DNA from: a virus
Taxonomy: Duplodnaviria; Caudoviricetes
DNA: 61,383 nt
Reading direction: 5' to 3' (one strand)
IMG/VR virus record: IMGVR_UViG_3300036833_000473
Span: 1 to 61,383 of that record
Made by a program: the position numbers and the translations under genes. This document shows positions 1 through 61,383 of the stretch, piece by piece; within the stretch, counting starts at the first letter, position 1; the number at the start of each line of letters is the position of its first letter. The notes below the pieces were generated by a model. The model was given only the letters and a program-made list of their open reading frames with translations, had not been told where the DNA came from and did no database searches.

Positions 1-12
1 TCCTGCCAGAGT

Positions 13-138
13 CCGTCCGAGGGCTTCCTGCCGCTCCGGCACCTGGGTTCCGAGGGCGCCAACAACCTGAACAACGGACTCTGGCAGGAGGCCATTCGCC
101 AAAGTGAGCTCCCGGGCGGAAGCGCAGCCGCCACTGCT
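13..138 (+). repeat. Terminal overlap copy 1 (circularity signature)
   Basis: Identical to 61258-61383; bases 1-12 do not match and are probably an assembly tip. Confidence 0.95.
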
Positions 139-1917
139 GTGGCCAAAACCGGCGCCCGTCCGCCCACGGCAGAATTTTGGCATGACGCCATGTCGCTACC
201 GCAGCGGGCGCGCTACTGGTATGAATTGTCGGGCGAAAGTTTCACCGGCAAGCACATGGATCTCCCGTCCGAGCTCCAGCCTGGCTTCATCGACAATGTT
301 GCCGGCACCTCTGGCGGCGCGAAACCCTACACCAACCTCAAGCGGGCCATTGGCAGCTATGCGGAAAACTTACAGAATCAGCCGATCTATACGGACCTGC
401 GCGACCCGGTGTCAGTGCGCAATGCCTTGAGCCCGGCGCAGCTCGAATCTCTCAAGTACGGCAACTTTTCTAACACCATGCAGTACGTCAGCGGCCTGAG
501 CGACCGGCCGCCCCTGACCACTAACGACGTGCAGGTCGCCGACATGTTCGGCGTCAAGGGCAGCGACATCGGTAAGAACCCGGTCCTGTACGAAGTCATG
601 AGCCGCTACTTCAACAAGCTGCGCGACGCACAGAACTCCTTCCTCCCGGAAGGCGCCCAGCCCTGGGAATCGTGGCAGGCGCAGGCCCCGGGATGGGTTC
701 ATCAGCGCATCCTGAAAGATCCGACTTCCAAATATGACGATTACGCCATGGTGTTTCCCAAGATCATTCAGGAGTTGAATGATGCCGGTGTGCCCACCCC
801 GGGCGGCAAGGTGACTACAGACACGCTGATGGACCCGCGCACGCCCAATGTCATGTCGGGAACGCGCGAGCGGTTCATGGGAACGCCCACCGGAACGGTG
901 GAGTTCGCCACCCAGCGTACGCCTGAGGGAGCGGCAGCCTCTCAGATGCGGACCCAGCTCGATCAGCTCGATCCCAATCTTCCCTGGGTGCGCGACGCCA
1001 AGGCAAAATATGAGCAGATCCAGCGCAACGCCATGACCGACTTTGCCGCGCGGCATGACGGCGATCCCAGCCTGGTTTCTCAGCTGATGAGCCATCTTAC
1101 CGGCCGCAAATTAGATGTCTCACGCCTGGAGTGGAATGGCTACGGCACTTACGAGGGCGACATTAACCCCAACCTGCGCATCCCCATGGGCGGTACCGGC
1201 AGCCAGGGCTTTGTCAGCCTGACCAAGCCCCAGCGCGAGGCGTTCCTCTCCATCCTGGGCCAGGATCTGAACCAGGACGCCATGGCCGCATCCCACTTCA
1301 CCACCATGCCTGATGAGCAGGCCCACGCAGCTCACACTTATTCTGTTTTCATGCGGCGCTTCGATGGGCAGGTAGACCAACCCGCGATCCAGGAATTCAG
1401 CCGCCAGGTCGGCTACCCCGTGAACGTCTCGCAGACTCCCAACGGGGTTCTGGTAGACGTGAATATCGGAGGCGCCAAGACCCGGCCCACCTATGAGCAA
1501 GTCGCGAACGCCGCCAATGCAACCTTCGGCAGCGATCCCAACGTCCAAGAAATGGGATTCATCCCTCGCAGCTACGATAGCGATTACGTACATAATAGTA
1601 ATTATCAGGAGAAAATCGATGCCCATAGGACGACTGCTCAGCCTGGAGGAAGCCGACGCGCTGGGAATCCCCCGTCAAACGTCCGTAATCTCCAGCGTAT
1701 CCGGAAAGCCATCCAAGCCGTCGCCAAAAGCCGCGACGCCGAATTCGCCAACTGGACGCAAGCCGCCCAAGCGCGACTAGCGAAACCGGTAAAAGCGCCG
1801 CCCCCGCCGCCAGAGGCGACTTTGCCTCCTGGCGGTGCACACGGCGGCCTGGCGGCCTCCATTCTGGATCGAAATCCCTCGCGGGAATCAGTTCTGCGAT
1901 CCCTCTACCAACCGTGA
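139..1917 (+). CDS. C-terminal part of a large internal virion/ejection protein that starts at 58747
   Basis: In frame with the open frame running off the right end through the terminal overlap; WY / K..F / T.D / QA.GW motif series. Confidence 0.85.
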   Translation: MAKTGARPPTAEFWHDAMSLPQRARYWYELSGESFTGKHMDLPSELQPGFIDNVAGTSGGAKPYTNLKRAIGSYAENLQNQPIYTDLRDPVSVRNALSPAQLESLKYGNFSNTMQYVSGLSDRPPLTTNDVQVADMFGVKGSDIGKNPVLYEVMSRYFNKLRDAQNSFLPEGAQPWESWQAQAPGWVHQRILKDPTSKYDDYAMVFPKIIQELNDAGVPTPGGKVTTDTLMDPRTPNVMSGTRERFMGTPTGTVEFATQRTPEGAAASQMRTQLDQLDPNLPWVRDAKAKYEQIQRNAMTDFAARHDGDPSLVSQLMSHLTGRKLDVSRLEWNGYGTYEGDINPNLRIPMGGTGSQGFVSLTKPQREAFLSILGQDLNQDAMAASHFTTMPDEQAHAAHTYSVFMRRFDGQVDQPAIQEFSRQVGYPVNVSQTPNGVLVDVNIGGAKTRPTYEQVANAANATFGSDPNVQEMGFIPRSYDSDYVHNSNYQEKIDAHRTTAQPGGSRRAGNPPSNVRNLQRIRKAIQAVAKSRDAEFANWTQAAQARLAKPVKAPPPPPEATLPPGGAHGGLAASILDRNPSRESVLRSLYQP

Positions 1918-1930
1918 TTCAGCGGGGTAT

Positions 1931-2161
1931 TTATTTCTTCTTCCGGTCGGCCTTGTTGCGGATCAGGCCGTCAGAGATGTCGATTAGCGCCTCGATCGAA
2001 GTGGCGTTGCGCTTGGTCAATTCATCCAGACTGGCGAGCCGCTTGTCGAGTTCAACGATGGCCTTAGAGTGCTCCAACATGAGCGCCCCCTGCTGCCGTT
2101 GAACCTCCACGGCTTCGGACAGGATTTGCCGGATTTCGTCGAACTGCTCTTCGTGTGTCAT
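1931..2161 (-). CDS. Small coiled-coil hypothetical protein
   Basis: Heptad pattern; ATGA overlap with upstream gene. Confidence 0.7.
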   Translation of the reverse strand: MTHEEQFDEIRQILSEAVEVQRQQGALMLEHSKAIVELDKRLASLDELTKRNATSIEALIDISDGLIRNKADRKKK

Positions 2162-2430
2162 GCCGCCGGCCCCTCGCTCTCCAATAGCTCTACCAGAGCC
2201 CGGACATGCTTTTCCATCTGGCGCTGACGGCGCTCTTCGGTCCGGCGGGCGCGTTCGGGGGCCACCTCGACGCCGGCGAACGCCACCTGGTGCAGCGCGC
2301 TGCGCAGGTAGTCGGGCAAGGGGATAGCCTCTCTCGCGGCGCCCTTCTCGAGCGCGCGGTAATCTTCCATGGGCACGAGCAGGTGCATCTGGCGCGCATG
2401 GAACAGTCGTTTGGGGCGGCCGCGGGACAT
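2158..2430 (-). CDS. Ribbon-helix-helix-like DNA-binding protein
   Basis: RGRPK basic start, strand MHLLVP then two helices (EDYRALEKGA, LPDYLRSAL); promoter upstream. Confidence 0.6.
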   Translation of the reverse strand: MSRGRPKRLFHARQMHLLVPMEDYRALEKGAAREAIPLPDYLRSALHQVAFAGVEVAPERARRTEERRQRQMEKHVRALVELLESEGPAA

Positions 2431-2442
2431 AAATGTTTGAAT

Positions 2443-2472
2443 ATTATGGCATTTTTATCACTGATAATTCAA
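2443..2472 (-). promoter_or_regulatory. Sigma70-like promoter with palindromic operator
   Basis: Minus strand TTGAAT-18-CATAAT; palindrome TTATCA-c-TGATAA at 2455-2467. Confidence 0.55.
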
Positions 2473-2522
2473 GGTTAGCAGAGAGTGCGGGAGATGGGTG
2501 GCGCGAGGGATATCATAGGGCC

Positions 2523-4049
2523 ATGGCCACAGCCCCGGCTCAGCTCGAGTACTTCGTCAAGAACTTCGACTTCCTGCCGCCGCACGTGCAGGCGGCGGTG
2601 CGCGAGCGCCTGGAGGGCGCAATCATCGGCGACCGGCCGGAAGAGGCGCGTAACAGCTTCCTGCCCTTCGTGCGCCGCGTCTGGCCGGGCTTTATCCACG
2701 GCCGGCACCACGACGTCATGGCGGACGCCTTCGAGCGCATTGAGAGAGGGGAGCTCAAGCGCTGCATCATCAACATGCCGCCGCGCTCGACCAAGAGCAA
2801 GCTGACCAGCGTCATGTTCCCCGCCTGGTACCTGGGGAAACATCCAGAGAAGAAAATATTCGAGGGCAGCCACACGGCATCGCTCGCCATGGACTTCGGC
2901 CGGGATCTGCGCAACCTGGTGCTGACGCCGGAATACCAGAAGGTCTTCCCGGGGCTGCGCCTGGCGCAGGACTCTCGCGCCGCGCACCGCTGGAGCACGC
3001 ACGTGGGCGGCGAGTACTTTGCCGTCGGCAAGACCGGCGGCGCCGCCGGCCGCGGCGGGGACCTGGTGATTCTCGACGACCCGCACAGCGAGCAGGATGT
3101 CCTGAAGAACGCCAAAGCCGAGTTCGAAAAGACCTGGAAGTGGTACCTGGCTGGTCCACGGCAGCGCCTGCAGCCCGGCGCGGCAATTCTGGTGGTCATG
3201 ACCCGCTGGGGCGAGATGGACCTCACCGGCCAGCTGATCAAGCAATACCTGGAAGACGAAAAAGAAGTCGAGCGCTGGGAAGTGATCGAGCTGCCGGCCA
3301 TCCTGCCATCCGGCGACGCGCTGTTCCCGGAATTCTGGAAGATCGAGGAATTGCGCGCCACGCGAGCCATCCTGCCGGTGGCACGCTGGCAGGCCAACTA
3401 CCAGCAGGCGCCGACCAGCGAGGAAGGCGCCATCATCAAGCGCGACTGGTGGCAGAACTGGGGCGAGCCCCTGCCACCCTTGTGCGAGTACCTGGTGATG
3501 AGCTGGGACACGGCCTTCTCTACTGGCGACAGCGCCTGCCGCAGCGCCTGCATCGTATGGGGCGTATTCCGGCAGAAAACCCACGAGGACCCGCCGCGCG
3601 TCAAGACCGGCATCATTCTGCTCGATGCCTGGGCGGCGCGCGTCAACTTCCCCGAGCTCAAAAAGAAAGTCAAAGAGCTCCACGCCCAGTGGAAGCCGGA
3701 CTCGCTCGTGATCGAGAAGAAGGCCTCCGGCGGACCCTTGATCCAGGAGCTCTTCCACGCCGGCCTCTATGCCCAGGAGATGAACCCCTCTCGCTCCCAG
3801 GACAAGGTGGCGCGCACCAACGCGGTGGCCGACCTGTTTGCGAGCGGCATGATCTGGGCCCCGCTCGGCCAGCGGTGGGTGGAGCAGGTACGGGAAGAGA
3901 TGGCGGCGTTCCCGCATGGCGAGTACGACGACCTGCATGATGCCGGGGTGTGGGGCCTGTTGCGGCTGCGGATGGGAAATTTAATTCACCTGGGAAGCGA
4001 TGAGGAGGATGAGGAATGGCAGCCGCGGCCGGCGCGGAAATTCTATTGA
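2523..4049 (+). CDS. terL: Terminase large subunit
   Basis: MPPRSTKS Walker A, LVILDDP Walker B, VMTRW motif, SWDTA / IEKKASG / YDDLHD nuclease motifs; start set at ATG 2523. Confidence 0.95.
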   Translation: MATAPAQLEYFVKNFDFLPPHVQAAVRERLEGAIIGDRPEEARNSFLPFVRRVWPGFIHGRHHDVMADAFERIERGELKRCIINMPPRSTKSKLTSVMFPAWYLGKHPEKKIFEGSHTASLAMDFGRDLRNLVLTPEYQKVFPGLRLAQDSRAAHRWSTHVGGEYFAVGKTGGAAGRGGDLVILDDPHSEQDVLKNAKAEFEKTWKWYLAGPRQRLQPGAAILVVMTRWGEMDLTGQLIKQYLEDEKEVERWEVIELPAILPSGDALFPEFWKIEELRATRAILPVARWQANYQQAPTSEEGAIIKRDWWQNWGEPLPPLCEYLVMSWDTAFSTGDSACRSACIVWGVFRQKTHEDPPRVKTGIILLDAWAARVNFPELKKKVKELHAQWKPDSLVIEKKASGGPLIQELFHAGLYAQEMNPSRSQDKVARTNAVADLFASGMIWAPLGQRWVEQVREEMAAFPHGEYDDLHDAGVWGLLRLRMGNLIHLGSDEEDEEWQPRPARKFY

Positions 4050-4066
4050 AACCTGACCTACGACTT

Positions 4067-4747
4067 CTCTCAGCTACCAGGCCGCCGAGCGGGCATTCCA
4101 GTGTTAAGGCCGGGTCTCAGTTACCGGGCCGCCGGGCAGGCACTGTGACCCAACAGAACAGGGGCGCCAATGGCGGTCTCAGCTTACCACGCCGCTGAGC
4201 AGGCATTACGGCACGAGGCGATTATCATCGGTTTCGTCCCAGCTACCACGCCGCTAGGCAGGCACTGCAGAACAAATGCCGAAACGGTCTCGAGCAACCA
4301 GGCCGCCGGGCTGGCACTGCGATTTTACACCATCTCCCAGCTACCACGCCGCTGAGCAGGCACTGCGACGATCACGCGCAATGAGCGCATAATCACGCAT
4401 CCACTGAGTCCCAGCTACCAAACCGCTGAGCGGGCATTGCGACTCGGACAAGAGAATCGATGCTGTCTCGTCTCAGTTACTAAGCCACCGAGCAGGCAAC
4501 TTCCAAGCCTCCGTTATCCGGGTCTCAGTTTCCAAGCCACCAAGCAGGCATTGCAACCCCGCAAGCGCGGTGCGGCGCGGATCCGGTACGTCATCTCGGT
4601 TACCAAGCCACCGAGCAGGCATTGCAACACGGCGTAACTATCTCAGCCACCAAGCCACTGAGCAGGCGCTGCAACCTCCCGTGAAAGATTGTAAGACGTC
4701 CCTGAAAGGCTGTCTCAGCTATCACGCCGCTGAGCAGGCACTGCAAC
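4067..4747 (-). CRISPR. CRISPR array, 12 degenerate 36-37-bp repeats and 11 spacers (10-38 nt)
   Basis: Repeats start at 4067, 4114, 4176, 4236, 4287, 4334, 4408, 4470, 4522, 4593, 4640, 4712; minus-strand consensus GTTGCAGTGCCTGCTCAGCGGCTTGGTAGCTGAGAC with 3' hairpin; 10 bp from the effector stop codon. Confidence 0.92.
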
Positions 4748-4757
4748 AGTCCCTATT

Positions 4758-6503
4758 CTATACTGTTGATCCCATGCCCTCCTCTCCCTCGCTTGGCGAG
4801 CGGTCCCCGGAACCCGGCAAAATCTCCGGACTATCTGACTGATTCTTCGTCGGTGCCGCCTTGCCGCTCGCCAGCAGATTGATGGCCGCATTATGGTCCT
4901 GATCCCAAAGCTCACCGCACTGACCGCAGCGGTGCAGCACGCTGGCCGCCTGGTCCCAGACCTCGGCGTGCCCGCAGGCGTGGCAGGTGGAAGTGCTGTA
5001 GGCCGCCGGCACGATGCGGACTTCAACTCCCTCGCGCTTACAGGCGTTCACTACCGCGCCGCGGAAGACCGAGGGACTGAGCATCTGGCGGTAGCTGCCA
5101 ATGGTTTTATTCTTTTCATCTTCCTTGGGCTCGGCCACCTGGCGCAGGTCGAACTTCTCGAGGATGACGGTGGCGTATCTAGCCGCCAATTGAGCGGCAA
5201 AGATGCGGTACTGCTCGCGCACGCGCAGGGTCATCTGGTCCTGCTGGTTGCGCCACCAGTTGGTGAGGTGCAAGTATTGCCTGCGCCAGCTGGTGGCGCT
5301 CGCAAATATCTGTGCGTCCTCGTCCAGGCGATGGTCGCCCCACCAGCGGATCAGGCTGGCCAGGCGGTCGCCGCTGCGCCATTGCGCCAGTGTCAGAGTG
5401 CGGCGTTGCCACTCGCTATCGAGCGACTGCCCGCCCAGCCACTTCACCAGCTCGGGCTGAAACTGGTCGCGCGCGCAGTCGGTAATGGAGCGCAGGTCGT
5501 TGACCTTTTTGAATTGCGCGATGTCGCTAGCAGGAACCAGCACCTCGCTATGGCTGCCCGCGTCATCCTGCCAGTAGGCCACACGGCCGCCGGCAGGCAG
5601 GAGGCGCCAGCCGATGTCGATGGCTACGGCAGCGCCGGGGTTCTTGACGGGAACCGGCGGCAGAGCCACGCTCACGTTCAACGCCCATTGCACCTTGCCG
5701 GCCAGCAGGCGCCGCGTGGCGCTGACGCTCTTGATGCGCGCCAGAGGCGGGATGTCGCGATGGTAGACGATGGGCAGGCTTACCCAGAGGGGCGTGCGGC
5801 TCTTCTCGCCGGAGCCGATACGCACGCGCGCGTAGCGCCACTTTTGTCCCGGGGTGGCACTGTCGATCTGGAAGAAGGTGTGCGGCCCCTCCACGCAGGC
5901 TTCCACGCTCGCGCCGTCAATGATCTGCGCCGTAAGCGTGCCCTCGCCGCGGAAAGAGCGGTACTTGAGCTCGCCCAGCTTGCGGCCGGTGTCGGCCGAC
6001 TGGATGACGGCGTTATAAGTCCCCCAGAACAGGCCCAGGCCCTTGGGGCCGGCCGCCCGCCGCGCGCGCTTAACGCGCCGGTTGCGCAGAGCGTTGAGCG
6101 CGTCCAACTGCTCCTGGCGCGCGGCGTGGCGCGCCTTCTGGGTGGCCTTCTGGTGCTCGAGCAGCATGCCGAGAGCGGAGCGTACCCGCGCCAGCTCGTC
6201 GTCGAGGTCGGGAGTCGCGACCTTGGTGCGGGCCTTCTGGCTCCGCGTCTTCTTCTCTTTCCAGAGCGCCTCCTTGCGTTCGCGCAGCTTCTCGATCTCC
6301 ACCTGCGCCTCGTCGCTCATGACGCGCCGGTAACCCGCGGTATGGTAGCGCTCGACGGTGACCAGCACGTTCCACAGGCGGCGCGCCAGGCGCATCTGCA
6401 CCAGCGCCTGGTCTTCGTTTAAGACGGGCGCGATGCGCGCGGGAACCGTGCCGTACTGGTAAACCATGGAACGCGTTTTCTGAGAGTCCTTCTGGTGTTT
6501 CAT
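4758..6503 (-). CDS. cas12m: Type V CRISPR effector, Cas12m (V-M/V-U1)-like, 581 aa
   Basis: LFWGTYNAV, FRGEGTLTAQI, RVRIGS, WVSLPIVYHR, RuvC-I AIDIGWR, RuvC-II ILEK, Zn finger CHAC..CGQC, RuvC-III DQDHNAAINL; adjacent array; RBS GAAAGG. Confidence 0.85.
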   Translation of the reverse strand: MKHQKDSQKTRSMVYQYGTVPARIAPVLNEDQALVQMRLARRLWNVLVTVERYHTAGYRRVMSDEAQVEIEKLRERKEALWKEKKTRSQKARTKVATPDLDDELARVRSALGMLLEHQKATQKARHAARQEQLDALNALRNRRVKRARRAAGPKGLGLFWGTYNAVIQSADTGRKLGELKYRSFRGEGTLTAQIIDGASVEACVEGPHTFFQIDSATPGQKWRYARVRIGSGEKSRTPLWVSLPIVYHRDIPPLARIKSVSATRRLLAGKVQWALNVSVALPPVPVKNPGAAVAIDIGWRLLPAGGRVAYWQDDAGSHSEVLVPASDIAQFKKVNDLRSITDCARDQFQPELVKWLGGQSLDSEWQRRTLTLAQWRSGDRLASLIRWWGDHRLDEDAQIFASATSWRRQYLHLTNWWRNQQDQMTLRVREQYRIFAAQLAARYATVILEKFDLRQVAEPKEDEKNKTIGSYRQMLSPSVFRGAVVNACKREGVEVRIVPAAYSTSTCHACGHAEVWDQAASVLHRCGQCGELWDQDHNAAINLLASGKAAPTKNQSDSPEILPGSGDRSPSEGEEGMGSTV

Positions 6504-6703
6504 ATAGCTAACCTTTCTTTCTTTTTCCCTTCGAGCATATGATGCTCGAGTCCGCCGAACTCGCCGGCCCAGTCGAGCAGGTTGGCGAGCCTCTGGCCGA
6601 CGAACTTGCGCGCGAGCGGCGCGGCCTTGACGATGACTCCATCGCGCGTAACCACCTCGATGGTGAACACGCGGCAGCTGATCCAATGCGTCAGTTCTTT
6701 CAC
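6500..6703 (-). CDS. Small phage hypothetical protein
   Basis: 4-bp overlaps with both neighbours. Confidence 0.7.
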   Translation of the reverse strand: MKELTHWISCRVFTIEVVTRDGVIVKAAPLARKFVGQRLANLLDWAGEFGGLEHHMLEGKKKERLAI

Positions 6704-6918
6704 AGCCAGGTCTCCACGATCACCGGATCGTCGCCGTAGTTGCGCGGGATACAGGTCAGCCCCTGCCCGGCCAGCATGGCGCGCAGAACAGCCAGGTCAT
6801 CGCTGAAGGCGACCAGACCGTCCGGGCGGTCGCCCTCCCAGGCGCGCACCACATACCAGTCCGGGAAATCGCGCGGATGGTCGTAGATGGTGTACAGGCG
6901 GACCTGCTCGACTTCCAA
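6700..6918 (-). CDS. Small phage hypothetical protein
   Basis: IYDHPRDFPDWYVVR...DDPVIVETW motif; coupled in operon. Confidence 0.7.
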   Translation of the reverse strand: MEVEQVRLYTIYDHPRDFPDWYVVRAWEGDRPDGLVAFSDDLAVLRAMLAGQGLTCIPRNYGDDPVIVETWL

Positions 6919-6919
6919 T

Positions 6920-7276
6920 TTACCCTTCCTCTGACTCTGGTAGAAATATTACCGCGGCTTTTTTCAGCCGCCGCAGATAATCCTGATCGGCGGTTTTGGA
7001 GGGCGCCCATCGAAAGCGGGCTCCGCCGAAAGTCTCCTCCACTTTCTCAAGCAAGCCACATTCAAAGAATTTCTTGGTATGGAGACTGACCGTTCGCCGA
7101 GGTCCTTTCAATTCGGTGGCAATGTCAAGATTGGAAAACCATCTGGTCCGACGAGCGCTGCTGAGCAGGTGGTAGACCTTAACTTCTGGCTCTGAGATCT
7201 GATCCATGCGCCAGACTGTACCACTACGTAGCATGGCTTGGAACGGCTTGGTATAGACAGGCGTATACGTCCTCAC
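6920..7276 (-). CDS. Winged-HTH protein
   Basis: WFSNLDIATELKGPRRTVSLH...GLLEK pattern. Confidence 0.6.
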   Translation of the reverse strand: MRTYTPVYTKPFQAMLRSGTVWRMDQISEPEVKVYHLLSSARRTRWFSNLDIATELKGPRRTVSLHTKKFFECGLLEKVEETFGGARFRWAPSKTADQDYLRRLKKAAVIFLPESEEG

Positions 7277-7461
7277 ACCGTTTCCTTCTTCACCAGGCGC
7301 TCCATCGGCACCCGGAAAACGACCACGTGCTGAGTCGCATCATGGCCGATCACCGTGGCTGCCTCCACTTCGATATCGCCCATGCCCATCAAATCGCCAT
7401 CGACCTCGCGCCACTCATGGTCGTCACCTGCCAGGCGGGTCATCACTTCGCGTACCGTCAT
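7273..7461 (-). CDS. Hypothetical protein
   Basis: Overlapping starts and stops in operon. Confidence 0.55.
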   Translation of the reverse strand: MTVREVMTRLAGDDHEWREVDGDLMGMGDIEVEAATVIGHDATQHVVVFRVPMERLVKKETV

Positions 7462-7795
7462 CCCGTGCTCCTTGCTTTCCCTCCGGCTTCAGCCAGTCTG
7501 TCGAAGAAGTCGGCCCATGGTGCTTGCCGGTCACCTCGGCGCGGAACTTGCGCAGATCGACCAGCAGGCCCGCCGCGTTCCCGGGATCGGCTCCGACATG
7601 CTCGATTACCCAGCGAAAGATGAAAGCATCGGTTTCCGCCGCCTCGGCGCACTCAATCATGGCCATGGCGTGCTCGCGCGCTTCGGTGGGATCCACCTGC
7701 GCGATGATCTTCTCGCCCAGGATCAACTGCACAAAGGGCTCGCCCTTGGAATTGATACCGCTCTGGTGCCAGAGAACGGGTGCGTCGCCGGTCAT
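7424..7795 (-). CDS. Hypothetical protein
   Basis: Protein-like composition; operon position. Confidence 0.65.
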   Translation of the reverse strand: MTGDAPVLWHQSGINSKGEPFVQLILGEKIIAQVDPTEAREHAMAMIECAEAAETDAFIFRWVIEHVGADPGNAAGLLVDLRKFRAEVTGKHHGPTSSTDWLKPEGKQGARDDGTRSDDPPGR

Positions 7796-8040
7796 GATTG
7801 TTCCTCACGTTCCTGCGTGATGGCATGGTGCATGGCGGCCAGCAGGCGGATCTCGTCGCGCACGCGCGCCTCCCGGCGCACGCCGCCGGCCAGCAGCCAG
7901 CAGTTGGCGGCCCAGACCAGGCAGGCGATGGCGACCGGGTAATTGCGGCCCGCGAAATTCACGATGGCGCATCCCAGGTTGCCCGCCATCAGCAGGCGCG
8001 CCAGCCAGATGCCGATACGGATATCGCGGTCCATACTCAC
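7792..8040 (-). CDS. Small membrane protein
   Basis: Two hydrophobic segments. Confidence 0.6.
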   Translation of the reverse strand: MSMDRDIRIGIWLARLLMAGNLGCAIVNFAGRNYPVAIACLVWAANCWLLAGGVRREARVRDEIRLLAAMHHAITQEREEQS

Positions 8041-8348
8041 CCCATCCCAACCCGGCCCAGGCGCTGCTCCACATAGACCGCGCGGCCGGCGTCATCGAGC
8101 ATGCTGCCGTCGGGCTCGATATGGAAGGCGGCGCGCAGATGGGCGTCGAAGATGAAGCCCGCAAACGGGCCGGCCAGGTCGCCCGTGGTGTCCAGCTGTA
8201 CGATCCCGGCCTGGCTGGCGTGGGCGATCGCCTCGGCCGCTGTGGTGAAGATGCCGTCGAACTCGACCATGCATCGCCTGGCGACGCCCCGCTGCGGGCT
8301 ATTCAGCACCACGCGGTCGCCGGGCTTCAGCTGGTTGACGTCGATCAC
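8037..8348 (-). CDS. Hypothetical protein
   Basis: GTG start at 8348 abuts the upstream stop. Confidence 0.55.
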   Translation of the reverse strand: MIDVNQLKPGDRVVLNSPQRGVARRCMVEFDGIFTTAAEAIAHASQAGIVQLDTTGDLAGPFAGFIFDAHLRAAFHIEPDGSMLDDAGRAVYVEQRLGRVGMG

Positions 8349-8563
8349 TAGGCCCTCTCCTCCACAAACGGTATCAGGTAGCTCGGATGCCCATGGTGCT
8401 CGGGCGCGTACAGGAAGCAGCCCGGCGCATGGATCCAGAAGTACTCGTCGCAGGTGCGGCAGTAGTCCATGGCGGGATGGTGGCCGCAACGGACGCAACG
8501 GCGGCGCGTGTGAGCGAGCGCGAGCAGTTCGGCGATTCCGGCGTCATCGAGTACGGGCATCAA
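8348..8563 (-). CDS. Small Cys/His-rich protein
   Basis: CVRC..CRTC. Confidence 0.55.
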   Translation of the reverse strand: MMPVLDDAGIAELLALAHTRRRCVRCGHHPAMDYCRTCDEYFWIHAPGCFLYAPEHHGHPSYLIPFVEERA

Positions 8564-8701
8564 TTTCTATGACTCCTTTCCGGGTCGCCCGCAGGCCCTG
8601 CCAGCCTGCGTAGAAACCGAATCTACCCAGCCAGAACTCGATCGACCACTGGCGGCGCAGGTAAATGACCAACGCCCTCCCCGCTCTCCTGAATCCAATT
8701 C

Positions 8702-8935
8702 TCATGCCCACGGCCGCCTCCAGTCGGGATGAAACCGCTGCCGGTACGGCTCGCGCACGGTGCGGTTGTAATCGGCCACCGCCTCGTCGTAAGACTCCTG
8801 CGCCGCCTGGTAGGCCTCACCATGATAGTCGCCGCCGGTGTCGCTCCAGATCCACTCCATCTCCAGACGCAGGGCCTCCACCCGCCCGAATGCCAGGAGA
8901 ATGGGATCGCGCCTCATCCAGGGTTCGATCTGCAT
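8702..8935 (-). CDS. Hypothetical protein
   Basis: RBS GAGG; operon position. Confidence 0.55.
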   Translation of the reverse strand: MQIEPWMRRDPILLAFGRVEALRLEMEWIWSDTGGDYHGEAYQAAQESYDEAVADYNRTVREPYRQRFHPDWRRPWA

Positions 8936-8954
8936 TCTTATAGCACCTCAGTCA

Positions 8955-9152
8955 TCAGATCGCAGACCCGCTTATGTTCCCGCTCGCGCTGGATTTTCTC
9001 CCCAACTTTTCATGATCCCTTAGGGCAGTGTTAATCGCGTGAATCAAGAATGCCTGCTGACTTATGTCCAGGTGAAAGCAAATCGTGCGCAGGCGATCAC
9101 GCATGTCTTTATCCATGCGAATCGTCGTCTCGTATCTTTTCCCTGAGCTCAG
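8955..9152 (-). CDS. Arc/RHH-like DNA-binding protein (start uncertain)
   Basis: TTIRMDKDMRDRLRTICFHLDISQQAFLIHAI. Confidence 0.5.
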   Translation of the reverse strand: MSSGKRYETTIRMDKDMRDRLRTICFHLDISQQAFLIHAINTALRDHEKLGRKSSASGNISGSAI

Positions 9153-10075
9153 ACCTTTACCTCGTAGTCGCGCGGCGGCACCTCCCCGCGCGCCTTCGTC
9201 CCGCGCGTGGTCATCGGGGTCCACACCAATTGATGGTACTTCCCGAATAAGCCCGCGCCCTGCCGGTAGTCGCGGAAATGCCCGCGGCAGATATGAAGCG
9301 CCTTCGCCAGGCCCACCTCGCCACTGCGACCTTCGCGGCGCAGAATCTGCTTCAACGGCTCGATCACCAGCGTCTTGTATTTCACCGGCCAGTGGCCGGT
9401 GCGCTCGTGGTACTTCTTGGCAAGCGGCAGAGGCATGCGCTCGTCCTGCTGCACCACGTTGTGGCAGTGCAAAAACGAGATGGCGAGCAAGGACGGGTGC
9501 AGCCACGTCATGAGCGCTTTCATCAGCCCTTCCTCTTGCGGAGTCGCCCAGCTGTGCATGGAAGGCGCGCCGAGCAGTGCGCCGGCCTCATCGATCGCCG
9601 TGGCGATGGTGCCGTGCGGCCCCTGAATGGCCGCGCCATGTTGGCCGTAGTCCACGAACAGCTCGGCGACCATCACCCAGTGCGCGCCCGCTGGAATGTC
9701 CTCGCCGACCGCGTCTTTCGCAAGACCGGCCAGGAACAGCACGCCTATGCGGCCCCTGGAGATGCCCAGGTGGCTGATGTCGCTGTCGCCGCACTGCTTG
9801 CTGTGGATGCGCGTGGCGAGCTTGTGCTCCATCCAGAACGCTGCGAACGGCGGCGCGATGTTGGGGAAGTCCTTATTGAAGCTCCAGACCTCCTGGTCAC
9901 TAGTCTCATAGTAAAAGCGGGCCACGTTGTCGATCAAGATCACCGGCAGCGGCTCACGCAAGAGCTCGATGGTGCGCCGTGCGTGAGCGCCCCAGTCGCT
10001 CTCGCGGTAGGCAGCCACGAAGCGGGGCATCTCAAGCTTGGGAGCGACGCGTAAGTCGTCGATCAGGCGGGGCAT
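9149..10075 (-). CDS. Hypothetical protein with C-terminal HxxRGH..W.P motif
   Basis: LHICRGHFRDY...LVWTP, resembling the tail of the adjacent AcrVA2-like gene. Confidence 0.75.
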   Translation of the reverse strand: MPRLIDDLRVAPKLEMPRFVAAYRESDWGAHARRTIELLREPLPVILIDNVARFYYETSDQEVWSFNKDFPNIAPPFAAFWMEHKLATRIHSKQCGDSDISHLGISRGRIGVLFLAGLAKDAVGEDIPAGAHWVMVAELFVDYGQHGAAIQGPHGTIATAIDEAGALLGAPSMHSWATPQEEGLMKALMTWLHPSLLAISFLHCHNVVQQDERMPLPLAKKYHERTGHWPVKYKTLVIEPLKQILRREGRSGEVGLAKALHICRGHFRDYRQGAGLFGKYHQLVWTPMTTRGTKARGEVPPRDYEVKV

Positions 10076-10103
10076 TCAAGGCTTCTCCGTTGATGCAGTG
10101 GCA

Positions 10104-11246
10104 TCACATCACCCTGTGGACGGTAGGGATGATCTCACCATCCGGCCCCACAGCTACCGCAATTGGCGGAATCCACTTTACGATCAACTCTCGCGGCGGC
10201 ACTTCCGGCTTGCCGACCGTAGCCTTTGGCCCGGTCCAGAATGAGTGCCAGTGCGCCCGCCGAATGTGTGGCCGCGGACTCGCGTGAGTGCCGCCACCGT
10301 CGCCGCCGTGCCCTATGGCGCTGGCAGCGGCGCGCAACGTAGCGCCGATCCGGAACGCCACCTCCCAGACCTGCGGCGCATCCGAGACGAAGGTGCGTAC
10401 GCCGCCGCGCCTTGTCTTCTTGGTGATCGACTTCCGCAGGCCGCGCAATGGGTCCTGTGCTCTGATTTCTGCGGAGGTGGAGCAAAGATAAACCGCGAGG
10501 CTCAACAGTGGCTCCAATACCTCTCTGACCGACTGCGGCAGAAGCACTCTCTCGCATTCCTCGCGACTTCCAAGGCTTTCCACAAATCTCTCAGAGAACT
10601 GATACCCCGCCGGGTGCTTGGCGCGAATCTTAGCGTCCATCGCTGTCAGGCACTGGAGTAAATCGCTGCCCTCGCGAAGCTCAAGCGTGTAGGGCGCAAG
10701 CCCAATGCGATCAGCGTTGATGCGATCAACAGAGCCAAAGTCTAAAGCCATCATGAGCGCTGGGCCTTCGCCGGAATGATTCATGTGAGCGAAGAAACCG
10801 TATGCTTCTTGGCCGGGGTGGTCGCTGGACCGTAGAAGGCGCGGCTCGGGAAACGCCACATAGACGCACCAAGCAGGCAGCCGGTGTAATACGTCGATGG
10901 GGAGCTTGCCTTCGATTGGAGTTTTCCACAATTCTTTGAAGACTGTCTCATCGAAAATGTAGATGTCTTTGGTGATGCGCCAACTGCCAAGGGTGGCGAG
11001 GAAAGCGCCTTCCATGTTCAGGAAGCCGAAGTCTCGCGCGCCGCCAAGAGCAATAATTCCCTTAGCGCCGCCCCACGGCAAATAGCACCACGGCGGCCAC
11101 TCGAAACGTTTACTTATCTCGTCGCGGTTGGCGCGCAACCTGTCCACATGCTTCCAGACGCCGGGATAGCGTTGCGCAAATGCGGTCACCAATTTCACCG
11201 GCCGCCTGACCCTTTCTTCAGTCGATTCCAAAGGCCATTTGGTCAT
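10104..11246 (-). CDS. AcrVA2/FinQ-family protein (anti-CRISPR-like)
   Basis: GSWRITKDIYIFDE, LPAWCVYV, YLCS, WEVAFRIG, PRPHIRRAHWHSFWTG, KWIPPIAV in the order recalled for AcrVA2. Confidence 0.78.
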   Translation of the reverse strand: MTKWPLESTEERVRRPVKLVTAFAQRYPGVWKHVDRLRANRDEISKRFEWPPWCYLPWGGAKGIIALGGARDFGFLNMEGAFLATLGSWRITKDIYIFDETVFKELWKTPIEGKLPIDVLHRLPAWCVYVAFPEPRLLRSSDHPGQEAYGFFAHMNHSGEGPALMMALDFGSVDRINADRIGLAPYTLELREGSDLLQCLTAMDAKIRAKHPAGYQFSERFVESLGSREECERVLLPQSVREVLEPLLSLAVYLCSTSAEIRAQDPLRGLRKSITKKTRRGGVRTFVSDAPQVWEVAFRIGATLRAAASAIGHGGDGGGTHASPRPHIRRAHWHSFWTGPKATVGKPEVPPRELIVKWIPPIAVAVGPDGEIIPTVHRVM

Positions 11247-11466
11247 GCGGCGCGCCTCGCTCCTGCGACAAGTCGCAGATCTCCTCAAAGGTTAAAAGCT
11301 TCTGGACGTCCGCGCCCTGCGCCAGGGTGTTGCGGAAGGCCTGATACTCGCTCTCGCGCATCACCAGCTCGCCGGTCAGGGCGAAGCTCACCAGATCATC
11401 GGAGACGTAGACCCTCGCGTGGACATGGCTACCCAACCGTTTGGAATGGATGCGTAGCCCGATCAC
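11218..11466 (-). CDS. Hypothetical protein
   Basis: GTGA overlap with upstream small ORF. Confidence 0.55.
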   Translation of the reverse strand: MIGLRIHSKRLGSHVHARVYVSDDLVSFALTGELVMRESEYQAFRNTLAQGADVQKLLTFEEICDLSQERGAPHDQMAFGID

Positions 11467-11615
11467 GCCGCACCCCGCATGGGAAGCCCGCGGCGCCGCA
11501 GGCAGGCCCAGCAAGCATAGTGCTCCATCCAGGCCTGGATGGCGTAATCCCACACCAGCACCAGATGCAGATGCGCGTGGTCGAGGGCCAGGTGGCAGTC
11601 GAAGCACGAGCGCAT
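11463..11615 (-). CDS. 50-aa Cys/His peptide (not in ORF track)
   Basis: MRSCFDC...CWAC...MRGAA; TAATG and GTGA couplings. Confidence 0.5.
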   Translation of the reverse strand: MRSCFDCHLALDHAHLHLVLVWDYAIQAWMEHYACWACLRRRGLPMRGAA

Positions 11616-11947
11616 TACGCCGCTCCTCGCATAGCAATCACCTTGCCTTTGCGCTTCAACGGGTCGGCGATCCCGTACGCGATCGGGTCGAAGTAAGCCG
11701 TCAGATGCAGAGTCGGGTTCTTGCGCCAGATCTCGGTACTCAGGAAGTCATAATACGAGTTGCGGCCCTCGCGGGTAATGTGAAAGCCTTTGCCGGGGCG
11801 GTAGCTGACGTACTTGCGGATCAGCATGGAACGGAAGGGCCGCTGGTCGAAGCGCCCGGCTTCCTCGAGGCTCATGAAGAAGTCCGTCGGCTGCTCGCCG
11901 AAAGCTTTCAGCATGGTGTATTGCAGGTTGGACAGTTTGATGGTCAT
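11615..11947 (-). CDS. Hypothetical protein, wHTH-like
   Basis: GFHITREGR motif; ATGA overlap. Confidence 0.6.
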   Translation of the reverse strand: MTIKLSNLQYTMLKAFGEQPTDFFMSLEEAGRFDQRPFRSMLIRKYVSYRPGKGFHITREGRNSYYDFLSTEIWRKNPTLHLTAYFDPIAYGIADPLKRKGKVIAMRGAA

Positions 11948-12342
11948 GCGGCCGGCCTCTCTTTCATTTTTGCCTGTCTGCCTGCCAGCATTTTCGCCAG
12001 CCGCTCCTTTCGTTTGCGCGGCGACATCGCAGCCCATTCTTTTTGACGCTGGCGGCCAAGGGCGGTACTCTGGACCGACGTGCGTGGTTTGGCCTCGCCG
12101 CGCGCGACCGCCATGCGCCGCCTCATCTCCGTGCTGCGCTCCTCGGGCGTCAGAGACGCCCAGCTCGCGCCGCCGCGCGGGCTTTTGGGTTCAGGCTGCG
12201 CGCCGCTCTCCTGTACGTGGGCCAGCAGGGCGCGCATTTCGTCCAGCTTGGCCTGCATGACCTCAATGGTGTACTGCATGCCGGGCAGCAGGGCGGCGAC
12301 GCCCATGGCCGCGTAGCGGTTCTGTTCGGGGTTGACCTTCAT
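11944..12342 (-). CDS. Basic hypothetical protein
   Basis: Two WAxLT/MSP.ER-type repeats; RBS AAGGA; TATAAT upstream. Confidence 0.65.
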   Translation of the reverse strand: MKVNPEQNRYAAMGVAALLPGMQYTIEVMQAKLDEMRALLAHVQESGAQPEPKSPRGGASWASLTPEERSTEMRRRMAVARGEAKPRTSVQSTALGRQRQKEWAAMSPRKRKERLAKMLAGRQAKMKERPAA

Positions 12343-12504
12343 CGCATTTCCTTCGCACTCCTTTTCCAACCCGAGCCTAAAACGGGTTTCGAAGCTTTCG
12401 AAGGCCATTATACGCATTCCGGGAAATAAAGCGACAGGAAATTCAAGTTTTAAGAATATTTGAATTCAGGCAGGGGTATTTAACCGGACAACCGGACAAT
12501 CGGT

Positions 12505-12786
12505 TCAGCGCGGCAGCATGGCCACGCTGGCTGTGCCGGCCTGGTCGCTAGCGACCCAGACACCGGAGCTCACGTCAGTGCCGCCCATGACAGGAAGGGT
12601 GATCGTCTGGCCGGTGGCCAGCGCGAAGCTGGTGGCGTTGGCGCCCACCGTATTGGCGTTCGAGATATAGAGGTGCCCCGGGCCGTCGTTATAGATCTCG
12701 AAGAAGTAGTGCGCCGTGCCCGGCGGGAGCAGCTGCACGGGCGTGGTGGCCACCAGGGTGACGGTATTGTAAAGACCGAGCGTCAT
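12505..12786 (-). CDS. Small beta-rich virion-like protein
   Basis: T/V/G-rich strands. Confidence 0.65.
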   Translation of the reverse strand: MTLGLYNTVTLVATTPVQLLPPGTAHYFFEIYNDGPGHLYISNANTVGANATSFALATGQTITLPVMGGTDVSSGVWVASDQAGTASVAMLPR

Positions 12787-12789
12787 GAC

Positions 12790-13314
12790 TCAACTCCACT
12801 GCAGCGCGCAGCGCATGAACAGCAATATGAGCAGGGCGCTCCCGGCGGTATTGCCGTAGCCGGTCACGGTCAGCCATGCCTGGAACGGGTTGGGGTCGAT
12901 TTCAAACGGCAGCGTGCCGGTTACCGGGACGATCCCGGTGGTGTGGATTGCACCAAAGCCGTCGGCGGCCAGAATGTCGTTGCGGCCGCTCCCGGTGCCC
13001 AGCTGGAACGACGTGTCCTGCGTGCCGCCGGCGAAGCTCGCGTAGACCATGTTCACCGCCCACAGGAGCACGCTCTCCCTCGGGAACTGCATCGGCAAAG
13101 AAAAGCTGCCCATGGTGTAATCGACGAGCAGCGGGAGAGAGAGCAGCGCCGCCCCGGGCACGTAAGGATCGCTCTGGCGCCCGCAGACGAGGGGGCCAGG
13201 AAAGCGCGTGGCCCGCTGACCGGCGGAGAGAATGATCTGGTTGATGCTGGTCGGCGTGTAGCCGAGCAGAGGTGGGTTACTAGCCAGTTCGGCCGGAATG
13301 GGCGGAGCGCTCAA
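12790..13314 (-). CDS. Putative capsid decoration-like protein
   Basis: TTG start after AAAGGAG; TATAAT at 13343-13348; similar to 51766-52386. Confidence 0.6.
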   Translation of the reverse strand: MSAPPIPAELASNPPLLGYTPTSINQIILSAGQRATRFPGPLVCGRQSDPYVPGAALLSLPLLVDYTMGSFSLPMQFPRESVLLWAVNMVYASFAGGTQDTSFQLGTGSGRNDILAADGFGAIHTTGIVPVTGTLPFEIDPNPFQAWLTVTGYGNTAGSALLILLFMRCALQWS

Positions 13315-13459
13315 GAGTGTCTCCTTTGTCCTTTGCCTAGCGATTATACCGCGGCGGATAAAAATGGGTGCGGAAATGGCTTGCGCCGCCGGGGAGAAAG
13401 GTCGCCAAAGCCCGGCGGCGCAAGAGAATCGAAAAGGGGCTGTCCAAATCTGTCTGAAT

Positions 13460-13651
13460 TCAGTGTAGCGCTTCCGCCATGCACAAATGCCCGCGCTTGG
13501 CGGCGAGCCAGCGCGTATAGCGGCCACAGGGGCAGCGGTCCGGCAGGCGCGGACGGCCGGCGCCGGCACCACTACCGGGCTGCTGACGCGCCTGGCGCGC
13601 CCAACTCTGGCGCTGGCGCTCGGTGGTGCCGGTCCAGCGGGTGCGCTTCAT
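13460..13651 (-). CDS. Hypothetical protein
   Basis: CPCG..HLC; coupled to upstream ORF. Confidence 0.5.
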   Translation of the reverse strand: MKRTRWTGTTERQRQSWARQARQQPGSGAGAGRPRLPDRCPCGRYTRWLAAKRGHLCMAEALH

Positions 13652-13806
13652 AGCGTGTCCTCACAGGCTTCACACCGCACTGGCCGGCCGAGGTAAAGCT
13701 GCCGGGCCTTCAGCTCGGCCGCGGTCACGGTGAACTTGTGCGTGCAGGCGAGCGTAACCAGCCAGTAGGTGCCGAAGCGGTGCATGGCGGTGATGGGGGA
13801 TTTCAT
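13648..13806 (-). CDS. 52-aa Zn-ribbon-like protein (not in ORF track)
   Basis: RBS GGAGG; LACTH...CEAC. Confidence 0.55.
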   Translation of the reverse strand: MKSPITAMHRFGTYWLVTLACTHKFTVTAAELKARQLYLGRPVRCEACEDTL

Positions 13807-13848
13807 GGTTTTACCTCCTAATGCGTGCCGGGGTTGTGAACCGGCCCT

Positions 13849-13873
13849 CCCGCATTACCCCCGCTAATGCGGG
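13849..13873. terminator. Intergenic hairpin
   Basis: CCCGCATTA / TAATGCGGG inverted repeat, no clear U-tract. Confidence 0.35.
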
Positions 13874-13886
13874 GTCACTCTGCGAT

Positions 13887-14075
13887 TTAGTTGTTGAATT
13901 TGATTTGCTGGTCGCGCACCTTATCCGAGTCGCGCAACAACATGAAGTGCTGAATTTCCCCCGCCAGTTGCGCCACCCGGACAGCCCAGAACGCCGTCTG
14001 TGTAGCCTTCAGGCGCTCCATGGCCTTCTCGAGCTCCGCCATCCGCGACTGGATTCTCCTTTCGTTCCACGTCAT
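13887..14075 (-). CDS. Hypothetical protein
   Basis: ATGA overlap. Confidence 0.55.
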   Translation of the reverse strand: MTWNERRIQSRMAELEKAMERLKATQTAFWAVRVAQLAGEIQHFMLLRDSDKVRDQQIKFNN

Positions 14076-14374
14076 TGCGCCACCCCGTCATGCGGCAGGC
14101 GCCGGCCGTCTGCATCATGGCCGATGCCGAACAAGGGGCAGCTGTGGCGCGAGTGCTCGCCGGTCAGGCACTGGTACACGCCCTCGCGCACGAACTGCAT
14201 GGGCTGCCGGCAGCTGGGGCAGGTGGGCGGCGGTTGCCGAACGAACGTGTCACCGGGCCGGCTGCGCGGGGACATGCAGAACGCTGCCGAATTGCCGCTG
14301 GCAGGCCGGTGGTTCGCATGAGCCTCGCCGCACATGGCGCATTCCTCGAACTGATCTTTAGTCTGGTCGGTCAT
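14072..14374 (-). CDS. Cys-rich hypothetical protein
   Basis: RBS AAGGAG; CAMC, CPSC. Confidence 0.55.
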   Translation of the reverse strand: MTDQTKDQFEECAMCGEAHANHRPASGNSAAFCMSPRSRPGDTFVRQPPPTCPSCRQPMQFVREGVYQCLTGEHSRHSCPLFGIGHDADGRRLPHDGVAQ

Positions 14375-14445
14375 AAGTCTCCTTGGGTATCTCCCGTCGC
14401 CATCGCGGCGATTCGGCCGGCCCCCGCCGGCCATCGTCAGGGGAG

Positions 14446-14766
14446 TTAGAAGGGCACGTCGTCGTGGTCATCGACCACTGGTGCCGGCGCGCAACCATGC
14501 ACTGGGTTAGCGTCCAGGTAGCGGTCGAGCGGGGTGCGCAGGTAGCCCACGCCACGCTCCGCGGCCTGCTCGGCCAGGCAGTCGCCGTAGGCCGCCTCAT
14601 CGTCCAGCAGCGCCCCGCGGGCCACTTCCGGCAGGCCGTAGCGGTGCAGCAGGCGCCACAGCTCGCGCGGCGTCAGGTAGCGCGCGGTGAAGGTCATGGC
14701 GTTAGCGCGGCGGAGGGCCGCCTGGCGGGCGGCCTCCTCGGCGGGGGTGGAGGTGAAGTATGTCAT
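14446..14766 (-). CDS. Hypothetical protein
   Basis: RBS AAGGAGG; acidic DDVPF tail. Confidence 0.6.
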   Translation of the reverse strand: MTYFTSTPAEEAARQAALRRANAMTFTARYLTPRELWRLLHRYGLPEVARGALLDDEAAYGDCLAEQAAERGVGYLRTPLDRYLDANPVHGCAPAPVVDDHDDVPF

Positions 14767-14767
14767 G

Positions 14768-15190
14768 TTATTTTGCCTCCTTTTTCAGGCTGCGGCGCAG
14801 GGCCGCGGTCACGTCCTCGATGCTCTGCTCGGTGGCATCCAGCCGGCGCAGGCGCTCTTCCATGGCGGTCAGCCGCGGCAGCAGGTCCACGCGGCCCTGG
14901 GTGGTCAGCGACGGCCAGGCCATCCAGCCAAGCTTGACGCCTTCGGTCAGGTCGCGCCGGCCCATGGCGTTGATCCCGGGGAAGGTCTCACTGGCTTCCT
15001 TCAGCGAGAAGCGCACCAGCCAGGAAGGCCCAAAGCCGTTGCGCACCTGCTGCAGGCTGGCGGTGTCCACGCCAAAGGGGTATATGCCGCTCATCCAGGA
15101 CTCCCTAAGCTGGCTCTTCCAGGTGCGTCCATGAAGGCGCGCGAAGTCTTTGAGCGCCTGTAACTGCTCGGTGGTTGGTGTCTGTGTCAT
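14768..15190 (-). CDS. Hypothetical phage protein
   Basis: HGRTWKSQL..WM...LQQVRNGFGPSWL motif. Confidence 0.7.
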   Translation of the reverse strand: MTQTPTTEQLQALKDFARLHGRTWKSQLRESWMSGIYPFGVDTASLQQVRNGFGPSWLVRFSLKEASETFPGINAMGRRDLTEGVKLGWMAWPSLTTQGRVDLLPRLTAMEERLRRLDATEQSIEDVTAALRRSLKKEAK

Positions 15191-15434
15191 CTTGTGTCCT
15201 TGTTCGTCCGTCTTACTTCCCAAGTTACTAAGACGCGGGTAGATCGCAATTTGTTACATAAGACTTTGAAGGTTTTTTGTAAGTAGGGGTGAAATGCGTT
15301 GTAAGTCTGAGTAAGTAGGCTGGTTAGTTGGTTTCACCCAGGCAGGGCTTGCGAGGGTGAAATGGCGGTGGTAGACTTTCAGGCACCCAAATGATCCCAA
15401 TTTCCCCAAACTGACACACAAGGAGAAACCAATC

Positions 15435-15881
15435 ATGATGCCTCTCGAGTTCGCCCGCGACGAATGCGCCAACTGGGACAAAGGAGCCTGCCTCGGCGTG
15501 AGGGTCGGTTCTTTGGCCTGCCACCCCAAACGGACCGCCAGCGGCCAGAGCCAGACTCTGAACGGCCATCCCCTCAGCGCGCATTCGCTGCCGGAATGCG
15601 TACTGAAGCAGGACCAGAAGTGCGAATATTTCGAGCGCCTGGTGCTGCCCCTGGCCAACCACGGGGACCCGGACTTCCTCGATGCACGCCGGACGTACGA
15701 AAAGATCCATGCACTGGCCGCGATGAAAGCCACGACGTGCGTTTGCGGCCAGTCGAGGGCGCCGCACAAGCGGTTTTGCGTGGAGTGCCGGGACAAGCAT
15801 CGCCGGAAGAGTAACCGTGAAGCCAAGAATCGAGAGCGGCTGTCAGCAGTTAAGGCAAAAAATGACCCTGTAAGTGCCTGA
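15435..15881 (+). CDS. Cys-rich hypothetical protein
   Basis: RBS AAGGAG; CANW, CEYFE, CVCG..CVEC. Confidence 0.7.
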   Translation: MMPLEFARDECANWDKGACLGVRVGSLACHPKRTASGQSQTLNGHPLSAHSLPECVLKQDQKCEYFERLVLPLANHGDPDFLDARRTYEKIHALAAMKATTCVCGQSRAPHKRFCVECRDKHRRKSNREAKNRERLSAVKAKNDPVSA

Positions 15882-15971
15882 AAATAAAGAGGCGGGTTTG
15901 GGCCAAAGGATGGGGGTGCTGTAGTGGTATCAGATTTGCCAAAACAGGGCTTAACTGCTGACTAAACCCGC

Positions 15972-16502
15972 TTATTCAGCCGGCTCGCTTTTCGTGTTTT
16001 CCGTCACAAACGCCTCCGGCTCGGCCGCTTCCTCGGCCACGGCCTCCACGATCGCCGGCTGGGGCGCGGAGAGCGCTTTGCGGTAGAGCTGGCTGAGGTC
16101 GTGGAAGAGCTCGGCACGTGGCGTGTCGCCGGGCAGCGCGATGGCTTCGCGCTTCTCGGCGTAGCTGGTGAGCCAGTCCGAAGCGCGCATGGCAATCACT
16201 TCATCGGCACTTTGCGACAGGCGCACCATGGTGGCGACGGCATGGGCACGGAGCTTGGCGGGGTTCTCTGCATCCGGGAAGATGCGCAGCTGGATGTCTT
16301 CGGCGAGCAGGCGAGATACTTCGGCCTTGACTTTCGGGGACCGTGCGGCACGCTTAGCGTTGGTTTGTATGGATTCACGTTTGCCTTTGTTATTGGGATA
16401 CGCCTTAGCATAGGCTTTCTCTTGAGATAAACCCGACGCCAGGCCAGCGGCAAATACGCGCTGGGAGACCCGCGGGTTTTTCGGTCCTGTTTGTGCTCCC
16501 AT
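15972..16502 (-). CDS. Terminase small subunit-like protein
   Basis: QRVFAAGLASGLSQEKAYAKAYP...AARSPKVKAEV, typical TerS N-terminus. Confidence 0.65.
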   Translation of the reverse strand: MGAQTGPKNPRVSQRVFAAGLASGLSQEKAYAKAYPNNKGKRESIQTNAKRAARSPKVKAEVSRLLAEDIQLRIFPDAENPAKLRAHAVATMVRLSQSADEVIAMRASDWLTSYAEKREAIALPGDTPRAELFHDLSQLYRKALSAPQPAIVEAVAEEAAEPEAFVTENTKSEPAE

Positions 16503-17474
16503 GTGCTAGATCCTAACGCAATTAAGGTCGGGAGGGGTAGTCCCGCCGACCCCCTGATTAACCAGGACAGCCTTGTCCGAAATAGGCATTATCGGATTGA
16601 AGACTCCGATATCCACCATGGCCGTCTGGGTGTTTATAAGGCGCATTCTCGCACCCTAGCCGCGGGAAGCGCAACGCACCTGGTAGAGCGCCATATTGAG
16701 ACCCGCTTCTCCGCAATAGACACCCCAACAGGTTGTGGTCGGCCGATTCCAGGCCGCCGTTTCACCCCTCGAGGAACGTTAAGTGGCTGATAGCACGACA
16801 GTTAACACGCATTGAAGAGTTGACATAATAACGTATTATCGGAAGCCGCGGTATGGTTTCGCACGATTTTGTTTCGGACCGTTTGGTCCGTTTCGTTTTT
16901 TCGCGCCGTTTCCCACGGCCGGCTCGGTAGGCGTTGGGCGTAAGCGTAGACGATGCCTCGAGCCTGCTGGTGCTGCCTGCACGCCTGGAGAGCCCGCCAG
17001 GGCCGCGGCCGCGCACCCCACCGGGTACGGAGCCCCCGCTGCGCGGGAGGCCCTGCGCCGCGGAGCCGGCGCGACTTCCCCAACCACGTCCCACGTCCCA
17101 CGTCCCAAGCCCCAAGCCCCCCCGGTCCTCCCATATATACGGGGGAGACCATTTTCTTCGCAGCACGAAACATAAAATTTTAAAGTCCTACCAGTGCTAC
17201 CAGTCATACCATATGCATATATAAGGCGCGCGTGCGCATTGCGAGCTAAGTTTTGTTTCTTCGCAGTACAAAAAAAAAGAGTTCCCCGTATATATAGGGG
17301 GCCCCCAGGCGCAGAAACGGGGCCCGGCGAGTGTGAAAGTGATGTGCAATTTTTCAGTACTAAAATATACAATTTATAAACCCGTAAAGACGATACGCAA
17401 TTTCTGGGTACCCTGCCCCCCCCGTGGGCAGCCGAAAGGAGAGGTAGGGGTGTAGCGCGGCAGGTTTCTGAAGT

Positions 17475-19265
17475 CTAGCCCTCGTACACCAGCTTCCCGT
17501 CTCGCGGTGTCGCGGTTCGGAATACCTGTCCCCATGCCATCGAGGCTCTTCCTGCCGGCTCGGCCAGGATGAGTTTCTTGCGCGCCCGGCTCATGCCGAC
17601 GTAGAAGAGGCGGATGGCCTCATCGGTTCCGCTCAGCTCCTCGCTGGCCGGGCTGACGTCGGGGAACAGGATCACCGTGTCGGCTTCTCCGCCCTTCACG
17701 CTGTGAATAGTGCCTACGATCACTTTGGGGGTCTCGCTCAGGCTTTCCACGCCTTTGCCCCAGATGAGGCTGAGCGGCAGGTCGAAGTGGTTGAACTCGG
17801 TGTCCGGTAATAGCTCGCCCCACCAGTGGGCGAGCGCGCCCTGGCCCTTCTCGAAGGCGGTGAGCAGGTCCACCAGCCGGTTTTCCACGAACAGGCTGGC
17901 CAGGTCGCTCATCTCGATAGCCTTCTCCGGGGCGAGCTGATGGAGCCGCTCGCGCGCCCCGCTCATTAGCAGGGAGATGTTGTTGGGTAGGGCGCCGGTC
18001 CACTGCGCGAGCTCCCGCGCCCGCCAGGGCCGCTCCCTCCCGTTGCGGCCCTCCGCTCCGATAAAGGGGCCGAGGAGTGCGCGCAGGATGGATACCGGCC
18101 GGTCCGGGGTGCTCGCGTCCAGCGGGTTCCAGGCCTGCTGGTGGATTCGGTAGGGGTTGTGGAAGGGAATCTCGTGGTCGCTCAGGTCGGTGAGCAGGGG
18201 TCGCAACATGTAGGCGCATGTGGCCAGCAGCATCACCGTGCGCCCCCCGGTGATTTCGCCCCAAATGGCGTCGGTGATGCCGGGTACCGGGTCCTTCCAG
18301 GTGCCAAAGCCGAATTCCACGCTGCCTGCGGCGTCGCGCGGCCGGTAGTGCTTTTCCTGGCGCCGCGCGCCCAGCTGGCGGATCCACTGGTTGACCGCGC
18401 GGTGCACCATGAGGGGCAGGCGGTGGCTTTGCGTCAGGATGACTTTGTGGGTTTCGGGTAGATTCTGGTCGAGCAGGCTGCGCGGGCTGGCGCCAGTCCA
18501 CGAAAAAATGCACTGGTCGTCGTCCCCCGCGGAGAGAAAGTACTCGGCATGGTTACCCCATTGCCGCAGGAGCTTCCACTGCTGCGGCGTCAGGTCCTGG
18601 GCCTCATCGATGAACAGGGCCTGCGGCCGGCCGGGAGCGATCTTGAAGTTCTCGATCGCCAGGTCGATCAGGTCGGGAAAGTCGTAGACCTTGTGTTGCT
18701 GTTTGAATTGTTGCCACCGGGCATAAATTTCCCGCGCGTCGCTCGGCCACAGCTCCATCGGGAGCAATAGGCCGCGCATGCGGTGGATGCTCTCGAGCCA
18801 GTCGCCGCGCTGACTTACCGGGTCGTCGCCGGTCAGTTCGCGGTGACTGCGCAGCTTGCCGATGCGCAGTTGGGGGTGGAGGTTGTTCCACAGCCGGATC
18901 ACGTCCGCGTCGTCGGTCAGCTTGGGTTTGCCGAGCGCGCGGTAGCAGTGGGCGTGCAGCGTGCCGATGGTTTCTTCGGCAATCGGCAGACCGCGGCCGG
19001 CGAGCTCGACTGCGGCAGCTTTGCTGAAGCTCGTGATCAGGAGCGCCTTCGGCCCCAGGCGTTCGAACTCCTGGCGGATTTTATATTCGACCGCGGTGGT
19101 CTTGCCGCAGCCCGGGGCGCCGTAGAGCTGATATTCGTTGGTGATGGAGTGGTCCTGTTGTCCAACCTGGTCAAGGGCGGCAGCCGTTTTCGGGTCGATC
19201 GGTTTGGCGGGAATTCTGCCGAGGGCTTCGGTGAAATCTTCCGGCTGCCAGCTGGGTGCGCTCAT
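17475..19265 (-). CDS. UvrD/Rep-like SF1 helicase
   Basis: GAPGCGKTT, GTLHA, IDEAQD, GDDDQ, TIHSVKGGEAD, YVGMSRA. Confidence 0.92.
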   Translation of the reverse strand: MSAPSWQPEDFTEALGRIPAKPIDPKTAAALDQVGQQDHSITNEYQLYGAPGCGKTTAVEYKIRQEFERLGPKALLITSFSKAAAVELAGRGLPIAEETIGTLHAHCYRALGKPKLTDDADVIRLWNNLHPQLRIGKLRSHRELTGDDPVSQRGDWLESIHRMRGLLLPMELWPSDAREIYARWQQFKQQHKVYDFPDLIDLAIENFKIAPGRPQALFIDEAQDLTPQQWKLLRQWGNHAEYFLSAGDDDQCIFSWTGASPRSLLDQNLPETHKVILTQSHRLPLMVHRAVNQWIRQLGARRQEKHYRPRDAAGSVEFGFGTWKDPVPGITDAIWGEITGGRTVMLLATCAYMLRPLLTDLSDHEIPFHNPYRIHQQAWNPLDASTPDRPVSILRALLGPFIGAEGRNGRERPWRARELAQWTGALPNNISLLMSGARERLHQLAPEKAIEMSDLASLFVENRLVDLLTAFEKGQGALAHWWGELLPDTEFNHFDLPLSLIWGKGVESLSETPKVIVGTIHSVKGGEADTVILFPDVSPASEELSGTDEAIRLFYVGMSRARKKLILAEPAGRASMAWGQVFRTATPRDGKLVYEG

Positions 19266-19592
19266 TTAAGATTCCCCTCTCTTGCTGGTGCCTTGACTTT
19301 CGGGACCACAGTCGGTCTCGATCGCAATATCCAGTATGGTCTGTACAATCGCGTACCAGTCGTCGTCTTTGAATTGAGGAATGAAATGCCGGAGGTGGCT
19401 ACTGGCGACGATTTTGCGGAATCGTTGCTGATCGAGCAGGTTTTCGATTCCGCCCAGCCAGATCGTGGTGCCGTCGGTCAGATCCAGCCGGCAGTTGGTA
19501 TTGTTGTGCAATTTGCGCAGGAGCGGGATGTTGCAGCCTAGCTTTGCCGCATCGTGAAGCCTCTCTACGAGTGTCTTGGGTGTTTCGTTCAT
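19266..19592 (-). CDS. Hypothetical protein paralogous to a primase C-terminal segment
   Basis: DLTDGTTIWL...F+.++W similar to primase DLADGRSIWL. Confidence 0.65.
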   Translation of the reverse strand: MNETPKTLVERLHDAAKLGCNIPLLRKLHNNTNCRLDLTDGTTIWLGGIENLLDQQRFRKIVASSHLRHFIPQFKDDDWYAIVQTILDIAIETDCGPESQGTSKRGES

Positions 19593-21367
19593 TTCGGATC
19601 TCCTTCTCTTGTTTTGGTGTATTTGGCAAATGGAAAATTACTTGCCGGCAGCAGCCAGCGGCTTTGTTCCTGGATATTAGGGCCACGAACTCGCTTACGC
19701 GTGGCGCCGATTAAGCGCAGCGCCTGCGTGATGGCGTTGAGGGAGAGTTTCTGGTTGGCGTTGCGTTCCAGCCAGCTCATGAGATGCAGCGGGCTGACGG
19801 CTACCAGTCCTTCGATGAGGGTCGGCAGGTTCCGGTTTTGGAACGGTTGCCCGTCAATTTCGGGGATAAAGGGGTTTTTATTCAGGTATTGGTCCAGCTG
19901 GATGCGCATGTTGCCGGCGGCATGGTTCTCCGGGCCGCCGTCGATCTTAATCAGGGCGTCCAGCATGTTCTGCGCGAGGATTGACCATTCGGCGCGTTTG
20001 AAGGGGCGCAGAAAGTGCTCGAGTTCACTGGTGGCGAGGGCTAGGCGCAGCGCGTCCTGGTTAATCAGCGTGTGCGTGTCTTTCAGCCAGATCGACCTGC
20101 CATCGGCCAGGTCCAGTGTGTAGCTTGGGTTGTCGCCGGTGATTTTGCAGATCCTCAGCAGTGGCGGGATCTCGAGGTCGCGGCCTGCCTGGCCGGCGAG
20201 CCGTGCCTTCGCTATCGCTGGATCGGCCGGTGGCGGCGCGCTCGCTGCGGCCGCCTCGGGAGGTGCTGCGGCATCTGGCGCCGCCTTCTGTGCGGGCGCT
20301 GCCGTGCTGTTACCGGCTTCTTCTTCGGTCTCCTCGATTTCTTTTTCGCTGGCGGCGATGCCCCCGGTGGTGATGGAGCCGCGGGTGGCGCCCTTGGACA
20401 GGGTGAGCAGGTAATAATTCAATTTGGTGCGTGCCGGTCGCCCGTCCTTGCGGCGGTGCTGGACGATTAGGTCGATAATTTGTTGCGGCGCTAATTTCAC
20501 GTCGAAACCGAAGTCGGTGAGCGCCATGTCGTAGCCGGATTGCGTGCTGTCCTTCAGGTCGGTGCGCTGGCGGAGCCAGGTCCGCCGGAAGCGCTCGTTG
20601 CCCTCGAGCCACAATTCAATCTGCTCGGGTGGCAGCGCGGCGTCCAGGTTCACCCTCAGGTCGCCATTATTCTGGAATACTGCTGGTTTAGGTGCGGCGT
20701 CCTCCTGCGGAATCCCCATCTGGTCGAGGTACCACGCAAGCTCGCTCAGGTTATAGCGCGCGTCGCGCTGCTCGAGTACGGTGACGGGCCTAGGGTCTCC
20801 GGGGTCCTTGTAGTTGCGCGTGCCGGGGATGCGCATCACGCGCGCCAAGTCGCTCAGCCGGTCGAGCGCCCAGCCGCGCGCGGCCGCGCGCAATCCCAGC
20901 AGGGTCTGCCAGCGGTGGACGATGCGCGCTGCGGCGGTGCGCTCCTCGGCGCTGCCGAAGCGCGCGATCTCGCGCAAGAGCCACCAGGCGTGACACCCGT
21001 GACCGGTATCCACAATGAGCGACGGTGGAAATTCCGCGGGTATCACGCTGAGCGCTTCGGCGAGCGTGGCGGGCAGCGCCTTCTTCGGATGGATCGGTCC
21101 TGCCAGGTCGAAGTCCTGCCAGACGCCAGCGATCGCGGTGATCTCTTCCGACGGGCATCGGAAGTGTTTCCCGCGGTCGCTGGCGCTCAGGCCGACGCCC
21201 AGGTAGCAGTCCAGGTGCAGCGAGCCGGCGATCACCTGAGCGGCCTGGTTGAGGTTTTGGCGCCAGTGAGACAATTTGAGCGTGTCGCCCTGGTGCGTCC
21301 AAATGAGTACGTAATCGTCTGGGGGCTTGTCTGCCCACAGTAGGTACAAGAATTCGAGGGGCGTCAT
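19589..21367 (-). CDS. RepB-like AEP-family DNA primase
   Basis: WQDFD, VDTGHGCHAWW, DLARVMRIPGTRNYK, SGYD helical domain. Confidence 0.85.
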   Translation of the reverse strand: MTPLEFLYLLWADKPPDDYVLIWTHQGDTLKLSHWRQNLNQAAQVIAGSLHLDCYLGVGLSASDRGKHFRCPSEEITAIAGVWQDFDLAGPIHPKKALPATLAEALSVIPAEFPPSLIVDTGHGCHAWWLLREIARFGSAEERTAAARIVHRWQTLLGLRAAARGWALDRLSDLARVMRIPGTRNYKDPGDPRPVTVLEQRDARYNLSELAWYLDQMGIPQEDAAPKPAVFQNNGDLRVNLDAALPPEQIELWLEGNERFRRTWLRQRTDLKDSTQSGYDMALTDFGFDVKLAPQQIIDLIVQHRRKDGRPARTKLNYYLLTLSKGATRGSITTGGIAASEKEIEETEEEAGNSTAAPAQKAAPDAAAPPEAAAASAPPPADPAIAKARLAGQAGRDLEIPPLLRICKITGDNPSYTLDLADGRSIWLKDTHTLINQDALRLALATSELEHFLRPFKRAEWSILAQNMLDALIKIDGGPENHAAGNMRIQLDQYLNKNPFIPEIDGQPFQNRNLPTLIEGLVAVSPLHLMSWLERNANQKLSLNAITQALRLIGATRKRVRGPNIQEQSRWLLPASNFPFAKYTKTREGDPK

Positions 21368-21933
21368 GTGTCGTTATTCGCTTTCACATAATCAGCGCCC
21401 ACCCGGCGGGTGGGCGGGCGTTTCGGCGGCCGGTGTTCTTTGGTGATCCGCCACCCGTCGATGGGTGCCCCGAACCACATTTCCGCGGTGGCGCGGGCGT
21501 GGCGGGCGTAAGGGGTGGCGAACTTTTTCCGATACTCCTTGGGCTGCCAGATCAGCCACCGTGGACCAGTGCGCCGCAAAATAACCTCGATCGCAGTGGT
21601 ACTTGTGGTCTCCGTGCCTGTGCCGCTCAGCATGGCGGTGACTTCGTCGCACCCATCTAGCGGATCCGGCGGGGGCGGTGTCCAGGCGGGATCGATCAGC
21701 CCCACCGGGAAGGTCGCCATATCGCGGAAGCGTTCCCCGTCCCAGTAGGTAATCGTGGCGTCATCCATCTCCGCGTCGGCCGGGATGTCGGCCAGCTCGA
21801 CCAGTGGGGCGCCGAGCTCCTGGGCAATTTCTTCCCGGCTCTTCCCGGCGAGAGCCATGGGATAGCGGATGGACTCGCGGGCATGTTGTTGAAAACGGCG
21901 TAGCCGTGCCAGGCTGTAGAGGCGTTCGGCCAT
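21364..21933 (-). CDS. Hypothetical protein
   Basis: Operon position; ATGA overlap. Confidence 0.65.
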   Translation of the reverse strand: MAERLYSLARLRRFQQHARESIRYPMALAGKSREEIAQELGAPLVELADIPADAEMDDATITYWDGERFRDMATFPVGLIDPAWTPPPPDPLDGCDEVTAMLSGTGTETTSTTAIEVILRRTGPRWLIWQPKEYRKKFATPYARHARATAEMWFGAPIDGWRITKEHRPPKRPPTRRVGADYVKANNDT

Positions 21934-21954
21934 TGCGTGTACTCTTTCGGTTTC

Positions 21955-21990
21955 GCCTCAGCTATCAGGCCGCTGAGTAGGCATTACTGG
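21955..21990 (-). repeat. Solitary CRISPR-repeat copy A
   Basis: gcctcagctatcaggccgctgagtaggcattactgg; CTCAGC/GCTGAG stem as in the array. Confidence 0.85.
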
Positions 21991-22035
21991 TCTGAGCAGC
22001 TCGAGTGCTTCCCGGGCATTATGCACCACGCCCGT

Positions 22036-22071
22036 GCCTCAGCTATCAGGCCGCTGAGTAGGCATTATCGG
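22036..22071 (-). repeat. Solitary CRISPR-repeat copy B (81 bp from A)
   Basis: gcctcagctatcaggccgctgagtaggcattatcgg; overlaps the VRR-NUC stop codon. Confidence 0.85.
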
Positions 22072-22359
22072 TCGGAGCAGTTCGAGTGCTTCGTGTGCAT
22101 TATGCACTACGCCTGCAATAGCGCCGGCACACCGCCACTCTTTCAGGCGCGCCGTTTGCAGGGGCGTAGGGATGTTTCCGGGCCTCTTGACTTCAAGCTC
22201 AAAATGGCGGCCGGCGACCACTCCGTACAGGTCGGGATCGCCGGCTGTGCCGAGCGCGGTTCCCCAGCGCTTGCGCACCACCAGGCCCGGAATTTGCCTT
22301 AGGGCCTTTACGATCGCGCGCACCAGCGAGCTTTCCCGCGCTGGGGCAGGGCGCGCCAT
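22039..22359 (-). CDS. VRR-NUC domain nuclease
   Basis: ESSL, GDPDL, LEVKRPG..TPLQ. Confidence 0.88.
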   Translation of the reverse strand: MARPAPARESSLVRAIVKALRQIPGLVVRKRWGTALGTAGDPDLYGVVAGRHFELEVKRPGNIPTPLQTARLKEWRCAGAIAGVVHNAHEALELLRPIMPTQRPDS

Positions 22360-22363
22360 AGTT

Positions 22364-23134
22364 TTATCGCGTGGTCTCTTCGGCCGTGTAGTCGGTCGCG
22401 TCGATCATCGCTGGGGTGAGCAGCTCCTTCATCTTTTGGTGGTATGGCTTGAGCGCGCGCACTTCCTTCTCCCCCAGGCGCCGGGAGAGAGAAAGCACCA
22501 GCCGCGCGTAGGCGATGCCGCCCTCGTTGTTGGCCTTCTCGAGCGTGAGCCGGGTGATGGTGGCCCAGTAGGGGATCTGCGCGCTCAATAGCTGCATGTT
22601 GTATTGCGTAAACGCCTTGAGCGAGGTAGGCGGCACGCTCAACAGGTGCGGCAGAATTTCGCCGGGTCGCAGCAGGAGCAGTTGGCGGATGTCTTTGCAG
22701 GCTTGCCCGGCGCCGGGGTTGCCGTTGGGCAATACCGCGGTGCCGAACTGGGCGTAGTGGCAGTCGGCGCAGCGGCCGCCGGGATCGCCGATGCCGACCA
22801 GGCCGTCTTTCGAGGTGCAGTCCGGGGGCTTGTGGCCGCCTGAAAAGTTGCCTCTCCAGAACAGGCGTGCCGAGCGGAAGGCGGTCAGGATGCCTTCGAG
22901 CTCCTTTTCGGGCTGCTCGCCGGCGAGAGTCTGTACCCGGAAGGCCAGGCTGCCGCCGCTTGGCATCTGAATGCGGGGAAAGTTGAGAATTGAGAAATTG
23001 GGGCTGAGGCTTTCATTGAGCAGCTCGATGGTGCTCTGGCTGCTTTCCGGCCGCAGCAGGGCGTAGGGTTCGACCATCTCGGGGTCTTTACCGAGAGTGG
23101 CGAGGTCTTGTGGGGGTTGTGCTTGTTTTGGCAT
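22364..23134 (-). CDS. Putative ssDNA-binding replication protein
   Basis: FPRI, PPDCTS.DG, CADC..QFG, ACK, PPTSLK motifs; acidic tail. Confidence 0.6.
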   Translation of the reverse strand: MPKQAQPPQDLATLGKDPEMVEPYALLRPESSQSTIELLNESLSPNFSILNFPRIQMPSGGSLAFRVQTLAGEQPEKELEGILTAFRSARLFWRGNFSGGHKPPDCTSKDGLVGIGDPGGRCADCHYAQFGTAVLPNGNPGAGQACKDIRQLLLLRPGEILPHLLSVPPTSLKAFTQYNMQLLSAQIPYWATITRLTLEKANNEGGIAYARLVLSLSRRLGEKEVRALKPYHQKMKELLTPAMIDATDYTAEETTR

Positions 23135-23227
23135 AATAGTTGACATTCCTTTGTTGGTTAGTGGGTGTTTGACTAATCGCTGCGTCTCTGGAAGGGACGC
23201 AGCGAAAAATTGGGACTGTCCCGTCCC

Positions 23228-23263
23228 GTCCCGAGTATCAAGCCCTCGGGCAGGCATTTCAAC
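23228..23263 (-). repeat. Solitary CRISPR-repeat copy C
   Basis: gt-cccgag-tatcaagcc-ctcggg-caggca-tttcaac: same 36-nt layout, covaried stem. Confidence 0.85.
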
Positions 23264-23753
23264 GCCATGTTTTTAACACCTGGACGCGGTATGTGGGTTC
23301 GATGCGCACCACCTTGGCGAGCTCCGGCGGCAGCATCGACAAAGTGTTTTCGATGGAGCCCGCGTTTTCCTCGAGCTGGCGCACATAGGTGGTGAGCGAC
23401 TTGGTGGAGTACACCTCTTTGACGTAATGTGCCAGCCCGCATTCTTTGAGCGCTTCGATCACCTGCTCGTCGGTGGCGTGCGCCGCCGGATAGATCCACG
23501 GCTCGCGGTGTGGCGAAAGCGTGTAGCCTTCGATCTTGATCTTCTGGTACCCGCCCTCTCCGAAGTAGCTCAGCACCTGCGGTTCGAGCAGGCGCAGGCG
23601 GGCTTCGACCGCGCGGGTTTCGGCGGCCAGCTCGCGCTTGCGGATGGTCAGGCGGACCAGGTCGGTGAAGGCCTGGTGCTCGGGAGTTTCCTCTACTAGC
23701 TGATGATCATTGGGGAACAGCATTGCCTTTAACCTCGCTAAGGACACTTTCAA
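23259..23753 (-). CDS. Hypothetical replication-module protein
   Basis: Coiled-coil start; operon position. Confidence 0.7.
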   Translation of the reverse strand: MKVSLARLKAMLFPNDHQLVEETPEHQAFTDLVRLTIRKRELAAETRAVEARLRLLEPQVLSYFGEGGYQKIKIEGYTLSPHREPWIYPAAHATDEQVIEALKECGLAHYVKEVYSTKSLTTYVRQLEENAGSIENTLSMLPPELAKVVRIEPTYRVQVLKTWR

Positions 23754-25116
23754 TCAGGTCGGCGCGCCGCTCGAGCGCGCCCTCAATAATCTCGTCAATG
23801 GAGTTTCGGATGGTAAGGTGGTAAAACACAACCGGCCGTTTCTGTGGCGGCCGGTGGATACGAGCTCTGCTTTGCACGTAGTCGGTCAAAGAAAATCCGA
23901 ATGAGTAGTAGATACCGATGCGTGCGCGGGTGAGCGAGATGCCCACGCCGCCGGCCTGGATTTGCACGGCGAGCACGCTGGGCCCGTCGCTTGTACTCGT
24001 CTGCCACAGCTTGAGCTCATCCACGTTCCCACTTAGCTCGGCCGAGGTGCGGCCGGCTTTCTGAGCGGCGCGGTGAATGGCCTTGAGATCGCTTCTGAAG
24101 CGCGCGAAGATGACCACGGCTTCGTCCGGGTCCAGATCTTCAAGCAAGTCTTCCAGCAGATCTTCTTTGCGGGTATCGACCTGGTGCTCGAATCCTTCGT
24201 CGTCTTTGAGAGTGCCGCCGGTGATCTGTTGCAGGCGCAGCAGGCGCACTAGAGCATTGGCCGCGGTGACTTCCTTGCCTTCTTCGATCCAGGCCAGGAG
24301 GTCGCGTTCCATGTCGGCGTAGAGCCTGGCGGCGCGTTCCCCGAGGCCGACAGTAAGTACCTGGTCGAGCTCGGGCGGCAGTTCGAGCACTTCGTCGGTG
24401 ACGCGATAGGCAATCGAATAGAACTTACGGTTGAGCTCTTCGAGCTCTTTATATCCTTTTATCTCTTTATCGTAATAGCCGCCCATGATGGCGTGGCGCA
24501 GCTTGAAGCTGCCAAACGTCGGATCGAGGACACTGGGATCGAGGAAGCGGAACTGGCCCCAGATGTCGAGCGGGTTGTGTGCCATGGGCGTGCCGGTGAG
24601 CGCCAGGCGGTAGTGGGCGCGCAGGCCCAGCTGGCCGAGAAAGCGCGAGTTGCGCGAGGATGCCTCTTTGCATTTGTGGCTTTCGTCTGCGATGACGAGC
24701 GGCCATGCGTTGATGAGTGCCCAGTGGGCGAACGGCTCTGCTCTGCCGGACTCATAGTTGATGCAGATGGCCAGGCGTTTCCGGCGTGCCGTGGCCCAGG
24801 CCAGCGCGTTGCGCGCCCGCTCGGTCTTCTCGGCGATCGTGCCGGAGCGGTCGTCGAGTGCAAGGAATTCATACGGTACGCTGGCGAACTGTGCAAACTG
24901 TGCACGCCAGACTTCCACCACGCGCAGCGGGCAGAGAATCAGAACGGGCGACAGGTTGAAATCGCAGGTAAGATCAATGGCAATTTTTGACTTGCCGCAG
25001 CCCATGGCTAGTGCTAGTAGTGCCCCGTGCCGGCCGCTTTTCCACAGCCTCTCCACAAAGTGATAAGCTGCGACCTGGTGCTTCCAGCTGGCCACTGGCG
25101 TGCGTACGCAATTCAT
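23707..25116 (-). CDS. SNF2-family helicase
   Basis: MGCGKS, ADESH, ALTGTP, GGVGISLT, QSRARIHR. Confidence 0.92.
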   Translation of the reverse strand: MNCVRTPVASWKHQVAAYHFVERLWKSGRHGALLALAMGCGKSKIAIDLTCDFNLSPVLILCPLRVVEVWRAQFAQFASVPYEFLALDDRSGTIAEKTERARNALAWATARRKRLAICINYESGRAEPFAHWALINAWPLVIADESHKCKEASSRNSRFLGQLGLRAHYRLALTGTPMAHNPLDIWGQFRFLDPSVLDPTFGSFKLRHAIMGGYYDKEIKGYKELEELNRKFYSIAYRVTDEVLELPPELDQVLTVGLGERAARLYADMERDLLAWIEEGKEVTAANALVRLLRLQQITGGTLKDDEGFEHQVDTRKEDLLEDLLEDLDPDEAVVIFARFRSDLKAIHRAAQKAGRTSAELSGNVDELKLWQTSTSDGPSVLAVQIQAGGVGISLTRARIGIYYSFGFSLTDYVQSRARIHRPPQKRPVVFYHLTIRNSIDEIIEGALERRADLIESVLSEVKGNAVPQ

Positions 25117-25379
25117 GTCTTGATCCCTGCGCGCTGTGCGGCTATACTCAGCGCCAGTAGCAGTGTGAGGTCTTCGGGGCGGGGTGGCGTAAGCGGGTGA
25201 GAAGTATAATACGTGAGCACTCTGAGTACTTGACCTCCCAGGTCGGGGGCTAAGTACAACTCTATGAGTGCCAGCACTAACGGGTCATGGTAGTAAATCG
25301 CGGATTCGGGTAAGCTTTGTCTCGGCTTCTCGACTGCCGAGCAGGTATCGGTAGAAGATTGTGACTTACACATCGTCAT
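25113..25379 (-). CDS. Hypothetical protein (start uncertain)
   Basis: ATGA overlap with helicase. Confidence 0.45.
   Translation of the reverse strand: MTMCKSQSSTDTCSAVEKPRQSLPESAIYYHDPLVLALIELYLAPDLGGQVLRVLTYYTSHPLTPPRPEDLTLLLALSIAAQRAGIKT
25319..25354 (-). repeat. Solitary CRISPR-repeat copy D
   Basis: gt-ctcggc-ttctcgact-gccgag-caggta. Confidence 0.65.
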
Positions 25380-25449
25380 ACGTTTGTCCTTTATCCGGCT
25401 TAAGCCGGTGTGTGACTGTGACGACTGGTTTATTTCGGATTGTCAATTC

Positions 25450-25487
25450 GTCTCGGCTTGCTATGGCCGCCGAGCGGGCATTGAGGT
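25450..25487 (-). repeat. Solitary CRISPR-repeat copy E
   Basis: gt-ctcggc-ttgctatggcc-gccgag-cgggca-ttg. Confidence 0.78.
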
Positions 25488-25491
25488 TTTT

Positions 25492-25520
25492 ATTCTTGAC
25501 CTTGCAACCCAAATTGTCAA
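25492..25520 (-). promoter_or_regulatory. Candidate promoter of the replication operon
   Basis: TTGACA-17-AAGAAT on the minus strand. Confidence 0.5.
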
Positions 25521-25601
25521 CTTCAAAAATATTGGGTGCGGGAGCGTCTGGCGGAATACACACCGACCAGTTTTTAAACTGCTTGCAAAGGAGTGGTACT
25601 T

Positions 25602-26165
25602 ATGTCCAACAAAGGTTCCAAATCGGGTTCCAAGGCAGCGCCTTCGAAGAAAGTCGCGAAAGTCAAGAGTAATCGCGGGCGCAAATTAGAAAAAGTTCAA
25701 ATCAGTGTGCGGCTGGATAAGCCGTGCATGGATGTTCTTTACCGCCTGGTCAAGACGGAAGGCTATCGCATCACCGATCTTCTCGAGCGCGGCGCCATTT
25801 ACGTGTTGAGAGAAGAGATGGGCGAGTCGCCGGAGATGAAGGCCTTGCGCTTTATGATCGGCGAGATGCCGGCCAAGTCTCAGCGGAGACTGGTGTGCTG
25901 TTTCACATATTTTTGTTTGACTCAGGATTTTTCTATTACCGAGCGTCACGTTGAGGAGATGATGAACGGGATTCTCGATGCCTGGGAGCACGATCCACGT
26001 CACGAGAGATCGCTGCTGGAGTTCTACGCGCAGATGCGGGACAAGCGTAGCAAGGGTGGGGGCGAAGATGGGGATGGGAATGGGGACGGTGGCGGTTCCT
26101 CTGGTTCGCCTTCGGGAATGGCTTCGCCCAGTACCGTGGTTGCTTCTTCTCCAGGCCAAATGTAA
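25602..26165 (+). CDS. Putative transcriptional regulator (RHH-like)
   Basis: RBS AAAGGAG; KVQISVRLDK...ITDLLERG; divergent from replication operon. Confidence 0.6.
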   Translation: MSNKGSKSGSKAAPSKKVAKVKSNRGRKLEKVQISVRLDKPCMDVLYRLVKTEGYRITDLLERGAIYVLREEMGESPEMKALRFMIGEMPAKSQRRLVCCFTYFCLTQDFSITERHVEEMMNGILDAWEHDPRHERSLLEFYAQMRDKRSKGGGEDGDGNGDGGGSSGSPSGMASPSTVVASSPGQM

Positions 26166-26272
26166 ATAACAGTTGCAAAAAATACGGGTTGCTCATCAGT
26201 TTCGCCCAGTACCGTGGTCGCTTCTTCTCCAACGCCAAATGTGAATAAACAGTTGCAAAAGATACGGGTTGC
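26123..26272 (+). repeat. Imperfect tandem duplication, 78-bp period
   Basis: ttcgcccagtaccgtggt...gttgcaaaa.atacgggttgc at 26123 and 26201. Confidence 0.9.
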
Positions 26273-26751
26273 CTGCCAGATTTATGGTTTGATTCTTGAT
26301 AGTAATCGGAAGATAGGTCCACTATTCTCCAGGGTGATTTCTATGGATTTGACCCGGTCGTCATTTTCTCCCAGTTTGGTCACGAAAGCGGCCGACCAGC
26401 GTGCCCTGCAATATCTTAAAAGCAGGCTGGGTGATCGCGAAACTCCTCTTGGCCGCAGCGGCCTGATCCGCATGCTGTTGGATATTTGCAGCCCTGAGGA
26501 ACTCATTGCCGAGGTTCTGGCTTGCGCCATGTCTGGTACCGTAGCTGCGCCTGCGGTGGCGCGTGCCGGTCCCTATCATTGAGGGGATTGGGATGCTCGA
26601 TGCAAATTTCGTGGAAGGGCGTGTTTCTGTTGAGCCCGTTGCTCGCCGTGCGCTTCTCGCGAGCGGCTGTGCGCCGCGGCCTGAAGTTCGCCATACGTTT
26701 TTCCCAAAAATCCTTTAATCGGGTGCCTGATCAGCTATAATTCCGTGCAAG

Positions 26752-26907
26752 ATGCTTAGTACGCCGCGGCGCGCCGCCAAGGTGCGCCAGACGATGCACG
26801 AATTCAAAGCGGGAACCTTGCACAGCGGTTCTAAAAAGGGCCCGGTGGTGCGCAACCGCAAGCAGGCCGTAGCCATCGCATTGAGCTCTGCGCGGAGGGG
26901 GAAATAG
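26752..26907 (+). CDS. DUF6496-like small basic protein (not in ORF track)
   Basis: MHEFKAGTLHSGSKKGPVVRNRKQAVAIALS; TATAAT at 26736-26741. Confidence 0.75.
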   Translation: MLSTPRRAAKVRQTMHEFKAGTLHSGSKKGPVVRNRKQAVAIALSSARRGK

Positions 26908-27603
26908 ATGGCTGCTCCCCCTCCCGTCTGGCCCACTTTCGACACGGTTGAAATCGCTCAAGAAGCATCGGAACGCGCCGGAATTGAATTCCGTTCCGGC
27001 TATAGTTTGCGCACTGCCCGTCGTGCGTTGGAGCTTTTGTCGATTTCCTGGGCCAACCGCGGCCTGAACCTGTGGAGCATCGACGGGCCGACTGCGGTCA
27101 ATCTCACAGTCGGCCAACCTCAGTACCCGATCCCGAGCGACACCGTGGACCTGATCGAGCACCTGATCCGCACCACCACTTCCGGCGCCGATTCCGACCT
27201 GCCCTTGAGCCGGGTCACTCTGGACGAATACGCGGCCATCCCCAACAAGCTGGCTCAGGGCCGCCCCTCGCTGATCCAGATCCAGCGCCTGATCAATCCG
27301 TACCTTAACCTCTGGCAGGTGCCGCCGGACAGCACTTCCTATCAGCTGGTCTACTGGCGGCTGCGCCGCTTGGCGCCGCTGGGAGCGGGCGGCACCGGCG
27401 TGCCCGATATCCCCTGGCGCTTCGTGCCGGCCATCATCGCCGGCGTGGCCTATCAGATGGCGCTCAAGAGCACCGACCCCAATGCCGTGCCGCGCATTCA
27501 GATGCTGCACGATGCCTACGAGGAAGAGTTCCAGCTGGCGAGTGATGAGGACCGTGACCGCAGTAGTTTCAGGTTCGTCCCTGGAGGTTACCCCTTCCTA
27601 TGA
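26908..27603 (+). CDS. Head-tail adaptor-like virion protein
   Basis: TARRALELL..WANRGLNLW, DIPWRF, EDRDR motifs. Confidence 0.7.
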   Translation: MAAPPPVWPTFDTVEIAQEASERAGIEFRSGYSLRTARRALELLSISWANRGLNLWSIDGPTAVNLTVGQPQYPIPSDTVDLIEHLIRTTTSGADSDLPLSRVTLDEYAAIPNKLAQGRPSLIQIQRLINPYLNLWQVPPDSTSYQLVYWRLRRLAPLGAGGTGVPDIPWRFVPAIIAGVAYQMALKSTDPNAVPRIQMLHDAYEEEFQLASDEDRDRSSFRFVPGGYPFL

Positions 27604-28007
27604 GCCGCGGCAATAAATTTGCGCAGGGAAAATTTTCTTGGGGTATATGTGATATTTGCGGTATACGGACCCGTTACTCTGAATTACGCGGGACCACGGT
27701 ACGCGGACGACGCACGGGGTTATTGGCCTGCAGAACGGATTGGGACCCCGACCACCCCCAAAACTTTCTCGACCGCTACGTCACCACCGATGCGCAGGCC
27801 TTGCGCAACGCGCGCCCCGACACCGGCCTCGCGGCCTCGCGCGTCATGTACCCGCCGGGCAACTGGACCAACGGCCGGCCCCCCGCCTGGGAGACGCTGT
27901 CGCCGGCAGAGCAACAGAGGTTCCTGGACTTTTACCAGGTGGCTTATCGCAGATGGGTAGACCGGCGTGACGACCTCACCCCGGATTTGGGAGGAGAAAC
28001 GCAATGA
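27600..28007 (+). CDS. Conserved Zn-binding phage protein
   Basis: GICDICG...WDPDHPQ...DAQALRNARPD. Confidence 0.7.
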   Translation: MSRGNKFAQGKFSWGICDICGIRTRYSELRGTTVRGRRTGLLACRTDWDPDHPQNFLDRYVTTDAQALRNARPDTGLAASRVMYPPGNWTNGRPPAWETLSPAEQQRFLDFYQVAYRRWVDRRDDLTPDLGGETQ

Positions 28008-29305
28008 TGTTACGCGGCAGACCGCGCACGCGGCATTTCCAGGGCGGAGGGGCGACCGGCGGGATTCCCGGCGGGCTCACTCCGCAACAGCAGATGGCGG
28101 CGCTGGGACAGGGCATGCCGGCGCCCACGCCAGTAAGCATGGGCCCGCCGCCTGGGGGAGCTTCATTGGGCGCTCTGCCTCCTGGCGCAGGGATGCCGCC
28201 CGGCGGAGGGATACCGCCTGGATTGATGGGCGGCGCCCCGCCCGTGATGTCGCCCGGCGGCGCCGGCCTGCCGCCCATGATGCCTCCCGGCATGGGCCCG
28301 GGAAGCCCTCCGCCCATACCGCCGGCGGCTACCGCGCCGATGGCACCGGGTGCGGGGGCTCTCGGCCGCCTTGGCATGCCGGGCGGTATGCCCGGACGCG
28401 GCCTGAACCCGGCCATGATCCAGCAGATGGCGCGGATGCGCGGCATGCAGGGCGCGCCCGGCGGGGGCGGAATGCTGCCGCAGGCGGCCGCGCCGGTCAT
28501 ACCCGCCGCGCCGGTGCCGGCGCCCCCGGCGGGCAACGCCGCGCTGATGGGCGGCATTCCCGCCATGGCCCGGGGCGGCCGCGTGCGGCGCGACGACGGG
28601 GATGCCGACGACATGCCCGTGACCAAGAAGGCCAAAGGCGGCGTGCTGCGCCGCCGGCCGCCGAAGCCGCCGAAGATGAAGAAGGCTGTCGCTACGGCGC
28701 CCCCGGTGCCGGACGAGCTCGATGATACGGCTCCGGCCACGGCTCCGGCCGCAGCTCCGCCGGCACCTCCTTCGCCAGTGCCGGCCATGCCTCTGCGGCG
28801 CGGCGGCAAGTTCATCCAGGAAGCCATCAAGAAGCCCGGTGCCCTGCGCAAATCGCTGGACGTCAAGAAGGGCGAGAAGATTCCGGAGAAGAAGCTCGCG
28901 AGCGCGGCGCACGCGCCGGGCAAGCTCGGCAAGCGGGCGCGCTTTGCGGAGTTCCTGGACAAGGTGCGCCCCGGCAAGAAGGCCAAGGGCGGCGCGTGCG
29001 ACGACAAAGACAAGATGGGCAAGGGAGGCGAGTGCAAGAAGATGGCCGCCGGCGGAGCCGCCAAGGACCGCCGCGGTTTTCCCAACGTGATCAAGCCGCC
29101 CGCGCCTAAAATCGCTGCCGCCAAAGGCGGCAAGCGGGCGGCCGAGCCGGGTTCTCCGCGGACCGGCGGGGATCCCGGCAAGGCCGGAGCGCGCAAGGGC
29201 ATCGCCCGCAAGGGCGCGCGCTTCATCGGAACGTTTGCCGAAGGAGGCAAGGTCAGGGGCTGCGGAGCTGCCGAGAAGGGGTGCAAGTTCTCCGGCATCT
29301 ATTGA
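28004..29305 (+). CDS. Low-complexity P/G/A/K-rich internal head protein
   Basis: IQEAIKKPGALRKSL..GKRAR module; many xxGG motifs. Confidence 0.7.
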   Translation: MMLRGRPRTRHFQGGGATGGIPGGLTPQQQMAALGQGMPAPTPVSMGPPPGGASLGALPPGAGMPPGGGIPPGLMGGAPPVMSPGGAGLPPMMPPGMGPGSPPPIPPAATAPMAPGAGALGRLGMPGGMPGRGLNPAMIQQMARMRGMQGAPGGGGMLPQAAAPVIPAAPVPAPPAGNAALMGGIPAMARGGRVRRDDGDADDMPVTKKAKGGVLRRRPPKPPKMKKAVATAPPVPDELDDTAPATAPAAAPPAPPSPVPAMPLRRGGKFIQEAIKKPGALRKSLDVKKGEKIPEKKLASAAHAPGKLGKRARFAEFLDKVRPGKKAKGGACDDKDKMGKGGECKKMAAGGAAKDRRGFPNVIKPPAPKIAAAKGGKRAAEPGSPRTGGDPGKAGARKGIARKGARFIGTFAEGGKVRGCGAAEKGCKFSGIY

Positions 29306-29313
29306 GGACTCTG

Positions 29314-29943
29314 ATGACGTACGTCGAGCTGCGCGCGGCGATCCAGGAGTACAGCGAGGACTACGAGGCGAGCTTCGTGAACAACATCGATACGTTCATC
29401 CGGCTCGCCGAAAGCCGCATCCTGCTGCGCGTCAGGCTGCCGCGCTTCCGCAAGGACGCCACCGGCGCCGCCATCGCCTCCCAGGCGCAGCTGCCGGTGC
29501 CGAGCGACTTCCTGGCGCCGGACTCGGTGATCGTAGTCAACGGCACGAGCCTGGTGCCCCTGATCAACAAAGACCCGGAGTTCCTGGCCGAGTGCTACCC
29601 GGACTCGAGCGTCACGGCCATCCCGCGGTTCTATTCGCAGCTCAACGAGCTGACGCTCCTGCTCGGGCCGGCGCCGGACCAGAGCTACCCGTTGCGGCTC
29701 GGCTATTTCTACCAGCCGCCTTCGATCGTGGACGCGGGCGTCAGCTGGCTGGGCGACCACTTCGGCCACTCGCTATTGACCGGCAGCTTAGTCGAGGCCG
29801 GCACTTACATGAAGACCGAAGACGCGCTCTGGCAAAGGTACTTCACCCAGTTCGAGGCGGACCTAAAGATGGACCTCGAATATGCTAAAGGCCGCACTGC
29901 CAAAGATCTCTACCAGGATCCGGACACGAGGTTGAAAGTATGA
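29314..29943 (+). CDS. Head-tail adaptor / tail tubular A-like protein
   Basis: MTYVEL..AIQEY, FIRLAESRI, LGPAPD, SWLG. Confidence 0.72.
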   Translation: MTYVELRAAIQEYSEDYEASFVNNIDTFIRLAESRILLRVRLPRFRKDATGAAIASQAQLPVPSDFLAPDSVIVVNGTSLVPLINKDPEFLAECYPDSSVTAIPRFYSQLNELTLLLGPAPDQSYPLRLGYFYQPPSIVDAGVSWLGDHFGHSLLTGSLVEAGTYMKTEDALWQRYFTQFEADLKMDLEYAKGRTAKDLYQDPDTRLKV

Positions 29944-30359
29944 TCTCCGGCTCCACGCTCTGCACCAGCTTCAAGCGCGAGCTGCTGACGGGAGTGCATG
30001 ATTTCCTGACGCAGACCTTCCGCCTCGCGCTCTACGGGGAAACCGCAAGCCTGGACGCCACCACTACGGTCTACGTTCCCGGCGGGGAAATCAGCGGCCC
30101 GGGCTACACCGCCGGGGGCCAGATCCTGACCAGTCCCCAGGTGCTGCAGGTGGCGAACGTAGGCTATGCCACCTTTGCCGACGCCATCTGGCCGAACGCG
30201 AGCCTCACGGCTTTCGGCGCCCTGCTGTACAACGACACGATGCAGCAGCGTGCCGTCGGGGTGCTCAACTTTGGCGGGCCGCGGGCCAGCAACAGCGGGA
30301 ACTTCCGCGTCATGTTTCCGCCGCCCGGCCCGGGGACGGCACTGGTGCGTATCGCATGA
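29940..30359 (+). CDS. Tail-associated protein
   Basis: CTSFKRELL.GVHDF..FRLALY, GYTAGG. Confidence 0.7.
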   Translation: MISGSTLCTSFKRELLTGVHDFLTQTFRLALYGETASLDATTTVYVPGGEISGPGYTAGGQILTSPQVLQVANVGYATFADAIWPNASLTAFGALLYNDTMQQRAVGVLNFGGPRASNSGNFRVMFPPPGPGTALVRIA

Positions 30360-30517
30360 GCCCGCCCGGCAACATCAGCGTCATCGCCCAGGTCGCCTTC
30401 CCGCCGCTGACCGGGGCCATCGGCGGGGTGACGGTCGAGTCGCTGTGGCAGGAGCCGGTACGGATCGAGCCGCGCTGGCGCGCCACACCGCGGCCGGTCC
30501 GCGGAGTCTGGAGGTAG
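30356..30517 (+). CDS. 53-aa hypothetical protein
   Basis: Fills the gap with ATGA coupling. Confidence 0.45.
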   Translation: MSPPGNISVIAQVAFPPLTGAIGGVTVESLWQEPVRIEPRWRATPRPVRGVWR

Positions 30518-30518
30518 T

Positions 30519-31973
30519 ATGTCGTCGCCGACGTTTACTCCGAACTTAGGTTTGATCCTGTTACCCACGGGCAGCCAGGCCGGCACCTGGGGCACCACCA
30601 CCAACGGGACCATCGGCTTTATCGATACGGCCACGGACGGCAGCCTCTCGGTGGCGCTCTCGGCCTCCAACAGCTTCACGCTGACCACCAACCAGAACGC
30701 GGCATCTAATGGCCATAACAAAGTTGTGGAGTTTACCGGCACGATCACGGCCGACGTCAGCATCAACATCGCGCCGGTCACGGCGCAGAAGCTGTACTTC
30801 ATCCAGAACCACACCATCGGCGGCTTCAACCTGATCGTGCAGCAGGGCTCCGGGCCGGTCTACCGGATCCAGGCCGGCCACTCGGCGATCGTCTACTGTA
30901 ACGGCGCCGGGGCCACCGCGGCGGTCTTCGGCGTCACGAGCGACCTGCAGGTGGACACGTTATTGGTCAGCACTTCGCTGATGGTGCAGGGCACGTTCAA
31001 CATCTCTGGCGCTTTGACGTCGTCGCAGCCGGCCACCTTCAGTGGCGGCGTGACCATCTCGCCCAGCCTGGCGGTCAATCTGGGCAGCGACGCGCCGTAT
31101 GACATGTACTACCGCAGTGCCGCCGGCAGCGTGGCGCGCCTGCCCAACGGCGGCGCGGGCCAGTTCTTACAAGCCACCGCCGCCGGTCCGCAGTGGGCCA
31201 CGGTGAACACGAGCATCGGCATCGGCACCCCGATCGTGAGCGGGGTGGGTTGGGGGCTGTTGTATGTGGACTCGGGCGCCACCTTGCGGCAGAGCCCCCA
31301 GTTCAATGTAGTTCCGGGCGTTGGAATGGGAGTCGGCTTCATGCCGACGCACACCCTGCATGTCGGCGGACTTCTCGCGGCGGAGTGCTGGATCGACGGC
31401 GCCGCAACCAGCGTGCGGCGCATGATCCTGGCCACTGCCAGTGTCGCGCGCGCGGCGCTCGGCCTGACCACCGACGCGGAGAGCGGCGGCAGCGCCGGCA
31501 GCAATCTCGCGATTCAAAGCTTCAACGACGCGGCGAGCATCGCCAACACGCACCTCGCTGGGTTCCGCGCCACCGGGCACACCACCATCGGTGCCTATGC
31601 GGACCTGGGCGGGGTTTTCAATGTGTATAACCAGCTGGCGCCAGCCACGCCGGCGGTGATCGTGCGCGGGATCAGCGGCCAGACCGGCGACCTGCAGCAA
31701 TGGCAGAATTCGGCCGGCGGTGTGGTGGCGCACATCGATGCCGGCGGCAATCACTATACTGCCGGCGGCTATTACACGTCGGGCGGCGTCGTCATCAACG
31801 CGTCCGGGCAATTCGTCAGCGGCGCGGGTATAGATATGCACGGCGCCGTGATTGTCTGCAGCGAGTATGCCATTTACGACACCAGCAACATCCGCCACGA
31901 CGGCTTCACCGGGCAGGTGCAGGTGGTGGGCGGCACGGCCAACTGCATCAACGGCATCATCGTGAGGAACTAA
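30519..31973 (+). CDS. Tail fibre-like protein
   Basis: GTWGTTTN start; G/S/T-rich beta repeats; DLQQWQNS. Confidence 0.75.
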   Translation: MSSPTFTPNLGLILLPTGSQAGTWGTTTNGTIGFIDTATDGSLSVALSASNSFTLTTNQNAASNGHNKVVEFTGTITADVSINIAPVTAQKLYFIQNHTIGGFNLIVQQGSGPVYRIQAGHSAIVYCNGAGATAAVFGVTSDLQVDTLLVSTSLMVQGTFNISGALTSSQPATFSGGVTISPSLAVNLGSDAPYDMYYRSAAGSVARLPNGGAGQFLQATAAGPQWATVNTSIGIGTPIVSGVGWGLLYVDSGATLRQSPQFNVVPGVGMGVGFMPTHTLHVGGLLAAECWIDGAATSVRRMILATASVARAALGLTTDAESGGSAGSNLAIQSFNDAASIANTHLAGFRATGHTTIGAYADLGGVFNVYNQLAPATPAVIVRGISGQTGDLQQWQNSAGGVVAHIDAGGNHYTAGGYYTSGGVVINASGQFVSGAGIDMHGAVIVCSEYAIYDTSNIRHDGFTGQVQVVGGTANCINGIIVRN

Positions 31974-31978
31974 AGCGC

Positions 31979-34900
31979 GTGACCACCATCTACGACAACA
32001 CGCTAACTTACGCCAACGGGCAGCCGGCCAACGGCAAGGTGGTGATCCGCTGGGACGCGTTCACTTTTGGCGGCGTCAGCATCGTCGGTGGCATGTTGGA
32101 CAGCGACATCGTCAACGGGCTGCTCGATGTTCAGCTGGCCGCCAACGTCGGCGCGAAGCCGGAGGGCAGCTACTACACGGCGAGTTATGAGTTAGAAAAC
32201 GGCGCGGTCTACGAAGAGGCCTGGGCCGTGCCGGCTCTGCCGCAGGTTACGCTGGGCCAGATCAAAATCGGCTGGCCGCCTACCCCGAGTTACTTCATCA
32301 ATCCCCTGCAGCTGACCAGCGCCGGCGCGCAGGGCGGCATGTTCCTGCAATGGAGCGGCACGGCCTGGTTCCCCGGCTACACGACTACGATCAATATCGA
32401 TCCGAACTACATCAAGATTGGCATCACCGGAACCCCCGACACCGACCTCACCGTCACCGGCAGCCCGGTGAAGCTGGGCGACGGGGTGCTGATCAATGTC
32501 CCCGACGCCGGCCCGACCTCGCGCGGCGTGGTGACTACGGGCGCTCAGACTTTCGCGGGGACAAAGACTTTTTCGGGTGTGGCCGTTACCGGCAGCTTTA
32601 CCTATACGGGGAGCGCGGCGAACTTCGTCTTCCCCGGGATTCAATTCCAGACCGCCTCGGCCACCGCCACCTATCCGGCCGTGAATTTCGTGGCCGGCCC
32701 CAACACGACGATCGTGGGCGCGACCAACCCCGCCAATAACCGGTTCGACATTCAATTCGGTTTTACCGGGATTCAGTTTCTCCAGAACGGCACCGTGATC
32801 GGCACCCAGCCGGGACTCAATCTCGTTGCCGGCGCCGGCATAGTAATCAATGGCGTGAACAACTCCGGCAGCGGCCGGGCGGACATCACCATCAGCTCGA
32901 CCAGCGTCGGCGCGGTGAGTTCCGTCTTCGGGCGGACCGGCGCAGTAGTGGCGGCCACGGGCGACTATACGGTCGCCCAGGTAACCGGCGCGGTGCCCAG
33001 CACGCGGCAGGTCCTCACGGGCTTGGGGTTGCAAGGCGGCGGAGCCCTGAGCGCGGATGTCACCCTATCCGTCCTGGGCGAGACGACCACTCAGCTCATC
33101 CGGGCGTCCCTCGCGGGTACGCTCGCCGGGACGCGGCCGCAGCTGAACTTCATCGCCGGCGCGGGGCAGACGATCAACGTCGCCGACAACCCCGGAGTGA
33201 ATCGTATCGATATTACGATCAGCTCGAGCGGCACCGGCCCTGCTACGAACAGCATCTATGCGGTCAACGGGGCAGCCATCGGCACCCGCCCCGAGCTCAA
33301 TCTGATCGCCGGAAGCGGCACGACCCTGGCGGGCGTGGATAACTCTGCCGGTAACCGGGTGGACGTCACCGTGACGGCGACGGCAGTCGGCGGCGTTACA
33401 TCGGTTTTTACCCGCACCGGAGCGGTGGTGGCGGCGATCGGCGACTATACGGCGGCGCAGGTCACCAACGCTGTCGATACCACGCAAGCCTACGCGAACC
33501 CGGCGTGGATCACGAGTTTCGCCTGGAGTAAGATCACTGGTGCACCGGCTACTGGCGTGAGCAGCGTATTCGGACGCAGCGGCGTGGTGGTGGCCGTGGC
33601 CGGAGACTACACGGCGGCGCAGGTCACCAACGCGGTTTCCACTGCCGGCAGTTACTCCGATCCCACTTGGCTCACTGCGCTTGGCTGGGGCAAGATCACC
33701 GGCGCGCCGGCGTTCCTCGTGGACCCCACAACCACCAAGGGCGATCTGATCGTACATGGAACGACGACGACACGCCTGCCCGTCGGCACCGACAATTGGC
33801 TGCTGGTCGCCGACAGCACGCAGGCCCTCGGCGTGAAGTGGGCGGCTTCAGCGGGCGGCTATTGGGTGGGCGGCAGCGGCGGGGCGATCTACTATAACGG
33901 TGGCAACGTCGGCATTGGGGCTGCTGCGCCCTATAGCCGCTTGCATGTGAGAAGCGGAGCCGCCGGTCCCGCTGCCGCCCTGAACGCAGACACTGTCGTT
34001 TTTGCGGAGAGTGCAACCAACGCTTACTATGAGATCTGCGCTGCAACCACCAAACAGGCGGGACTTGTAATCGGGAGCAATGGCCAAGTCAATACCTCAA
34101 ACATAATCGATATTTTCGACGGGGCAAATCACCAGCTTCAGATCGCTACCAACTTGGCTGGTTCATATCTGACCTTATTCACGGCGGGCCTTGAGCGCAT
34201 GCGCATCACGAGCGCGGGCAACGTCGGCATCGGGACGGCGAGCCCCACCGGCAGCGTTCATGCTGCGAGGGCAGATGGCTCATACCAATTTATATTGGAA
34301 CGCTCTGGTAGTACGGACCCCCATGTTTATGGGCTTGCGGTGGCCGGGACTGCTGGAAATCCCGCGCTGACCTTAAATGATATTACGGCGGGTGCAACTA
34401 GGTTGGTTATCACCTCGGCGGGCAACGTCGGCATCGGGATGGCGAGCCCACTGGCTCCGCTGCATGTTGTAAATCCAGGAGTAGCCGGAACTGAAGTGCA
34501 GCAGTGGGATGTGTTTTCTGGCGTTACCACTGTGCTTCGTTCCAATTCTGGGAGTGCTTGGCCGGAATTTGGCACGACAACCAATCATGGACTAAATTTT
34601 CTTACGAATGCGACGCTTCGCATGCAGATTACTAATGCCGGCAACGTCGGCATCGGGACGGCGAGCCCCAATCAGGCACTCCAGGTGGCGGGCAACGTCA
34701 ATATCAGTGGCCAGTATTTGATCAACGGTGTGCCGATTACCGGCACCGGCAACAGCAGCGTTGCTATAGCAAATATAAGTGGGACGTTGACATTAACTAC
34801 CGGCTGGCAGGCGATACCCGGTTGCACGATTACGGTTTCACGGGCAGGCCGTTATCTCGTGACGGGGAATGCTCAACTGTTTTTCACGGGCACAGGTAGT

Positions 34901-35110
34901 GCTTATCTAACCTGTGCAGTGAACGGTGGTGCCCAAACCGTCGCAGAAGTTTCTAATCCATATAACAATCAGTTATACACTTACATTCCTCAGTGCTGGG
35001 TATTCCAGCTGAATGCCAATGACGTATTGGCTTTATGGTCCTATAGCTCAGGGGCTTGTACTGTAACCAATAGCACGCAACTCTTGGCGCAATGGGTTTC
35101 CGTATCGTAG
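31979..35110 (+). CDS. Long tail fibre / receptor-binding protein
   Basis: 3x VSSVFGRTGAVVA..GDY, TTKGDL, 4x GNVGIG repeats; GTG start after GAGGA. Confidence 0.82.
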   Translation: MTTIYDNTLTYANGQPANGKVVIRWDAFTFGGVSIVGGMLDSDIVNGLLDVQLAANVGAKPEGSYYTASYELENGAVYEEAWAVPALPQVTLGQIKIGWPPTPSYFINPLQLTSAGAQGGMFLQWSGTAWFPGYTTTINIDPNYIKIGITGTPDTDLTVTGSPVKLGDGVLINVPDAGPTSRGVVTTGAQTFAGTKTFSGVAVTGSFTYTGSAANFVFPGIQFQTASATATYPAVNFVAGPNTTIVGATNPANNRFDIQFGFTGIQFLQNGTVIGTQPGLNLVAGAGIVINGVNNSGSGRADITISSTSVGAVSSVFGRTGAVVAATGDYTVAQVTGAVPSTRQVLTGLGLQGGGALSADVTLSVLGETTTQLIRASLAGTLAGTRPQLNFIAGAGQTINVADNPGVNRIDITISSSGTGPATNSIYAVNGAAIGTRPELNLIAGSGTTLAGVDNSAGNRVDVTVTATAVGGVTSVFTRTGAVVAAIGDYTAAQVTNAVDTTQAYANPAWITSFAWSKITGAPATGVSSVFGRSGVVVAVAGDYTAAQVTNAVSTAGSYSDPTWLTALGWGKITGAPAFLVDPTTTKGDLIVHGTTTTRLPVGTDNWLLVADSTQALGVKWAASAGGYWVGGSGGAIYYNGGNVGIGAAAPYSRLHVRSGAAGPAAALNADTVVFAESATNAYYEICAATTKQAGLVIGSNGQVNTSNIIDIFDGANHQLQIATNLAGSYLTLFTAGLERMRITSAGNVGIGTASPTGSVHAARADGSYQFILERSGSTDPHVYGLAVAGTAGNPALTLNDITAGATRLVITSAGNVGIGMASPLAPLHVVNPGVAGTEVQQWDVFSGVTTVLRSNSGSAWPEFGTTTNHGLNFLTNATLRMQITNAGNVGIGTASPNQALQVAGNVNISGQYLINGVPITGTGNSSVAIANISGTLTLTTGWQAIPGCTITVSRAGRYLVTGNAQLFFTGTGSAYLTCAVNGGAQTVAEVSNPYNNQLYTYIPQCWVFQLNANDVLALWSYSSGACTVTNSTQLLAQWVSVS

Positions 35111-35170
35111 GATGCGGTTCGGGAAACTGGAACGGACGTTCGAAGGTTTTCGAAGAAAGGATGAACTAAG

Positions 35171-35524
35171 ATGATGCCTCCTCCTATAATAAGTCCACGG
35201 GACAGTATCATACCTATCCCACCTGCTACCACATTAAGCCAGGAGCAGTCTGCCGCACTAATGTCCGACATGACATTTCGCGGTCGGATCAAAGTGGCCT
35301 GTTTGAAATACGCCGATAGCATTTCGATCTCAAGCGTTGCAGTGTCATCCCATACTGCAAGCGTGAAGTGGGCGTTTCGATGTTTTCAGATGCCGGATAC
35401 AGTTGCGGGGGAGGTGCAGTCGCCAACTGTCATGGATGATAAGGTGCAGGCGGCGGGTTCAGCCGTGACCGACCCGGACCTGCAGAGCGCGGTAGAGGCG
35501 ACTGTCGGCAAGATAATCTCGTGA
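35171..35524 (+). CDS. Hypothetical tail-fibre-associated protein
   Basis: RBS AAAGGA; position after fibre gene. Confidence 0.65.
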   Translation: MMPPPIISPRDSIIPIPPATTLSQEQSAALMSDMTFRGRIKVACLKYADSISISSVAVSSHTASVKWAFRCFQMPDTVAGEVQSPTVMDDKVQAAGSAVTDPDLQSAVEATVGKIIS

Positions 35525-35543
35525 TTTCTTAAAGGAGGAGTTT

Positions 35544-35909
35544 ATGGTTTTGTTTTTGGATCACTGGCAGCGGTTGAGCGTCATCGCCCTGCTGGGCGTG
35601 CAGCGCGCCACCGTGGCGGAAATGCGCACGTTCTGGCGATTGCAGGATCTACTAGCCCTCTCCGACGCGGAGAAGGAGGCCATCGACTACCGGGTGGTCG
35701 TTGAAAATAATCTGGAGCAGTTCCAGTGGAACCGGGCCAAGAGCCTGCCGGCCAAGCAATACGAAGTCAGTGAGGCCGAAGCGGCCCGCATAAGGCGCTG
35801 CCTGGAGGAATGGCCGCAGTTCTTCACCGCGGTCGATCGCCAGTGGCTGGAGCCGCTGCTCGAGCAGCTGGCCGACGTGAAGGCCCAGCCGGTGGCCGTA
35901 CAGCGATGA
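35544..35909 (+). CDS. Hypothetical protein
   Basis: RBS AGGAGG. Confidence 0.7.
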   Translation: MVLFLDHWQRLSVIALLGVQRATVAEMRTFWRLQDLLALSDAEKEAIDYRVVVENNLEQFQWNRAKSLPAKQYEVSEAEAARIRRCLEEWPQFFTAVDRQWLEPLLEQLADVKAQPVAVQR

Positions 35910-37843
35910 TCCAGAAGCTCCAGTTCCGCCCCGGGATCGTGCGCGAGCTGACCGACTACGCCAACACCGGCGGCTGGTACGACGCGGACAAAGTGCGTTT
36001 CAGAGCTGGCTGCCCGGAGAAGATCGGCGGCTGGCAGGCGGTGACGCCCGAAATTTTTCAGGGCAGCTGCCGCCAGCAGCACGAGTGGAGCACGCTCGCC
36101 GGAGTGCGCTATCTGGCGCTCGGGACTCACCTGAAGCTTTATATCCTGTGGGGTTCGGCTTATTACGACATCACGCCGATCCGCGCCACCTTCGGGCCCC
36201 TGCCGGCCGACACGGCCTCGGGCGGCGGTACGGTAGGGCCGTTCCTGACTTACCTGCGGCCCAACCAGATTGAGGTGCACGTGCCGGCCCACGGCCCGGC
36301 GGCCCCCGGCGATTTCGTGACGTTCTCGGGAGTGACGACCCCGGTCGATGTGTATCCCGTGGCCGAGCTGAACGGCGAGTTCCAGGTGGTCAGCGTGCCC
36401 GACAGCGACCACATCGTGATCGCCGGCACCGAAACCATGACCAACCCGGGAATCACCGGCGGCGGCGCCGGGGTGAACGCGACTTTCCAGATCGAGGTGG
36501 GAGCGGACGTGGCCATCATCGGCACCGGTTGGGGCGTGCCGCCCTGGGACGGCTACCAGGACCCGCCGATGACCAGTGCGCAGGCCACCGGCTGGGGAAC
36601 CAGCTTCGACCCGACCCTGTTGAGCCCGGCAGGCTATGACGTCAACCAGATCCGCCTCTGGGACCTGGACAACTTCGGCGAAGACCTGGTGGCCAACATC
36701 CGCCAGGGGCCGATTTACTACTGGCACCAGGCGCTCGGCCTGAACTCGCGCGCGCTGCCGCTGACGCAGAGCGTCACGGTGCCCAACCCGCCGGGCGCGG
36801 ATATTGTTTTTACGCCCGACAATCCGCCGAACTTCGCCACGCAGATTATCGTGAGCCCCAACGACCGGCATCTGATCGCGCTCGGCTGCGATGACATTGG
36901 CGCGACCGCGGCCGACCCCATGCTGGTGCGCTGGTCGGACGCGGAGAGCGCCTACACCTGGACGCCGACGCGTTCCAATTCCGCCGGCAGCCAGCGGCTC
37001 AGCCTGGGTTCGTTCATCGTTTGCGGCCTGCGCACGCGCCAGGAGATTCTGATCTGGACCGATTTAGGGCTGTGGAGTATGAAATACATTGCCACGCCCT
37101 ATATCTTTGGTTTCGATGTCGTGTCGGAGGGGCTGAGTATCATCGGGCCGAATGCCGGCATCAACGCGGCCAACGTGGTCTTCTGGATGGACCGCGGCAT
37201 TTTCTACAGCTATACCGGCCAGGTCCAGGAGTTGCCGTGCACCGTCAAGGACTACGTCTTTTCCAACCTGAATTACACGCAGCAGTACAAGATCTTCGCC
37301 GCGCACAACCATGCTTTCAGCGAAGTCCTCTGGTTCTATCCGAGCGCCGCCAGCAATGAGAACGATTCTTACGTGCTTTACAACTACGTCGATCAGACCT
37401 GGTCGATCGGCACGCTGGTGCGCACCAGCTGGCTCGACATGGGACGCAGCAATTACCCGACGGCAACCGACACCTTCGGCATTCTCTACTTCCACGAGCT
37501 GGGCGACGATGCCGGACCCGACCCGCTGGTGGCATATGTGGAAAGCTCCGACCTCGACGACTCGGGCGGCGACAAGTTTCTCTTCATGAGCCGCCTGTTG
37601 CCCGACGTCCTGTTCCGCGGCAACTCGCCGACCCAGACCGTGGGCGTCACCATCCTGGCCCGCAACACGCCGGGCTCGCTGAAGCAGACCGCCGCGCAGA
37701 TGACGATCGCACCCACCACGGTGCAGAAATTTGTCCGCGTCCGTGCGCGCCAGCTTTCGGTGCGCGTGGAAAGCGACGCTTTGGGCGTGGGCTGGCGCCT
37801 GGGAACTCTGCGCGCCGACCTGCAGCCGGACGGGCACCGCTGA
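35906..37843 (+). CDS. Tail nozzle / DNA stabilisation protein (P22 gp10-like role)
   Basis: GWYDADKVRFR.G.PEKIGGW, WDLDNFGEDL, VRWSD, WRLG.LR.D..PDG.R. Confidence 0.75.
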   Translation: MIQKLQFRPGIVRELTDYANTGGWYDADKVRFRAGCPEKIGGWQAVTPEIFQGSCRQQHEWSTLAGVRYLALGTHLKLYILWGSAYYDITPIRATFGPLPADTASGGGTVGPFLTYLRPNQIEVHVPAHGPAAPGDFVTFSGVTTPVDVYPVAELNGEFQVVSVPDSDHIVIAGTETMTNPGITGGGAGVNATFQIEVGADVAIIGTGWGVPPWDGYQDPPMTSAQATGWGTSFDPTLLSPAGYDVNQIRLWDLDNFGEDLVANIRQGPIYYWHQALGLNSRALPLTQSVTVPNPPGADIVFTPDNPPNFATQIIVSPNDRHLIALGCDDIGATAADPMLVRWSDAESAYTWTPTRSNSAGSQRLSLGSFIVCGLRTRQEILIWTDLGLWSMKYIATPYIFGFDVVSEGLSIIGPNAGINAANVVFWMDRGIFYSYTGQVQELPCTVKDYVFSNLNYTQQYKIFAAHNHAFSEVLWFYPSAASNENDSYVLYNYVDQTWSIGTLVRTSWLDMGRSNYPTATDTFGILYFHELGDDAGPDPLVAYVESSDLDDSGGDKFLFMSRLLPDVLFRGNSPTQTVGVTILARNTPGSLKQTAAQMTIAPTTVQKFVRVRARQLSVRVESDALGVGWRLGTLRADLQPDGHR

Positions 37844-38100
37844 TGGCGCGCCAGGTCAAACAGACGCTGCCCCAACCGCCGGCGGTCTACGACCAGGAGT
37901 ATATCGCGCGCCTGGCCAATGCCATCAATTCTTATATGTTCCAGGCGCAGGCGCTCGGCGAGGTGGTCGCCGGCCGGTTCATCATGACCGACCAGGTTAC
38001 GACCACCGTCGGCGCGGTAGTCGGAACCCTGTACCTGGTGGAATACCCGGCCGGTTCCGGCCAGCATTTCCTAAGCGTAGTAAAGGCGACCGATCCATGA
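37843..38100 (+). CDS. Hypothetical virion protein
   Basis: LPQPP.VYDQ.Y. Confidence 0.6.
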   Translation: MARQVKQTLPQPPAVYDQEYIARLANAINSYMFQAQALGEVVAGRFIMTDQVTTTVGAVVGTLYLVEYPAGSGQHFLSVVKATDP

Positions 38101-38123
38101 AACGAATTGAGGGGGACTGAGGG

Positions 38124-39056
38124 ATGAAACTTTCCGGATACACCAATCCAATCCGCAGCTTCGAGCGCAAGATGGCGCCCGACTACCCCAGCCGCGAGTT
38201 CCGCGACCCCGGCCTGCGCAGCGAGCGCTCTAGCGGCCTCGGCTCGCTGCACCACACCATGCCCCACCTGCGGCGCCTGACGGCGATCCACCTGCAAGGC
38301 GGCGGCGCGCTCAACCCGGTAGGCCAGGCTTACGCCAGTGCGCGGCCCAACCTGTACAACCCGGACCCGATGCACCGGCGGATCCTGGGCATCGACAAAC
38401 AGCTCGCGCAGCAGTACCGCAATCCGGCTTACACGGCGATGCCGCTTTCGGGCGCGCAGCTGCCTTATGCCGAAGGTGGCGAGGCCCCGGATGAAAGCCA
38501 GGCGCCGGACGAAGTCGAGCAGCTGATGGAGCCCGACGACCAGCTTTCCCCCGAGGAAGAGCAATTGAAACAGGTGGTGGTGGAAGCTCTTGCCGCGCTC
38601 GACGGCCAGCACCCGGATCCCAAGGAGGCGCTCGCCCACTTCATCGATACGTTCGGCCCGCTGGCCTTGCGCGACCTGCAGGAGATCGCCAGCCAGCGCG
38701 ATTCCGAAAACCAGGGGAACGCGCAGGGCGAAGAGGAAGAGGAAGGCGGCCTGCCGCCTGGCGGCGGGGGCGACGAGGGCGAGGCCGAGGGCGGCCTGCT
38801 CGAAGGGCCGGGCTCGGGGCAGAGCGACGACATCCCGGGCACCACGCCTTCGGGGAGGCCGGTGCGGCTCTCCGACGGCGAATACGTAATTGACGCGCCC
38901 ACGGTAGCTGCGTTGGGCGATGGGTCGAGCCGTTCTGGGGCGCGCCGTCTGGATGCCATGCGGGAGGAAATCCGCCGTCAGTCTTATGGCCACAACAAAC
39001 AGGCTAAGCCCATGAAAAAGGGCGGTCAGACGGTGGTGATCAAGCTTGGAAAATAA
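38124..39056 (+). CDS. Internal virion protein
   Basis: GPGSGQSDDIP...RLSDGEYVI...LGDGSS.SGARRL motif. Confidence 0.7.
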   Translation: MKLSGYTNPIRSFERKMAPDYPSREFRDPGLRSERSSGLGSLHHTMPHLRRLTAIHLQGGGALNPVGQAYASARPNLYNPDPMHRRILGIDKQLAQQYRNPAYTAMPLSGAQLPYAEGGEAPDESQAPDEVEQLMEPDDQLSPEEEQLKQVVVEALAALDGQHPDPKEALAHFIDTFGPLALRDLQEIASQRDSENQGNAQGEEEEEGGLPPGGGGDEGEAEGGLLEGPGSGQSDDIPGTTPSGRPVRLSDGEYVIDAPTVAALGDGSSRSGARRLDAMREEIRRQSYGHNKQAKPMKKGGQTVVIKLGK

Positions 39057-39261
39057 ACTCGTGCGGCGCCTGGATTACGTTTACGACAAGCTGCTGAAGG
39101 AGAAAATCGAGGATCTCAAGACGGATTTGGCGGGTAGCTCGGCCAAGGATTACGCCGGCTATCAGTACCTTTGTGGTCAAATTCATGGTATACGTTTTGC
39201 GATGGAATCTTTAATCGAGTTGCGCGAGCGCTCCGGGGTGGAGGAGGATCAGGACTCGTGA
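39046..39261 (+). CDS. Small head-module protein
   Basis: DYAGYQYLCGQIHGI; lies upstream of GroES. Confidence 0.65.
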   Translation: MENKLVRRLDYVYDKLLKEKIEDLKTDLAGSSAKDYAGYQYLCGQIHGIRFAMESLIELRERSGVEEDQDS

Positions 39262-39653
39262 CTCTGGTGAAAATTGACTGGGTCCCCGAGGCGGAAAGTA
39301 TTGCCGGCGTACTCGAGCCGGCAGGTTACCGTGTGCTGCTCCGCATTCCGAATCTCGAAGCGCAGATGAAAAAGCACGCCAACATCATCATGCCGGACGG
39401 GACCAGGCAGGCCGAAGAGGCGGCGCAACTGGTGGGCCAGGTGATTTCTCTGGGGCCGGACGCCTATGCGGACAAGGCCAAATTTCCGACCGGGCCCTGG
39501 TGCAAGCGGGGTGACTACGTCATGTTCCGCATGTACGCCGGAACGCATTTTTTGATGGGAGATCCGCCCCACCAGGTGCATTACCGGTTGATCAACGACG
39601 ACACCGTGCAGGCCGTGGTGCGCGGCGATCCCACCGAAATCGAAAGAGCGTAG
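39258..39653 (+). CDS. groES: Co-chaperonin GroES-like protein
   Basis: PAGYRVL, VISLGPDAY, GDYVMF..YAGT, RLINDD. Confidence 0.85.
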   Translation: MTLVKIDWVPEAESIAGVLEPAGYRVLLRIPNLEAQMKKHANIIMPDGTRQAEEAAQLVGQVISLGPDAYADKAKFPTGPWCKRGDYVMFRMYAGTHFLMGDPPHQVHYRLINDDTVQAVVRGDPTEIERA

Positions 39654-39655
39654 GC

Positions 39656-40642
39656 ATGGCTGACGAAGAGAAAGAACAAACCGGGACCGAAGAAGACGGC
39701 GGCATCACCGTGGAGGTAGCCGAAGAGAAGGGCGGCAAGCCCTCTCTCAGCGACGAAGAGATCGGCAAGCTCGAGAGCGTGCCGGCCGAGGATGAAATCG
39801 GCAAGTACACCAAAGATGCGCAGCGGCGCATCAAGAACCTGCATATTGCGGGCGAGGAATGGCGCCGGCGCAGCCGGCAGGCGAGCAAGGACGCGGCTAC
39901 GGCGACCTCGCTCGCCGAGCAGCTCTACCGCGAAAACCAGGAACTCAAACTTCAGCAGGGGCGCAGTGAAGCTGCCCTGATCGCGCAGGCCGTGGCGCGT
40001 GCCGAGGCGCAGCTGGCGCAGGCCCGGTCTAAAGCCAAGACTGCTTATGCCACGCAGGATCCCGATCAGATGGTGGCGGCCAACGAGGAAGTCGCCCGCT
40101 TCGTGGCGGAAGCCGATCGCCTGCGGCTGCTGAAGCCCGCTGAAGCTACCGGTGGCCCTCCTGGCGCGCCCGGTGCGGAGGCAGTTCCCGCGCCGCCGGT
40201 GCCGCGCCCGGTTAGCGATCGCGTCAGGGGTTGGATCGAGAAGAACCCCTGGTTCGGCAAGGCGGGCGAAGAAGAGATTACCGGCTTTGCGCTGGGTGTC
40301 CACCAGAGTCTCGAAAAGCAGGGTGTCACTGAGGAAGGCGACCCCGAGCAGTACTGGAATACGATCAACCGGCGTTTGAAGGAGAAGTTTCCCGAACGCT
40401 TCCAGGCGCCGGGGCGCACCGCGGTCACTAGCGTGGAAGAGCCGCGCCGGCCGGTGGCGGTCACTGCCGGCACGCGCACCAACGGCAGCGCGGGTGAGCC
40501 CCTGCGCGGCCGGCGCACCGTGGTGCTCAGCGAGAGCCAGGTGCGCATCGCCAAGGCACTCGACTTGACCAACGAGCAATATGCGGCGCAGCTGGTCAAA
40601 GAAGAGCAGAAACTGGAGCGGGAAAAGGGGAGGGTGCAGTGA
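39656..40642 (+). CDS. Scaffolding protein
   Basis: Acidic coiled coil, W.EKNPWFG, LSESQ..IAK.L.LT.EQYA. Confidence 0.7.
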   Translation: MADEEKEQTGTEEDGGITVEVAEEKGGKPSLSDEEIGKLESVPAEDEIGKYTKDAQRRIKNLHIAGEEWRRRSRQASKDAATATSLAEQLYRENQELKLQQGRSEAALIAQAVARAEAQLAQARSKAKTAYATQDPDQMVAANEEVARFVAEADRLRLLKPAEATGGPPGAPGAEAVPAPPVPRPVSDRVRGWIEKNPWFGKAGEEEITGFALGVHQSLEKQGVTEEGDPEQYWNTINRRLKEKFPERFQAPGRTAVTSVEEPRRPVAVTAGTRTNGSAGEPLRGRRTVVLSESQVRIAKALDLTNEQYAAQLVKEEQKLEREKGRVQ

Positions 40643-40751
40643 ACCTTCCGCCAAAAGATTTTCCTGCCGGCCAACTTGAGGAGGCAGTGTATCGCGCGGT
40701 TGGCCACTGCTTGCAGGAATGGGATAAGGCAAAGACAGGAGGGACGGTGTT

Positions 40752-41255
40752 ATGAATCTTCAGCCAAATGATCGCGCGCCGCGGGAAACCGGATCCCGCG
40801 AAAGCGAATCGCGCGAGGAGGCATGGACCGTGCCCTCCGCTTTGCCGGATCCCCATCAGCGGCCTGGGATGGTGCACCGCTGGGTGCGCACGTCCTCGAT
40901 GGGCCAGGCTGATCCGATCAATTACTCTCAGTCCGTCAGGGAGGGATGGAGCCCCGTTGTGGCGGCCGAATATCCCGAACTGAAAGTCCTGTCCGACCAT
41001 GGAACGCGCTGGCCGGACGGGGTGGAAGTGGGAGGCCTGCTGTTGTGCAGCGCGAATGCGGCTCACATGAAGGCTCGCCGGGAGCACTACCGCCTAATGA
41101 CGCTCGCCCAGATGAAATCGGTCAACGATCAGCTCGAGGCCGAAGAGGACCCGCGCCTGCGTACGATGTTCCGGAAGCACGAGACCACGGTGACCCGCGG
41201 CTTTGGCCCACAGGTGCGCGCGCGCAATGGGCCACCACCGAAACTCGATGAATAG
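40752..41255 (+). CDS. Conserved head-module protein
   Basis: W..PS.LP, HRWVR, REGW.PV, GGLLL. Confidence 0.7.
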   Translation: MNLQPNDRAPRETGSRESESREEAWTVPSALPDPHQRPGMVHRWVRTSSMGQADPINYSQSVREGWSPVVAAEYPELKVLSDHGTRWPDGVEVGGLLLCSANAAHMKARREHYRLMTLAQMKSVNDQLEAEEDPRLRTMFRKHETTVTRGFGPQVRARNGPPPKLDE

Positions 41256-41301
41256 CTGCGTCCAACGCTTGCGCGGCTAGCGATTTCAGGAGAACACCGC
41301 A

Positions 41302-41913
41302 ATGAGTGCCGTTGCCGGCCCTTACGGTCTCAGGATCGCGAGGATGCTGGGAGATACGCCTTTCTCGGGCGGCATGCACACCCTGCCCCTCACGGTCAAC
41401 CAGACCACTGGCCTTTTTTTCGGGGATCCTGTCGGACTTGTGGGCGGCCAGCCGGTGCCAATTACGGCCAGCCCCACGACCGCCATCGGCCCCAACAGCC
41501 CCATCGGAGTCTTCATGGGGTGCTCTTATCAGGATCCGGTCCGCGGATTCGTCAACTCCCAGTTCCTGCCGGCCAACCTGATCTCTGGCGGTGCCACCAG
41601 CGTCAGGATCAAGATCGCCGACTCTCCGTTCGTGGTGATGCAGATTCAGGCCAACGGATCGGTTCCGGCTACCGCGGCCGGCATGAACGCCGCGCTGGTG
41701 ATCAGCCCCGGCAGCACCGTGACCGGCAACAGCACGGTGGCGCTGGCCGTCGCGCCCGCGGCCACGGCCACTCTTGCCGTGCGTATTTACGATTTCGTGT
41801 ACAATGCGGCCCCTTCGCCGGGCGCGAGCTCCATGCCTGGCGACCCCTTCACCGATTGCCTGGTGGTCTGGAATTTCGGCGTCCACCGGTATCTCAACAG
41901 CACGGGACAGTAA
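41302..41913 (+). CDS. Capsid-associated protein
   Basis: PYGLR, FFGDPV, GVFMGCSY; directly upstream of the capsid gene. Confidence 0.65.
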   Translation: MSAVAGPYGLRIARMLGDTPFSGGMHTLPLTVNQTTGLFFGDPVGLVGGQPVPITASPTTAIGPNSPIGVFMGCSYQDPVRGFVNSQFLPANLISGGATSVRIKIADSPFVVMQIQANGSVPATAAGMNAALVISPGSTVTGNSTVALAVAPAATATLAVRIYDFVYNAAPSPGASSMPGDPFTDCLVVWNFGVHRYLNSTGQ

Positions 41914-41922
41914 GGAGGACTT

Positions 41923-42840
41923 ATGGCTATTTCTAGAGCACAACTGATGAAAGAGCTGGTCCCCGGACTCAACGCGCTGTTTGGTCTCGAATACGCACGC
42001 TACCAGGAAGAGCACAAGGAGATCTTCACCATTGAGAGTTCCGAGCGCTCCTTTGAAGAGGAAACCAAAGTCACCGGTTTCGGACCTGCGCCGGTAAAGC
42101 CGGAAGGCGAGGCCACGCAGTACGACGAGGCCCAGGAAACCTACACGGCGCGCTATACCCACGAGACCATCTCGATTGGCTTCAGCTTGACCGAAGAGGC
42201 TTTCGAAGACAATTTGTACGACTCGCTCAGCAAGCGCTACACCAAGGCGCTCGCGCGCAGCATGGCGCACACCAAGCAGGTCAAGGGCGCGGCCATTCTG
42301 AACAACGCCTTCAACGCCGCCTTCCCCGGCGGCGACGGCGTGTCGCTCTGCAACCTGCAGCATCCCCTGGTCATGGGCGGCGCTTACAACGCCAACGTGC
42401 CTTCGACCAACGCTGACCTCAACGAGACCTCGCTCGAGAACGCCGCCACGACCATCGCACTGTGGCTCGACGACCGCGGCCTGCTGATCGCTGGCAAGCC
42501 CCGCAAGCTGATCGTTCCGGCCGGCCTGGTCTTCACCGCCACGCGCCTCCTGCGCAGCCAGTACCGTACGGCCACCGCTGACAACGATATCTCGGCGATC
42601 TACACCAACGGCACCATTCCCGAGGGGTACGCGGTGAACCACTGGATCACCGATCCCAAGGCCTGGTACATCTGCACAGACATTCCTAACGGGCTGAAGA
42701 ATTTCACCCGCGTGCCCCTGCAGACCAAGGACGACCCGGACTTCGACACCGGCAACCTGCGTTACAAGGCGCGCGAACGCTACTCGTTCGGCTGGAGCGA
42801 TCCGCTGGGTATCTACGGCTCGCCCGGGGGCGGCGGGTAA
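41923..42840 (+). CDS. Major capsid protein
   Basis: MAISRAQLMKELVPGLNALFGLEY...YKARERYSFGWSDP. Confidence 0.9.
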   Translation: MAISRAQLMKELVPGLNALFGLEYARYQEEHKEIFTIESSERSFEEETKVTGFGPAPVKPEGEATQYDEAQETYTARYTHETISIGFSLTEEAFEDNLYDSLSKRYTKALARSMAHTKQVKGAAILNNAFNAAFPGGDGVSLCNLQHPLVMGGAYNANVPSTNADLNETSLENAATTIALWLDDRGLLIAGKPRKLIVPAGLVFTATRLLRSQYRTATADNDISAIYTNGTIPEGYAVNHWITDPKAWYICTDIPNGLKNFTRVPLQTKDDPDFDTGNLRYKARERYSFGWSDPLGIYGSPGGGG

Positions 42841-42912
42841 ACCGCATCGCCGGTGGGCAGCCGGCCGGCGCTAAGGGATCCCGAGAGCGGCTGCAGAAAA
42901 GGAAACCAAACG

Positions 42913-43374
42913 ATGGCACGAGGATATTTCGCAAGAATTACGCCGCTAGGTGGCGGCGGACGCCCGGATCAAGGACTTCCAGGAGAGCCGGGATACCCCG
43001 ACCAGGGGCTTCCGGGAGTTCCGCCAGAAGTATGGCCTGGCGAAGAAAGGCCAAGCCACCCGATTGTTCTGCCTCCACTTCCGGGGGTTTGGCCGCCTGC
43101 GGGAAAGCCTTCACTTCCAATCGTGATTCCACCGGAGATTTGGCCTGGGCCGCCCGTAGGGGAAGTAAGCCCTCCGATCTATATTCCAATCGGCCCGGAC
43201 AACACTCTGCCTCCGAACGTAGGCATTTGGCCGCCGCTTCCTCCCGATATCGGCCTGGAAGGAAAGGTGGCCATTTTGATTTACGTCGTGGGTGTCGGCA
43301 AAAGGTGGTTCATCGTGGATGTGCCGCCGCCGGCCGTCAATCCGACTCCCCCTCCCCGCCCTCAGCCTAAATGA
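42913..43374 (+). CDS. Proline-rich protein
   Basis: PDQGLPG x2, HPIVLPP, xWP repeats; RBS AAAGGA. Confidence 0.7.
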   Translation: MARGYFARITPLGGGGRPDQGLPGEPGYPDQGLPGVPPEVWPGEERPSHPIVLPPLPGVWPPAGKPSLPIVIPPEIWPGPPVGEVSPPIYIPIGPDNTLPPNVGIWPPLPPDIGLEGKVAILIYVVGVGKRWFIVDVPPPAVNPTPPPRPQPK

Positions 43375-43413
43375 CTGCAGGGCCTTAGGCTTCGCCTCAA
43401 AAGGTAGTACGCG

Positions 43414-43444
43414 AAACGCGGACGTGAAAGCGTCCGCGTTTTTT
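43414..43444 (+). terminator. Rho-independent terminator
   Basis: AAACGCGGACG-tgaaag-CGTCCGCGTTT plus T-tract, between convergent genes. Confidence 0.8.
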
Positions 43445-45965
43445 ATTGGGGCGGAACTTCGGGCGGCGCCGCGCTGGCGGCATCCTGCGCCATCTGGTTT
43501 TCCTTGAGAATGCGCTCCTCGGCGCCGGCGGCATGATCAAGCAGCGCCTTGTGCCGCTCGGTATTGGTGTCGGCCAAGTGGCGCGCCTGCGCGGCCTGCT
43601 CGCTGATCAGGTGGCGCGTCGATTCGGCCTGCACTTCCATCTGCGTGCGGCGTTCCTCGCTCGCCATCTGCGCGGAGGCGATCTGCCCCTTCTGCTGCGT
43701 GCGCGCACTCTCGAGCTGCAGCTTCGCCTGGTCGGTCTGCGCCTTCTGGTCCGCTGTCTTCTGCTTCAATTGCAGCTCGGCTTGCTGCTGCTGCACCAAG
43801 GGGTCCTGCTGCGCCTGTTGCGCCTGTTGCGCCTGCTGCGCCTGCTGGTTGATCCCGGTGAGCTTCTGTGCCGCGGCGGCGATCACGCTCGACAACTGCT
43901 CTTCCACTTCCGGGGGCAGTTTGGCGCCGAGCGGCGGCAGAGGCACGCCCATCTGCTGCTCGATTTCCCGGCGGTACTGGAAGGCCAGGTGCTCGTTGAG
44001 GTGCGCGTAGGAGGCCGACTGAATCGAGGGCGACAGCGGGTTCTGCGCCATGGCGGCCTTCATCTTGGGGTCGTCGGAATTGATCAGGCCCATGTGGACG
44101 ACGATGTGGCTGGCGTGATCCTGCCACTGGAAGGCCTTGACCGGCTTAGAGGTGAGCAGCGCCATGTTCTCCGCCACCGGGTCCATGGGCTCGACCGCGC
44201 TCTTGTCGGGCACGATCTGGTCGGCGTTGTCGATGCCCAGGACTTCCAGCATGGAGCGGTGCAGCAAGGGTAAGTTATAAAGTTGCGGCGCCTGGTTACT
44301 GAGCTGCAGCGCGGCCTGGTATTCCATCACGCGCTGCGCCATGGTGGAAGCGGCCGGGTCGCTCACCGGGACAATGGAAACCGACTGGTGGTAGTCGTTG
44401 TACTTCGCCGAGCGTGGCACATGGTTGGGCGGATCGTAGTCGTAGTCGCCGCCGGTGTGGTCGCGGATCAGCTCGGCCACGATGGCGAGCTCCCTGCCGA
44501 GCGCGGTGTGCATGCGCGACTGCACCGCGGTGATGACTTCGGTGGCGCGCTCGATCAAGGCCAGCATGGTGCCGACCGGCGCGTTCTGCGTGGATGCGCT
44601 CAGGTCGAGATCGGCGATCGAGGCGAAGCTCTTGCCCTCATCGACCAGCATCTGCAGCAGCTGAAAAAGAACGGCGCTCGGCTCTTTGTACGGCAAAAAC
44701 GCAATCGAGTCCAGGATCTTGCCGGCGGCCACGTCCACGTCGCGGAACTCGCCTGGCTGAATCGGATCGGCGTCTCCTTTAATGCGCAGGGTGCGCGACT
44801 TCAAGCCGCCGGGCAAATTACTCAGCGTGCCGGCGTCCACCAGCTGGCGCAGAATCGACGTCGAGGAGTGGCCGATGCCGCCAATCAGATGGATCAGGCC
44901 AAGGCCGTACGGACCCTTCCAGGGAACGTAGCGGTAGTGCACCCAGTTGAGCGTCTTGGCGTGTTCCAGGTCGCCCTGCCGCCAGTTGCGGTAGATCGAC
45001 AGAATCCGGTTGCTGTCCGATTCGAGCGTGATCACGTAGGGCAGCGGCTCGCCGTTCTCGAGAATCAAATCTGTGGTGACCTCCCACAGAGTGATCAGCT
45101 CGCTGCGGCTGTACGAGGGCGAGACGCCGCTCAGGCGGACCACCTTCTCTTCCAGGCTGTCCATCTCCACGGGCGAGCGGTTGAGCGCAATGTCGCGATA
45201 GAAGCCGATGGCCTGCAGGCGCCGTACATCGCCATAAGACTTCCTCATGACGTGGGTGTAGCGCGGACAGGTTTCTAAATTGGGAAACCCGAACGGCATC
45301 AGAAAATCGTTGGCCGGCACGAACTGTGCCACCGGCCGCTTGAGCAATGGATCGAAGCAGACTTTCTTGAAGGCCGAGCCATCGACGGGCAAGGCGAACA
45401 GCAATTGTTCGCTTTCGTCGCGATATTCCAGCATTTTGTCGGTCAGCCAGTAATTCAGATCTGAAGCTACCCTTTTGGCTTGCTGGATTTTCAGCTCATT
45501 ACTCTCGCCCACCACCTTGGCATTCGCCGGGCCTTCCGGTGGAAACAGGCGCGTGATCGATTTCGATTGAAATCGGACAGCGGCCTCCAAAATCATCGGG
45601 TGCACCACGCCGCAGGCACCGGGCCAGGGCATCTGCCGGTCTTCGTCTTTGATGCCCAATAAATCCATGCCTTTGGTGAGCGCGTCTTCCCAGTCGCGCC
45701 GGCTCGATTTGTCTTCATCCACGGCAAAGCGCAGATCGCTCGCGATGCTGCCGAGCAAATTATCTGGTAAATACTCCGCCAGGTTGGCGCCGAAGGGCGC
45801 CTTCTCAAGAGCGCGTTCCTCGGCGGGGCCGTCCAGCGAAACCTCGACCGAGCCGTCGGGGAGTTCTACACTGGCGCCATTGGGCGGTGGAGTTAAATCG
45901 AGAACCGCGCTGGCCAGGCCATGGTGAGCGCCATTGGGGGGCGAGAGTAAGGGCCGGTCAAACAT
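43443..45965 (-). CDS. Portal protein
   Basis: FGANLAEYL, PWPGACGVVHP, GSAFKK, LRQLVDAGTLSNLPGG, PVGT.LALIE; Q-rich barrel tail. Confidence 0.88.
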   Translation of the reverse strand: MFDRPLLSPPNGAHHGLASAVLDLTPPPNGASVELPDGSVEVSLDGPAEERALEKAPFGANLAEYLPDNLLGSIASDLRFAVDEDKSSRRDWEDALTKGMDLLGIKDEDRQMPWPGACGVVHPMILEAAVRFQSKSITRLFPPEGPANAKVVGESNELKIQQAKRVASDLNYWLTDKMLEYRDESEQLLFALPVDGSAFKKVCFDPLLKRPVAQFVPANDFLMPFGFPNLETCPRYTHVMRKSYGDVRRLQAIGFYRDIALNRSPVEMDSLEEKVVRLSGVSPSYSRSELITLWEVTTDLILENGEPLPYVITLESDSNRILSIYRNWRQGDLEHAKTLNWVHYRYVPWKGPYGLGLIHLIGGIGHSSTSILRQLVDAGTLSNLPGGLKSRTLRIKGDADPIQPGEFRDVDVAAGKILDSIAFLPYKEPSAVLFQLLQMLVDEGKSFASIADLDLSASTQNAPVGTMLALIERATEVITAVQSRMHTALGRELAIVAELIRDHTGGDYDYDPPNHVPRSAKYNDYHQSVSIVPVSDPAASTMAQRVMEYQAALQLSNQAPQLYNLPLLHRSMLEVLGIDNADQIVPDKSAVEPMDPVAENMALLTSKPVKAFQWQDHASHIVVHMGLINSDDPKMKAAMAQNPLSPSIQSASYAHLNEHLAFQYRREIEQQMGVPLPPLGAKLPPEVEEQLSSVIAAAAQKLTGINQQAQQAQQAQQAQQDPLVQQQQAELQLKQKTADQKAQTDQAKLQLESARTQQKGQIASAQMASEERRTQMEVQAESTRHLISEQAAQARHLADTNTERHKALLDHAAGAEERILKENQMAQDAASAAPPEVPPQ

Positions 45966-46200
45966 TCAAAGAAAAGGCGGCGGGGAGTCTAGCGTCCCGC
46001 CGCGCTAAATGTCTCCAACAAAGCCAATCAAGGCTCGCCTCATTGTAGCCTTCACGGCTGTGGATTTCCCTGTGGAAAATCTGTGCAAATCAAGCAAAGT
46101 TGGGGGCTGTTGAAATCTGTGCAAATTTAGGAAATCTTTGAGGCTTAACTGGCTTCGTGATGGAACATGCACTCGATTGCTATATGAGCTGAAAAAGGTG

Positions 46201-46230
46201 TTGACATAAATCGAGTGGCAGAGTCAGAAT
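46201..46230 (+). promoter_or_regulatory. Sigma70-like promoter
   Basis: TTGACA-18-CAGAAT upstream of ATG 46247. Confidence 0.55.
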
Positions 46231-46246
46231 CAAGTCCAACAATCCA

Positions 46247-46510
46247 ATGCAAACAAGAGAAGTAGCGGTGGAAGCGCCCCCTTTGGAGCGATTCTACAGT
46301 GTGCGAGAAATTATGAAGCTATGGGGACTAAGCGCACCCATGGTACGCCGGGCTTTTGAGATCAGCCCCGGGCAGCCCCGTCCCGGTGTGATGCGCCTGA
46401 GCGAGCGTTCTTACATGCGGATCCCGGCCTCCGTGGTTCTCGAGGTGATGGTGGAGCGCGGTTGCCGGCCGGAGCAGGCGGCCCGCATGTTGCGGCAGTT
46501 GGAGCACTAG
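46247..46510 (+). CDS. Excisionase-like HTH protein
   Basis: ERFYSVREI..LWGLS...MRIPASV. Confidence 0.65.
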   Translation: MQTREVAVEAPPLERFYSVREIMKLWGLSAPMVRRAFEISPGQPRPGVMRLSERSYMRIPASVVLEVMVERGCRPEQAARMLRQLEH

Positions 46511-46813
46511 ATGCAAATCAATTCAGTCCACGGTTCTCAAATTTTACGGACACCCGATGAAATCCGGCGCGCGCATGACCTCCTGGTCGGCTCGCTCGCA
46601 GTGCTGCTCAAGGCTATGGAGGATTCCGGCACCTGCGCTACAACTCCCAGCGAGTTTTACGACAATCCCGTCACCTGTCAGATGGAAGCATCGGCGGACG
46701 TCTTGTGCTGGATTTTGGGATGCGATGAGGACCACGAGTTTGTGCGGCGCCTGGAACACCTCGAGCACACGATGCAAGACTATGGCTACCAGCTGGTAGA
46801 GAAGGAGGTGTGA
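46511..46813 (+). CDS. Hypothetical protein
   Basis: DVLCWILG motif; operon position. Confidence 0.6.
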   Translation: MQINSVHGSQILRTPDEIRRAHDLLVGSLAVLLKAMEDSGTCATTPSEFYDNPVTCQMEASADVLCWILGCDEDHEFVRRLEHLEHTMQDYGYQLVEKEV

Positions 46814-46954
46814 ATGATGACGATCCACGACATTTGCCTGATTCTGGCGCTGATTTTCTTTGGTCTGGGGGCAGTCGAGATTCGGCCCCCGCACGGCAAT
46901 CTGACCGCCGCCGGCTTATTCTTTTTGACAATTGCGCTGCTGGTCCGCGCATGA
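46814..46954 (+). CDS. 46-aa two-TM membrane protein (not in ORF track)
   Basis: RBS AAGGAGG; ICLILALIFFGLGAV...AAGLFFLTIALLV. Confidence 0.65.
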   Translation: MMTIHDICLILALIFFGLGAVEIRPPHGNLTAAGLFFLTIALLVRA

Positions 46955-47011
46955 CGTTTCGCGCCTTACTGATTGACTCGGCGAATCCGACGGAGCGGCT
47001 GGTGGGCACTC

Positions 47012-47359
47012 ATGTTCAGCGGAGAAACCTACGAACCCGGCGAAGACCGCGACCGGCTGCTGCGTCAGTTGTGGCGCGTCTTTTACCTGATGAAGGACGC
47101 CCACTGGCGCACGCTGTTTGAGATTCAACAATTAACCGGCGACCCCACGCAGAGCGTTTCCGCGCGGCTGCGCGACTTTCGCAAAGAGCGCTTCGGCTCG
47201 CACGCCGTCAATCGGCGGAGGATCGGGCCGGGGCTATTTGAATACCAGCTGGTTGCCAGCGGCTGCGCGCCGCTGGCAACTGAAAGGAGCACGGGCTCCC
47301 ATGGAACTAACAGCTCCGACCACAATCACGATGGTGAACATACCGGTGGATCAGATTGA
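47012..47359 (+). CDS. wHTH protein
   Basis: WRTLFEI...SVSARLRDFRK..FG.H.V.RR. Confidence 0.7.
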   Translation: MFSGETYEPGEDRDRLLRQLWRVFYLMKDAHWRTLFEIQQLTGDPTQSVSARLRDFRKERFGSHAVNRRRIGPGLFEYQLVASGCAPLATERSTGSHGTNSSDHNHDGEHTGGSD

Positions 47360-48257
47360 CCTGGGCGACCGCCGGCGTACAGACCTAGGCAATATTGCGA
47401 GCCTGGCCGAAGGCATCCGCCGGGTGGGCCTGCTTGAGCCGATCCTGGTCGATCGCAACGGAAGCGAGCGCTACCGCCTGGTCTTTGGCGAACGCCGCCT
47501 GCGAGCGGTCGAGATGCTTCAGCAGGCAACCATCCGCGCCCAGCTGCGCGAGCATCTGAGCGACGAAGCTTTCCGTGCGATCGAACTCGAGGAAAACGAA
47601 AATCGTAAGGCACTTACCGAAGGCGAGCGGGCGCGCACCTTCGAGAGCAGCAGGAAGTTAGTCGAGAATGCCAAGAAGGCGGCAGAGGTTTTGGCACAAA
47701 ATGTTCCAAAACCTCCCAGCGGTGAAAGGGGCGGCCGGCCAGCCAAGCCGACATCGACGCGCGCAGTGGCTGCTGCCCTGGGGGTGAGCCGGACGGATGT
47801 CCATCGTGCCGAGCAGCACGTCGAGACTGTCGAGCGCCTGCCCTGGATGAAGGGCTGGAAGCAGGCGCAGGTGCTGGCCGTACGTGACCGTCTGGAGGAT
47901 CTCAACGAGCACGAGCAGCAGCAGGTCGCGCGCATTCTTGGCTGCGCGCCGGCATGGAAGCCGGCCGCGGCCATCGAGCTGGTGGAAAAGATCGTTGCCA
48001 AGCCGCGCAAAGAGCGGGAGCAGCTATACGCGCTCTCTACGAGTCCCGACCCCGCGGACCGGGCGCGTGCCCTGGCCAAGGCCAAGGAAGTACCCCCGCC
48101 GCCCGACCCGCGGGTGGATAAGATCGCCGCTGCCATCGCCAGCCTGAATGAAGCCGTGGTGCCCTACCCGACGGCAGTTTTCGCGCCGCGGCTGACCATG
48201 ATCATCGCGCAGCTGCGCGACATCCAGGCTGGGATCCAATCGCAGCCGAGGCTGTGA
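47301..48257 (+). CDS. ParB/Srx N-terminal domain protein with HTH
   Basis: GLLEPILV, LVFGERRLRA, ELEENENRK. Confidence 0.85.
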   Translation: MELTAPTTITMVNIPVDQIDLGDRRRTDLGNIASLAEGIRRVGLLEPILVDRNGSERYRLVFGERRLRAVEMLQQATIRAQLREHLSDEAFRAIELEENENRKALTEGERARTFESSRKLVENAKKAAEVLAQNVPKPPSGERGGRPAKPTSTRAVAAALGVSRTDVHRAEQHVETVERLPWMKGWKQAQVLAVRDRLEDLNEHEQQQVARILGCAPAWKPAAAIELVEKIVAKPRKEREQLYALSTSPDPADRARALAKAKEVPPPPDPRVDKIAAAIASLNEAVVPYPTAVFAPRLTMIIAQLRDIQAGIQSQPRL

Positions 48258-48260
48258 AGT

Positions 48261-48674
48261 ATGTGGGGAAGTCCGCAGGAAGCAGATCAATGGATCAAGC
48301 AGTGGCGGGAAGAGCGCGCGCGAGAGGAGGCATGGCGGCAGGAGGAGGGGCGACGCCAATGGGAGCGGCGCCAGGCGGCGGAGCGCGCCGCCAGAGCCCG
48401 CGAACTGCAACGCCAGAAGGAAGAGGAATTTGAGCTCGCCAATGGCCCGATTGCGGACGACTTCACACTCAGCCCCAAAGAGAGTGCGATGTGGGTCGCG
48501 GCTAATGAGGGGCGATGCCAGCAGCAGCTATTGGAGCAGGCCTGCCGCTATATGGACCGGTTGGAGCGCCGGTGCCCATGGGCGAGTTTCTCGCAGATGG
48601 ATTTCATCCCCCACGTGGCATTTCCTCTGGCGGTGCTTTGGGCTAACAGGCGGGCAGCAAGGAGGTTAAGATGA
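48261..48674 (+). CDS. Hypothetical protein
   Basis: Charged helix; operon position. Confidence 0.5.
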   Translation: MWGSPQEADQWIKQWREERAREEAWRQEEGRRQWERRQAAERAARARELQRQKEEEFELANGPIADDFTLSPKESAMWVAANEGRCQQQLLEQACRYMDRLERRCPWASFSQMDFIPHVAFPLAVLWANRRAARRLR

Positions 48675-48925
48675 TGACGCAACCATTTGAGCAGCGCGCT
48701 GACTTTATGGAGCGGCACTACACGGTGGGCGAGCTTGCCAAAGCCTGGCACATGTCGCCCAATACCATACGCCCGCGGTTCCTGAGGAGAGCTGGCGTGA
48801 TCAAATACGGAACGTCGATTCTGCGTAAAAACCGCAAGCGCACGCATCAATCGCTGCGCATTCCGGAATCGGTGGCGCGGCAGGTATATCGGGAATTGAC
48901 GGGGAAGGATTGGGGGGCCTCCTGA
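48671..48925 (+). CDS. Excisionase-like HTH protein
   Basis: ERHYTVGELAKAWHMSPNTIR...LRIPESV; convergent with integrase. Confidence 0.7.
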   Translation: MMTQPFEQRADFMERHYTVGELAKAWHMSPNTIRPRFLRRAGVIKYGTSILRKNRKRTHQSLRIPESVARQVYRELTGKDWGAS

Positions 48926-48952
48926 ATTTGAAGGCCCCTAGGGGAAAAGAGT

Positions 48953-50161
48953 TCAGCTGGCGAGTGGCAGGTGGTAGTCCAGGATCCGCGTGGACTGGCT
49001 CATGCGCTCACGATAACCGGGAACGAGGTTCAGATAGTGGTTCGCCGTAATCTTGACGTCGCTATGGCCGAGCATCTTGGAGACGACGAAGAGGTTCTCG
49101 CCGCCGCTTGCCACCAGCATATTGATCGCGAAAGTATCGCGGAAGCGGTGGCAGGCGCCAGGCAGGCCGGCAAGAGCGAGAGCCTTCACCACGAGCGCGG
49201 TCGTTTCGCGGATGGCTGTCAGATATCGGCCCGCTCCCAGTTCTTCGGAAAAATTGCCGCCCGCGTTGAGGACGGCCAGCGCCTTGCGGTAGTCGCCCTC
49301 GGGTTGGAAGAAGAAGGCACCAGATCCCGGCAGCTGCCTCAGGGCTTCGACCGCAGCGAGGTTCAACTCGATGGGCAGGCCGATACGCTTGCGGGTTTTG
49401 ATCACCACGAAATCCAGGATGCGGTCCGCGCTGATCGAGGCGCGCTGCGCGAAGGTCGCATCCGAGATGCGCATGCCGCTATACACCATCAGCAGGATGA
49501 GGGCGCGGGTGCGATCCCGGTCGGCTTCCGGCATAAGCCCGATTGCCTGGATGACTTTCGCCAGGTCGGCGTGGCTGAAGGCCTCCCGTGCGTGCCCGGA
49601 GGGCTTGGAGAACGTCAGGGCCTTTTTGGCGGCTGGCGACTTCACGATCCAGTCCATTTCCTTGGCGTAGTTGAAGAACACGCGCAGATGCGTCAGGCGG
49701 CCGATCTTGGTGCGCTGCTCCCATTCGCGCCCGTACTCGCTGAAGTATTGCTCGAAGAGGTACGGCTCGACGGCGCGCAGTTCGACCACCCCGTGGGCTT
49801 CGGCGAAGCGGCGAAAGTGGCCGACGGCGGTGGTATAGAGTTTGACCGTATTGGGTGCCTTTCCGCTTTTGGCCTTAAGGAATTTGGCTTCGGCTTCGGC
49901 GATGCTCATCACGCCAGTGGTGATAGCTTGCGCCACGCCGCCTCCATCGGGGGAGTGCGGGTTCAGCATCTCGCGGATCTTGAGTTCTGCCATGCCGAGC
50001 GAGCGAGTGCTCAGGCTCTCGCGAATATACTTGCCGGCAATTCGGCCTTGTACCCAGAGTGGGCAATCGCAGGCAAGGTCCTTCGCCGTGCAGGCCGGAG
50101 CGTGGCGCCGGTAAGGGGTCAGGTGGTCGCGCTTTTTGCGTGGGGTTTGGGTGTTGGACAT
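48953..50161 (-). CDS. int: Tyrosine integrase
   Basis: SGMRISD, K, HRFRDT, LGH, HY catalytic motifs. Confidence 0.93.
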   Translation of the reverse strand: MSNTQTPRKKRDHLTPYRRHAPACTAKDLACDCPLWVQGRIAGKYIRESLSTRSLGMAELKIREMLNPHSPDGGGVAQAITTGVMSIAEAEAKFLKAKSGKAPNTVKLYTTAVGHFRRFAEAHGVVELRAVEPYLFEQYFSEYGREWEQRTKIGRLTHLRVFFNYAKEMDWIVKSPAAKKALTFSKPSGHAREAFSHADLAKVIQAIGLMPEADRDRTRALILLMVYSGMRISDATFAQRASISADRILDFVVIKTRKRIGLPIELNLAAVEALRQLPGSGAFFFQPEGDYRKALAVLNAGGNFSEELGAGRYLTAIRETTALVVKALALAGLPGACHRFRDTFAINMLVASGGENLFVVSKMLGHSDVKITANHYLNLVPGYRERMSQSTRILDYHLPLAS

Positions 50162-50373
50162 GAGGTCAGTATAGCCCATTCCCACACATGAAATTCGTAC
50201 GGTATTTTTGAGGTTATTGAAAACAGGAAGGTTAGCGTGTACGAAAATACTAGAAGGTCTTCTTCAAATTGCATTTACAATCTACGATATATCTTTAGTA
50301 TCAATATCTTAGCAGTCACCATAATCACCATTTATCCCATCCATTGTACAACCTTGTACGCCCGGAGGTCCCC
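50162..50373. other. Candidate attP region
   Basis: AT-rich non-coding stretch beside int with four GTAC-core boxes. Confidence 0.45.
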
Positions 50374-50535
50374 ATGGCCCAAATAACCTACGACCCCGAG
50401 TGCGAAAAGTTGGCGGCTTACTTCCTCTCGGGTGAGCCGGCGCACGGCCGCAAGGAACGAATCCAGGACTTGGCCGGTGTGATTCAGCGGGCCATCGAAG
50501 CCTGGATCGAGGAGAAGAGCTTATGGCACCGCTAA
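50374..50535 (+). CDS. Small hypothetical protein
   Basis: RBS GGAGG; YDPEC..LA.YFL...LA..IQ.AIE.W. Confidence 0.65.
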   Translation: MAQITYDPECEKLAAYFLSGEPAHGRKERIQDLAGVIQRAIEAWIEEKSLWHR

Positions 50536-50571
50536 GTCCCAGCTACTGGGCCGCTAAGCAGGCATCACCAA
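50536..50571 (-). repeat. Solitary CRISPR-repeat copy F
   Basis: gt-cccagc-tactgggcc-gctaag-caggca; stem closes with G.U only on the minus strand. Confidence 0.78.
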
Positions 50572-50890
50572 CAGAAAAGGGCGGCCCGCGTCCGGGTCGC
50601 CCGTTTCTGGATCATCACGCGCTGTTTGGTGGCAACCAGCAAGATGATGCTATACCGGACGACGACGACGATCAAGAGGAATTCTGCACCTGCTGGCGTT
50701 ATGGTGATTTCGAGGACGTCTCTGGCTGCCCGGTGCACGACCCGCGGGTGAAGAGGGAGGAGTGATGGACAAGATGCAAATGTACGCCCTGGCCCATCCG
50801 TTAGCCAGGGCTGGTGGGTTGAGTGCTGAACCCTTCCGTATTCTGCGCCTGCCGTGGTCGATCATTCTCACCGTCAACAAGTGACTGACG

Positions 50891-51190
50891 GTGAATTTCG
50901 GGCGGCCAGTTTGGCACGCCTCGATTGCCAGGGTTTCCAGGGCCGGGCTGATTGCGACCCTGCGCTGGGGCGCGGGCGTGACACGCGAGGCCAGGCGGCA
51001 GCTGATCCACACTCTCGATGGCGTGGGGCAGGAACCGACCGTGCTGTCGATGCGGGGCCTCGCGCTGCACATGCGGCGGTCGCTTGCCCCGGCGGAAGTG
51101 GAGACGCTTGATCCGGCGTGGCTCGCCATCCCGGCGCGCGATGAATTCAGCGAGGATGGCGAGGGCAGTGAGATTGCGATGGAGTTGTGA
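50891..51190 (+). CDS. Hypothetical protein
   Basis: PVWHASI...HMRRSL. Confidence 0.5.
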   Translation: MNFGRPVWHASIARVSRAGLIATLRWGAGVTREARRQLIHTLDGVGQEPTVLSMRGLALHMRRSLAPAEVETLDPAWLAIPARDEFSEDGEGSEIAMEL

Positions 51191-51196
51191 ATGCGA

Positions 51197-51250
51197 TTGA
51201 GGCTTTTGAGGCTTTTGAGGCTTTTGAGGCTTTTGAGGCTTTTGAGGCTT
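51197..51250 (+). repeat. Perfect 9-bp tandem repeat (TTGAGGCTT)x6
   Basis: Directly visible. Confidence 0.95.
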
Positions 51251-51262
51251 TTCGACGCGTGA

Positions 51263-51530
51263 TTAACGCTTTTCCTTCCGCCAGTCACAGACGAACAGGG
51301 GCGTCAGCTCGCCCACGTAGGAGCCCACCACGTTGAAGTCCATGAACTCCTCGGCCTCCTGCTCCCCCATATGGTCGCGCCGCATCAGGATGCGCACGCA
51401 CTTACGGTAGTCGTAGGCCGCCACCGGCTCGCGGCAGGCACCGACGACGACGCCACCCCTCGAAGCCGTCGGCCAACAGAACGTCTTCGTAGTTTTCCTG
51501 CAGCTTTTCCAGGATTTCGGCTGGGGTCAC
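51263..51530 (-). pseudogene. Frameshifted phage hypothetical gene
   Basis: LLADGFE and AYDYRKCVRILM..EAEEFMDFNVVGSYVGELTP lie in different frames; break near 51455. Confidence 0.6.
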
Positions 51531-51766
51531 CTGGGGGTGCCGCTAGAGAGCGCTCCGCTCGCGCACAACATGGCCGTTTGCAGCTCATTGAGCGCGCAGT
51601 CGCGCTGGTGGCAGTCGGGGCAGAGCTCGACGATCAGGTGTGCCAGTTCCCGCGCCGCGCCGCGCAGGCGGGCATAGCTCTCGAGTTCCGGCGCGGTGAG
51701 CGCGCGGTCAGAGTATTGGCTGTCGATCTTCTCGAGCAGCAACTTGTCGGTGGCGCTGAAGGGCAT
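51527..51766 (-). CDS. Acb2/Tad1-like hairpin protein (possible cyclic-nucleotide sponge)
   Basis: Y..R.LT..E...ARELA..I...CP..RDCALNELQTAM. Confidence 0.55.
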   Translation of the reverse strand: MPFSATDKLLLEKIDSQYSDRALTAPELESYARLRGAARELAHLIVELCPDCHQRDCALNELQTAMLCASGALSSGTPR

Positions 51767-52386
51767 CAGTAGCGGACCTGGTAACTCCGCAGGTACATCA
51801 GGAACAGGGTAGCCGTGCCGAGCGTGGTGCCAACGCCAGCCGTGTACGTCAGGAAGAGCGGGGCGCCGGGCACGATCTTGTTCGTCTCTATGGCGTTGTT
51901 GGCCACGGTCAGATCGTACGACACGATGTCCACCGCCCCGGAAGAAGTGCCGAAACCGGCCACCGGCGTAGTGCCGTTGAAGGCGGTGACGTTCAGGCAG
52001 CCCATGGTAACCACCAGGTCGTTGGCTCCTTCGGGCAGATTGACCGGCACGCTGAAGCTCGCTTGCGGCGCGCTGAAGGTCCAGCGCTTGGCGAGCGAGG
52101 CTACGCCGTCAAAGCCTCCTTGCGGGTTGCCGCTGACCAATGGCGCGAAGGTGGTGGTCGAGATGGGCGCGTTAGTGGGCGGCGGTGCGAAAACCGCCGT
52201 CTGCGCGGGCAACGCGGCCAGCTCCCCGGGCTGTCCGGCCGGTTCGGCTGGTTCCTCGGGAAGCGGAGCCGGTTCTTCGGACTGTTGTTCTTCGGAATGC
52301 TGCGCCGGTTTCTCGGGCTGCTCGGCCGGCTCCTCGAGGACCGCGACCGCTCCGCCTTCATGCGTCTTATGTTTTCTCGTGGCCAT
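51766..52386 (-). CDS. Putative capsid decoration-like protein with acidic N-terminal linker
   Basis: TTFAPLV, VTAFNG, GTSSGAVDI, GTATLFLMY. Confidence 0.6.
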   Translation of the reverse strand: MATRKHKTHEGGAVAVLEEPAEQPEKPAQHSEEQQSEEPAPLPEEPAEPAGQPGELAALPAQTAVFAPPPTNAPISTTTFAPLVSGNPQGGFDGVASLAKRWTFSAPQASFSVPVNLPEGANDLVVTMGCLNVTAFNGTTPVAGFGTSSGAVDIVSYDLTVANNAIETNKIVPGAPLFLTYTAGVGTTLGTATLFLMYLRSYQVRY

Positions 52387-52404
52387 GCTAGAGTGTAATC
52401 CAGA

Positions 52405-52896
52405 ATGGCTGAAGTGTTCCAGGTCGGTCGCGCCTATCTGCCCTACCTGTGGGGCGACTGGCAGCGCATCCTGAAACGTGAGCCCCTGGGAGGGGATCTG
52501 ATCGGCCTGCATCGCCGGCTGATGCTCGGTGAAGAGACCGCCTGGATCGTGCTGGCCCCTGACGACCCTCACACGGTAGCTCTGATTCTCACCCGTCACA
52601 CGCCGGCGCGCCTCCTGATTCATCTGGTTGGCAGCCGCCGGCGCATCGAGAGTTGGATCGACAACGCGGTTGAGCGACTGAGCGCCTATGCGCGGCTGCT
52701 CGGCTGCCAGGAGCTGCGTATCCTCGCGCGCAAGGGCTGGAAAGAATACGCCGCGCGCTTTACGCGGGAGCCGGGCCTGAAGGTCCTCTTCAGCCGCGAC
52801 CGGCCGACGCGGCTGGGCCATGGATGGCAAAACACGGTAGGCCGCTACCGGGGGGTGGAGACATGTTCCCGTCCGCTGCGAACGATAGCGATCTGA
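52405..52896 (+). CDS. GNAT-like virion-module protein
   Basis: LLIHLVG...YARLLGC..L...RKGW. Confidence 0.6.
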   Translation: MAEVFQVGRAYLPYLWGDWQRILKREPLGGDLIGLHRRLMLGEETAWIVLAPDDPHTVALILTRHTPARLLIHLVGSRRRIESWIDNAVERLSAYARLLGCQELRILARKGWKEYAARFTREPGLKVLFSRDRPTRLGHGWQNTVGRYRGVETCSRPLRTIAI

Positions 52897-53849
52897 TTCA
52901 ACTGCTGCGCACGGCGCTACAGGATCCGACCAAAGCCGCGGCTCTGCGCCAGGCGCTCGCCACCCAGGGCGGCCCGCCGACCTTGCAGAACACGCTACAG
53001 GCAGCGGGCCTCGCGGCGCAGAAGAGCAACAGCCCCATCGGATCGCTGGCCGGCGCGCTGGCCGGCGCAGGCGCCAATTACTTCAAGCGCAGCCGGAAAA
53101 AGCCGGGGACCGTGCAATCGACGGGTGACGCGGACCGCGGCGGCAACTATAGCAGTACCGACACCGGCGGCGGCGGTCCTATGGGCAGCGGAGGCGGCGG
53201 AGGAATTACCGGCGGCGCTACCGCGGCGGACGTCAAGGCCATTCCCAACACCGGTACGCCGATTCCCGGCAATCTGCAAATGGGTCAGGACAGGTACGGC
53301 AACGACATCCACTCTAACGACGGCGGCGCCACCTGGGTCAGCCTCTCGGGCGCGCCGGTTGCTGGGCCGGCCTATAACCCAACCAACATCGGCACGGTGG
53401 GCGGCGGTGGCGCCCCAACGGGCGGGTTTGCTTCGGGGGACTTCGGCGGCGAGTTCAGTGGCAATGCAGGCAGCAATATGAGCGGAGCTGGCCAGCTGGA
53501 AGACCTCGGATCCGCCGGAGACTTCGGCGGCGAGTTCGCTAAGGGCGGCATGGTGAAACCGAAAGTCCCTAAGAAGGCTATTCTGCTGCGCCGCCCCGGC
53601 GGCAAGATGGCCATCCCGGTGATCTCGACCACGATCGTCATCGCCAGGCACAAACCGGAAAAGAAGGGCGAGAAGAAAGCCCATGGCGGAGTGAAGCTCG
53701 AGCCGCGCAAGCCCGAGGCCATTCCACCGAAGCACGGCCCGGGCAACGGCGATGTCGAAGGCGCGCCCTTCCGCAAAGGCGGCCGGGTGCAGGTGCCGCG
53801 GGGCAGCGGGATTGCGCAGCGCGGCAAGCGTTTCAGCGGAATCTTTTGA
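52863..53849 (+). CDS. G-rich internal virion protein
   Basis: RBS GGAG; FAKGG, FRKGG; C-terminal RG.G.A.RG..FSGIF. Confidence 0.65.
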   Translation: MFPSAANDSDLIQLLRTALQDPTKAAALRQALATQGGPPTLQNTLQAAGLAAQKSNSPIGSLAGALAGAGANYFKRSRKKPGTVQSTGDADRGGNYSSTDTGGGGPMGSGGGGGITGGATAADVKAIPNTGTPIPGNLQMGQDRYGNDIHSNDGGATWVSLSGAPVAGPAYNPTNIGTVGGGGAPTGGFASGDFGGEFSGNAGSNMSGAGQLEDLGSAGDFGGEFAKGGMVKPKVPKKAILLRRPGGKMAIPVISTTIVIARHKPEKKGEKKAHGGVKLEPRKPEAIPPKHGPGNGDVEGAPFRKGGRVQVPRGSGIAQRGKRFSGIF

Positions 53850-53938
53850 AGAGTAGAATAAGCGCAGGCTAAGACTCCGCTAGAGAGTCAGGACCAAAGA
53901 AAAAGCCAATCAACGGTTCACCGAAGTTGTGGTGAACA

Positions 53939-56305
53939 ATGGGTCTTTTCTCTCCCAGCCCGGCGACCAGCACTCAGACCTCTACCTCCACCACCAACTA
54001 CAATCCCAACGCCGCCTCGATGGCGCAATGGGGCAACATCCTCGGCACCGCCGGCGGCCTGGCCAATTACCTCGTCAATAACAACCAGAACTATCCCGGC
54101 CAGGCAGTGGCTCCTCCAACCGACCTGATGAGCCAGTACTGGCAGCAGTCGGGCCAACTGCAGGCGCCCGGCATGCAGGGCTTCCAGCAGGGCATGACCG
54201 ACATCGGCCAGGGTATCGCCAATCAGTACGTCAACCCGAACACCATCAGCCTGAACCAGAATTACAACTTCCAGCCGGGGCAGCTGAACTTCGCCAACCC
54301 GTTTGCCGGCGGCACGCCGAACGTCAGCGCGCCCGGCGGGGTGAGCGGTCTCGCGTCGTACTACCAGGTCAACCCGCAGCAGGTGCAAAGCGGCACGGTG
54401 CAGGCGCAGCAGGTGCAGGCGCCCGGCGCCATCAACCCGATTACCGGGCTGATGCAGGTGGCGGGCCCGCAGCTCCAGAACTACCAGATGGGGCCGGCCG
54501 CCAACGTCAATGCGCCGAATTTGAAAGACTTCACCATGCAGGCGGCCGGCAACGTGGCTCCGCAGGCGCAGGTAGGCGCGCAGTCCTGGACCGACCCGGG
54601 CACCGCGGCGTCCTACATGTCGCCGTATACGCAGCAGGTCGTTACTGCGCAGCAGGCGTACGCCACCCAGGCCGCGCAGCAGCAGCAGCAGCAGGAAGCG
54701 GCGCAGGCCACGCAGGCCGGTGCGTTTGGTGGCACGCGGGAAGCTGTTCAGAAAGCCATCAACGACCAGTCTTATCAAATGCAGCTTGGCCAGATTCAGG
54801 CCCAGGGTTTGCAGAACGCCTACCAGCAGGGCCAGCAGCAGTTCAACACCCAGCAGCAGCTCGGCATGCAGGGCCAGCAATTCAACGTGCAGCAGGGTCT
54901 CCAGGCGCAACTGGCCAACCAGCAGGCGCAGCAGCAGGCCAACGTGCAGAACCTCTCCGCCTATCTGCAAACCCAGGGCTTGGGCGCGCAGACCGGACTG
55001 CAAGCTGCCCTGGCGAACCAGCAGGCCGGCCTTACCGTGGGCCAGCAGAACCTGGGGGCCAACCTGCAGACTCAGAACCTGGGGGCAACTCTCGGTCAGC
55101 AGGCCCAGCTGGCCAACCAGCAGCAGGGACTGCAGAGCGCGATCGCCAACCAGCAGGCCCAGGAGTTCGGCGCCGGGCAGCAACTGCAGGCCTCTCTCGC
55201 CAACCAGCAGGCCGGCTTGCAAGCCGGCATCTTCAATACGCAATCCGGATTGCAGGCGGCTTTGGCCAATCAGCAGGCGGGCATCCAGACCGGCCTGGCT
55301 GCGCAGCAGATGGGATTGCAGGGCGCGCAGTTCAACGCGGGGCAGGGCTTGCAGGCCCAGCTGGCCAACCAGGCGGCGCAGATGCAGGCCATGGGCATGC
55401 AGTACCAGGGCGGCCTGCAGGGCGCCCTGCAGACGCAGAACCTCGGCTTCCAGGGCCAGGTCCAGGGCGCGCAGATGGGATTGCAGGCGCAGCAGGCGCA
55501 GGAGCAATTGCGCCAGGCGCAGCAGGGCATGAACATGCAGGGCCTCGGCCAGGCGGCCGGCATCTACGGCCAGGCCGGCCAGCTGGGATTGCAGGGCTTC
55601 CAGGCCGGCCTGCAGGGCAACGCCGCCTTGCAGCAGGGCGCCATGTCTCAACAGGGCTACCAGCAGCAGCTTGCTGACCAGGCTTACCAGCAGTGGCTGA
55701 TGAACCAGCAGGCGCCGATGCAGGCGATGAGCTGGCTCGCGCAGCTGCAGGGCATGCAGCCGCTGCCCTACAGCCAGACGACCGCCGGAACTCAGACCGG
55801 AACCCAGATGCCGGCGCAGCCGTCGATGGGCGGCCAGATCATCGGCGGCATCCTGGGCGGCCTGGGCAGCTTCCTGGCCAAGGGCGGCGAAGTGGAAAGC
55901 GACAACGACGCCACGCGGCGCGTGCTCGACCGCCTCCTGCGCCATCGCGGCGGCCTCGACGCCGCGCTCAGCACGCACTCCGGCGGCGGCAGCTCGATTC
56001 CCTTCGCCGCGGGAGGCCTGGGCGACCTGAGCGATCCGTCGCTGGCCGACGAGCTGGTGGATCCCTCGGGCGAGTACTCCTCGAGCGGCATCCGCGGTGA
56101 GATCGCTTCCCGCCTGGGCGGCGCGCCCGGCAACTGGCTCTCGCCGCATACCCCGCGCAACACGCCGCCGCCGGCGATCAGTACGGCCATGACTACGCGC
56201 AACCCGGAACTGTGGCACGCCCTGGTGCAGGCCGGCGCTTCCGGCCGGCGCAGCGGCCCGCGCGTTCCGCGCGGCGCTGGCTTAGGAGCGTTCGCCGATG
56301 CCTGA
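53939..56305 (+). CDS. Q-rich DNA-ejection/pilot-like protein
   Basis: YMSPY.QQV, AGAFGG.R, many LANQQA repeats. Confidence 0.75.
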   Translation: MGLFSPSPATSTQTSTSTTNYNPNAASMAQWGNILGTAGGLANYLVNNNQNYPGQAVAPPTDLMSQYWQQSGQLQAPGMQGFQQGMTDIGQGIANQYVNPNTISLNQNYNFQPGQLNFANPFAGGTPNVSAPGGVSGLASYYQVNPQQVQSGTVQAQQVQAPGAINPITGLMQVAGPQLQNYQMGPAANVNAPNLKDFTMQAAGNVAPQAQVGAQSWTDPGTAASYMSPYTQQVVTAQQAYATQAAQQQQQQEAAQATQAGAFGGTREAVQKAINDQSYQMQLGQIQAQGLQNAYQQGQQQFNTQQQLGMQGQQFNVQQGLQAQLANQQAQQQANVQNLSAYLQTQGLGAQTGLQAALANQQAGLTVGQQNLGANLQTQNLGATLGQQAQLANQQQGLQSAIANQQAQEFGAGQQLQASLANQQAGLQAGIFNTQSGLQAALANQQAGIQTGLAAQQMGLQGAQFNAGQGLQAQLANQAAQMQAMGMQYQGGLQGALQTQNLGFQGQVQGAQMGLQAQQAQEQLRQAQQGMNMQGLGQAAGIYGQAGQLGLQGFQAGLQGNAALQQGAMSQQGYQQQLADQAYQQWLMNQQAPMQAMSWLAQLQGMQPLPYSQTTAGTQTGTQMPAQPSMGGQIIGGILGGLGSFLAKGGEVESDNDATRRVLDRLLRHRGGLDAALSTHSGGGSSIPFAAGGLGDLSDPSLADELVDPSGEYSSSGIRGEIASRLGGAPGNWLSPHTPRNTPPPAISTAMTTRNPELWHALVQAGASGRRSGPRVPRGAGLGAFADA

Positions 56306-58745
56306 CCTGGTGCAGCAGGCCAATGCCTTGAAGCGGCTGCCGGACCAGGCGCTGCAGAGCGAGCTGGCGAATCCGACCGGCGCCGTGCCGGGCTACCTGG
56401 TGCTCGCCGAGGCGCAGCGCCGCGCGACCCTGCGCTCCGGCGCGCAGCAGAACCAGACGCAGCCCGGCTCGGTCTACGACGACCTGGTGCGCGGCATGAA
56501 CCCGGCCGCGCCGCCGCCCACCCAAGCGCCAGGGCCGCCCGGCATGACGCCCGCGCCGCAGGGCCTGGGCGCGCTCGGCAGCACGCCGCCGCCGGGGAAC
56601 TTCAAGCCGCCACAGCCAGCGGGTATGGCCGAGGGCGGCGAGGTGGACGACGGCGATGATTTCGGCGACGACGACGCCACCATGAGTTCCACCGGCAGCG
56701 CCTCACGCGCAATGCCCGGCAGCGAGTTCGATCCGTACATCAACGACAGTGCGCAGCGCTATGGCGTTCCCGCCGACTTCGTGCGCCGTGTGGTTAAGGC
56801 GGAAAGTAACTTCAATCCCCGGGCGCAGTCCCCCAAGGGGGCCATGGGTCTGATGCAGGTTCTGCCTGGCACGGGGCGCGATATGGGCGTAACGAATCTC
56901 GCCGACCCGCAGCAGAACATCGACGCCGGGACGCATTACCTGCGCTATCTGCACGACCGCTATGGTGACTGGCAGACGGCAACGGCGGCCTACAACGCTG
57001 GCATGGGCAGGGTGGACAAATATGGCGGCGTGCCGCCGTTCAGGGAAACCAGAAACTACCTCAAGGCAGTCCAGCCGCCGACCGAGGAGACCGCCACGGC
57101 CGCACCGGCACCGCCCGTGAATCCGCAGCCGAGTCTCGCGCCGGACGCCACGCCCACGGCTGCCCCGCTACCCGAGCCGCCCATCCCAGGCGCGCCTCCG
57201 CCGCTACCGGACGTATTAGGCGGAACCATTCCGCTTCCACCGATCGCTCCGCCAGCTGCCCAGCCCGCAGTTCTCACCGCCCAGCCCACCATGGAGCAGA
57301 CGATTCGTGGTCTGGTGCGAGAGAACTTCCCTGACCTCGATCAGAGTGGGATCCGCTCGAAGGTGGCGGAGCTCGAAGCTCAGGCGGCCAAGCTCGGTAA
57401 AAAGAGCTTCGGGAGAATGTTGTCCGATTTCGGCTGGGGCATGGCATCCGCCACCGCCCCCGTGGGCATCTTCGGCCAGATCGGCGCCGGCGGCGCGGCG
57501 ATGAACAAGGCGCAGGAAGCGCGCGAGGATCAGGCGCGCAAGATGCAGCTCGAGCTGCTGGGCGTGGATGCCAGCCTGGACAAGCAGGTCCAGACACACC
57601 AGGAAGCCATCGCCAAGGCGACGGAAACTGCAGCCTTGCAGATGCAGAAACAGCAGACGGCGCAACAGTCGCAGACCACGAAAAACCGGCTCAAGGGGCG
57701 CAATATTGTGGGTTACCAGGATGTAACCGACACGGTGCCGGTGGGGTATGAGGCCGTGCCGGACCCGGACAACCCCGGCAAGCAATACATCGTCACGCCT
57801 GGCCAGATGCTGGTCTCGGCGGATCTCGCCAGGCTTACCAGGGGACTCTACAAGGAGGGGGACAAGATCCCTTACTCGGTGGGTCAGGGCCTGATGACAA
57901 AGCTCGCCACCATTAAGCAGGGCGGCCCGAATGCAATTCAGGTGGCTGCCGGGATCGCCGGGCTGGATCTCAACGACCAGAGCCGGTGGAGTCCCGCTGA
58001 CTGGCAGAAGATCGAGGACATCCAGAAACCGCAGGTCAAATTCAGCCCTGCGCAGATCGATGCCTTTGCGCAGGATTACGCGACTACCGGCAAACTGCCC
58101 AATCTCGGCATGGGCACCAGCGGCGTGAATGCGCGCCAGGCCATCCTGGGGAAGGCGGCAGATATCGTGCACGGCCAGGGCACCACGCTCGCTAGCCTCC
58201 GGGCCTCCGGGTTATCGGACATGGATGCCTTAAAGAAACTGACAGCCATGCAAACCTCGGTAGAGGCGTTTGAAGGCACGGCTAACGCCAACCTGGATCA
58301 AATGCTATTGACCGCCAAGCCACTGATTGATTCGGGATCACCTTGGATCAATAAGCCCTTGCGTGAGGTTCAGACTGAGGGCTTCGGTGATAAAGAGCTG
58401 GCTGCTTACAGGGCGGCGCGCCAGGTCGCCTTGACCGAAATCGCCAAGGTAACCAACAACCCAAGCCTGTCCGGCCAGCTTTCTGATAGCGCTCGAAAAG
58501 AAGTAACGGAGCTGCTCCCGGAGAACGCGACCCTAGGGCAGATCTACAGCGTTGCCAAAATCCTGAAGCAGGACATGGCCAACCGCCACCTGTACCTGCA
58601 GAACGAGAGGGAGAAGCTGCAGCAGCGCCTGGGTACTCCGATCACCACGCCGGTCACCCCTCCTCTGGCCCCGGTGAAGGACGCGCATCGCACTTACCAG
58701 GGACGCGATTACGTGTTTGACGGAAAGCAATGGGTCGGTCAGTAA
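56298..58745 (+). CDS. Internal virion protein with lytic transglycosylase (SLT) domain
   Basis: AESNFNP.AQSPKGAMGLMQ, NIDAG.HYL, AAYNAG, PPFRETRNY. Confidence 0.88.
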   Translation: MPDLVQQANALKRLPDQALQSELANPTGAVPGYLVLAEAQRRATLRSGAQQNQTQPGSVYDDLVRGMNPAAPPPTQAPGPPGMTPAPQGLGALGSTPPPGNFKPPQPAGMAEGGEVDDGDDFGDDDATMSSTGSASRAMPGSEFDPYINDSAQRYGVPADFVRRVVKAESNFNPRAQSPKGAMGLMQVLPGTGRDMGVTNLADPQQNIDAGTHYLRYLHDRYGDWQTATAAYNAGMGRVDKYGGVPPFRETRNYLKAVQPPTEETATAAPAPPVNPQPSLAPDATPTAAPLPEPPIPGAPPPLPDVLGGTIPLPPIAPPAAQPAVLTAQPTMEQTIRGLVRENFPDLDQSGIRSKVAELEAQAAKLGKKSFGRMLSDFGWGMASATAPVGIFGQIGAGGAAMNKAQEAREDQARKMQLELLGVDASLDKQVQTHQEAIAKATETAALQMQKQQTAQQSQTTKNRLKGRNIVGYQDVTDTVPVGYEAVPDPDNPGKQYIVTPGQMLVSADLARLTRGLYKEGDKIPYSVGQGLMTKLATIKQGGPNAIQVAAGIAGLDLNDQSRWSPADWQKIEDIQKPQVKFSPAQIDAFAQDYATTGKLPNLGMGTSGVNARQAILGKAADIVHGQGTTLASLRASGLSDMDALKKLTAMQTSVEAFEGTANANLDQMLLTAKPLIDSGSPWINKPLREVQTEGFGDKELAAYRAARQVALTEIAKVTNNPSLSGQLSDSARKEVTELLPENATLGQIYSVAKILKQDMANRHLYLQNEREKLQQRLGTPITTPVTPPLAPVKDAHRTYQGRDYVFDGKQWVGQ

Positions 58746-58746
58746 T

Positions 58747-61383
58747 ATGCCGCAGAACACCAGTACGCCTCCGCCAGATACCCTGCCAGCCAACTTCTTT
58801 GATCCGCCACCCCAGACCAAGACCTCCGAAGGAAAAGCAGCTTCGGGAGAAAAGCCTCCCGATACGCTGCCTTCTGATTTCTCTTTCGCAGAGCCAACTC
58901 CGCCCGTTACGCCGCCAACGGACACCGTCAAGCAGGCAACACCTCCGCCCATGCCCTTCTCGGAACCAGGATCGGGTGACCGGTCGAAGCCCTTTCCAAA
59001 TCCGCAAGGTTCCGGGTTCGTGGCATCCCTTGCGAACAATCCGGCCGTGCAGGCAGGGACTGAATTTGGTAGTGGCCTCGGTAGTGGCCTCTGGAGCGAA
59101 ACCAATCCCGCCACGATCCTGGGCGGGCTGGCGCAGGCCACAGCACACCCCATTGACACGGTCAGGAATATCGCCGCTGGGCATACCGCAACGCTCGGTA
59201 GGGCCATCGATGCCTGGAACCGGGGCGATAAGGCAGAGGCCGCACGCCACTTGGTGGATTATATGATCCCGGTAGTCGGCCCGCATATCGACATGATGGG
59301 CGATCTGGCGGCAAGCGGGCATCTGGCAAACGTGGCACACGCTGCAGGTCAGGCCATCGGCTTTGCCGCTCCTGCCGCGTGGAGCATGCGCACAGCTGCG
59401 CCCGCTGCGGAGTCCGTGGCGGGTGCCCGCGTGCCGCTGGAGCCAGCGGCTACCCCCGCCGAGACCGCGGCCGAGGTTGCCAAGTTTTCTACGCCGGAAA
59501 CCGCACTGCAGGATTTCATCAAGGCGCGCAACGTGGAAGCGGCCAAGGGGACTTATCAGGCCGCCAGCCCGCACATGAAGCAGACCATGCAGCAGCAGTT
59601 CATCATGCAGACCATGAAGGAGGCTGGCGGGGATGCAGAGAAATTCGGCGAGCTGATAGATCGGTCTAAAAGCGCGTTTCCGCTGGAAGACCACCAGATG
59701 TTTGATGGCGCAAAGAACGCTATGCTGCACGAAAGTGCCACGCAGGCGGCCGCCAATGCCGCCGGCAAGGCGCTGCCGTTTGCGGAAATCGCAAGTCTCT
59801 TGCATGTTCCGGGTGCCCACGTTTTCACGCCCGTGCTGGCAGGGGCCAAGATCGTCGGCAGACTGATGGAATTCGGCGCCGGACGCAAGGCCCTGAGCAC
59901 CCTGGGCACGCTAACGCCAGGCACCCCGCAGTTCAGCGCGGTATGGGAAGCGGCCAAGAAGGCGGCCAGCGCCACCGTGCCTGCCGCGCAGGCTCTGGGT
60001 AAAACCACCGCGCCTACCACCGTGAACGTGCAGGGAGCCAAACAGTGGCAGCCGGAATTCTCGCAGGGCGGCAGCGTGGCCGAGCGGCTGCGCCACAACA
60101 CCCTGCGCGCCCTAATGGCGGCGCGCCCAGTCAGCATGGGCCTTGGCAGCATCGGTGATCCGGTTCACGTGCTTGCTGACGCCGGCCGCCACGATGAAAA
60201 TCGTCATAACGAACGAAATGACCGGAAAGGCGAAGCAGGCCGCAAAAACCAGGGCGGCCACGGGCAACATCACCGCGTACAGGAGGGTTATCCAGAAGCC
60301 CCAGCGGCCCAAGCAGTAGCAAATGCCCAAAACCAGGGCGCAGAAGAAAATGATCATCAGATTGCCAGCCATATCAGCCATAAGTTATCTGACGCTCCCC
60401 GCTCCCACCTTGTTGCTCCCCAAGGGGTGAAACGCGCCTCTGGCGGCCCCCTCGATCATCTCGAGCGCCGCGCCTTCGATCGCAACGTGGTGCTCAACGG
60501 TCTGCGCGGCTATGCCGACGGCGGCGACGTAAAGGCCGACGACGACCAGACCATCCAGCTCGGCGCGCAGCCGGGCCAGTTCGGTACCCCCACCAAGCCG
60601 CTCAAGCTGCCTGAGGCCCCCCGGCGCTTTCAGCCGGACTTCAAGAGCGGTCCTCTCGGTCTGGTGAACCCCGAGGCAGGCGTGGAGAACATAGTCGAGG
60701 GCGCCAGGAAAATGTGGGCGCCCTCGGGGACTACTGCCGCCGATCCGGCCTTCTGGGATACCAAGGCGTCGGGCGCCGCCCAGACGCTGCGTGGCCTCGG
60801 TACCTTCGGGGCGTTGGCCGCGCCGCTCAGCTTCCCTGCCATGGTAGCCGCGCCGGCCGAGGCGCTGGGCAGTGTGGCGGGCGGCCTGGGAGCGTCCTAC
60901 GCCACCCAGAAAGCAGCTGAGGCCGCAGGCGTACCAGCAGGCCAGGCAGAGCTGGTCAGCAACCTGGCCGGCATCTACGGCGGCGGGCTCGGCAGCCAGC
61001 TTACGCCCGAGCAGCTCGCCAGCGGCGCGCGGACAGTTGCTAGGGCTCCGGGCACCGTGCGGGACCTCATCAATCAGCTCGAATACACTGGCGGCGATCC
61101 GGAGCGCGGCTCGATCAGCCCCAAGCCGACCAGGGACGTAAAAGCCCGCTCGCTTGAAGATCTCAACCAGCGCATACCGGATGCGCAGCGTGTCGCCTCG
61201 AGTGACCCCACGCGCCTCGTTAATGGTCAGCCGTTTTCATCGGTCGATCTCGACGCGCCGTCCGAGGGCTTCCTGCCGCTCCGGCACCTGGGTTCCGAGG
61301 GCGCCAACAACCTGAACAACGGACTCTGGCAGGAGGCCATTCGCCAAAGTGAGCTCCCGGGCGGAAGCGCAGCCGCCACTGCT
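58747..61383 (+). CDS. N-terminal 879 aa of large ejection protein (continues at 139-1917)
   Basis: ATG directly after previous stop; frame runs open to window end; absent from ORF track. Confidence 0.85.
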   Translation, partial: MPQNTSTPPPDTLPANFFDPPPQTKTSEGKAASGEKPPDTLPSDFSFAEPTPPVTPPTDTVKQATPPPMPFSEPGSGDRSKPFPNPQGSGFVASLANNPAVQAGTEFGSGLGSGLWSETNPATILGGLAQATAHPIDTVRNIAAGHTATLGRAIDAWNRGDKAEAARHLVDYMIPVVGPHIDMMGDLAASGHLANVAHAAGQAIGFAAPAAWSMRTAAPAAESVAGARVPLEPAATPAETAAEVAKFSTPETALQDFIKARNVEAAKGTYQAASPHMKQTMQQQFIMQTMKEAGGDAEKFGELIDRSKSAFPLEDHQMFDGAKNAMLHESATQAAANAAGKALPFAEIASLLHVPGAHVFTPVLAGAKIVGRLMEFGAGRKALSTLGTLTPGTPQFSAVWEAAKKAASATVPAAQALGKTTAPTTVNVQGAKQWQPEFSQGGSVAERLRHNTLRALMAARPVSMGLGSIGDPVHVLADAGRHDENRHNERNDRKGEAGRKNQGGHGQHHRVQEGYPEAPAAQAVANAQNQGAEENDHQIASHISHKLSDAPRSHLVAPQGVKRASGGPLDHLERRAFDRNVVLNGLRGYADGGDVKADDDQTIQLGAQPGQFGTPTKPLKLPEAPRRFQPDFKSGPLGLVNPEAGVENIVEGARKMWAPSGTTAADPAFWDTKASGAAQTLRGLGTFGALAAPLSFPAMVAAPAEALGSVAGGLGASYATQKAAEAAGVPAGQAELVSNLAGIYGGGLGSQLTPEQLASGARTVARAPGTVRDLINQLEYTGGDPERGSISPKPTRDVKARSLEDLNQRIPDAQRVASSDPTRLVNGQPFSSVDLDAPSEGFLPLRHLGSEGANNLNNGLWQEAIRQSELPGGSAAATA
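60112..60381 (-). CDS. Nested antisense membrane protein
   Basis: 89 aa with about 60 contiguous hydrophobic residues; fully inside the + strand ORF. Confidence 0.6.
   Translation of the reverse strand: MADMAGNLMIIFFCALVLGICYCLGRWGFWITLLYAVMLPVAALVFAACFAFPVISFVMTIFIVAAGVSKHVNRITDAAKAHADWARRH
61258..61383 (+). repeat. Terminal overlap copy 2
   Basis: Identical to 13-138. Confidence 0.95.

Follow-up and report, generated by a model that had tools for sequence, protein, structure and literature searches.

What does a homologue of the anti-CRISPR protein AcrVA2 do in a phage that also carries a type V CRISPR effector? The window analysed here, a stretch of 61,383 nt from an IMG/VR virus record, is a temperate soil phage that is about 95% complete. 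Its phage genes include those for a terminase, adaptor proteins, helicases, an integrase, a ParB-like protein, a capsid protein and SLT. The locus was present in two DNA datasets, both soil metagenomes, one of which may be the window's own source; among the datasets listed for it, none was of RNA. The preliminary description of this DNA had placed an AcrVA2-like gene and a type V effector in a single operon, and suggested that the gene product may disable a host defence gene or tune the phage's own effector. The features discussed below are listed in Table 1.

Table 1. Features of the AcrVA2-like gene and its surroundings in the 61,383-nt window.
Feature	Position (nt)	Strand	Basis or remark
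AcrVA2/FinQ-family gene	10104-11246	-	phmmer against PDB, phrog_6160, Foldseek, VIA-align, Pfam tag PF26125.1; intact ORF, 380 aa
Block WRITKDIYIFD, codons 89-99	10950-10982	-	HMMER alignment with AcrVA2; W89 = AcrVA2 W79, D99 = AcrVA2 D89
Block RPHIRRAHWHSFWTG, codons 325-339 ('HxR' motif)	10230-10274	-	H327 = AcrVA2 H286, R329 = R288, H332 = H291
Conserved blocks shared with FinQ and the Moraxella phage orthologue			WRxTKxIYxFD, residues 89-99; PxxxxxxLPxWCVY, 116-129; GFFAH, 150-154; LYLCS, 252-256
Conserved blocks shared with FinQ and the Moraxella phage orthologue, continued			WEVxxRxGxxLR, residues 294-305; RPHIRRAHWHxxWxG, 325-339; KWxPP, 357-361
82-aa ORF	11218-11466	-	directly upstream, 29-nt overlap with the AcrVA2-like start; in the variable slot
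50-aa Cys/His-rich ORF	11463-11615	-	in the variable slot
g11615, conserved early gene, 140 aa	11615-12037	-	upstream boundary of the slot
g9149, conserved early gene, 308 aa	9149-10075	-	downstream boundary of the slot; phrog_20769, E = 1.5e-17
Low-GC3 stretch, ~350 nt	6920-7276		GC3 0.56; between the AcrVA2-like gene and cas12m
Terminator-like hairpin	6971-6954	-	between the AcrVA2-like gene and cas12m
Cas12m effector of type V-M (earlier V-U1), start codon ATG at 6503, 581 aa	4758-6503	-	PDB, PADLOC, Pfam
Degenerate repeat array	4068-4752	-	12 repeats of ~35 nt with a 3' hairpin; spacers irregular, 12-39 nt; follows cas12m immediately

A phmmer search of the gene product against 177,635 distinct PDB sequences (E ≤ 10) returned AcrVA2 as the single match (7ci1_A, E = 1.6e-15), aligned in two colinear stretches (query residues 68-155 and 244-341). 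At the profile level, residues 15-366 matched positions 7-318 of the 322 positions of phrog_6160 (312 covered, E = 1e-39). The precomputed Pfam tag PF26125.1 was carried by an identical protein (P0002) and by all 120 of the homologues listed. A Pfam-A scan of the protein gave no family at E ≤ 1; the local copy lacked the PF26125 model, so that this blank represents a gap in the library and not a negative result. PADLOC gave no match for either the AcrVA2-like protein or the product of the adjoining gene g9149. At least six colinear conserved blocks were common to the gene product, an orthologue in Moraxella phage Mcat5 and a plasmid protein annotated as FinQ. Close homologues, at 55-69% identity, were full length.

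The AlphaFold2 model of the protein (pLDDT 81.2, pTM 0.80) matched AcrVA2 in Foldseek (7ci2_A, E = 3e-14, probability 1.00, TM 0.54/0.64), with the next match at E = 1e-2. In VIA-align, AcrVA2 scored Z = 22.2 with an rmsd of 3.4 Å over 271 residues, and the next entry Z = 2.1. Confidence of the model was poor over the C-terminal block 325-339 (pLDDT 38-59). The protein is thereby predicted to have the three-domain fold of AcrVA2, which was the only structural match of the model. Sequence, profile and structural comparisons with AcrVA2 were all significant, and they bear out the earlier assignment, which had been made from six colinear motifs. The gene product is a genuine full-length member of the AcrVA2/FinQ family, which is known and very large.

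The start of the gene is best placed at the ATG at 11246, since the alignments with homologues begin at about residue 8; an alternative TTG at 11288 would give 14 extra residues. In the HMMER alignment, all five positions at which substitutions impaired AcrVA2 carry the same residue here (W89, D99, H327, R329 and H332). The same five are invariant across 32 relatives, as are R90 and Y96, and 24 columns are invariant in all. W89, H327, R329 and H332 are also found in FinQ and in the Moraxella phage orthologue, while D99 is replaced in FinQ. According to Marino et al. (bioRxiv 10.1101/2022.11.29.518452), the AcrVA2 substitutions W79A and D89A caused moderate functional loss. In the same work, H286A, R288A and H291A reduced activity with Cas12a binding retained, and the H286/R288/H291 motif was needed for mRNA down-regulation.

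Conservation is distributed unevenly along the protein. Across the family it is highest at residues 316-345 (mean identity 0.72) and lowest at residues 136-245, where the mean identity to this protein is 0.12-0.24. This distribution agrees with the convergent C-terminal part and divergent N-terminal part described for the family by Marino et al.

Two characterized proteins provide the main points of comparison. AcrVA2, an anti-CRISPR of a Moraxella bovoculi prophage (PDB 7CI1/7CI2), resembles the protein in fold, in near-full-length colinearity, in the five key residues and in being carried by a temperate phage. The two differ in length (380 aa here versus ~322 aa, the additional residues lying in the variable middle region) and in sequence (18-23% identity), and the equivalents of AcrVA2 E98 and D129 are not retained. 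In the M. bovoculi acr locus, AcrVA1 lies beside AcrVA2. Among the neighbours of the AcrVA2-like gene in the window, no Aca-like regulator was recognised with Pfam or PHROG. FinQ, represented by a protein from an IncI1 plasmid of Serratia that bears the annotation 'protein finQ', is 22% identical to the gene product, shares the invariant blocks including RPHIRRxHWH and is likewise borne on a mobile element. In contrast to the phage protein, it is encoded on plasmids and directed at the transfer genes of F; D99 is replaced, and its N-terminal half is unrelated in detail.

The mechanism worked out for AcrVA2 shuts off one chosen protein by destroying its mRNA during translation (Marino et al.). 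AcrVA2 is the only family member for which this silencing has been established; for FinQ, the accessible text of the same preprint reports only lowered transfer-gene mRNA. What the preliminary description had stated on the loss of Cas12a mRNA and on the homology of FinQ agrees with this source. By homology with AcrVA2, mRNA silencing is the likely mechanism of the phage protein as well. In our preferred reading, which we consider probable, the locus is an accessory AcrVA2/FinQ-family gene for polypeptide-directed, translation-coupled mRNA silencing of one target protein. The variable N-terminal and middle parts would most likely bind a short nascent-chain sequence of that particular target, and the invariant C-terminal RPHIRRxHWH block would then set off destruction of the mRNA under translation. 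[quoted passage not shown]

The target would most likely be a protein that either serves host defence or belongs to a rival mobile element; it need not be Cas12a. Silencing of this kind would block synthesis and leave existing protein in place, which suits a temperate phage holding its target down through lysogeny. An analogy drawn by Marino et al. is mammalian tubulin autoregulation, where recognition of a nascent N-terminal peptide leads to decay of the translated mRNA; that system is eukaryotic and its proteins are unrelated, so that the likeness is one of mechanism only.

The genomic position of the gene is that of accessory cargo. Homologues of g9149 (47-55% identical) were found in nine viral loci, and in five of these a g11615 homologue lies upstream. 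The gap between the two genes is ~10 nt in one locus (L014) and ~380-1020 nt in the other four. In the window it measures 1539 nt and contains the AcrVA2-like gene together with two small ORFs, neither of which had a significant Pfam or PHROG match. The leftward early/replication block thus has a slot of variable size here, which the AcrVA2-like gene occupies as a swappable accessory.

A conserved partnership with g9149 was considered because the closest viral relative, G001, carries both genes side by side in swapped order. It was rejected: an AcrVA2-like gene adjoins the g9149 homologue in one of the nine g9149 loci, there on the other side of g9149, and g9149 homologues were missing from all seven other viral loci with an AcrVA2-like gene. 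G001 and the window have only a handful of genes in common.

Base composition was also uneven in this region. The AcrVA2-like gene (GC 0.593, GC3 0.69) was correctly described earlier as lower in GC than the sequences adjoining it, namely the upstream stretch (0.647) and g9149 downstream (0.644, GC3 0.85). The description does not extend to g11615, whose GC of 0.586 is as low. The window mean is 0.627, and the Cas12m gene has a GC of 0.656 (GC3 0.84).

Comparisons of the phage and of the gene with other sequences did not lead to a host. A megablast search of positions 1-25000 of the window against phages gave no match, and the terminase is 44-49% identical to those of Pelagibacter and uncultured aquatic phages. 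The best bacterial homologue of the AcrVA2-like protein is only 40% identical, and the matches are scattered over Planctomycetota, Acidobacteriota, delta-proteobacteria and others.

The type V effector named in the preliminary description was identified as Cas12m by its matches to PDB entry 23vw_A (Cas12m, E = 5.5e-83), Cas12m2 (4e-21), the PADLOC model Cas12u1 (5.6e-93) and the Pfam Cas12f1-like TNB domain (5.8e-13). The hairpin of the adjoining repeats is paired in 92.9% of cells. Comparison of the array spacers with the window, including the AcrVA2-like gene, gave no self-targeting above chance (best match 15/16 nt, E = 0.078, outside the AcrVA2-like gene). The reported distance of 3.6 kb was accurate (10104 - 6503 = 3601 nt). 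The single operon is no more than a candidate arrangement: the two genes share a strand and are separated by about 10 co-directional ORFs, but the terminator-like hairpin and the low-GC3 stretch intervene.

Among the alternatives, the one that fares best is a FinQ-like weapon between mobile elements, with silencing directed at a gene on a competing phage or on a plasmid in the same cell, and not at a host defence gene. On IncI-type plasmids, FinQ is an inhibitor of F transfer that reduces the mRNA of transfer genes (Marino et al.); conjugative plasmids make up 503 of the 540 plasmid records in which homologues occur; and the same phage bears another probable inter-element weapon in its Cas12m and array. 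The present data do not distinguish a rival element from the host as the source of the target, and the idea is a sub-case of the preferred reading that invokes the same mechanism. As a specific claim, we regard it as possible but rather unlikely.

The neighbourhood of Cas12m raises a second alternative, in which Cas12m has become the target of an AcrVA2-family protein. It would then serve either as a governor inside the phage, setting timing or dosage, or as an anti-CRISPR against the Cas12m of a host or rival element. The cas12m gene and its array lie on the same strand as the AcrVA2-like gene, which sits upstream of them, and the target of AcrVA2 itself is a type V effector (Marino et al.). 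Co-folding of full-length Cas12m with the AcrVA2-like protein supported the pairing weakly, with a median ipSAE of 0.35 (runs 0.06, 0.38 and 0.35). None of three controls exceeded 0.00, agreement between runs covered no less than 11% of contacts, and the pLDDT of the partner did not fall below 74. When the method was calibrated, the mark was reached by 58 of 80 solved complexes and by 2 of 110 mismatched pairs. Both of these mismatches, but only 7 of the 80 solved complexes, passed with scores not above 0.60; a pass in this range is accordingly rated as more often wrong than right, except where there was prior reason to expect the interaction. Since the structure of AcrVA2 with a Cas12a peptide is already known (7CI2), the pass may also partly reflect resemblance to it.

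Comparative genomics, in contrast, argued against the pairing with Cas12m. Of 65 loci in IMG/VR that carry a Cas12m relative, several of them near-duplicate contigs, none had an AcrVA2-like ORF within 10 kb (window control, 5.4e-127). A Cas12m-profile match was found in the flanks of none of 87 AcrVA2-like loci (window control, 5.6e-195). In searches run without a positive control, the five records of phages with the closest Cas12m, taken in full, had no AcrVA2-like gene, and five viral records bearing AcrVA2-like genes had no Cas12m. Cas12m occurred in one of 40 genomes with an AcrVA2-like gene, on a different contig. The phage with the closest Cas12m (L026, 53% identical) has a g9149 homologue at the corresponding place and no AcrVA2-like gene.

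An LSKT-like motif was present in the N-terminus of one of 150 Cas12m representatives and is not conserved; the 'SQKT' of the window Cas12m is missing from its nearest homologues. On present evidence, the two genes do not form a conserved pair and their proximity is a coincidence; we consider an action on Cas12m improbable. If true, it would be the first anti-CRISPR against type V-M, or a governor capping the phage's own DNA-binding Cas12m through translation-coupled mRNA decay.

A canonical anti-CRISPR role against host Cas12a (type V-A), as for AcrVA2, appears slightly less probable still. Homology to AcrVA2 with every function-required residue retained speaks for it, and AcrVA2 inhibits divergent Cas12a orthologues through a conserved N-terminal motif, LSKT (Marino et al.). 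However, identity even to AcrVA2 orthologues stays at 18-23%, the parts presumed to determine specificity diverge most, and AcrVA2 E98 and D129, which contact the Cas12a 620-636 peptide, align with K108 and S141 in the HMMER alignment. Moreover, Marino et al. report that family members typically occur where Cas12a is absent.

The least probable alternative is an AcrVA2 scaffold with a different or lost activity; the same low identity to the sole studied member would allow it, and the biochemical activity behind the conserved motif is not yet worked out in the literature as far as its accessible text goes, but the ORF is intact, the columns invariant in the 32 relatives include all the mutationally defined residues, and the full-length close homologues argue for purifying selection on the same function.

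Accordingly, the preferred reading of the locus remains that of an accessory gene for mRNA silencing of one target protein. Plasmids, most of them conjugative, supplied 540 records with homologues and phages 13, and homologues also occur in many bacterial phyla; about 1,800 AcrVA2 orthologues were counted by Marino et al. On present evidence, the gene is an ordinary new member of this known family. Cas12a is the only target known in molecular detail, and each well-placed member may therefore teach how targets are chosen. An intact copy with the key residues and close relatives, in a phage that carries Cas12m, makes this gene a reasonable candidate for finding a second target of the family.

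The AcrVA2-like gene encodes a further member of a known, catalogued family. AcrVA2 (7ci1_A) was the sole phmmer match among all PDB chain sequences (E ≤ 10), with two colinear stretches at E = 1.6e-15, and the PHROGs profile of phrog_6160, a family of unknown function, was matched over 312 of 322 positions (E = 1e-39). The AlphaFold2 model, for which 32 relatives served as input (pLDDT 81.2, pTM 0.80), matched AcrVA2 alone, with a Foldseek E-value of 3e-14 versus 1e-2 for the next match. VIA-align of the model with AcrVA2 gave a Z of 22.2 and an rmsd of 3.4 Å over 271 residues; the next entry had a Z of 2.1. The resemblance to AcrVA2 proposed in the preliminary description is thus real and strong in both profile and structural comparison, and the six colinear motifs it noted are borne out by at least six colinear invariant blocks in an alignment with an orthologue from a Moraxella phage, a FinQ-annotated plasmid protein and five relatives. 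A precomputed Pfam tag, PF26125.1, is attached to the identical database protein and to all 120 homologues listed.

The family was found in 540 plasmid records (503 conjugative) and 13 phage records, and in many phyla, a distribution that agrees with Marino et al. (bioRxiv 10.1101/2022.11.29.518452). Some Planctomycetota genomes hold several copies; two or three distinct members of the family occur within single Planctomycetota or Isosphaeraceae MAGs (L099/L107/L113, L094/L095 and L097/L098). These multi-copy genes lie on megabase-size chromosomal contigs, so the family extends beyond obvious plasmids and phages.

Functional residues of AcrVA2 were mapped using the HMMER alignment with 7ci1_A, in which the PDB chain index equals the residue number plus 1. 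AcrVA2 is weakened by W79A and D89A, while H286A, R288A and H291A diminish Cas12a down-regulation and preserve binding (Marino et al.). These five positions correspond to W89, D99, H327, R329 and H332 here, all invariant in 32 family members; the FinQ-annotated plasmid protein keeps the equivalents of W89, H327, R329 and H332 but not that of D99. Conservation within the family peaks at residues 316-345 (mean identity to the AcrVA2-like protein 0.72) and is lowest at residues 136-245 (0.12-0.24), a pattern that fits a constant effector motif combined with a variable recognition part. The conserved C-terminal motif was modelled with low confidence (pLDDT 38-59), which would fit a segment that becomes ordered only on a partner. 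A 2026 editorial on the later published version (PMC13728456; see also PMC13131331) describes association of the C-terminal part of AcrVA2 with ribosomes and polysomes, and degradation of the mRNA by a cellular enzyme and not by AcrVA2 itself.

The window looks complete (61,383 bp, linear, ~95% complete by CheckV, 62.7% GC), and among the sequencing runs the locus is present only in soil metagenomes. Judged by its gene content, it most likely represents a temperate tailed phage: beside the large terminase and a tyrosine integrase, it encodes two SU10-type adaptor proteins, UvrD-like and SNF2-like helicases, a primase/polymerase-like protein, a capsid protein, an SLT-domain protein and a ParB-like protein. 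The AcrVA2-like gene is part of a long, leftward-transcribed series of early and replication genes. About 2.6 kb upstream of the gene, and on the same coding strand as this block, lies a twister ribozyme that could self-cleave a polycistronic early transcript. Two pairs of direct repeats occupy the divergent region between leftward early and rightward structural genes, a possible origin or promoter/operator region. A short tandem repeat was also recorded, as was a periodic repeat inside a 788-aa ORF; this ORF, without a Pfam family, probably encodes a repetitive tail or tape-measure-like protein.

Positions of the AcrVA2-like gene and other features in the window
Feature	Position	Strand	Remarks
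Large terminase gene	2433-4049	+	
Repeat array	4068-4752	-	12 degenerate ~35-nt repeats, 3' hairpin, irregular 12-39-nt spacers; directly downstream of cas12m
cas12m ORF	4758-6686	-	start most likely ATG at 6503 (4758-6503, 581 aa)
Low-GC3 stretch	6920-7276		~350 nt, non-coding-like GC3 of 0.56
Terminator-like hairpin	6971-6954		
g9149	9149-10075	-	308 aa, phrog_20769
AcrVA2-like gene	10104-11246	-	380 aa; GC 0.593, GC3 0.69
Two small ORFs	11218-11466; 11463-11615	-	in the g11615-g9149 gap; without assignable family; accompany the AcrVA2-like gene
g11615	11615-12037	-	GC 0.586
Early block g11944, g11615, g9149	9149-10075; 11615-12417	-	function unknown
Type-P5 twister ribozyme (Rfam RF02684)	13828-13884	-	57.2 bits vs gathering score 37.6, E 2.9e-09, full-length model
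Early-block ORFs	21364-21933; 22364-23257		
Two array-type repeats	21955-22113		within an 81-nt tandem duplication; array orientation, hairpin kept
Direct repeats	26123-26272		two near-identical pairs (31 nt, 25 nt), spacing 78-80 nt
Tyrosine integrase gene	48953-50185		
Tandem repeat	51197-51252		9-nt, perfect, TTGAGGCTT, 6.2 copies
ORF	53939-56305	+	788 aa
Periodic repeat	54892-55378		diverged, mostly 99-nt, 5-6 copies, ends GCCAACCAGCAG

The type V effector placed 3.6 kb downstream in the preliminary description lies at exactly that distance, and its matches to PDB 23vw_A (Cas12m, E 5.5e-83), Cas12m2 (4e-21) and PADLOC Cas12u1 (5.6e-93) identify it as a Cas12m (type V-M). A common operon with the AcrVA2-like gene is uncertain: the intervening ORFs are all co-directional and the minus strand showed no strong terminator, but a terminator-like hairpin and a low-GC3 stretch separate the two genes. 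In the adjoining array, 92.9% of cells preserve the 3' hairpin, with three of six pairs changed on both sides and the same covariation score reached in 47 of 500 shuffles. Two more repeats of this type lie in the early block, in the intergenic gap between ORFs 21364-21933 and 22364-23257; they may represent isolated repeats, a small array or guide-like elements with a regulatory role for Cas12m. The abstracts of PMC11013384 and PMC10442227 describe Cas12m as binding DNA without cleavage and silencing transcription; a September 2026 preprint (bioRxiv 10.64898/2026.09.14.751636) presents the Cas12m of its myxophage as the first one encoded by a phage. Relatives are encoded in 65 IMG/VR loci, so Cas12m seems common in phages.

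That the AcrVA2-like protein targets this Cas12m appears improbable. Full-length co-folding of the two gave a weak positive, with a median ipSAE of 0.35 (runs 0.06, 0.38 and 0.35) versus 0.00 for the best control, in a range (≤ 0.60) where calibration passes comprised only 7 of 80 solved complexes and both mismatches; by the tool's rating, a pass in this range is therefore likelier to be false than true, except for a guess with good prior odds. The runs agreed in 11% of contacts or more, and the partner had a pLDDT of 74 or higher; over all scores, 58 of 80 solved complexes reached the mark, as did 2 of 110 mismatches. The pass possibly draws on memory of the solved AcrVA2-Cas12a peptide complex. 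The distribution of the two genes argues against such targeting. The AcrVA2-like profile, which scored 5.4e-127 on the window as positive control, hit none of the 65 Cas12m loci (flanks up to 10 kb; several near-duplicate contigs), and the gene was absent from the whole sequences of the five closest Cas12m phage records. One of these five, L026 (Cas12m 53% identical), has a homologue of g9149, the gene downstream of the AcrVA2-like gene, at the matching relative position and a repeat-like stretch following cas12m. Conversely, the flanks of 87 AcrVA2-like loci, of which 79 are bacterial and 8 viral, gave no match to the Cas12m profile (5.6e-195 on the window), and five AcrVA2-like viral records contained no Cas12m gene either. 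Among 40 whole bacterial genomes, taken one per genome from the top of the list of 79 bacterial loci, one encoded Cas12m, on another contig; this is G020, a Thiohalomonadales MAG (L101, L169; E 3.4e-126). Further points against are an LSKT-like motif in 1 of 150 Cas12m N-termini, hence not conserved, and array spacers of which none match the phage's own sequence. Cas12m is thus a neighbour interesting by itself and not demonstrably connected with the AcrVA2-like gene.

The reported lower GC of the gene holds against its immediate flanks (0.644-0.647; GC3 of the downstream gene 0.85) but not against g11615, the upstream gene, which is equally low. Homologues of g9149 occur in nine IMG/VR loci, five of which have a g11615 homologue upstream; the gap between the two is ~10 nt in one (L014), ~380-1020 nt in the other four and 1539 nt in the window. 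An AcrVA2-like gene adjoins g9149 in one of the nine (G001, the closest viral relative, otherwise a different phage), on the opposite side. Given this variable gap and single co-occurrence, the AcrVA2-like gene has the character of an exchangeable accessory cassette, in line with the usual behaviour of anti-defence genes. With an AcrVA2-like gene adjoining at one locus of nine, g9149 was rejected as its partner. The early block itself is 47-55% identical across the nine otherwise diverse phage contigs, with the size-variable slot between g11615 and g9149.

In the Cas12a polypeptide, AcrVA2 recognises an LSKT motif located within the first 30 residues, and the mRNA loss it causes needs translation, codon choice being irrelevant (bioRxiv 10.1101/2022.11.29.518452). 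By homology, the AcrVA2-like protein would most likely silence a single target mRNA in a manner directed by the encoded polypeptide and coupled to translation. A canonical role against Cas12a is conceivable but unlikely, because identity is 18-23% and the specificity regions are divergent. Family members typically occur where Cas12a is absent, and other targets have been proposed, FinQ, which lowers F transfer-gene mRNA, being an example (Marino et al.). For silencing of this kind, the likeliest target is a host defence protein or a protein of a rival element.

What the first reader, a model, noticed from the sequence alone, without database searches (positions are those of the whole stretch)
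21955..25487. Cas12m-type repeats dispersed through the phage's own replication operon
Seen: five copies of the array repeat lie 17-21 kb from the array, at 21955, 22036, 23228, 25319 and 25450; a sixth is at 50536. All keep the 6-bp stem, near-identical spacing and an upstream UGCC-like element, and all are on the minus strand, which is the sense strand of this operon. Most sit at gene junctions: B and C overlap stop codons, A is 21 nt before a start codon, and E is at the predicted transcript 5' end. Known: Cas12m is tracrRNA-free, binds the repeat hairpin and matures its own pre-crRNA. Inference: the phage uses its effector (i) as a sequence-specific mRNA processing or translation control factor for replication genes, (ii) to make extra guides timed to replication, or (iii) the units are decoys like solitary-repeat RNA anti-CRISPRs. 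I know no described system with this layout.
Basis: partly seen in the sequence, partly recalled or inferred. Interest (0 to 1): 0.93.

Follow-up and report, generated by a model that had tools for sequence, protein, structure and literature searches.

The report
Lone Cas12m repeats inside phage operon
A temperate soil phage that carries its own DNA-binding CRISPR protein (Cas12m) also has five intact single copies of that protein's RNA handle embedded in its early replication operon and next to its integrase, so its own messages should be bound or cut by Cas12m, for a purpose still untested.

Summary
A covariance model built from the 12 array repeats finds F, C, A, B and E at 37.3 to 26.4 bits (E 1.8e-6 to 4e-4). 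D scores 11.9 bits, which is background.

All five copies keep the stem, the pseudoknot triplets and the flanking G...AC (A...GC in A and B) that define Cas12m crRNA handles. Stem changes are compensatory. A and B, an 81-nt tandem duplicate, differ at 10 sites, none of them in the 31-nt core.

The effector is a true Cas12m homologue (E 5.5e-83 to a solved Cas12m). Two related phages without cas12m lack the repeats at the same junctions.

None of the 18 guides matches the phage itself, those relatives, or (four tested) IMG/VR.

What the copies are is well supported: solitary repeat units cognate to the phage's own effector. What they do is not resolved. My best guess (0.35) is Cas12m binding or cutting of the early operon RNA. 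Guides against sister phages, neutral spread and decoys remain open.

No paper found in my searches describes this layout. This scan has noted similar cases in other Cas12m phages.

The parts
4758..6686 (-). cas12m gene. The longest ORF is 642 aa. The database version P0001 is 581 aa, so the start is probably near 6503.
   Evidence: phmmer E 5.5e-83 to PDB 23vw_A 'CRISPR-associated DNA-binding protein Cas12m', and E 4e-21 to Cas12m2 8hio. Pfam Cas12f1-like TNB, E 5.8e-13. D296, E449 and D534/D536 are invariant and H248/R249 are conserved in 36 homologues (P0001 numbering).
4067..4748 (-). Degenerate CRISPR array: 12 repeats of 37-38 nt directly downstream of cas12m, with spacers of 9 to 37 nt.
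21955..21991 (-). Solitary repeat A. It ends 21 nt before the ATG of the 189-aa gene 21364-21933.
   Evidence: 33.4 bits, E 1.2e-5..
22036..22072 (-). Solitary repeat B. Its 3' arm contains the stop codon of the VRR-NUC gene 22039-22359.
   Evidence: 32.1 bits, E 2.4e-5; phrog_93 endonuclease..
21955..22116 (-). 81-nt tandem duplication (2 units). Each unit is the last codons of the VRR-NUC gene plus a repeat, so B-spacer-A forms a two-repeat mini-array made in place.
   Evidence: period 81, 2.0 copies, 89% matches; 10 differences, none in the 31-nt repeat core, P 0.0055.
23228..23264 (-). Solitary repeat C. It overlaps the stop codon of the DUF7307 gene (23259-23723). It is followed by a small hairpin with a T-run and then a 9-bp hairpin, before the phrog_23155 gene (22364-23134).
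   Evidence: 36.7 bits, E 2.3e-6.. Its stem CCCGAG/CTCGGG differs from the array majority at four pairs, all compensated.
25319..25355 (-). Copy D: doubtful. It is a hairpin with the same stem as E but lacks the TGCC and GGC elements. It lies inside codons 9-21 of an 88-aa ORF (25113-25379).
   Evidence: 11.9 bits, E 0.56 (background); 2 of 3 pseudoknot pairs..
25450..25488 (-). Solitary repeat E (11-nt loop), at the predicted 5' end of the leftward early operon.
   Evidence: 26.4 bits, E 4e-4. for the promoter-like site.
25492..25520 (-). Sigma-70-like promoter TTGACA-17-AAGAAT, in the divergent region between the leftward operon and the rightward gene 25593-26165.
   Evidence: 10 of 12 matches. 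This is a consensus match only.
50536..50572 (-). Solitary repeat F, 350 nt upstream of the integrase gene (48953-50185, minus). It lies directly after a GC-rich hairpin with TTTTCT, and it abuts the stop codon of a plus-strand 63-aa ORF (50344-50535).
   Evidence: 37.3 bits, E 1.8e-6.. Its two G-U pairs fit only minus-strand RNA.
21364..25379 (-). Head of the leftward early/replication operon that holds A-E. Gene order: 88-aa ORF, SNF2 helicase, DUF7307, phrog_23155, VRR-NUC, 189-aa ORF. The same strand continues through primase-polymerase and UvrD helicase to cas12m and the array.

Best explanation
A, B, C, E and F are solitary repeat units: single, intact copies of the crRNA handle of the phage's own Cas12m. 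They are kept foldable as RNA on the sense strand.

Proposed mechanism:
1. They are transcribed as part of the phage's messages. E is at the 5' end of the early operon. C and B/A are at cistron boundaries within the first 3.5 kb. F is upstream of the integrase gene.
2. Cas12m is encoded at the far end of the same leftward gene block. It binds each handle.
3. If it trims as its characterised relatives do, it cuts a few bases into the repeat and about 17-18 nt past it.
4. That would sever the polycistronic RNA at these junctions. At C, B and possibly F it would strip the upstream cistron of its stop codon. At A it would occupy the leader of the downstream gene. Each cut would release a roughly 50-nt orphan crRNA.

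I take control of the early/replication operon RNA by Cas12m binding or cutting as the most likely selected effect.

Shown here: identity, structure, conservation and placement of the units, and the Cas12m homology. Inferred: transcription, binding, cutting and any regulatory outcome.
For: Identity of the units:
- Covariance-model scores are far above background for five copies.
- The helix is paired in 96.3% of cells. Four of 6 pairs carry changes on both sides, and 0 of 500 shuffles reach this.
- Each of the five keeps the upstream GCC and the loop GGC. That pairing covaries across 28 of 34 distinct array repeats from other Cas12m loci: GCC/GGC, GGC/GCC, ACC/GGT, GGT/ACC, GCT/AGC, CCC/GGG, CGC/GCG.
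- The G before the stem and the AC after it match G(-23):A(-2) and C(-1), which His269/Arg270 read in Cas12m2 (PMC10442227, section 7 read). The H-R pair is conserved in this subfamily.

Selection:
- The A and B units differ at 10 of 81 positions, with 0 differences in the 31-nt core (P 0.0055).
- The G-U pairs in F fit only minus-strand RNA.

Placement:
- E, C and B/A lie within 3.5 kb (rough chance about 0.013).
- Three of four independent units overlap an upstream stop codon, though the ORF at F is unverified.
- E follows a promoter-like site.

Link to the effector: relatives G002 and G003 (major capsid protein 85-87% identical, same SNF2-DUF7307-phrog_23155 order) have neither cas12m nor the repeats.

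RNase activity of relatives:
- MsCas12m cuts pre-crRNA within the repeat (PMC11013384, passages read).
- PmCas12m cuts after nt 2-3 of the repeat and at guide position 17-18 (bioRxiv 10.64898/2026.03.26.714355, passages read).

Other points:
- A Twister-P5 self-cleaving ribozyme sits between two small predicted ORFs in the same operon, so intercistronic RNA cleavage already occurs in this transcript.
- The first 17 nt after C form a hairpin, which makes a poor guide.
Against: - There are no RNA data. The only public run that holds the stretch is the probable source sample, kept as DNA contigs.
- Intergenic, sense-strand placement is also what survivorship alone would leave in a compact phage genome.
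- The 5'-most 8 nt, where relatives make the 5' cut, are poorly kept in A and B (3 and 2 of 8 against the array majority).
- A and B carry A...GC where the family has G...AC, which could weaken binding.
- No close relative carrying cas12m was found, so positional conservation could not be tested.
- I know of no natural precedent for a Cas effector regulating an operon in this way (my own recall, plus searches).
- In-context folding did not single out the hairpins. Array repeats scored no better.
Confidence: 0.35

Rival explanations
1. The units are orphan guide cassettes against sister phages. Each unit turns the adjoining native phage sequence into a Cas12m guide. The carrier is safe because its own copy has the repeat where a PAM would be. 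A related phage that shares the module but lacks the insertion would be bound and silenced in its early/replication operon, giving superinfection exclusion.
For: - The handles are complete up to the guide junction.
- None of the 18 guides matches elsewhere in the phage, so they are harmless to the carrier.
- Cas12m proteins silence by DNA binding (PMC11013384 and PMC10442227, passages read).
- The guide of E covers the early leader just past the promoter-like site.
- B-spacer-A is a mini-array whose spacer is a copy of the end of the neighbouring gene.
- In L041 a repeat plus 16 nt was inserted in frame into cas12m itself.
- The same idea was noted for other phages in this scan. That is a lead, not support.
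Against: - No target was found. There were 0 hits in IMG/VR for the guides of E and A.
- In G002 and G003 nothing clearly exceeded shuffles among 36 tests. The best was 15 of 18 against a shuffle maximum of 14.
- No DNA relative exists among GenBank phages.
- The bases just upstream of the units are not T- or C-rich PAM-like (GGC, AGA, CGA, AAA; only F gives TTC with a one-base shift). The PAM of this effector is unknown.
- The guide of C is a self-pairing hairpin.
- A and B deviate at the two handle positions next to the guide.
Confidence: 0.25
2. The units are by-products of repeat spread with little or no function. Repeat units get copied to new sites by duplication, template switching or recombination. 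Only copies in tolerated places (between genes, on the sense strand) survive, and they persist for a while.
For: - A/B is a plain tandem duplication.
- D looks like a decaying duplicate of E inside an ORF.
- L041 shows that such units can land even in a coding region.
- Other cas12m-bearing phages have a few stray copies: G001 has 3 and Rctr197k has 1.
- The 2023 survey judged that many SRUs, notably in type II loci, arise from spurious repeat duplication (bioRxiv 10.1101/2023.03.03.530964, discussion passage read).
Against: - The core is conserved while the flanks diverged (0 of 31 against 10 of 50 positions, P 0.0055).
- Four compensated stem pairs in C, and intact pseudoknot triplets in all five units.
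- Clustering in the head of one operon.
Confidence: 0.2
3. The units are decoys (RNA anti-CRISPR-like). Expressed early, they soak up a Cas12m made by the host or a resident element that uses a similar repeat, loading it with harmless guides.
For: - Solitary repeat units of viruses act as RNA anti-CRISPRs and often sit just downstream of a promoter (PMC10651486, abstract and passages read).
- E fits that layout.
- All units lie in early-expressed or regulatory regions.
Against: - The phage makes its own cognate effector, which the decoys would disarm as well.
- Four of the five units lie inside operons rather than forming separate small-RNA genes.
- The host is unknown, and no close cas12m was found in 27 GTDB genome loci (35% identity or less).
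- Neighbouring acr genes were not examined.
Confidence: 0.1

Closest known systems
Solitary repeat units (SRUs) of viruses, and RNA anti-CRISPRs (Racrs). Source: Camara-Wilpert et al. 2023, PMC10651486, abstract and passages read. It cites Faure et al. 2019, which I did not read.
   Same: - Single copies of a CRISPR repeat in a viral genome, outside any array.
- One of them (E) lies directly downstream of a promoter-like site.
- They keep the repeat's fold.
   Different: - Here the phage encodes the cognate effector and array itself.
- There are five units, and most are embedded in sense orientation at cistron boundaries of an operon.
- They are only about 69-75% identical to the array majority. 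That is below the 90% identity cut-off of SRUFinder, so such units would not be in that catalogue.
- An anti-CRISPR role is untested.
Type V-M CRISPR-Cas12m systems: MmCas12m2, GoCas12m, MsCas12m, PmCas12m (PMC10442227, PMC11013384, bioRxiv 10.64898/2026.03.26.714355)
   Same: - The effector is homologous.
- Repeat of 36-37 nt with a 6-bp stem, a pseudoknot triplet, a G:A pair and C(-1).
- No adaptation-gene family appeared among the PHROG hits in the window.
- The array lies next to the effector on the same strand.
   Different: - The system is phage-borne.
- The array is degenerate, with spacers of 9-37 nt, where most relatives have regular units of 71-74 nt.
- Extra handles are scattered through the genome.
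- The RuvC-like positions are D, E, D here. The characterised proteins have altered triads. Activity is unknown.
MvCas12m of myxophage MV-1 (bioRxiv 10.64898/2026.09.14.751636, passages read)
   Same: A Cas12m with an adjacent array and no adaptation genes in a complete phage genome. No protospacer was found for its spacers.
   Different: - It is a different protein: 610 aa with D305/E463/D555, against D296/E449/D534-536 in 581 aa here.
- The passages I read do not mention solitary repeats.
cr-like regulatory RNAs and mini-arrays: scaRNA, tracr-L, CreA/CreR, crlRNA (bioRxiv 10.1101/2023.03.03.530964, passages read; 10.1101/2024.12.27.630466, abstract in a search listing)
   Same: Stand-alone repeats that load the effector with a guide used for regulation rather than immunity.
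   Different: Those guides have a partly matching target, usually a promoter in the same genome. Here no guide has any match in the genome beyond shuffles.

Membership tests
Type V-M CRISPR-Cas12m (effector and array) | Effector homologous to characterised Cas12m, with a C-terminal zinc-ribbon TNB domain | tested here: met
   E 5.5e-83 to 23vw_A Cas12m and 4e-21 to Cas12m2. PF07282, E 5.8e-13. C507, C510, C526 and C529 are nearly invariant.
Type V-M CRISPR-Cas12m (effector and array) | Adjacent array of about 36-nt repeats on the effector's strand, with the hairpin at the 3' end of the repeat | tested here: met
   12 repeats between 4748 and 4067, directly after the gene. Spacing is irregular (spacers of 9-37 nt).
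Type V-M CRISPR-Cas12m (effector and array) | crRNA handle architecture: 6-bp stem, upstream triplet paired to the loop, purine pair G:A, and C(-1) | tested here: met
   compared with PMC10442227 section 7 and the PmCas12m preprint.
Type V-M CRISPR-Cas12m (effector and array) | No adaptation genes and no tracrRNA | tested here: inconclusive
   No Cas1/2/4-like family appeared among the PHROG hits of 75 ORFs. PHROGs is not designed for cas genes. tracrRNA was not searched for.
Type V-M CRISPR-Cas12m (effector and array) | PAM-dependent DNA binding without cleavage, and self-processing of pre-crRNA | not testable with these tools
   This needs biochemistry. The RuvC-like D296/E449/D534-536 are intact, so cleavage cannot be excluded.
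Viral solitary repeat units (SRUs) | Sequence matches a CRISPR repeat | tested here: met
   five units at E 1.8e-6 to 4e-4 against the phage's own repeat model. Identity to the array majority is only 25-27 of 36, below SRUFinder's 90% rule (PMC10651486 methods).
Viral solitary repeat units (SRUs) | Solitary: no other repeat within about 100 bp | tested here: inconclusive
   Met for C and F. A and B are 81 nt apart, which makes them a mini-array by that rule. E has the doubtful copy D 131 nt away.
Viral solitary repeat units (SRUs) | Not associated with cas genes in the same element (as described in PMC10651486) | tested here: not met
   cas12m and its array lie in the same genome, 17-46 kb away.
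RNA anti-CRISPR (Racr) | Expressed as a small RNA that inhibits a host CRISPR-Cas system of matching type | not testable with these tools
   The host is unknown. No RNA holder is listed. Only distant cas12m genes (35% identity or less) were found in GTDB genomes.
cr-like regulatory RNA (scaRNA, CreA, CreR, crlRNA) | The flanking guide is partly complementary to a target in the same genome | tested here: not met
   for guides of 16, 20 and 24 nt, the best matches equal those of shuffled guides for all 18 units. The only exception is the trivial match of B's guide to its tandem copy.

The most novel reading that the evidence does not exclude
These units are products of a Cas1/Cas2-free way of making guides. 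Instead of inserting a spacer next to a repeat, the system inserts or duplicates a repeat next to an existing sequence, so that any locus of the element can become a guide cassette and is at the same time marked as self.

Three observations would fit this:
- The B-spacer-A mini-array, made in place from the end of the VRR-NUC gene.
- The 62-nt repeat-plus-16-nt unit that replaced 17 nt in frame inside cas12m of L041.
- The stray copies in other cas12m-bearing phages.
Probability: 0.12. Interest if true: 0.85.

Novelty: new variant of a known kind. Interest (0 to 1): 0.62.

Why it matters
Solitary CRISPR repeats in viruses are so far understood as decoys against host immunity. Here the virus owns the matching effector and places the handles inside its own early operon.

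If Cas12m binds or cuts these messages, a CRISPR effector is being used as a sequence-specific RNA-level regulator of phage genes. Alternatively, it could be a way to turn native phage sequence into guides against close relatives without any adaptation machinery. Either would widen what CRISPR parts are known to do in mobile elements.

It would also give a compact natural pair (a 581-aa protein and a 31-nt handle) for operon punctuation.

The units are too diverged from the array repeat to be caught by the published SRU search rule, so such cases may be under-counted.

Tried and rejected
- **Loose structural motif scan** (GCC, gap, 6-bp stem, GGC loop). It gave over 100 hits in the window against a mean of 68.7 in Markov controls. 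It was too permissive in 63% GC DNA and I dropped it.
- **In-context folding** with 60-nt flanks. Stem probabilities were 0.02 (A), 0.80 (B), 0.62 (C), 0.98 (D), 0.99 (E) and 0.04 (F). Three array repeats gave 0.00-0.09, so the measure says nothing.
- **Self-targets of guides**. None beyond shuffles.
- **Targets in relatives G002 and G003**. Three of 36 tests exceeded 10 shuffles by one match, which is not meaningful.
- **Exact 20-22-nt searches of IMG/VR** for the spacers of R1 and R6 and the guides of E and A. There were 0 hits each. Exact matching is strict, and the guides of B, C and F and the other spacers were not searched.
- **GenBank phages.** No DNA relative of 21300-25600. Only two distant protein hits to the effector.
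- **Public runs.** No RNA holder is listed. The single DNA holder may be the source sample. Its contigs break at the A/B duplication and show no variant with or without a unit.
- **GTDB genomes.** 27 loci, all 35% identity or less over long matches, so there is no host clue.
- **L058.** It first looked like a second case of dispersed units. It is better read as a roughly 9-kb degenerate array interrupted by an IS transposase.
- **Leader alignment with G003 and G002** to locate the insertion point of E. The sequences are too diverged, and my G002 coordinates were a guess.
- **Pfam on 15 small or neighbouring ORFs.** No regulator domains.
- **Not run.** I did not fold the effector or run a complex prediction, because no claim here rests on them.

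Full report
**What the window is**

The window is one whole IMG/VR virus record of 61,383 bases, with a CheckV completeness estimate of 95%. It has a 126-nt direct repeat at its ends.

PHROG and Pfam scans give the following map:
- Large terminase at 2433-4049 (+).
- A long leftward gene block from 25379 down to 4758.
- A rightward structural block from 25593 to about 43374.
- Portal, ParB and a tyrosine integrase (48953-50185, minus). The integrase makes the phage probably temperate.

The leftward block begins with an 88-aa ORF, followed by an SNF2 helicase, a DUF7307 protein, a phrog_23155 protein, a VRR-NUC endonuclease, a 189-aa ORF, a primase-polymerase and a UvrD-type helicase. It ends with a 642-aa ORF (581 aa in the protein database) and then the repeat array.

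**The effector and the array**

The ORF at 4758-6686 (minus) matches a solved 'CRISPR-associated DNA-binding protein Cas12m' at E 5.5e-83 and Cas12m2 at E 4e-21. It carries the Cas12f1-like TNB zinc ribbon.

In an alignment of 36 homologues, D296, E449 and D534/D536 are invariant. The H248-R249 pair is conserved. That pair aligns with His269-Arg270 of Cas12m2.

Directly downstream on the same strand lie 12 repeats of 37-38 nt. They are unusually diverged, with 79% mean column identity. The spacers are 9, 10, 10, 15, 15, 22, 25, 25, 34, 35 and 37 nt long.

Most of the 80 related metagenome loci have regular units of 71-74 nt. The array in the window is therefore a worn or remodelled one.

**Checking the observation**

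A covariance model of the 12 array repeats, with the 6-bp helix, was run over both strands of the window without filters. Results:
- The 12 array repeats score 39.7-53.2 bits.
- F scores 37.3, C 36.7, A 33.4, B 32.1 and E 26.4 bits, with E-values from 1.8e-6 to 4e-4.
- D scores 11.9 bits (E 0.56). The next, unrelated hit scores 11.1.

Five of the six reported copies are therefore real and D is not supported. D has the stem of E and shares its 3' flank. It lacks the two elements described below and lies inside the variable N-terminal part of a small gene. The C-terminal half of that gene is weakly similar to the ORF in the same position in a relative. D may be a decayed duplicate of E.

A and B are a single event, an 81-nt tandem duplication. 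There are thus four independent units.

- The stop codon of the VRR-NUC gene lies in B.
- The stop codon of the DUF7307 gene lies at positions 4-6 of C.
- A ends 21 nt before a start codon.
- E starts 4 nt after a TTGACA-17-AAGAAT site.

F sits 350 nt upstream of the integrase gene, directly after a GC-rich hairpin followed by TTTTCT. It abuts the stop codon of a small plus-strand ORF.

**Are the units real Cas12m handles?**

In Cas12m2 the handle has three read features (PMC10442227, section 7): a 6-bp helix between C(-22..-17) and G(-8..-3), a G(-23):A(-2) purine pair, and a base-specifically read C(-1). The PmCas12m preprint describes a second short helix that involves loop nucleotides.

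On the 18-sequence alignment the helix is paired in 96.3% of cells. Four of six pairs carry changes on both sides, and no shuffle of 500 reaches the observed values. C alone differs from the array majority at four pairs, all compensated.

Across 34 distinct array repeats from other Cas12m loci, 28 show full complementarity between the triplet two bases upstream of the stem and the first three loop bases. Seven covarying pair types occur. A, B, C, E and F all have it; D has two of three pairs.

The G before the stem and the AC after it are kept in C, E and F. A and B have A...GC instead, a double departure whose effect I cannot judge.

The two G-U pairs in F would be A-C mismatches on the other strand. 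The fold is therefore kept in minus-strand RNA.

Since A and B duplicated, their 81-nt units have accumulated 10 differences, none in the 31-nt core (P 0.0055). That argues for purifying selection on the handle.

**Link to the effector**

Two phages of the same family, G002 and G003, share with the window a major capsid protein 85-87% identical, an SNF2 helicase 56-57% identical, and the same SNF2-DUF7307-phrog_23155 gene order.
- Neither encodes Cas12m. There were 0 matches in 2 records. One record is complete and the other is 76% complete.
- Neither has a repeat hit above background.
- In G003 the DUF7307 and phrog_23155 genes overlap, where the window has about 120 nt holding C and two more hairpins.

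The units go with the effector.

**Other Cas12m elements**

I used per-locus profiles of the local repeat and whole-genome scans:
- The 113-kb phage G001 has a 40-repeat array, two copies 1.6 kb away from it, and one strong solitary copy on the other strand.
- GenBank phage Rctr197k has one solitary copy next to a tRNA-Met gene.
- L106, L087 and L077 have one or two copies within 10 kb.
- In L041 a repeat plus 16 further bases replaced 17 nt inside cas12m itself. The reading frame is kept and 15 residues are added to a loop, by comparison with L040.

Repeat units of this family therefore do reach new sites. The window has the densest set I saw.

**What the units might do**

Their transcripts should be bound by Cas12m. 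If the enzyme trims as MsCas12m and PmCas12m do, the RNA is cut a few bases into the repeat and 17-18 nt after it (PMC11013384; bioRxiv 10.64898/2026.03.26.714355). Three consequences follow whatever the selected purpose: the operon RNA is severed at these points, orphan crRNAs with phage-derived guides are made, and some effector is occupied.

I could not separate the possible purposes.
- No guide matches the phage elsewhere. This excludes a cr-like self-regulator that works through DNA binding.
- No guide matches G002 or G003. Four exact searches of IMG/VR found nothing. The sister-phage reading therefore has no target yet.
- The bases upstream of the units do not resemble the T- or C-rich PAMs known in the family. 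The guide of C is a hairpin.

Several points tilt me slightly towards an RNA-level role in the operon, at 0.35:
- The clustering of E, C and B/A in the first 3.5 kb of the early operon.
- The stop codons lying inside the units.
- E sitting at the transcript start.
- A Twister-P5 self-cleaving ribozyme at 13828-13884 between two small ORFs of the same leftward block.

I put guides against relatives at 0.25, neutral spread at 0.20 and decoys at 0.10.

**Comparison with what is known**

Viral solitary repeat units and their anti-CRISPR role are established (PMC10651486). Stand-alone repeats with regulatory guides are known in cellular CRISPR loci (bioRxiv 10.1101/2023.03.03.530964). A phage-borne Cas12m was reported in September 2026 (bioRxiv 10.64898/2026.09.14.751636), without mention of solitary repeats in the passages I read.

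My three literature searches found no description of a phage that carries Cas12m together with cognate handles embedded in its own operons. Supplements of the bioRxiv papers were not available to me and might list such units.

This scan has logged comparable cases in other Cas12m phages. Those are unchecked notes, and I took from them the sister-phage idea.

I file the finding as a new variant of a known kind.

Noticed in passing
window 13828-13884 (-): Rfam Twister-P5 self-cleaving ribozyme: 57.2 bits against a gathering score of 37.6, E 2.9e-9. It lies between two small predicted ORFs (13887-14075 and 13648-13806, heuristic calls) in the same leftward block as the solitary repeats.
   Followed up: partly
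window 4067-4748 (-): The array itself is odd. The 12 repeats are diverged but carry compensated stems. Spacers are as short as 9-10 nt, too short for the roughly 17-nt guide that Cas12m relatives use. Most related loci have regular units of 71-74 nt.
   Followed up: partly
G001:C1:106140-108516 (L084 4415-6754): A 113-kb phage has a 40-repeat Cas12m array. Unit spacing is 69-77 nt next to cas12m and falls to mostly 51-56 nt further away. The distal spacers are therefore about 15-19 nt, close to the working guide length.
   Followed up: no
L041 1169-1230: A repeat with a doubled 3' arm, plus 16 further bases, replaces 17 nt inside the cas12m coding region. The frame is kept and 15 residues are added, by comparison with L040. 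Two more copies lie just upstream of the gene.
   Followed up: partly
L087 9540-9576 (+) and 5116-5152 (-): Two solitary copies have identical cores. They differ from the array repeat of that locus by a swap of the pseudoknot triplets, from GGC/GCC to GCC/GGC. One of them lies about 200 nt upstream of cas12m.
   Followed up: no
window 4236-4272 spacer and 21934-21954: The spacer after array repeat R9 and the stretch after unit A both start with the same 8 bases and then diverge. My rough chance estimate for this among 60 comparisons is about 1e-3. It is unexplained.
   Followed up: no
window 51197-51252: Six perfect tandem copies of a 9-nt unit (TTGAGGCTT) lie in the regulatory region near the integrase gene. 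They could be iterons or operator sites.
   Followed up: no
window 54850-55730: A 33-nt periodic, glutamine- and asparagine-rich repeat lies inside the 788-aa ORF 53939-56305.
   Followed up: no
KX853510.1 175442-175473 (-): In GenBank phage Rctr197k the Cas12m homologue is annotated only as 'similar to transposase'. A solitary copy of its repeat lies 24 nt upstream of a tRNA-Met gene in the phage's tRNA cluster.
   Followed up: partly
L058 11900-20850: About 9 kb downstream of a cas12m gene is filled with degenerate repeat hairpins at irregular spacing. An IS transposase gene (12994-14256, minus) interrupts them.
   Followed up: partly
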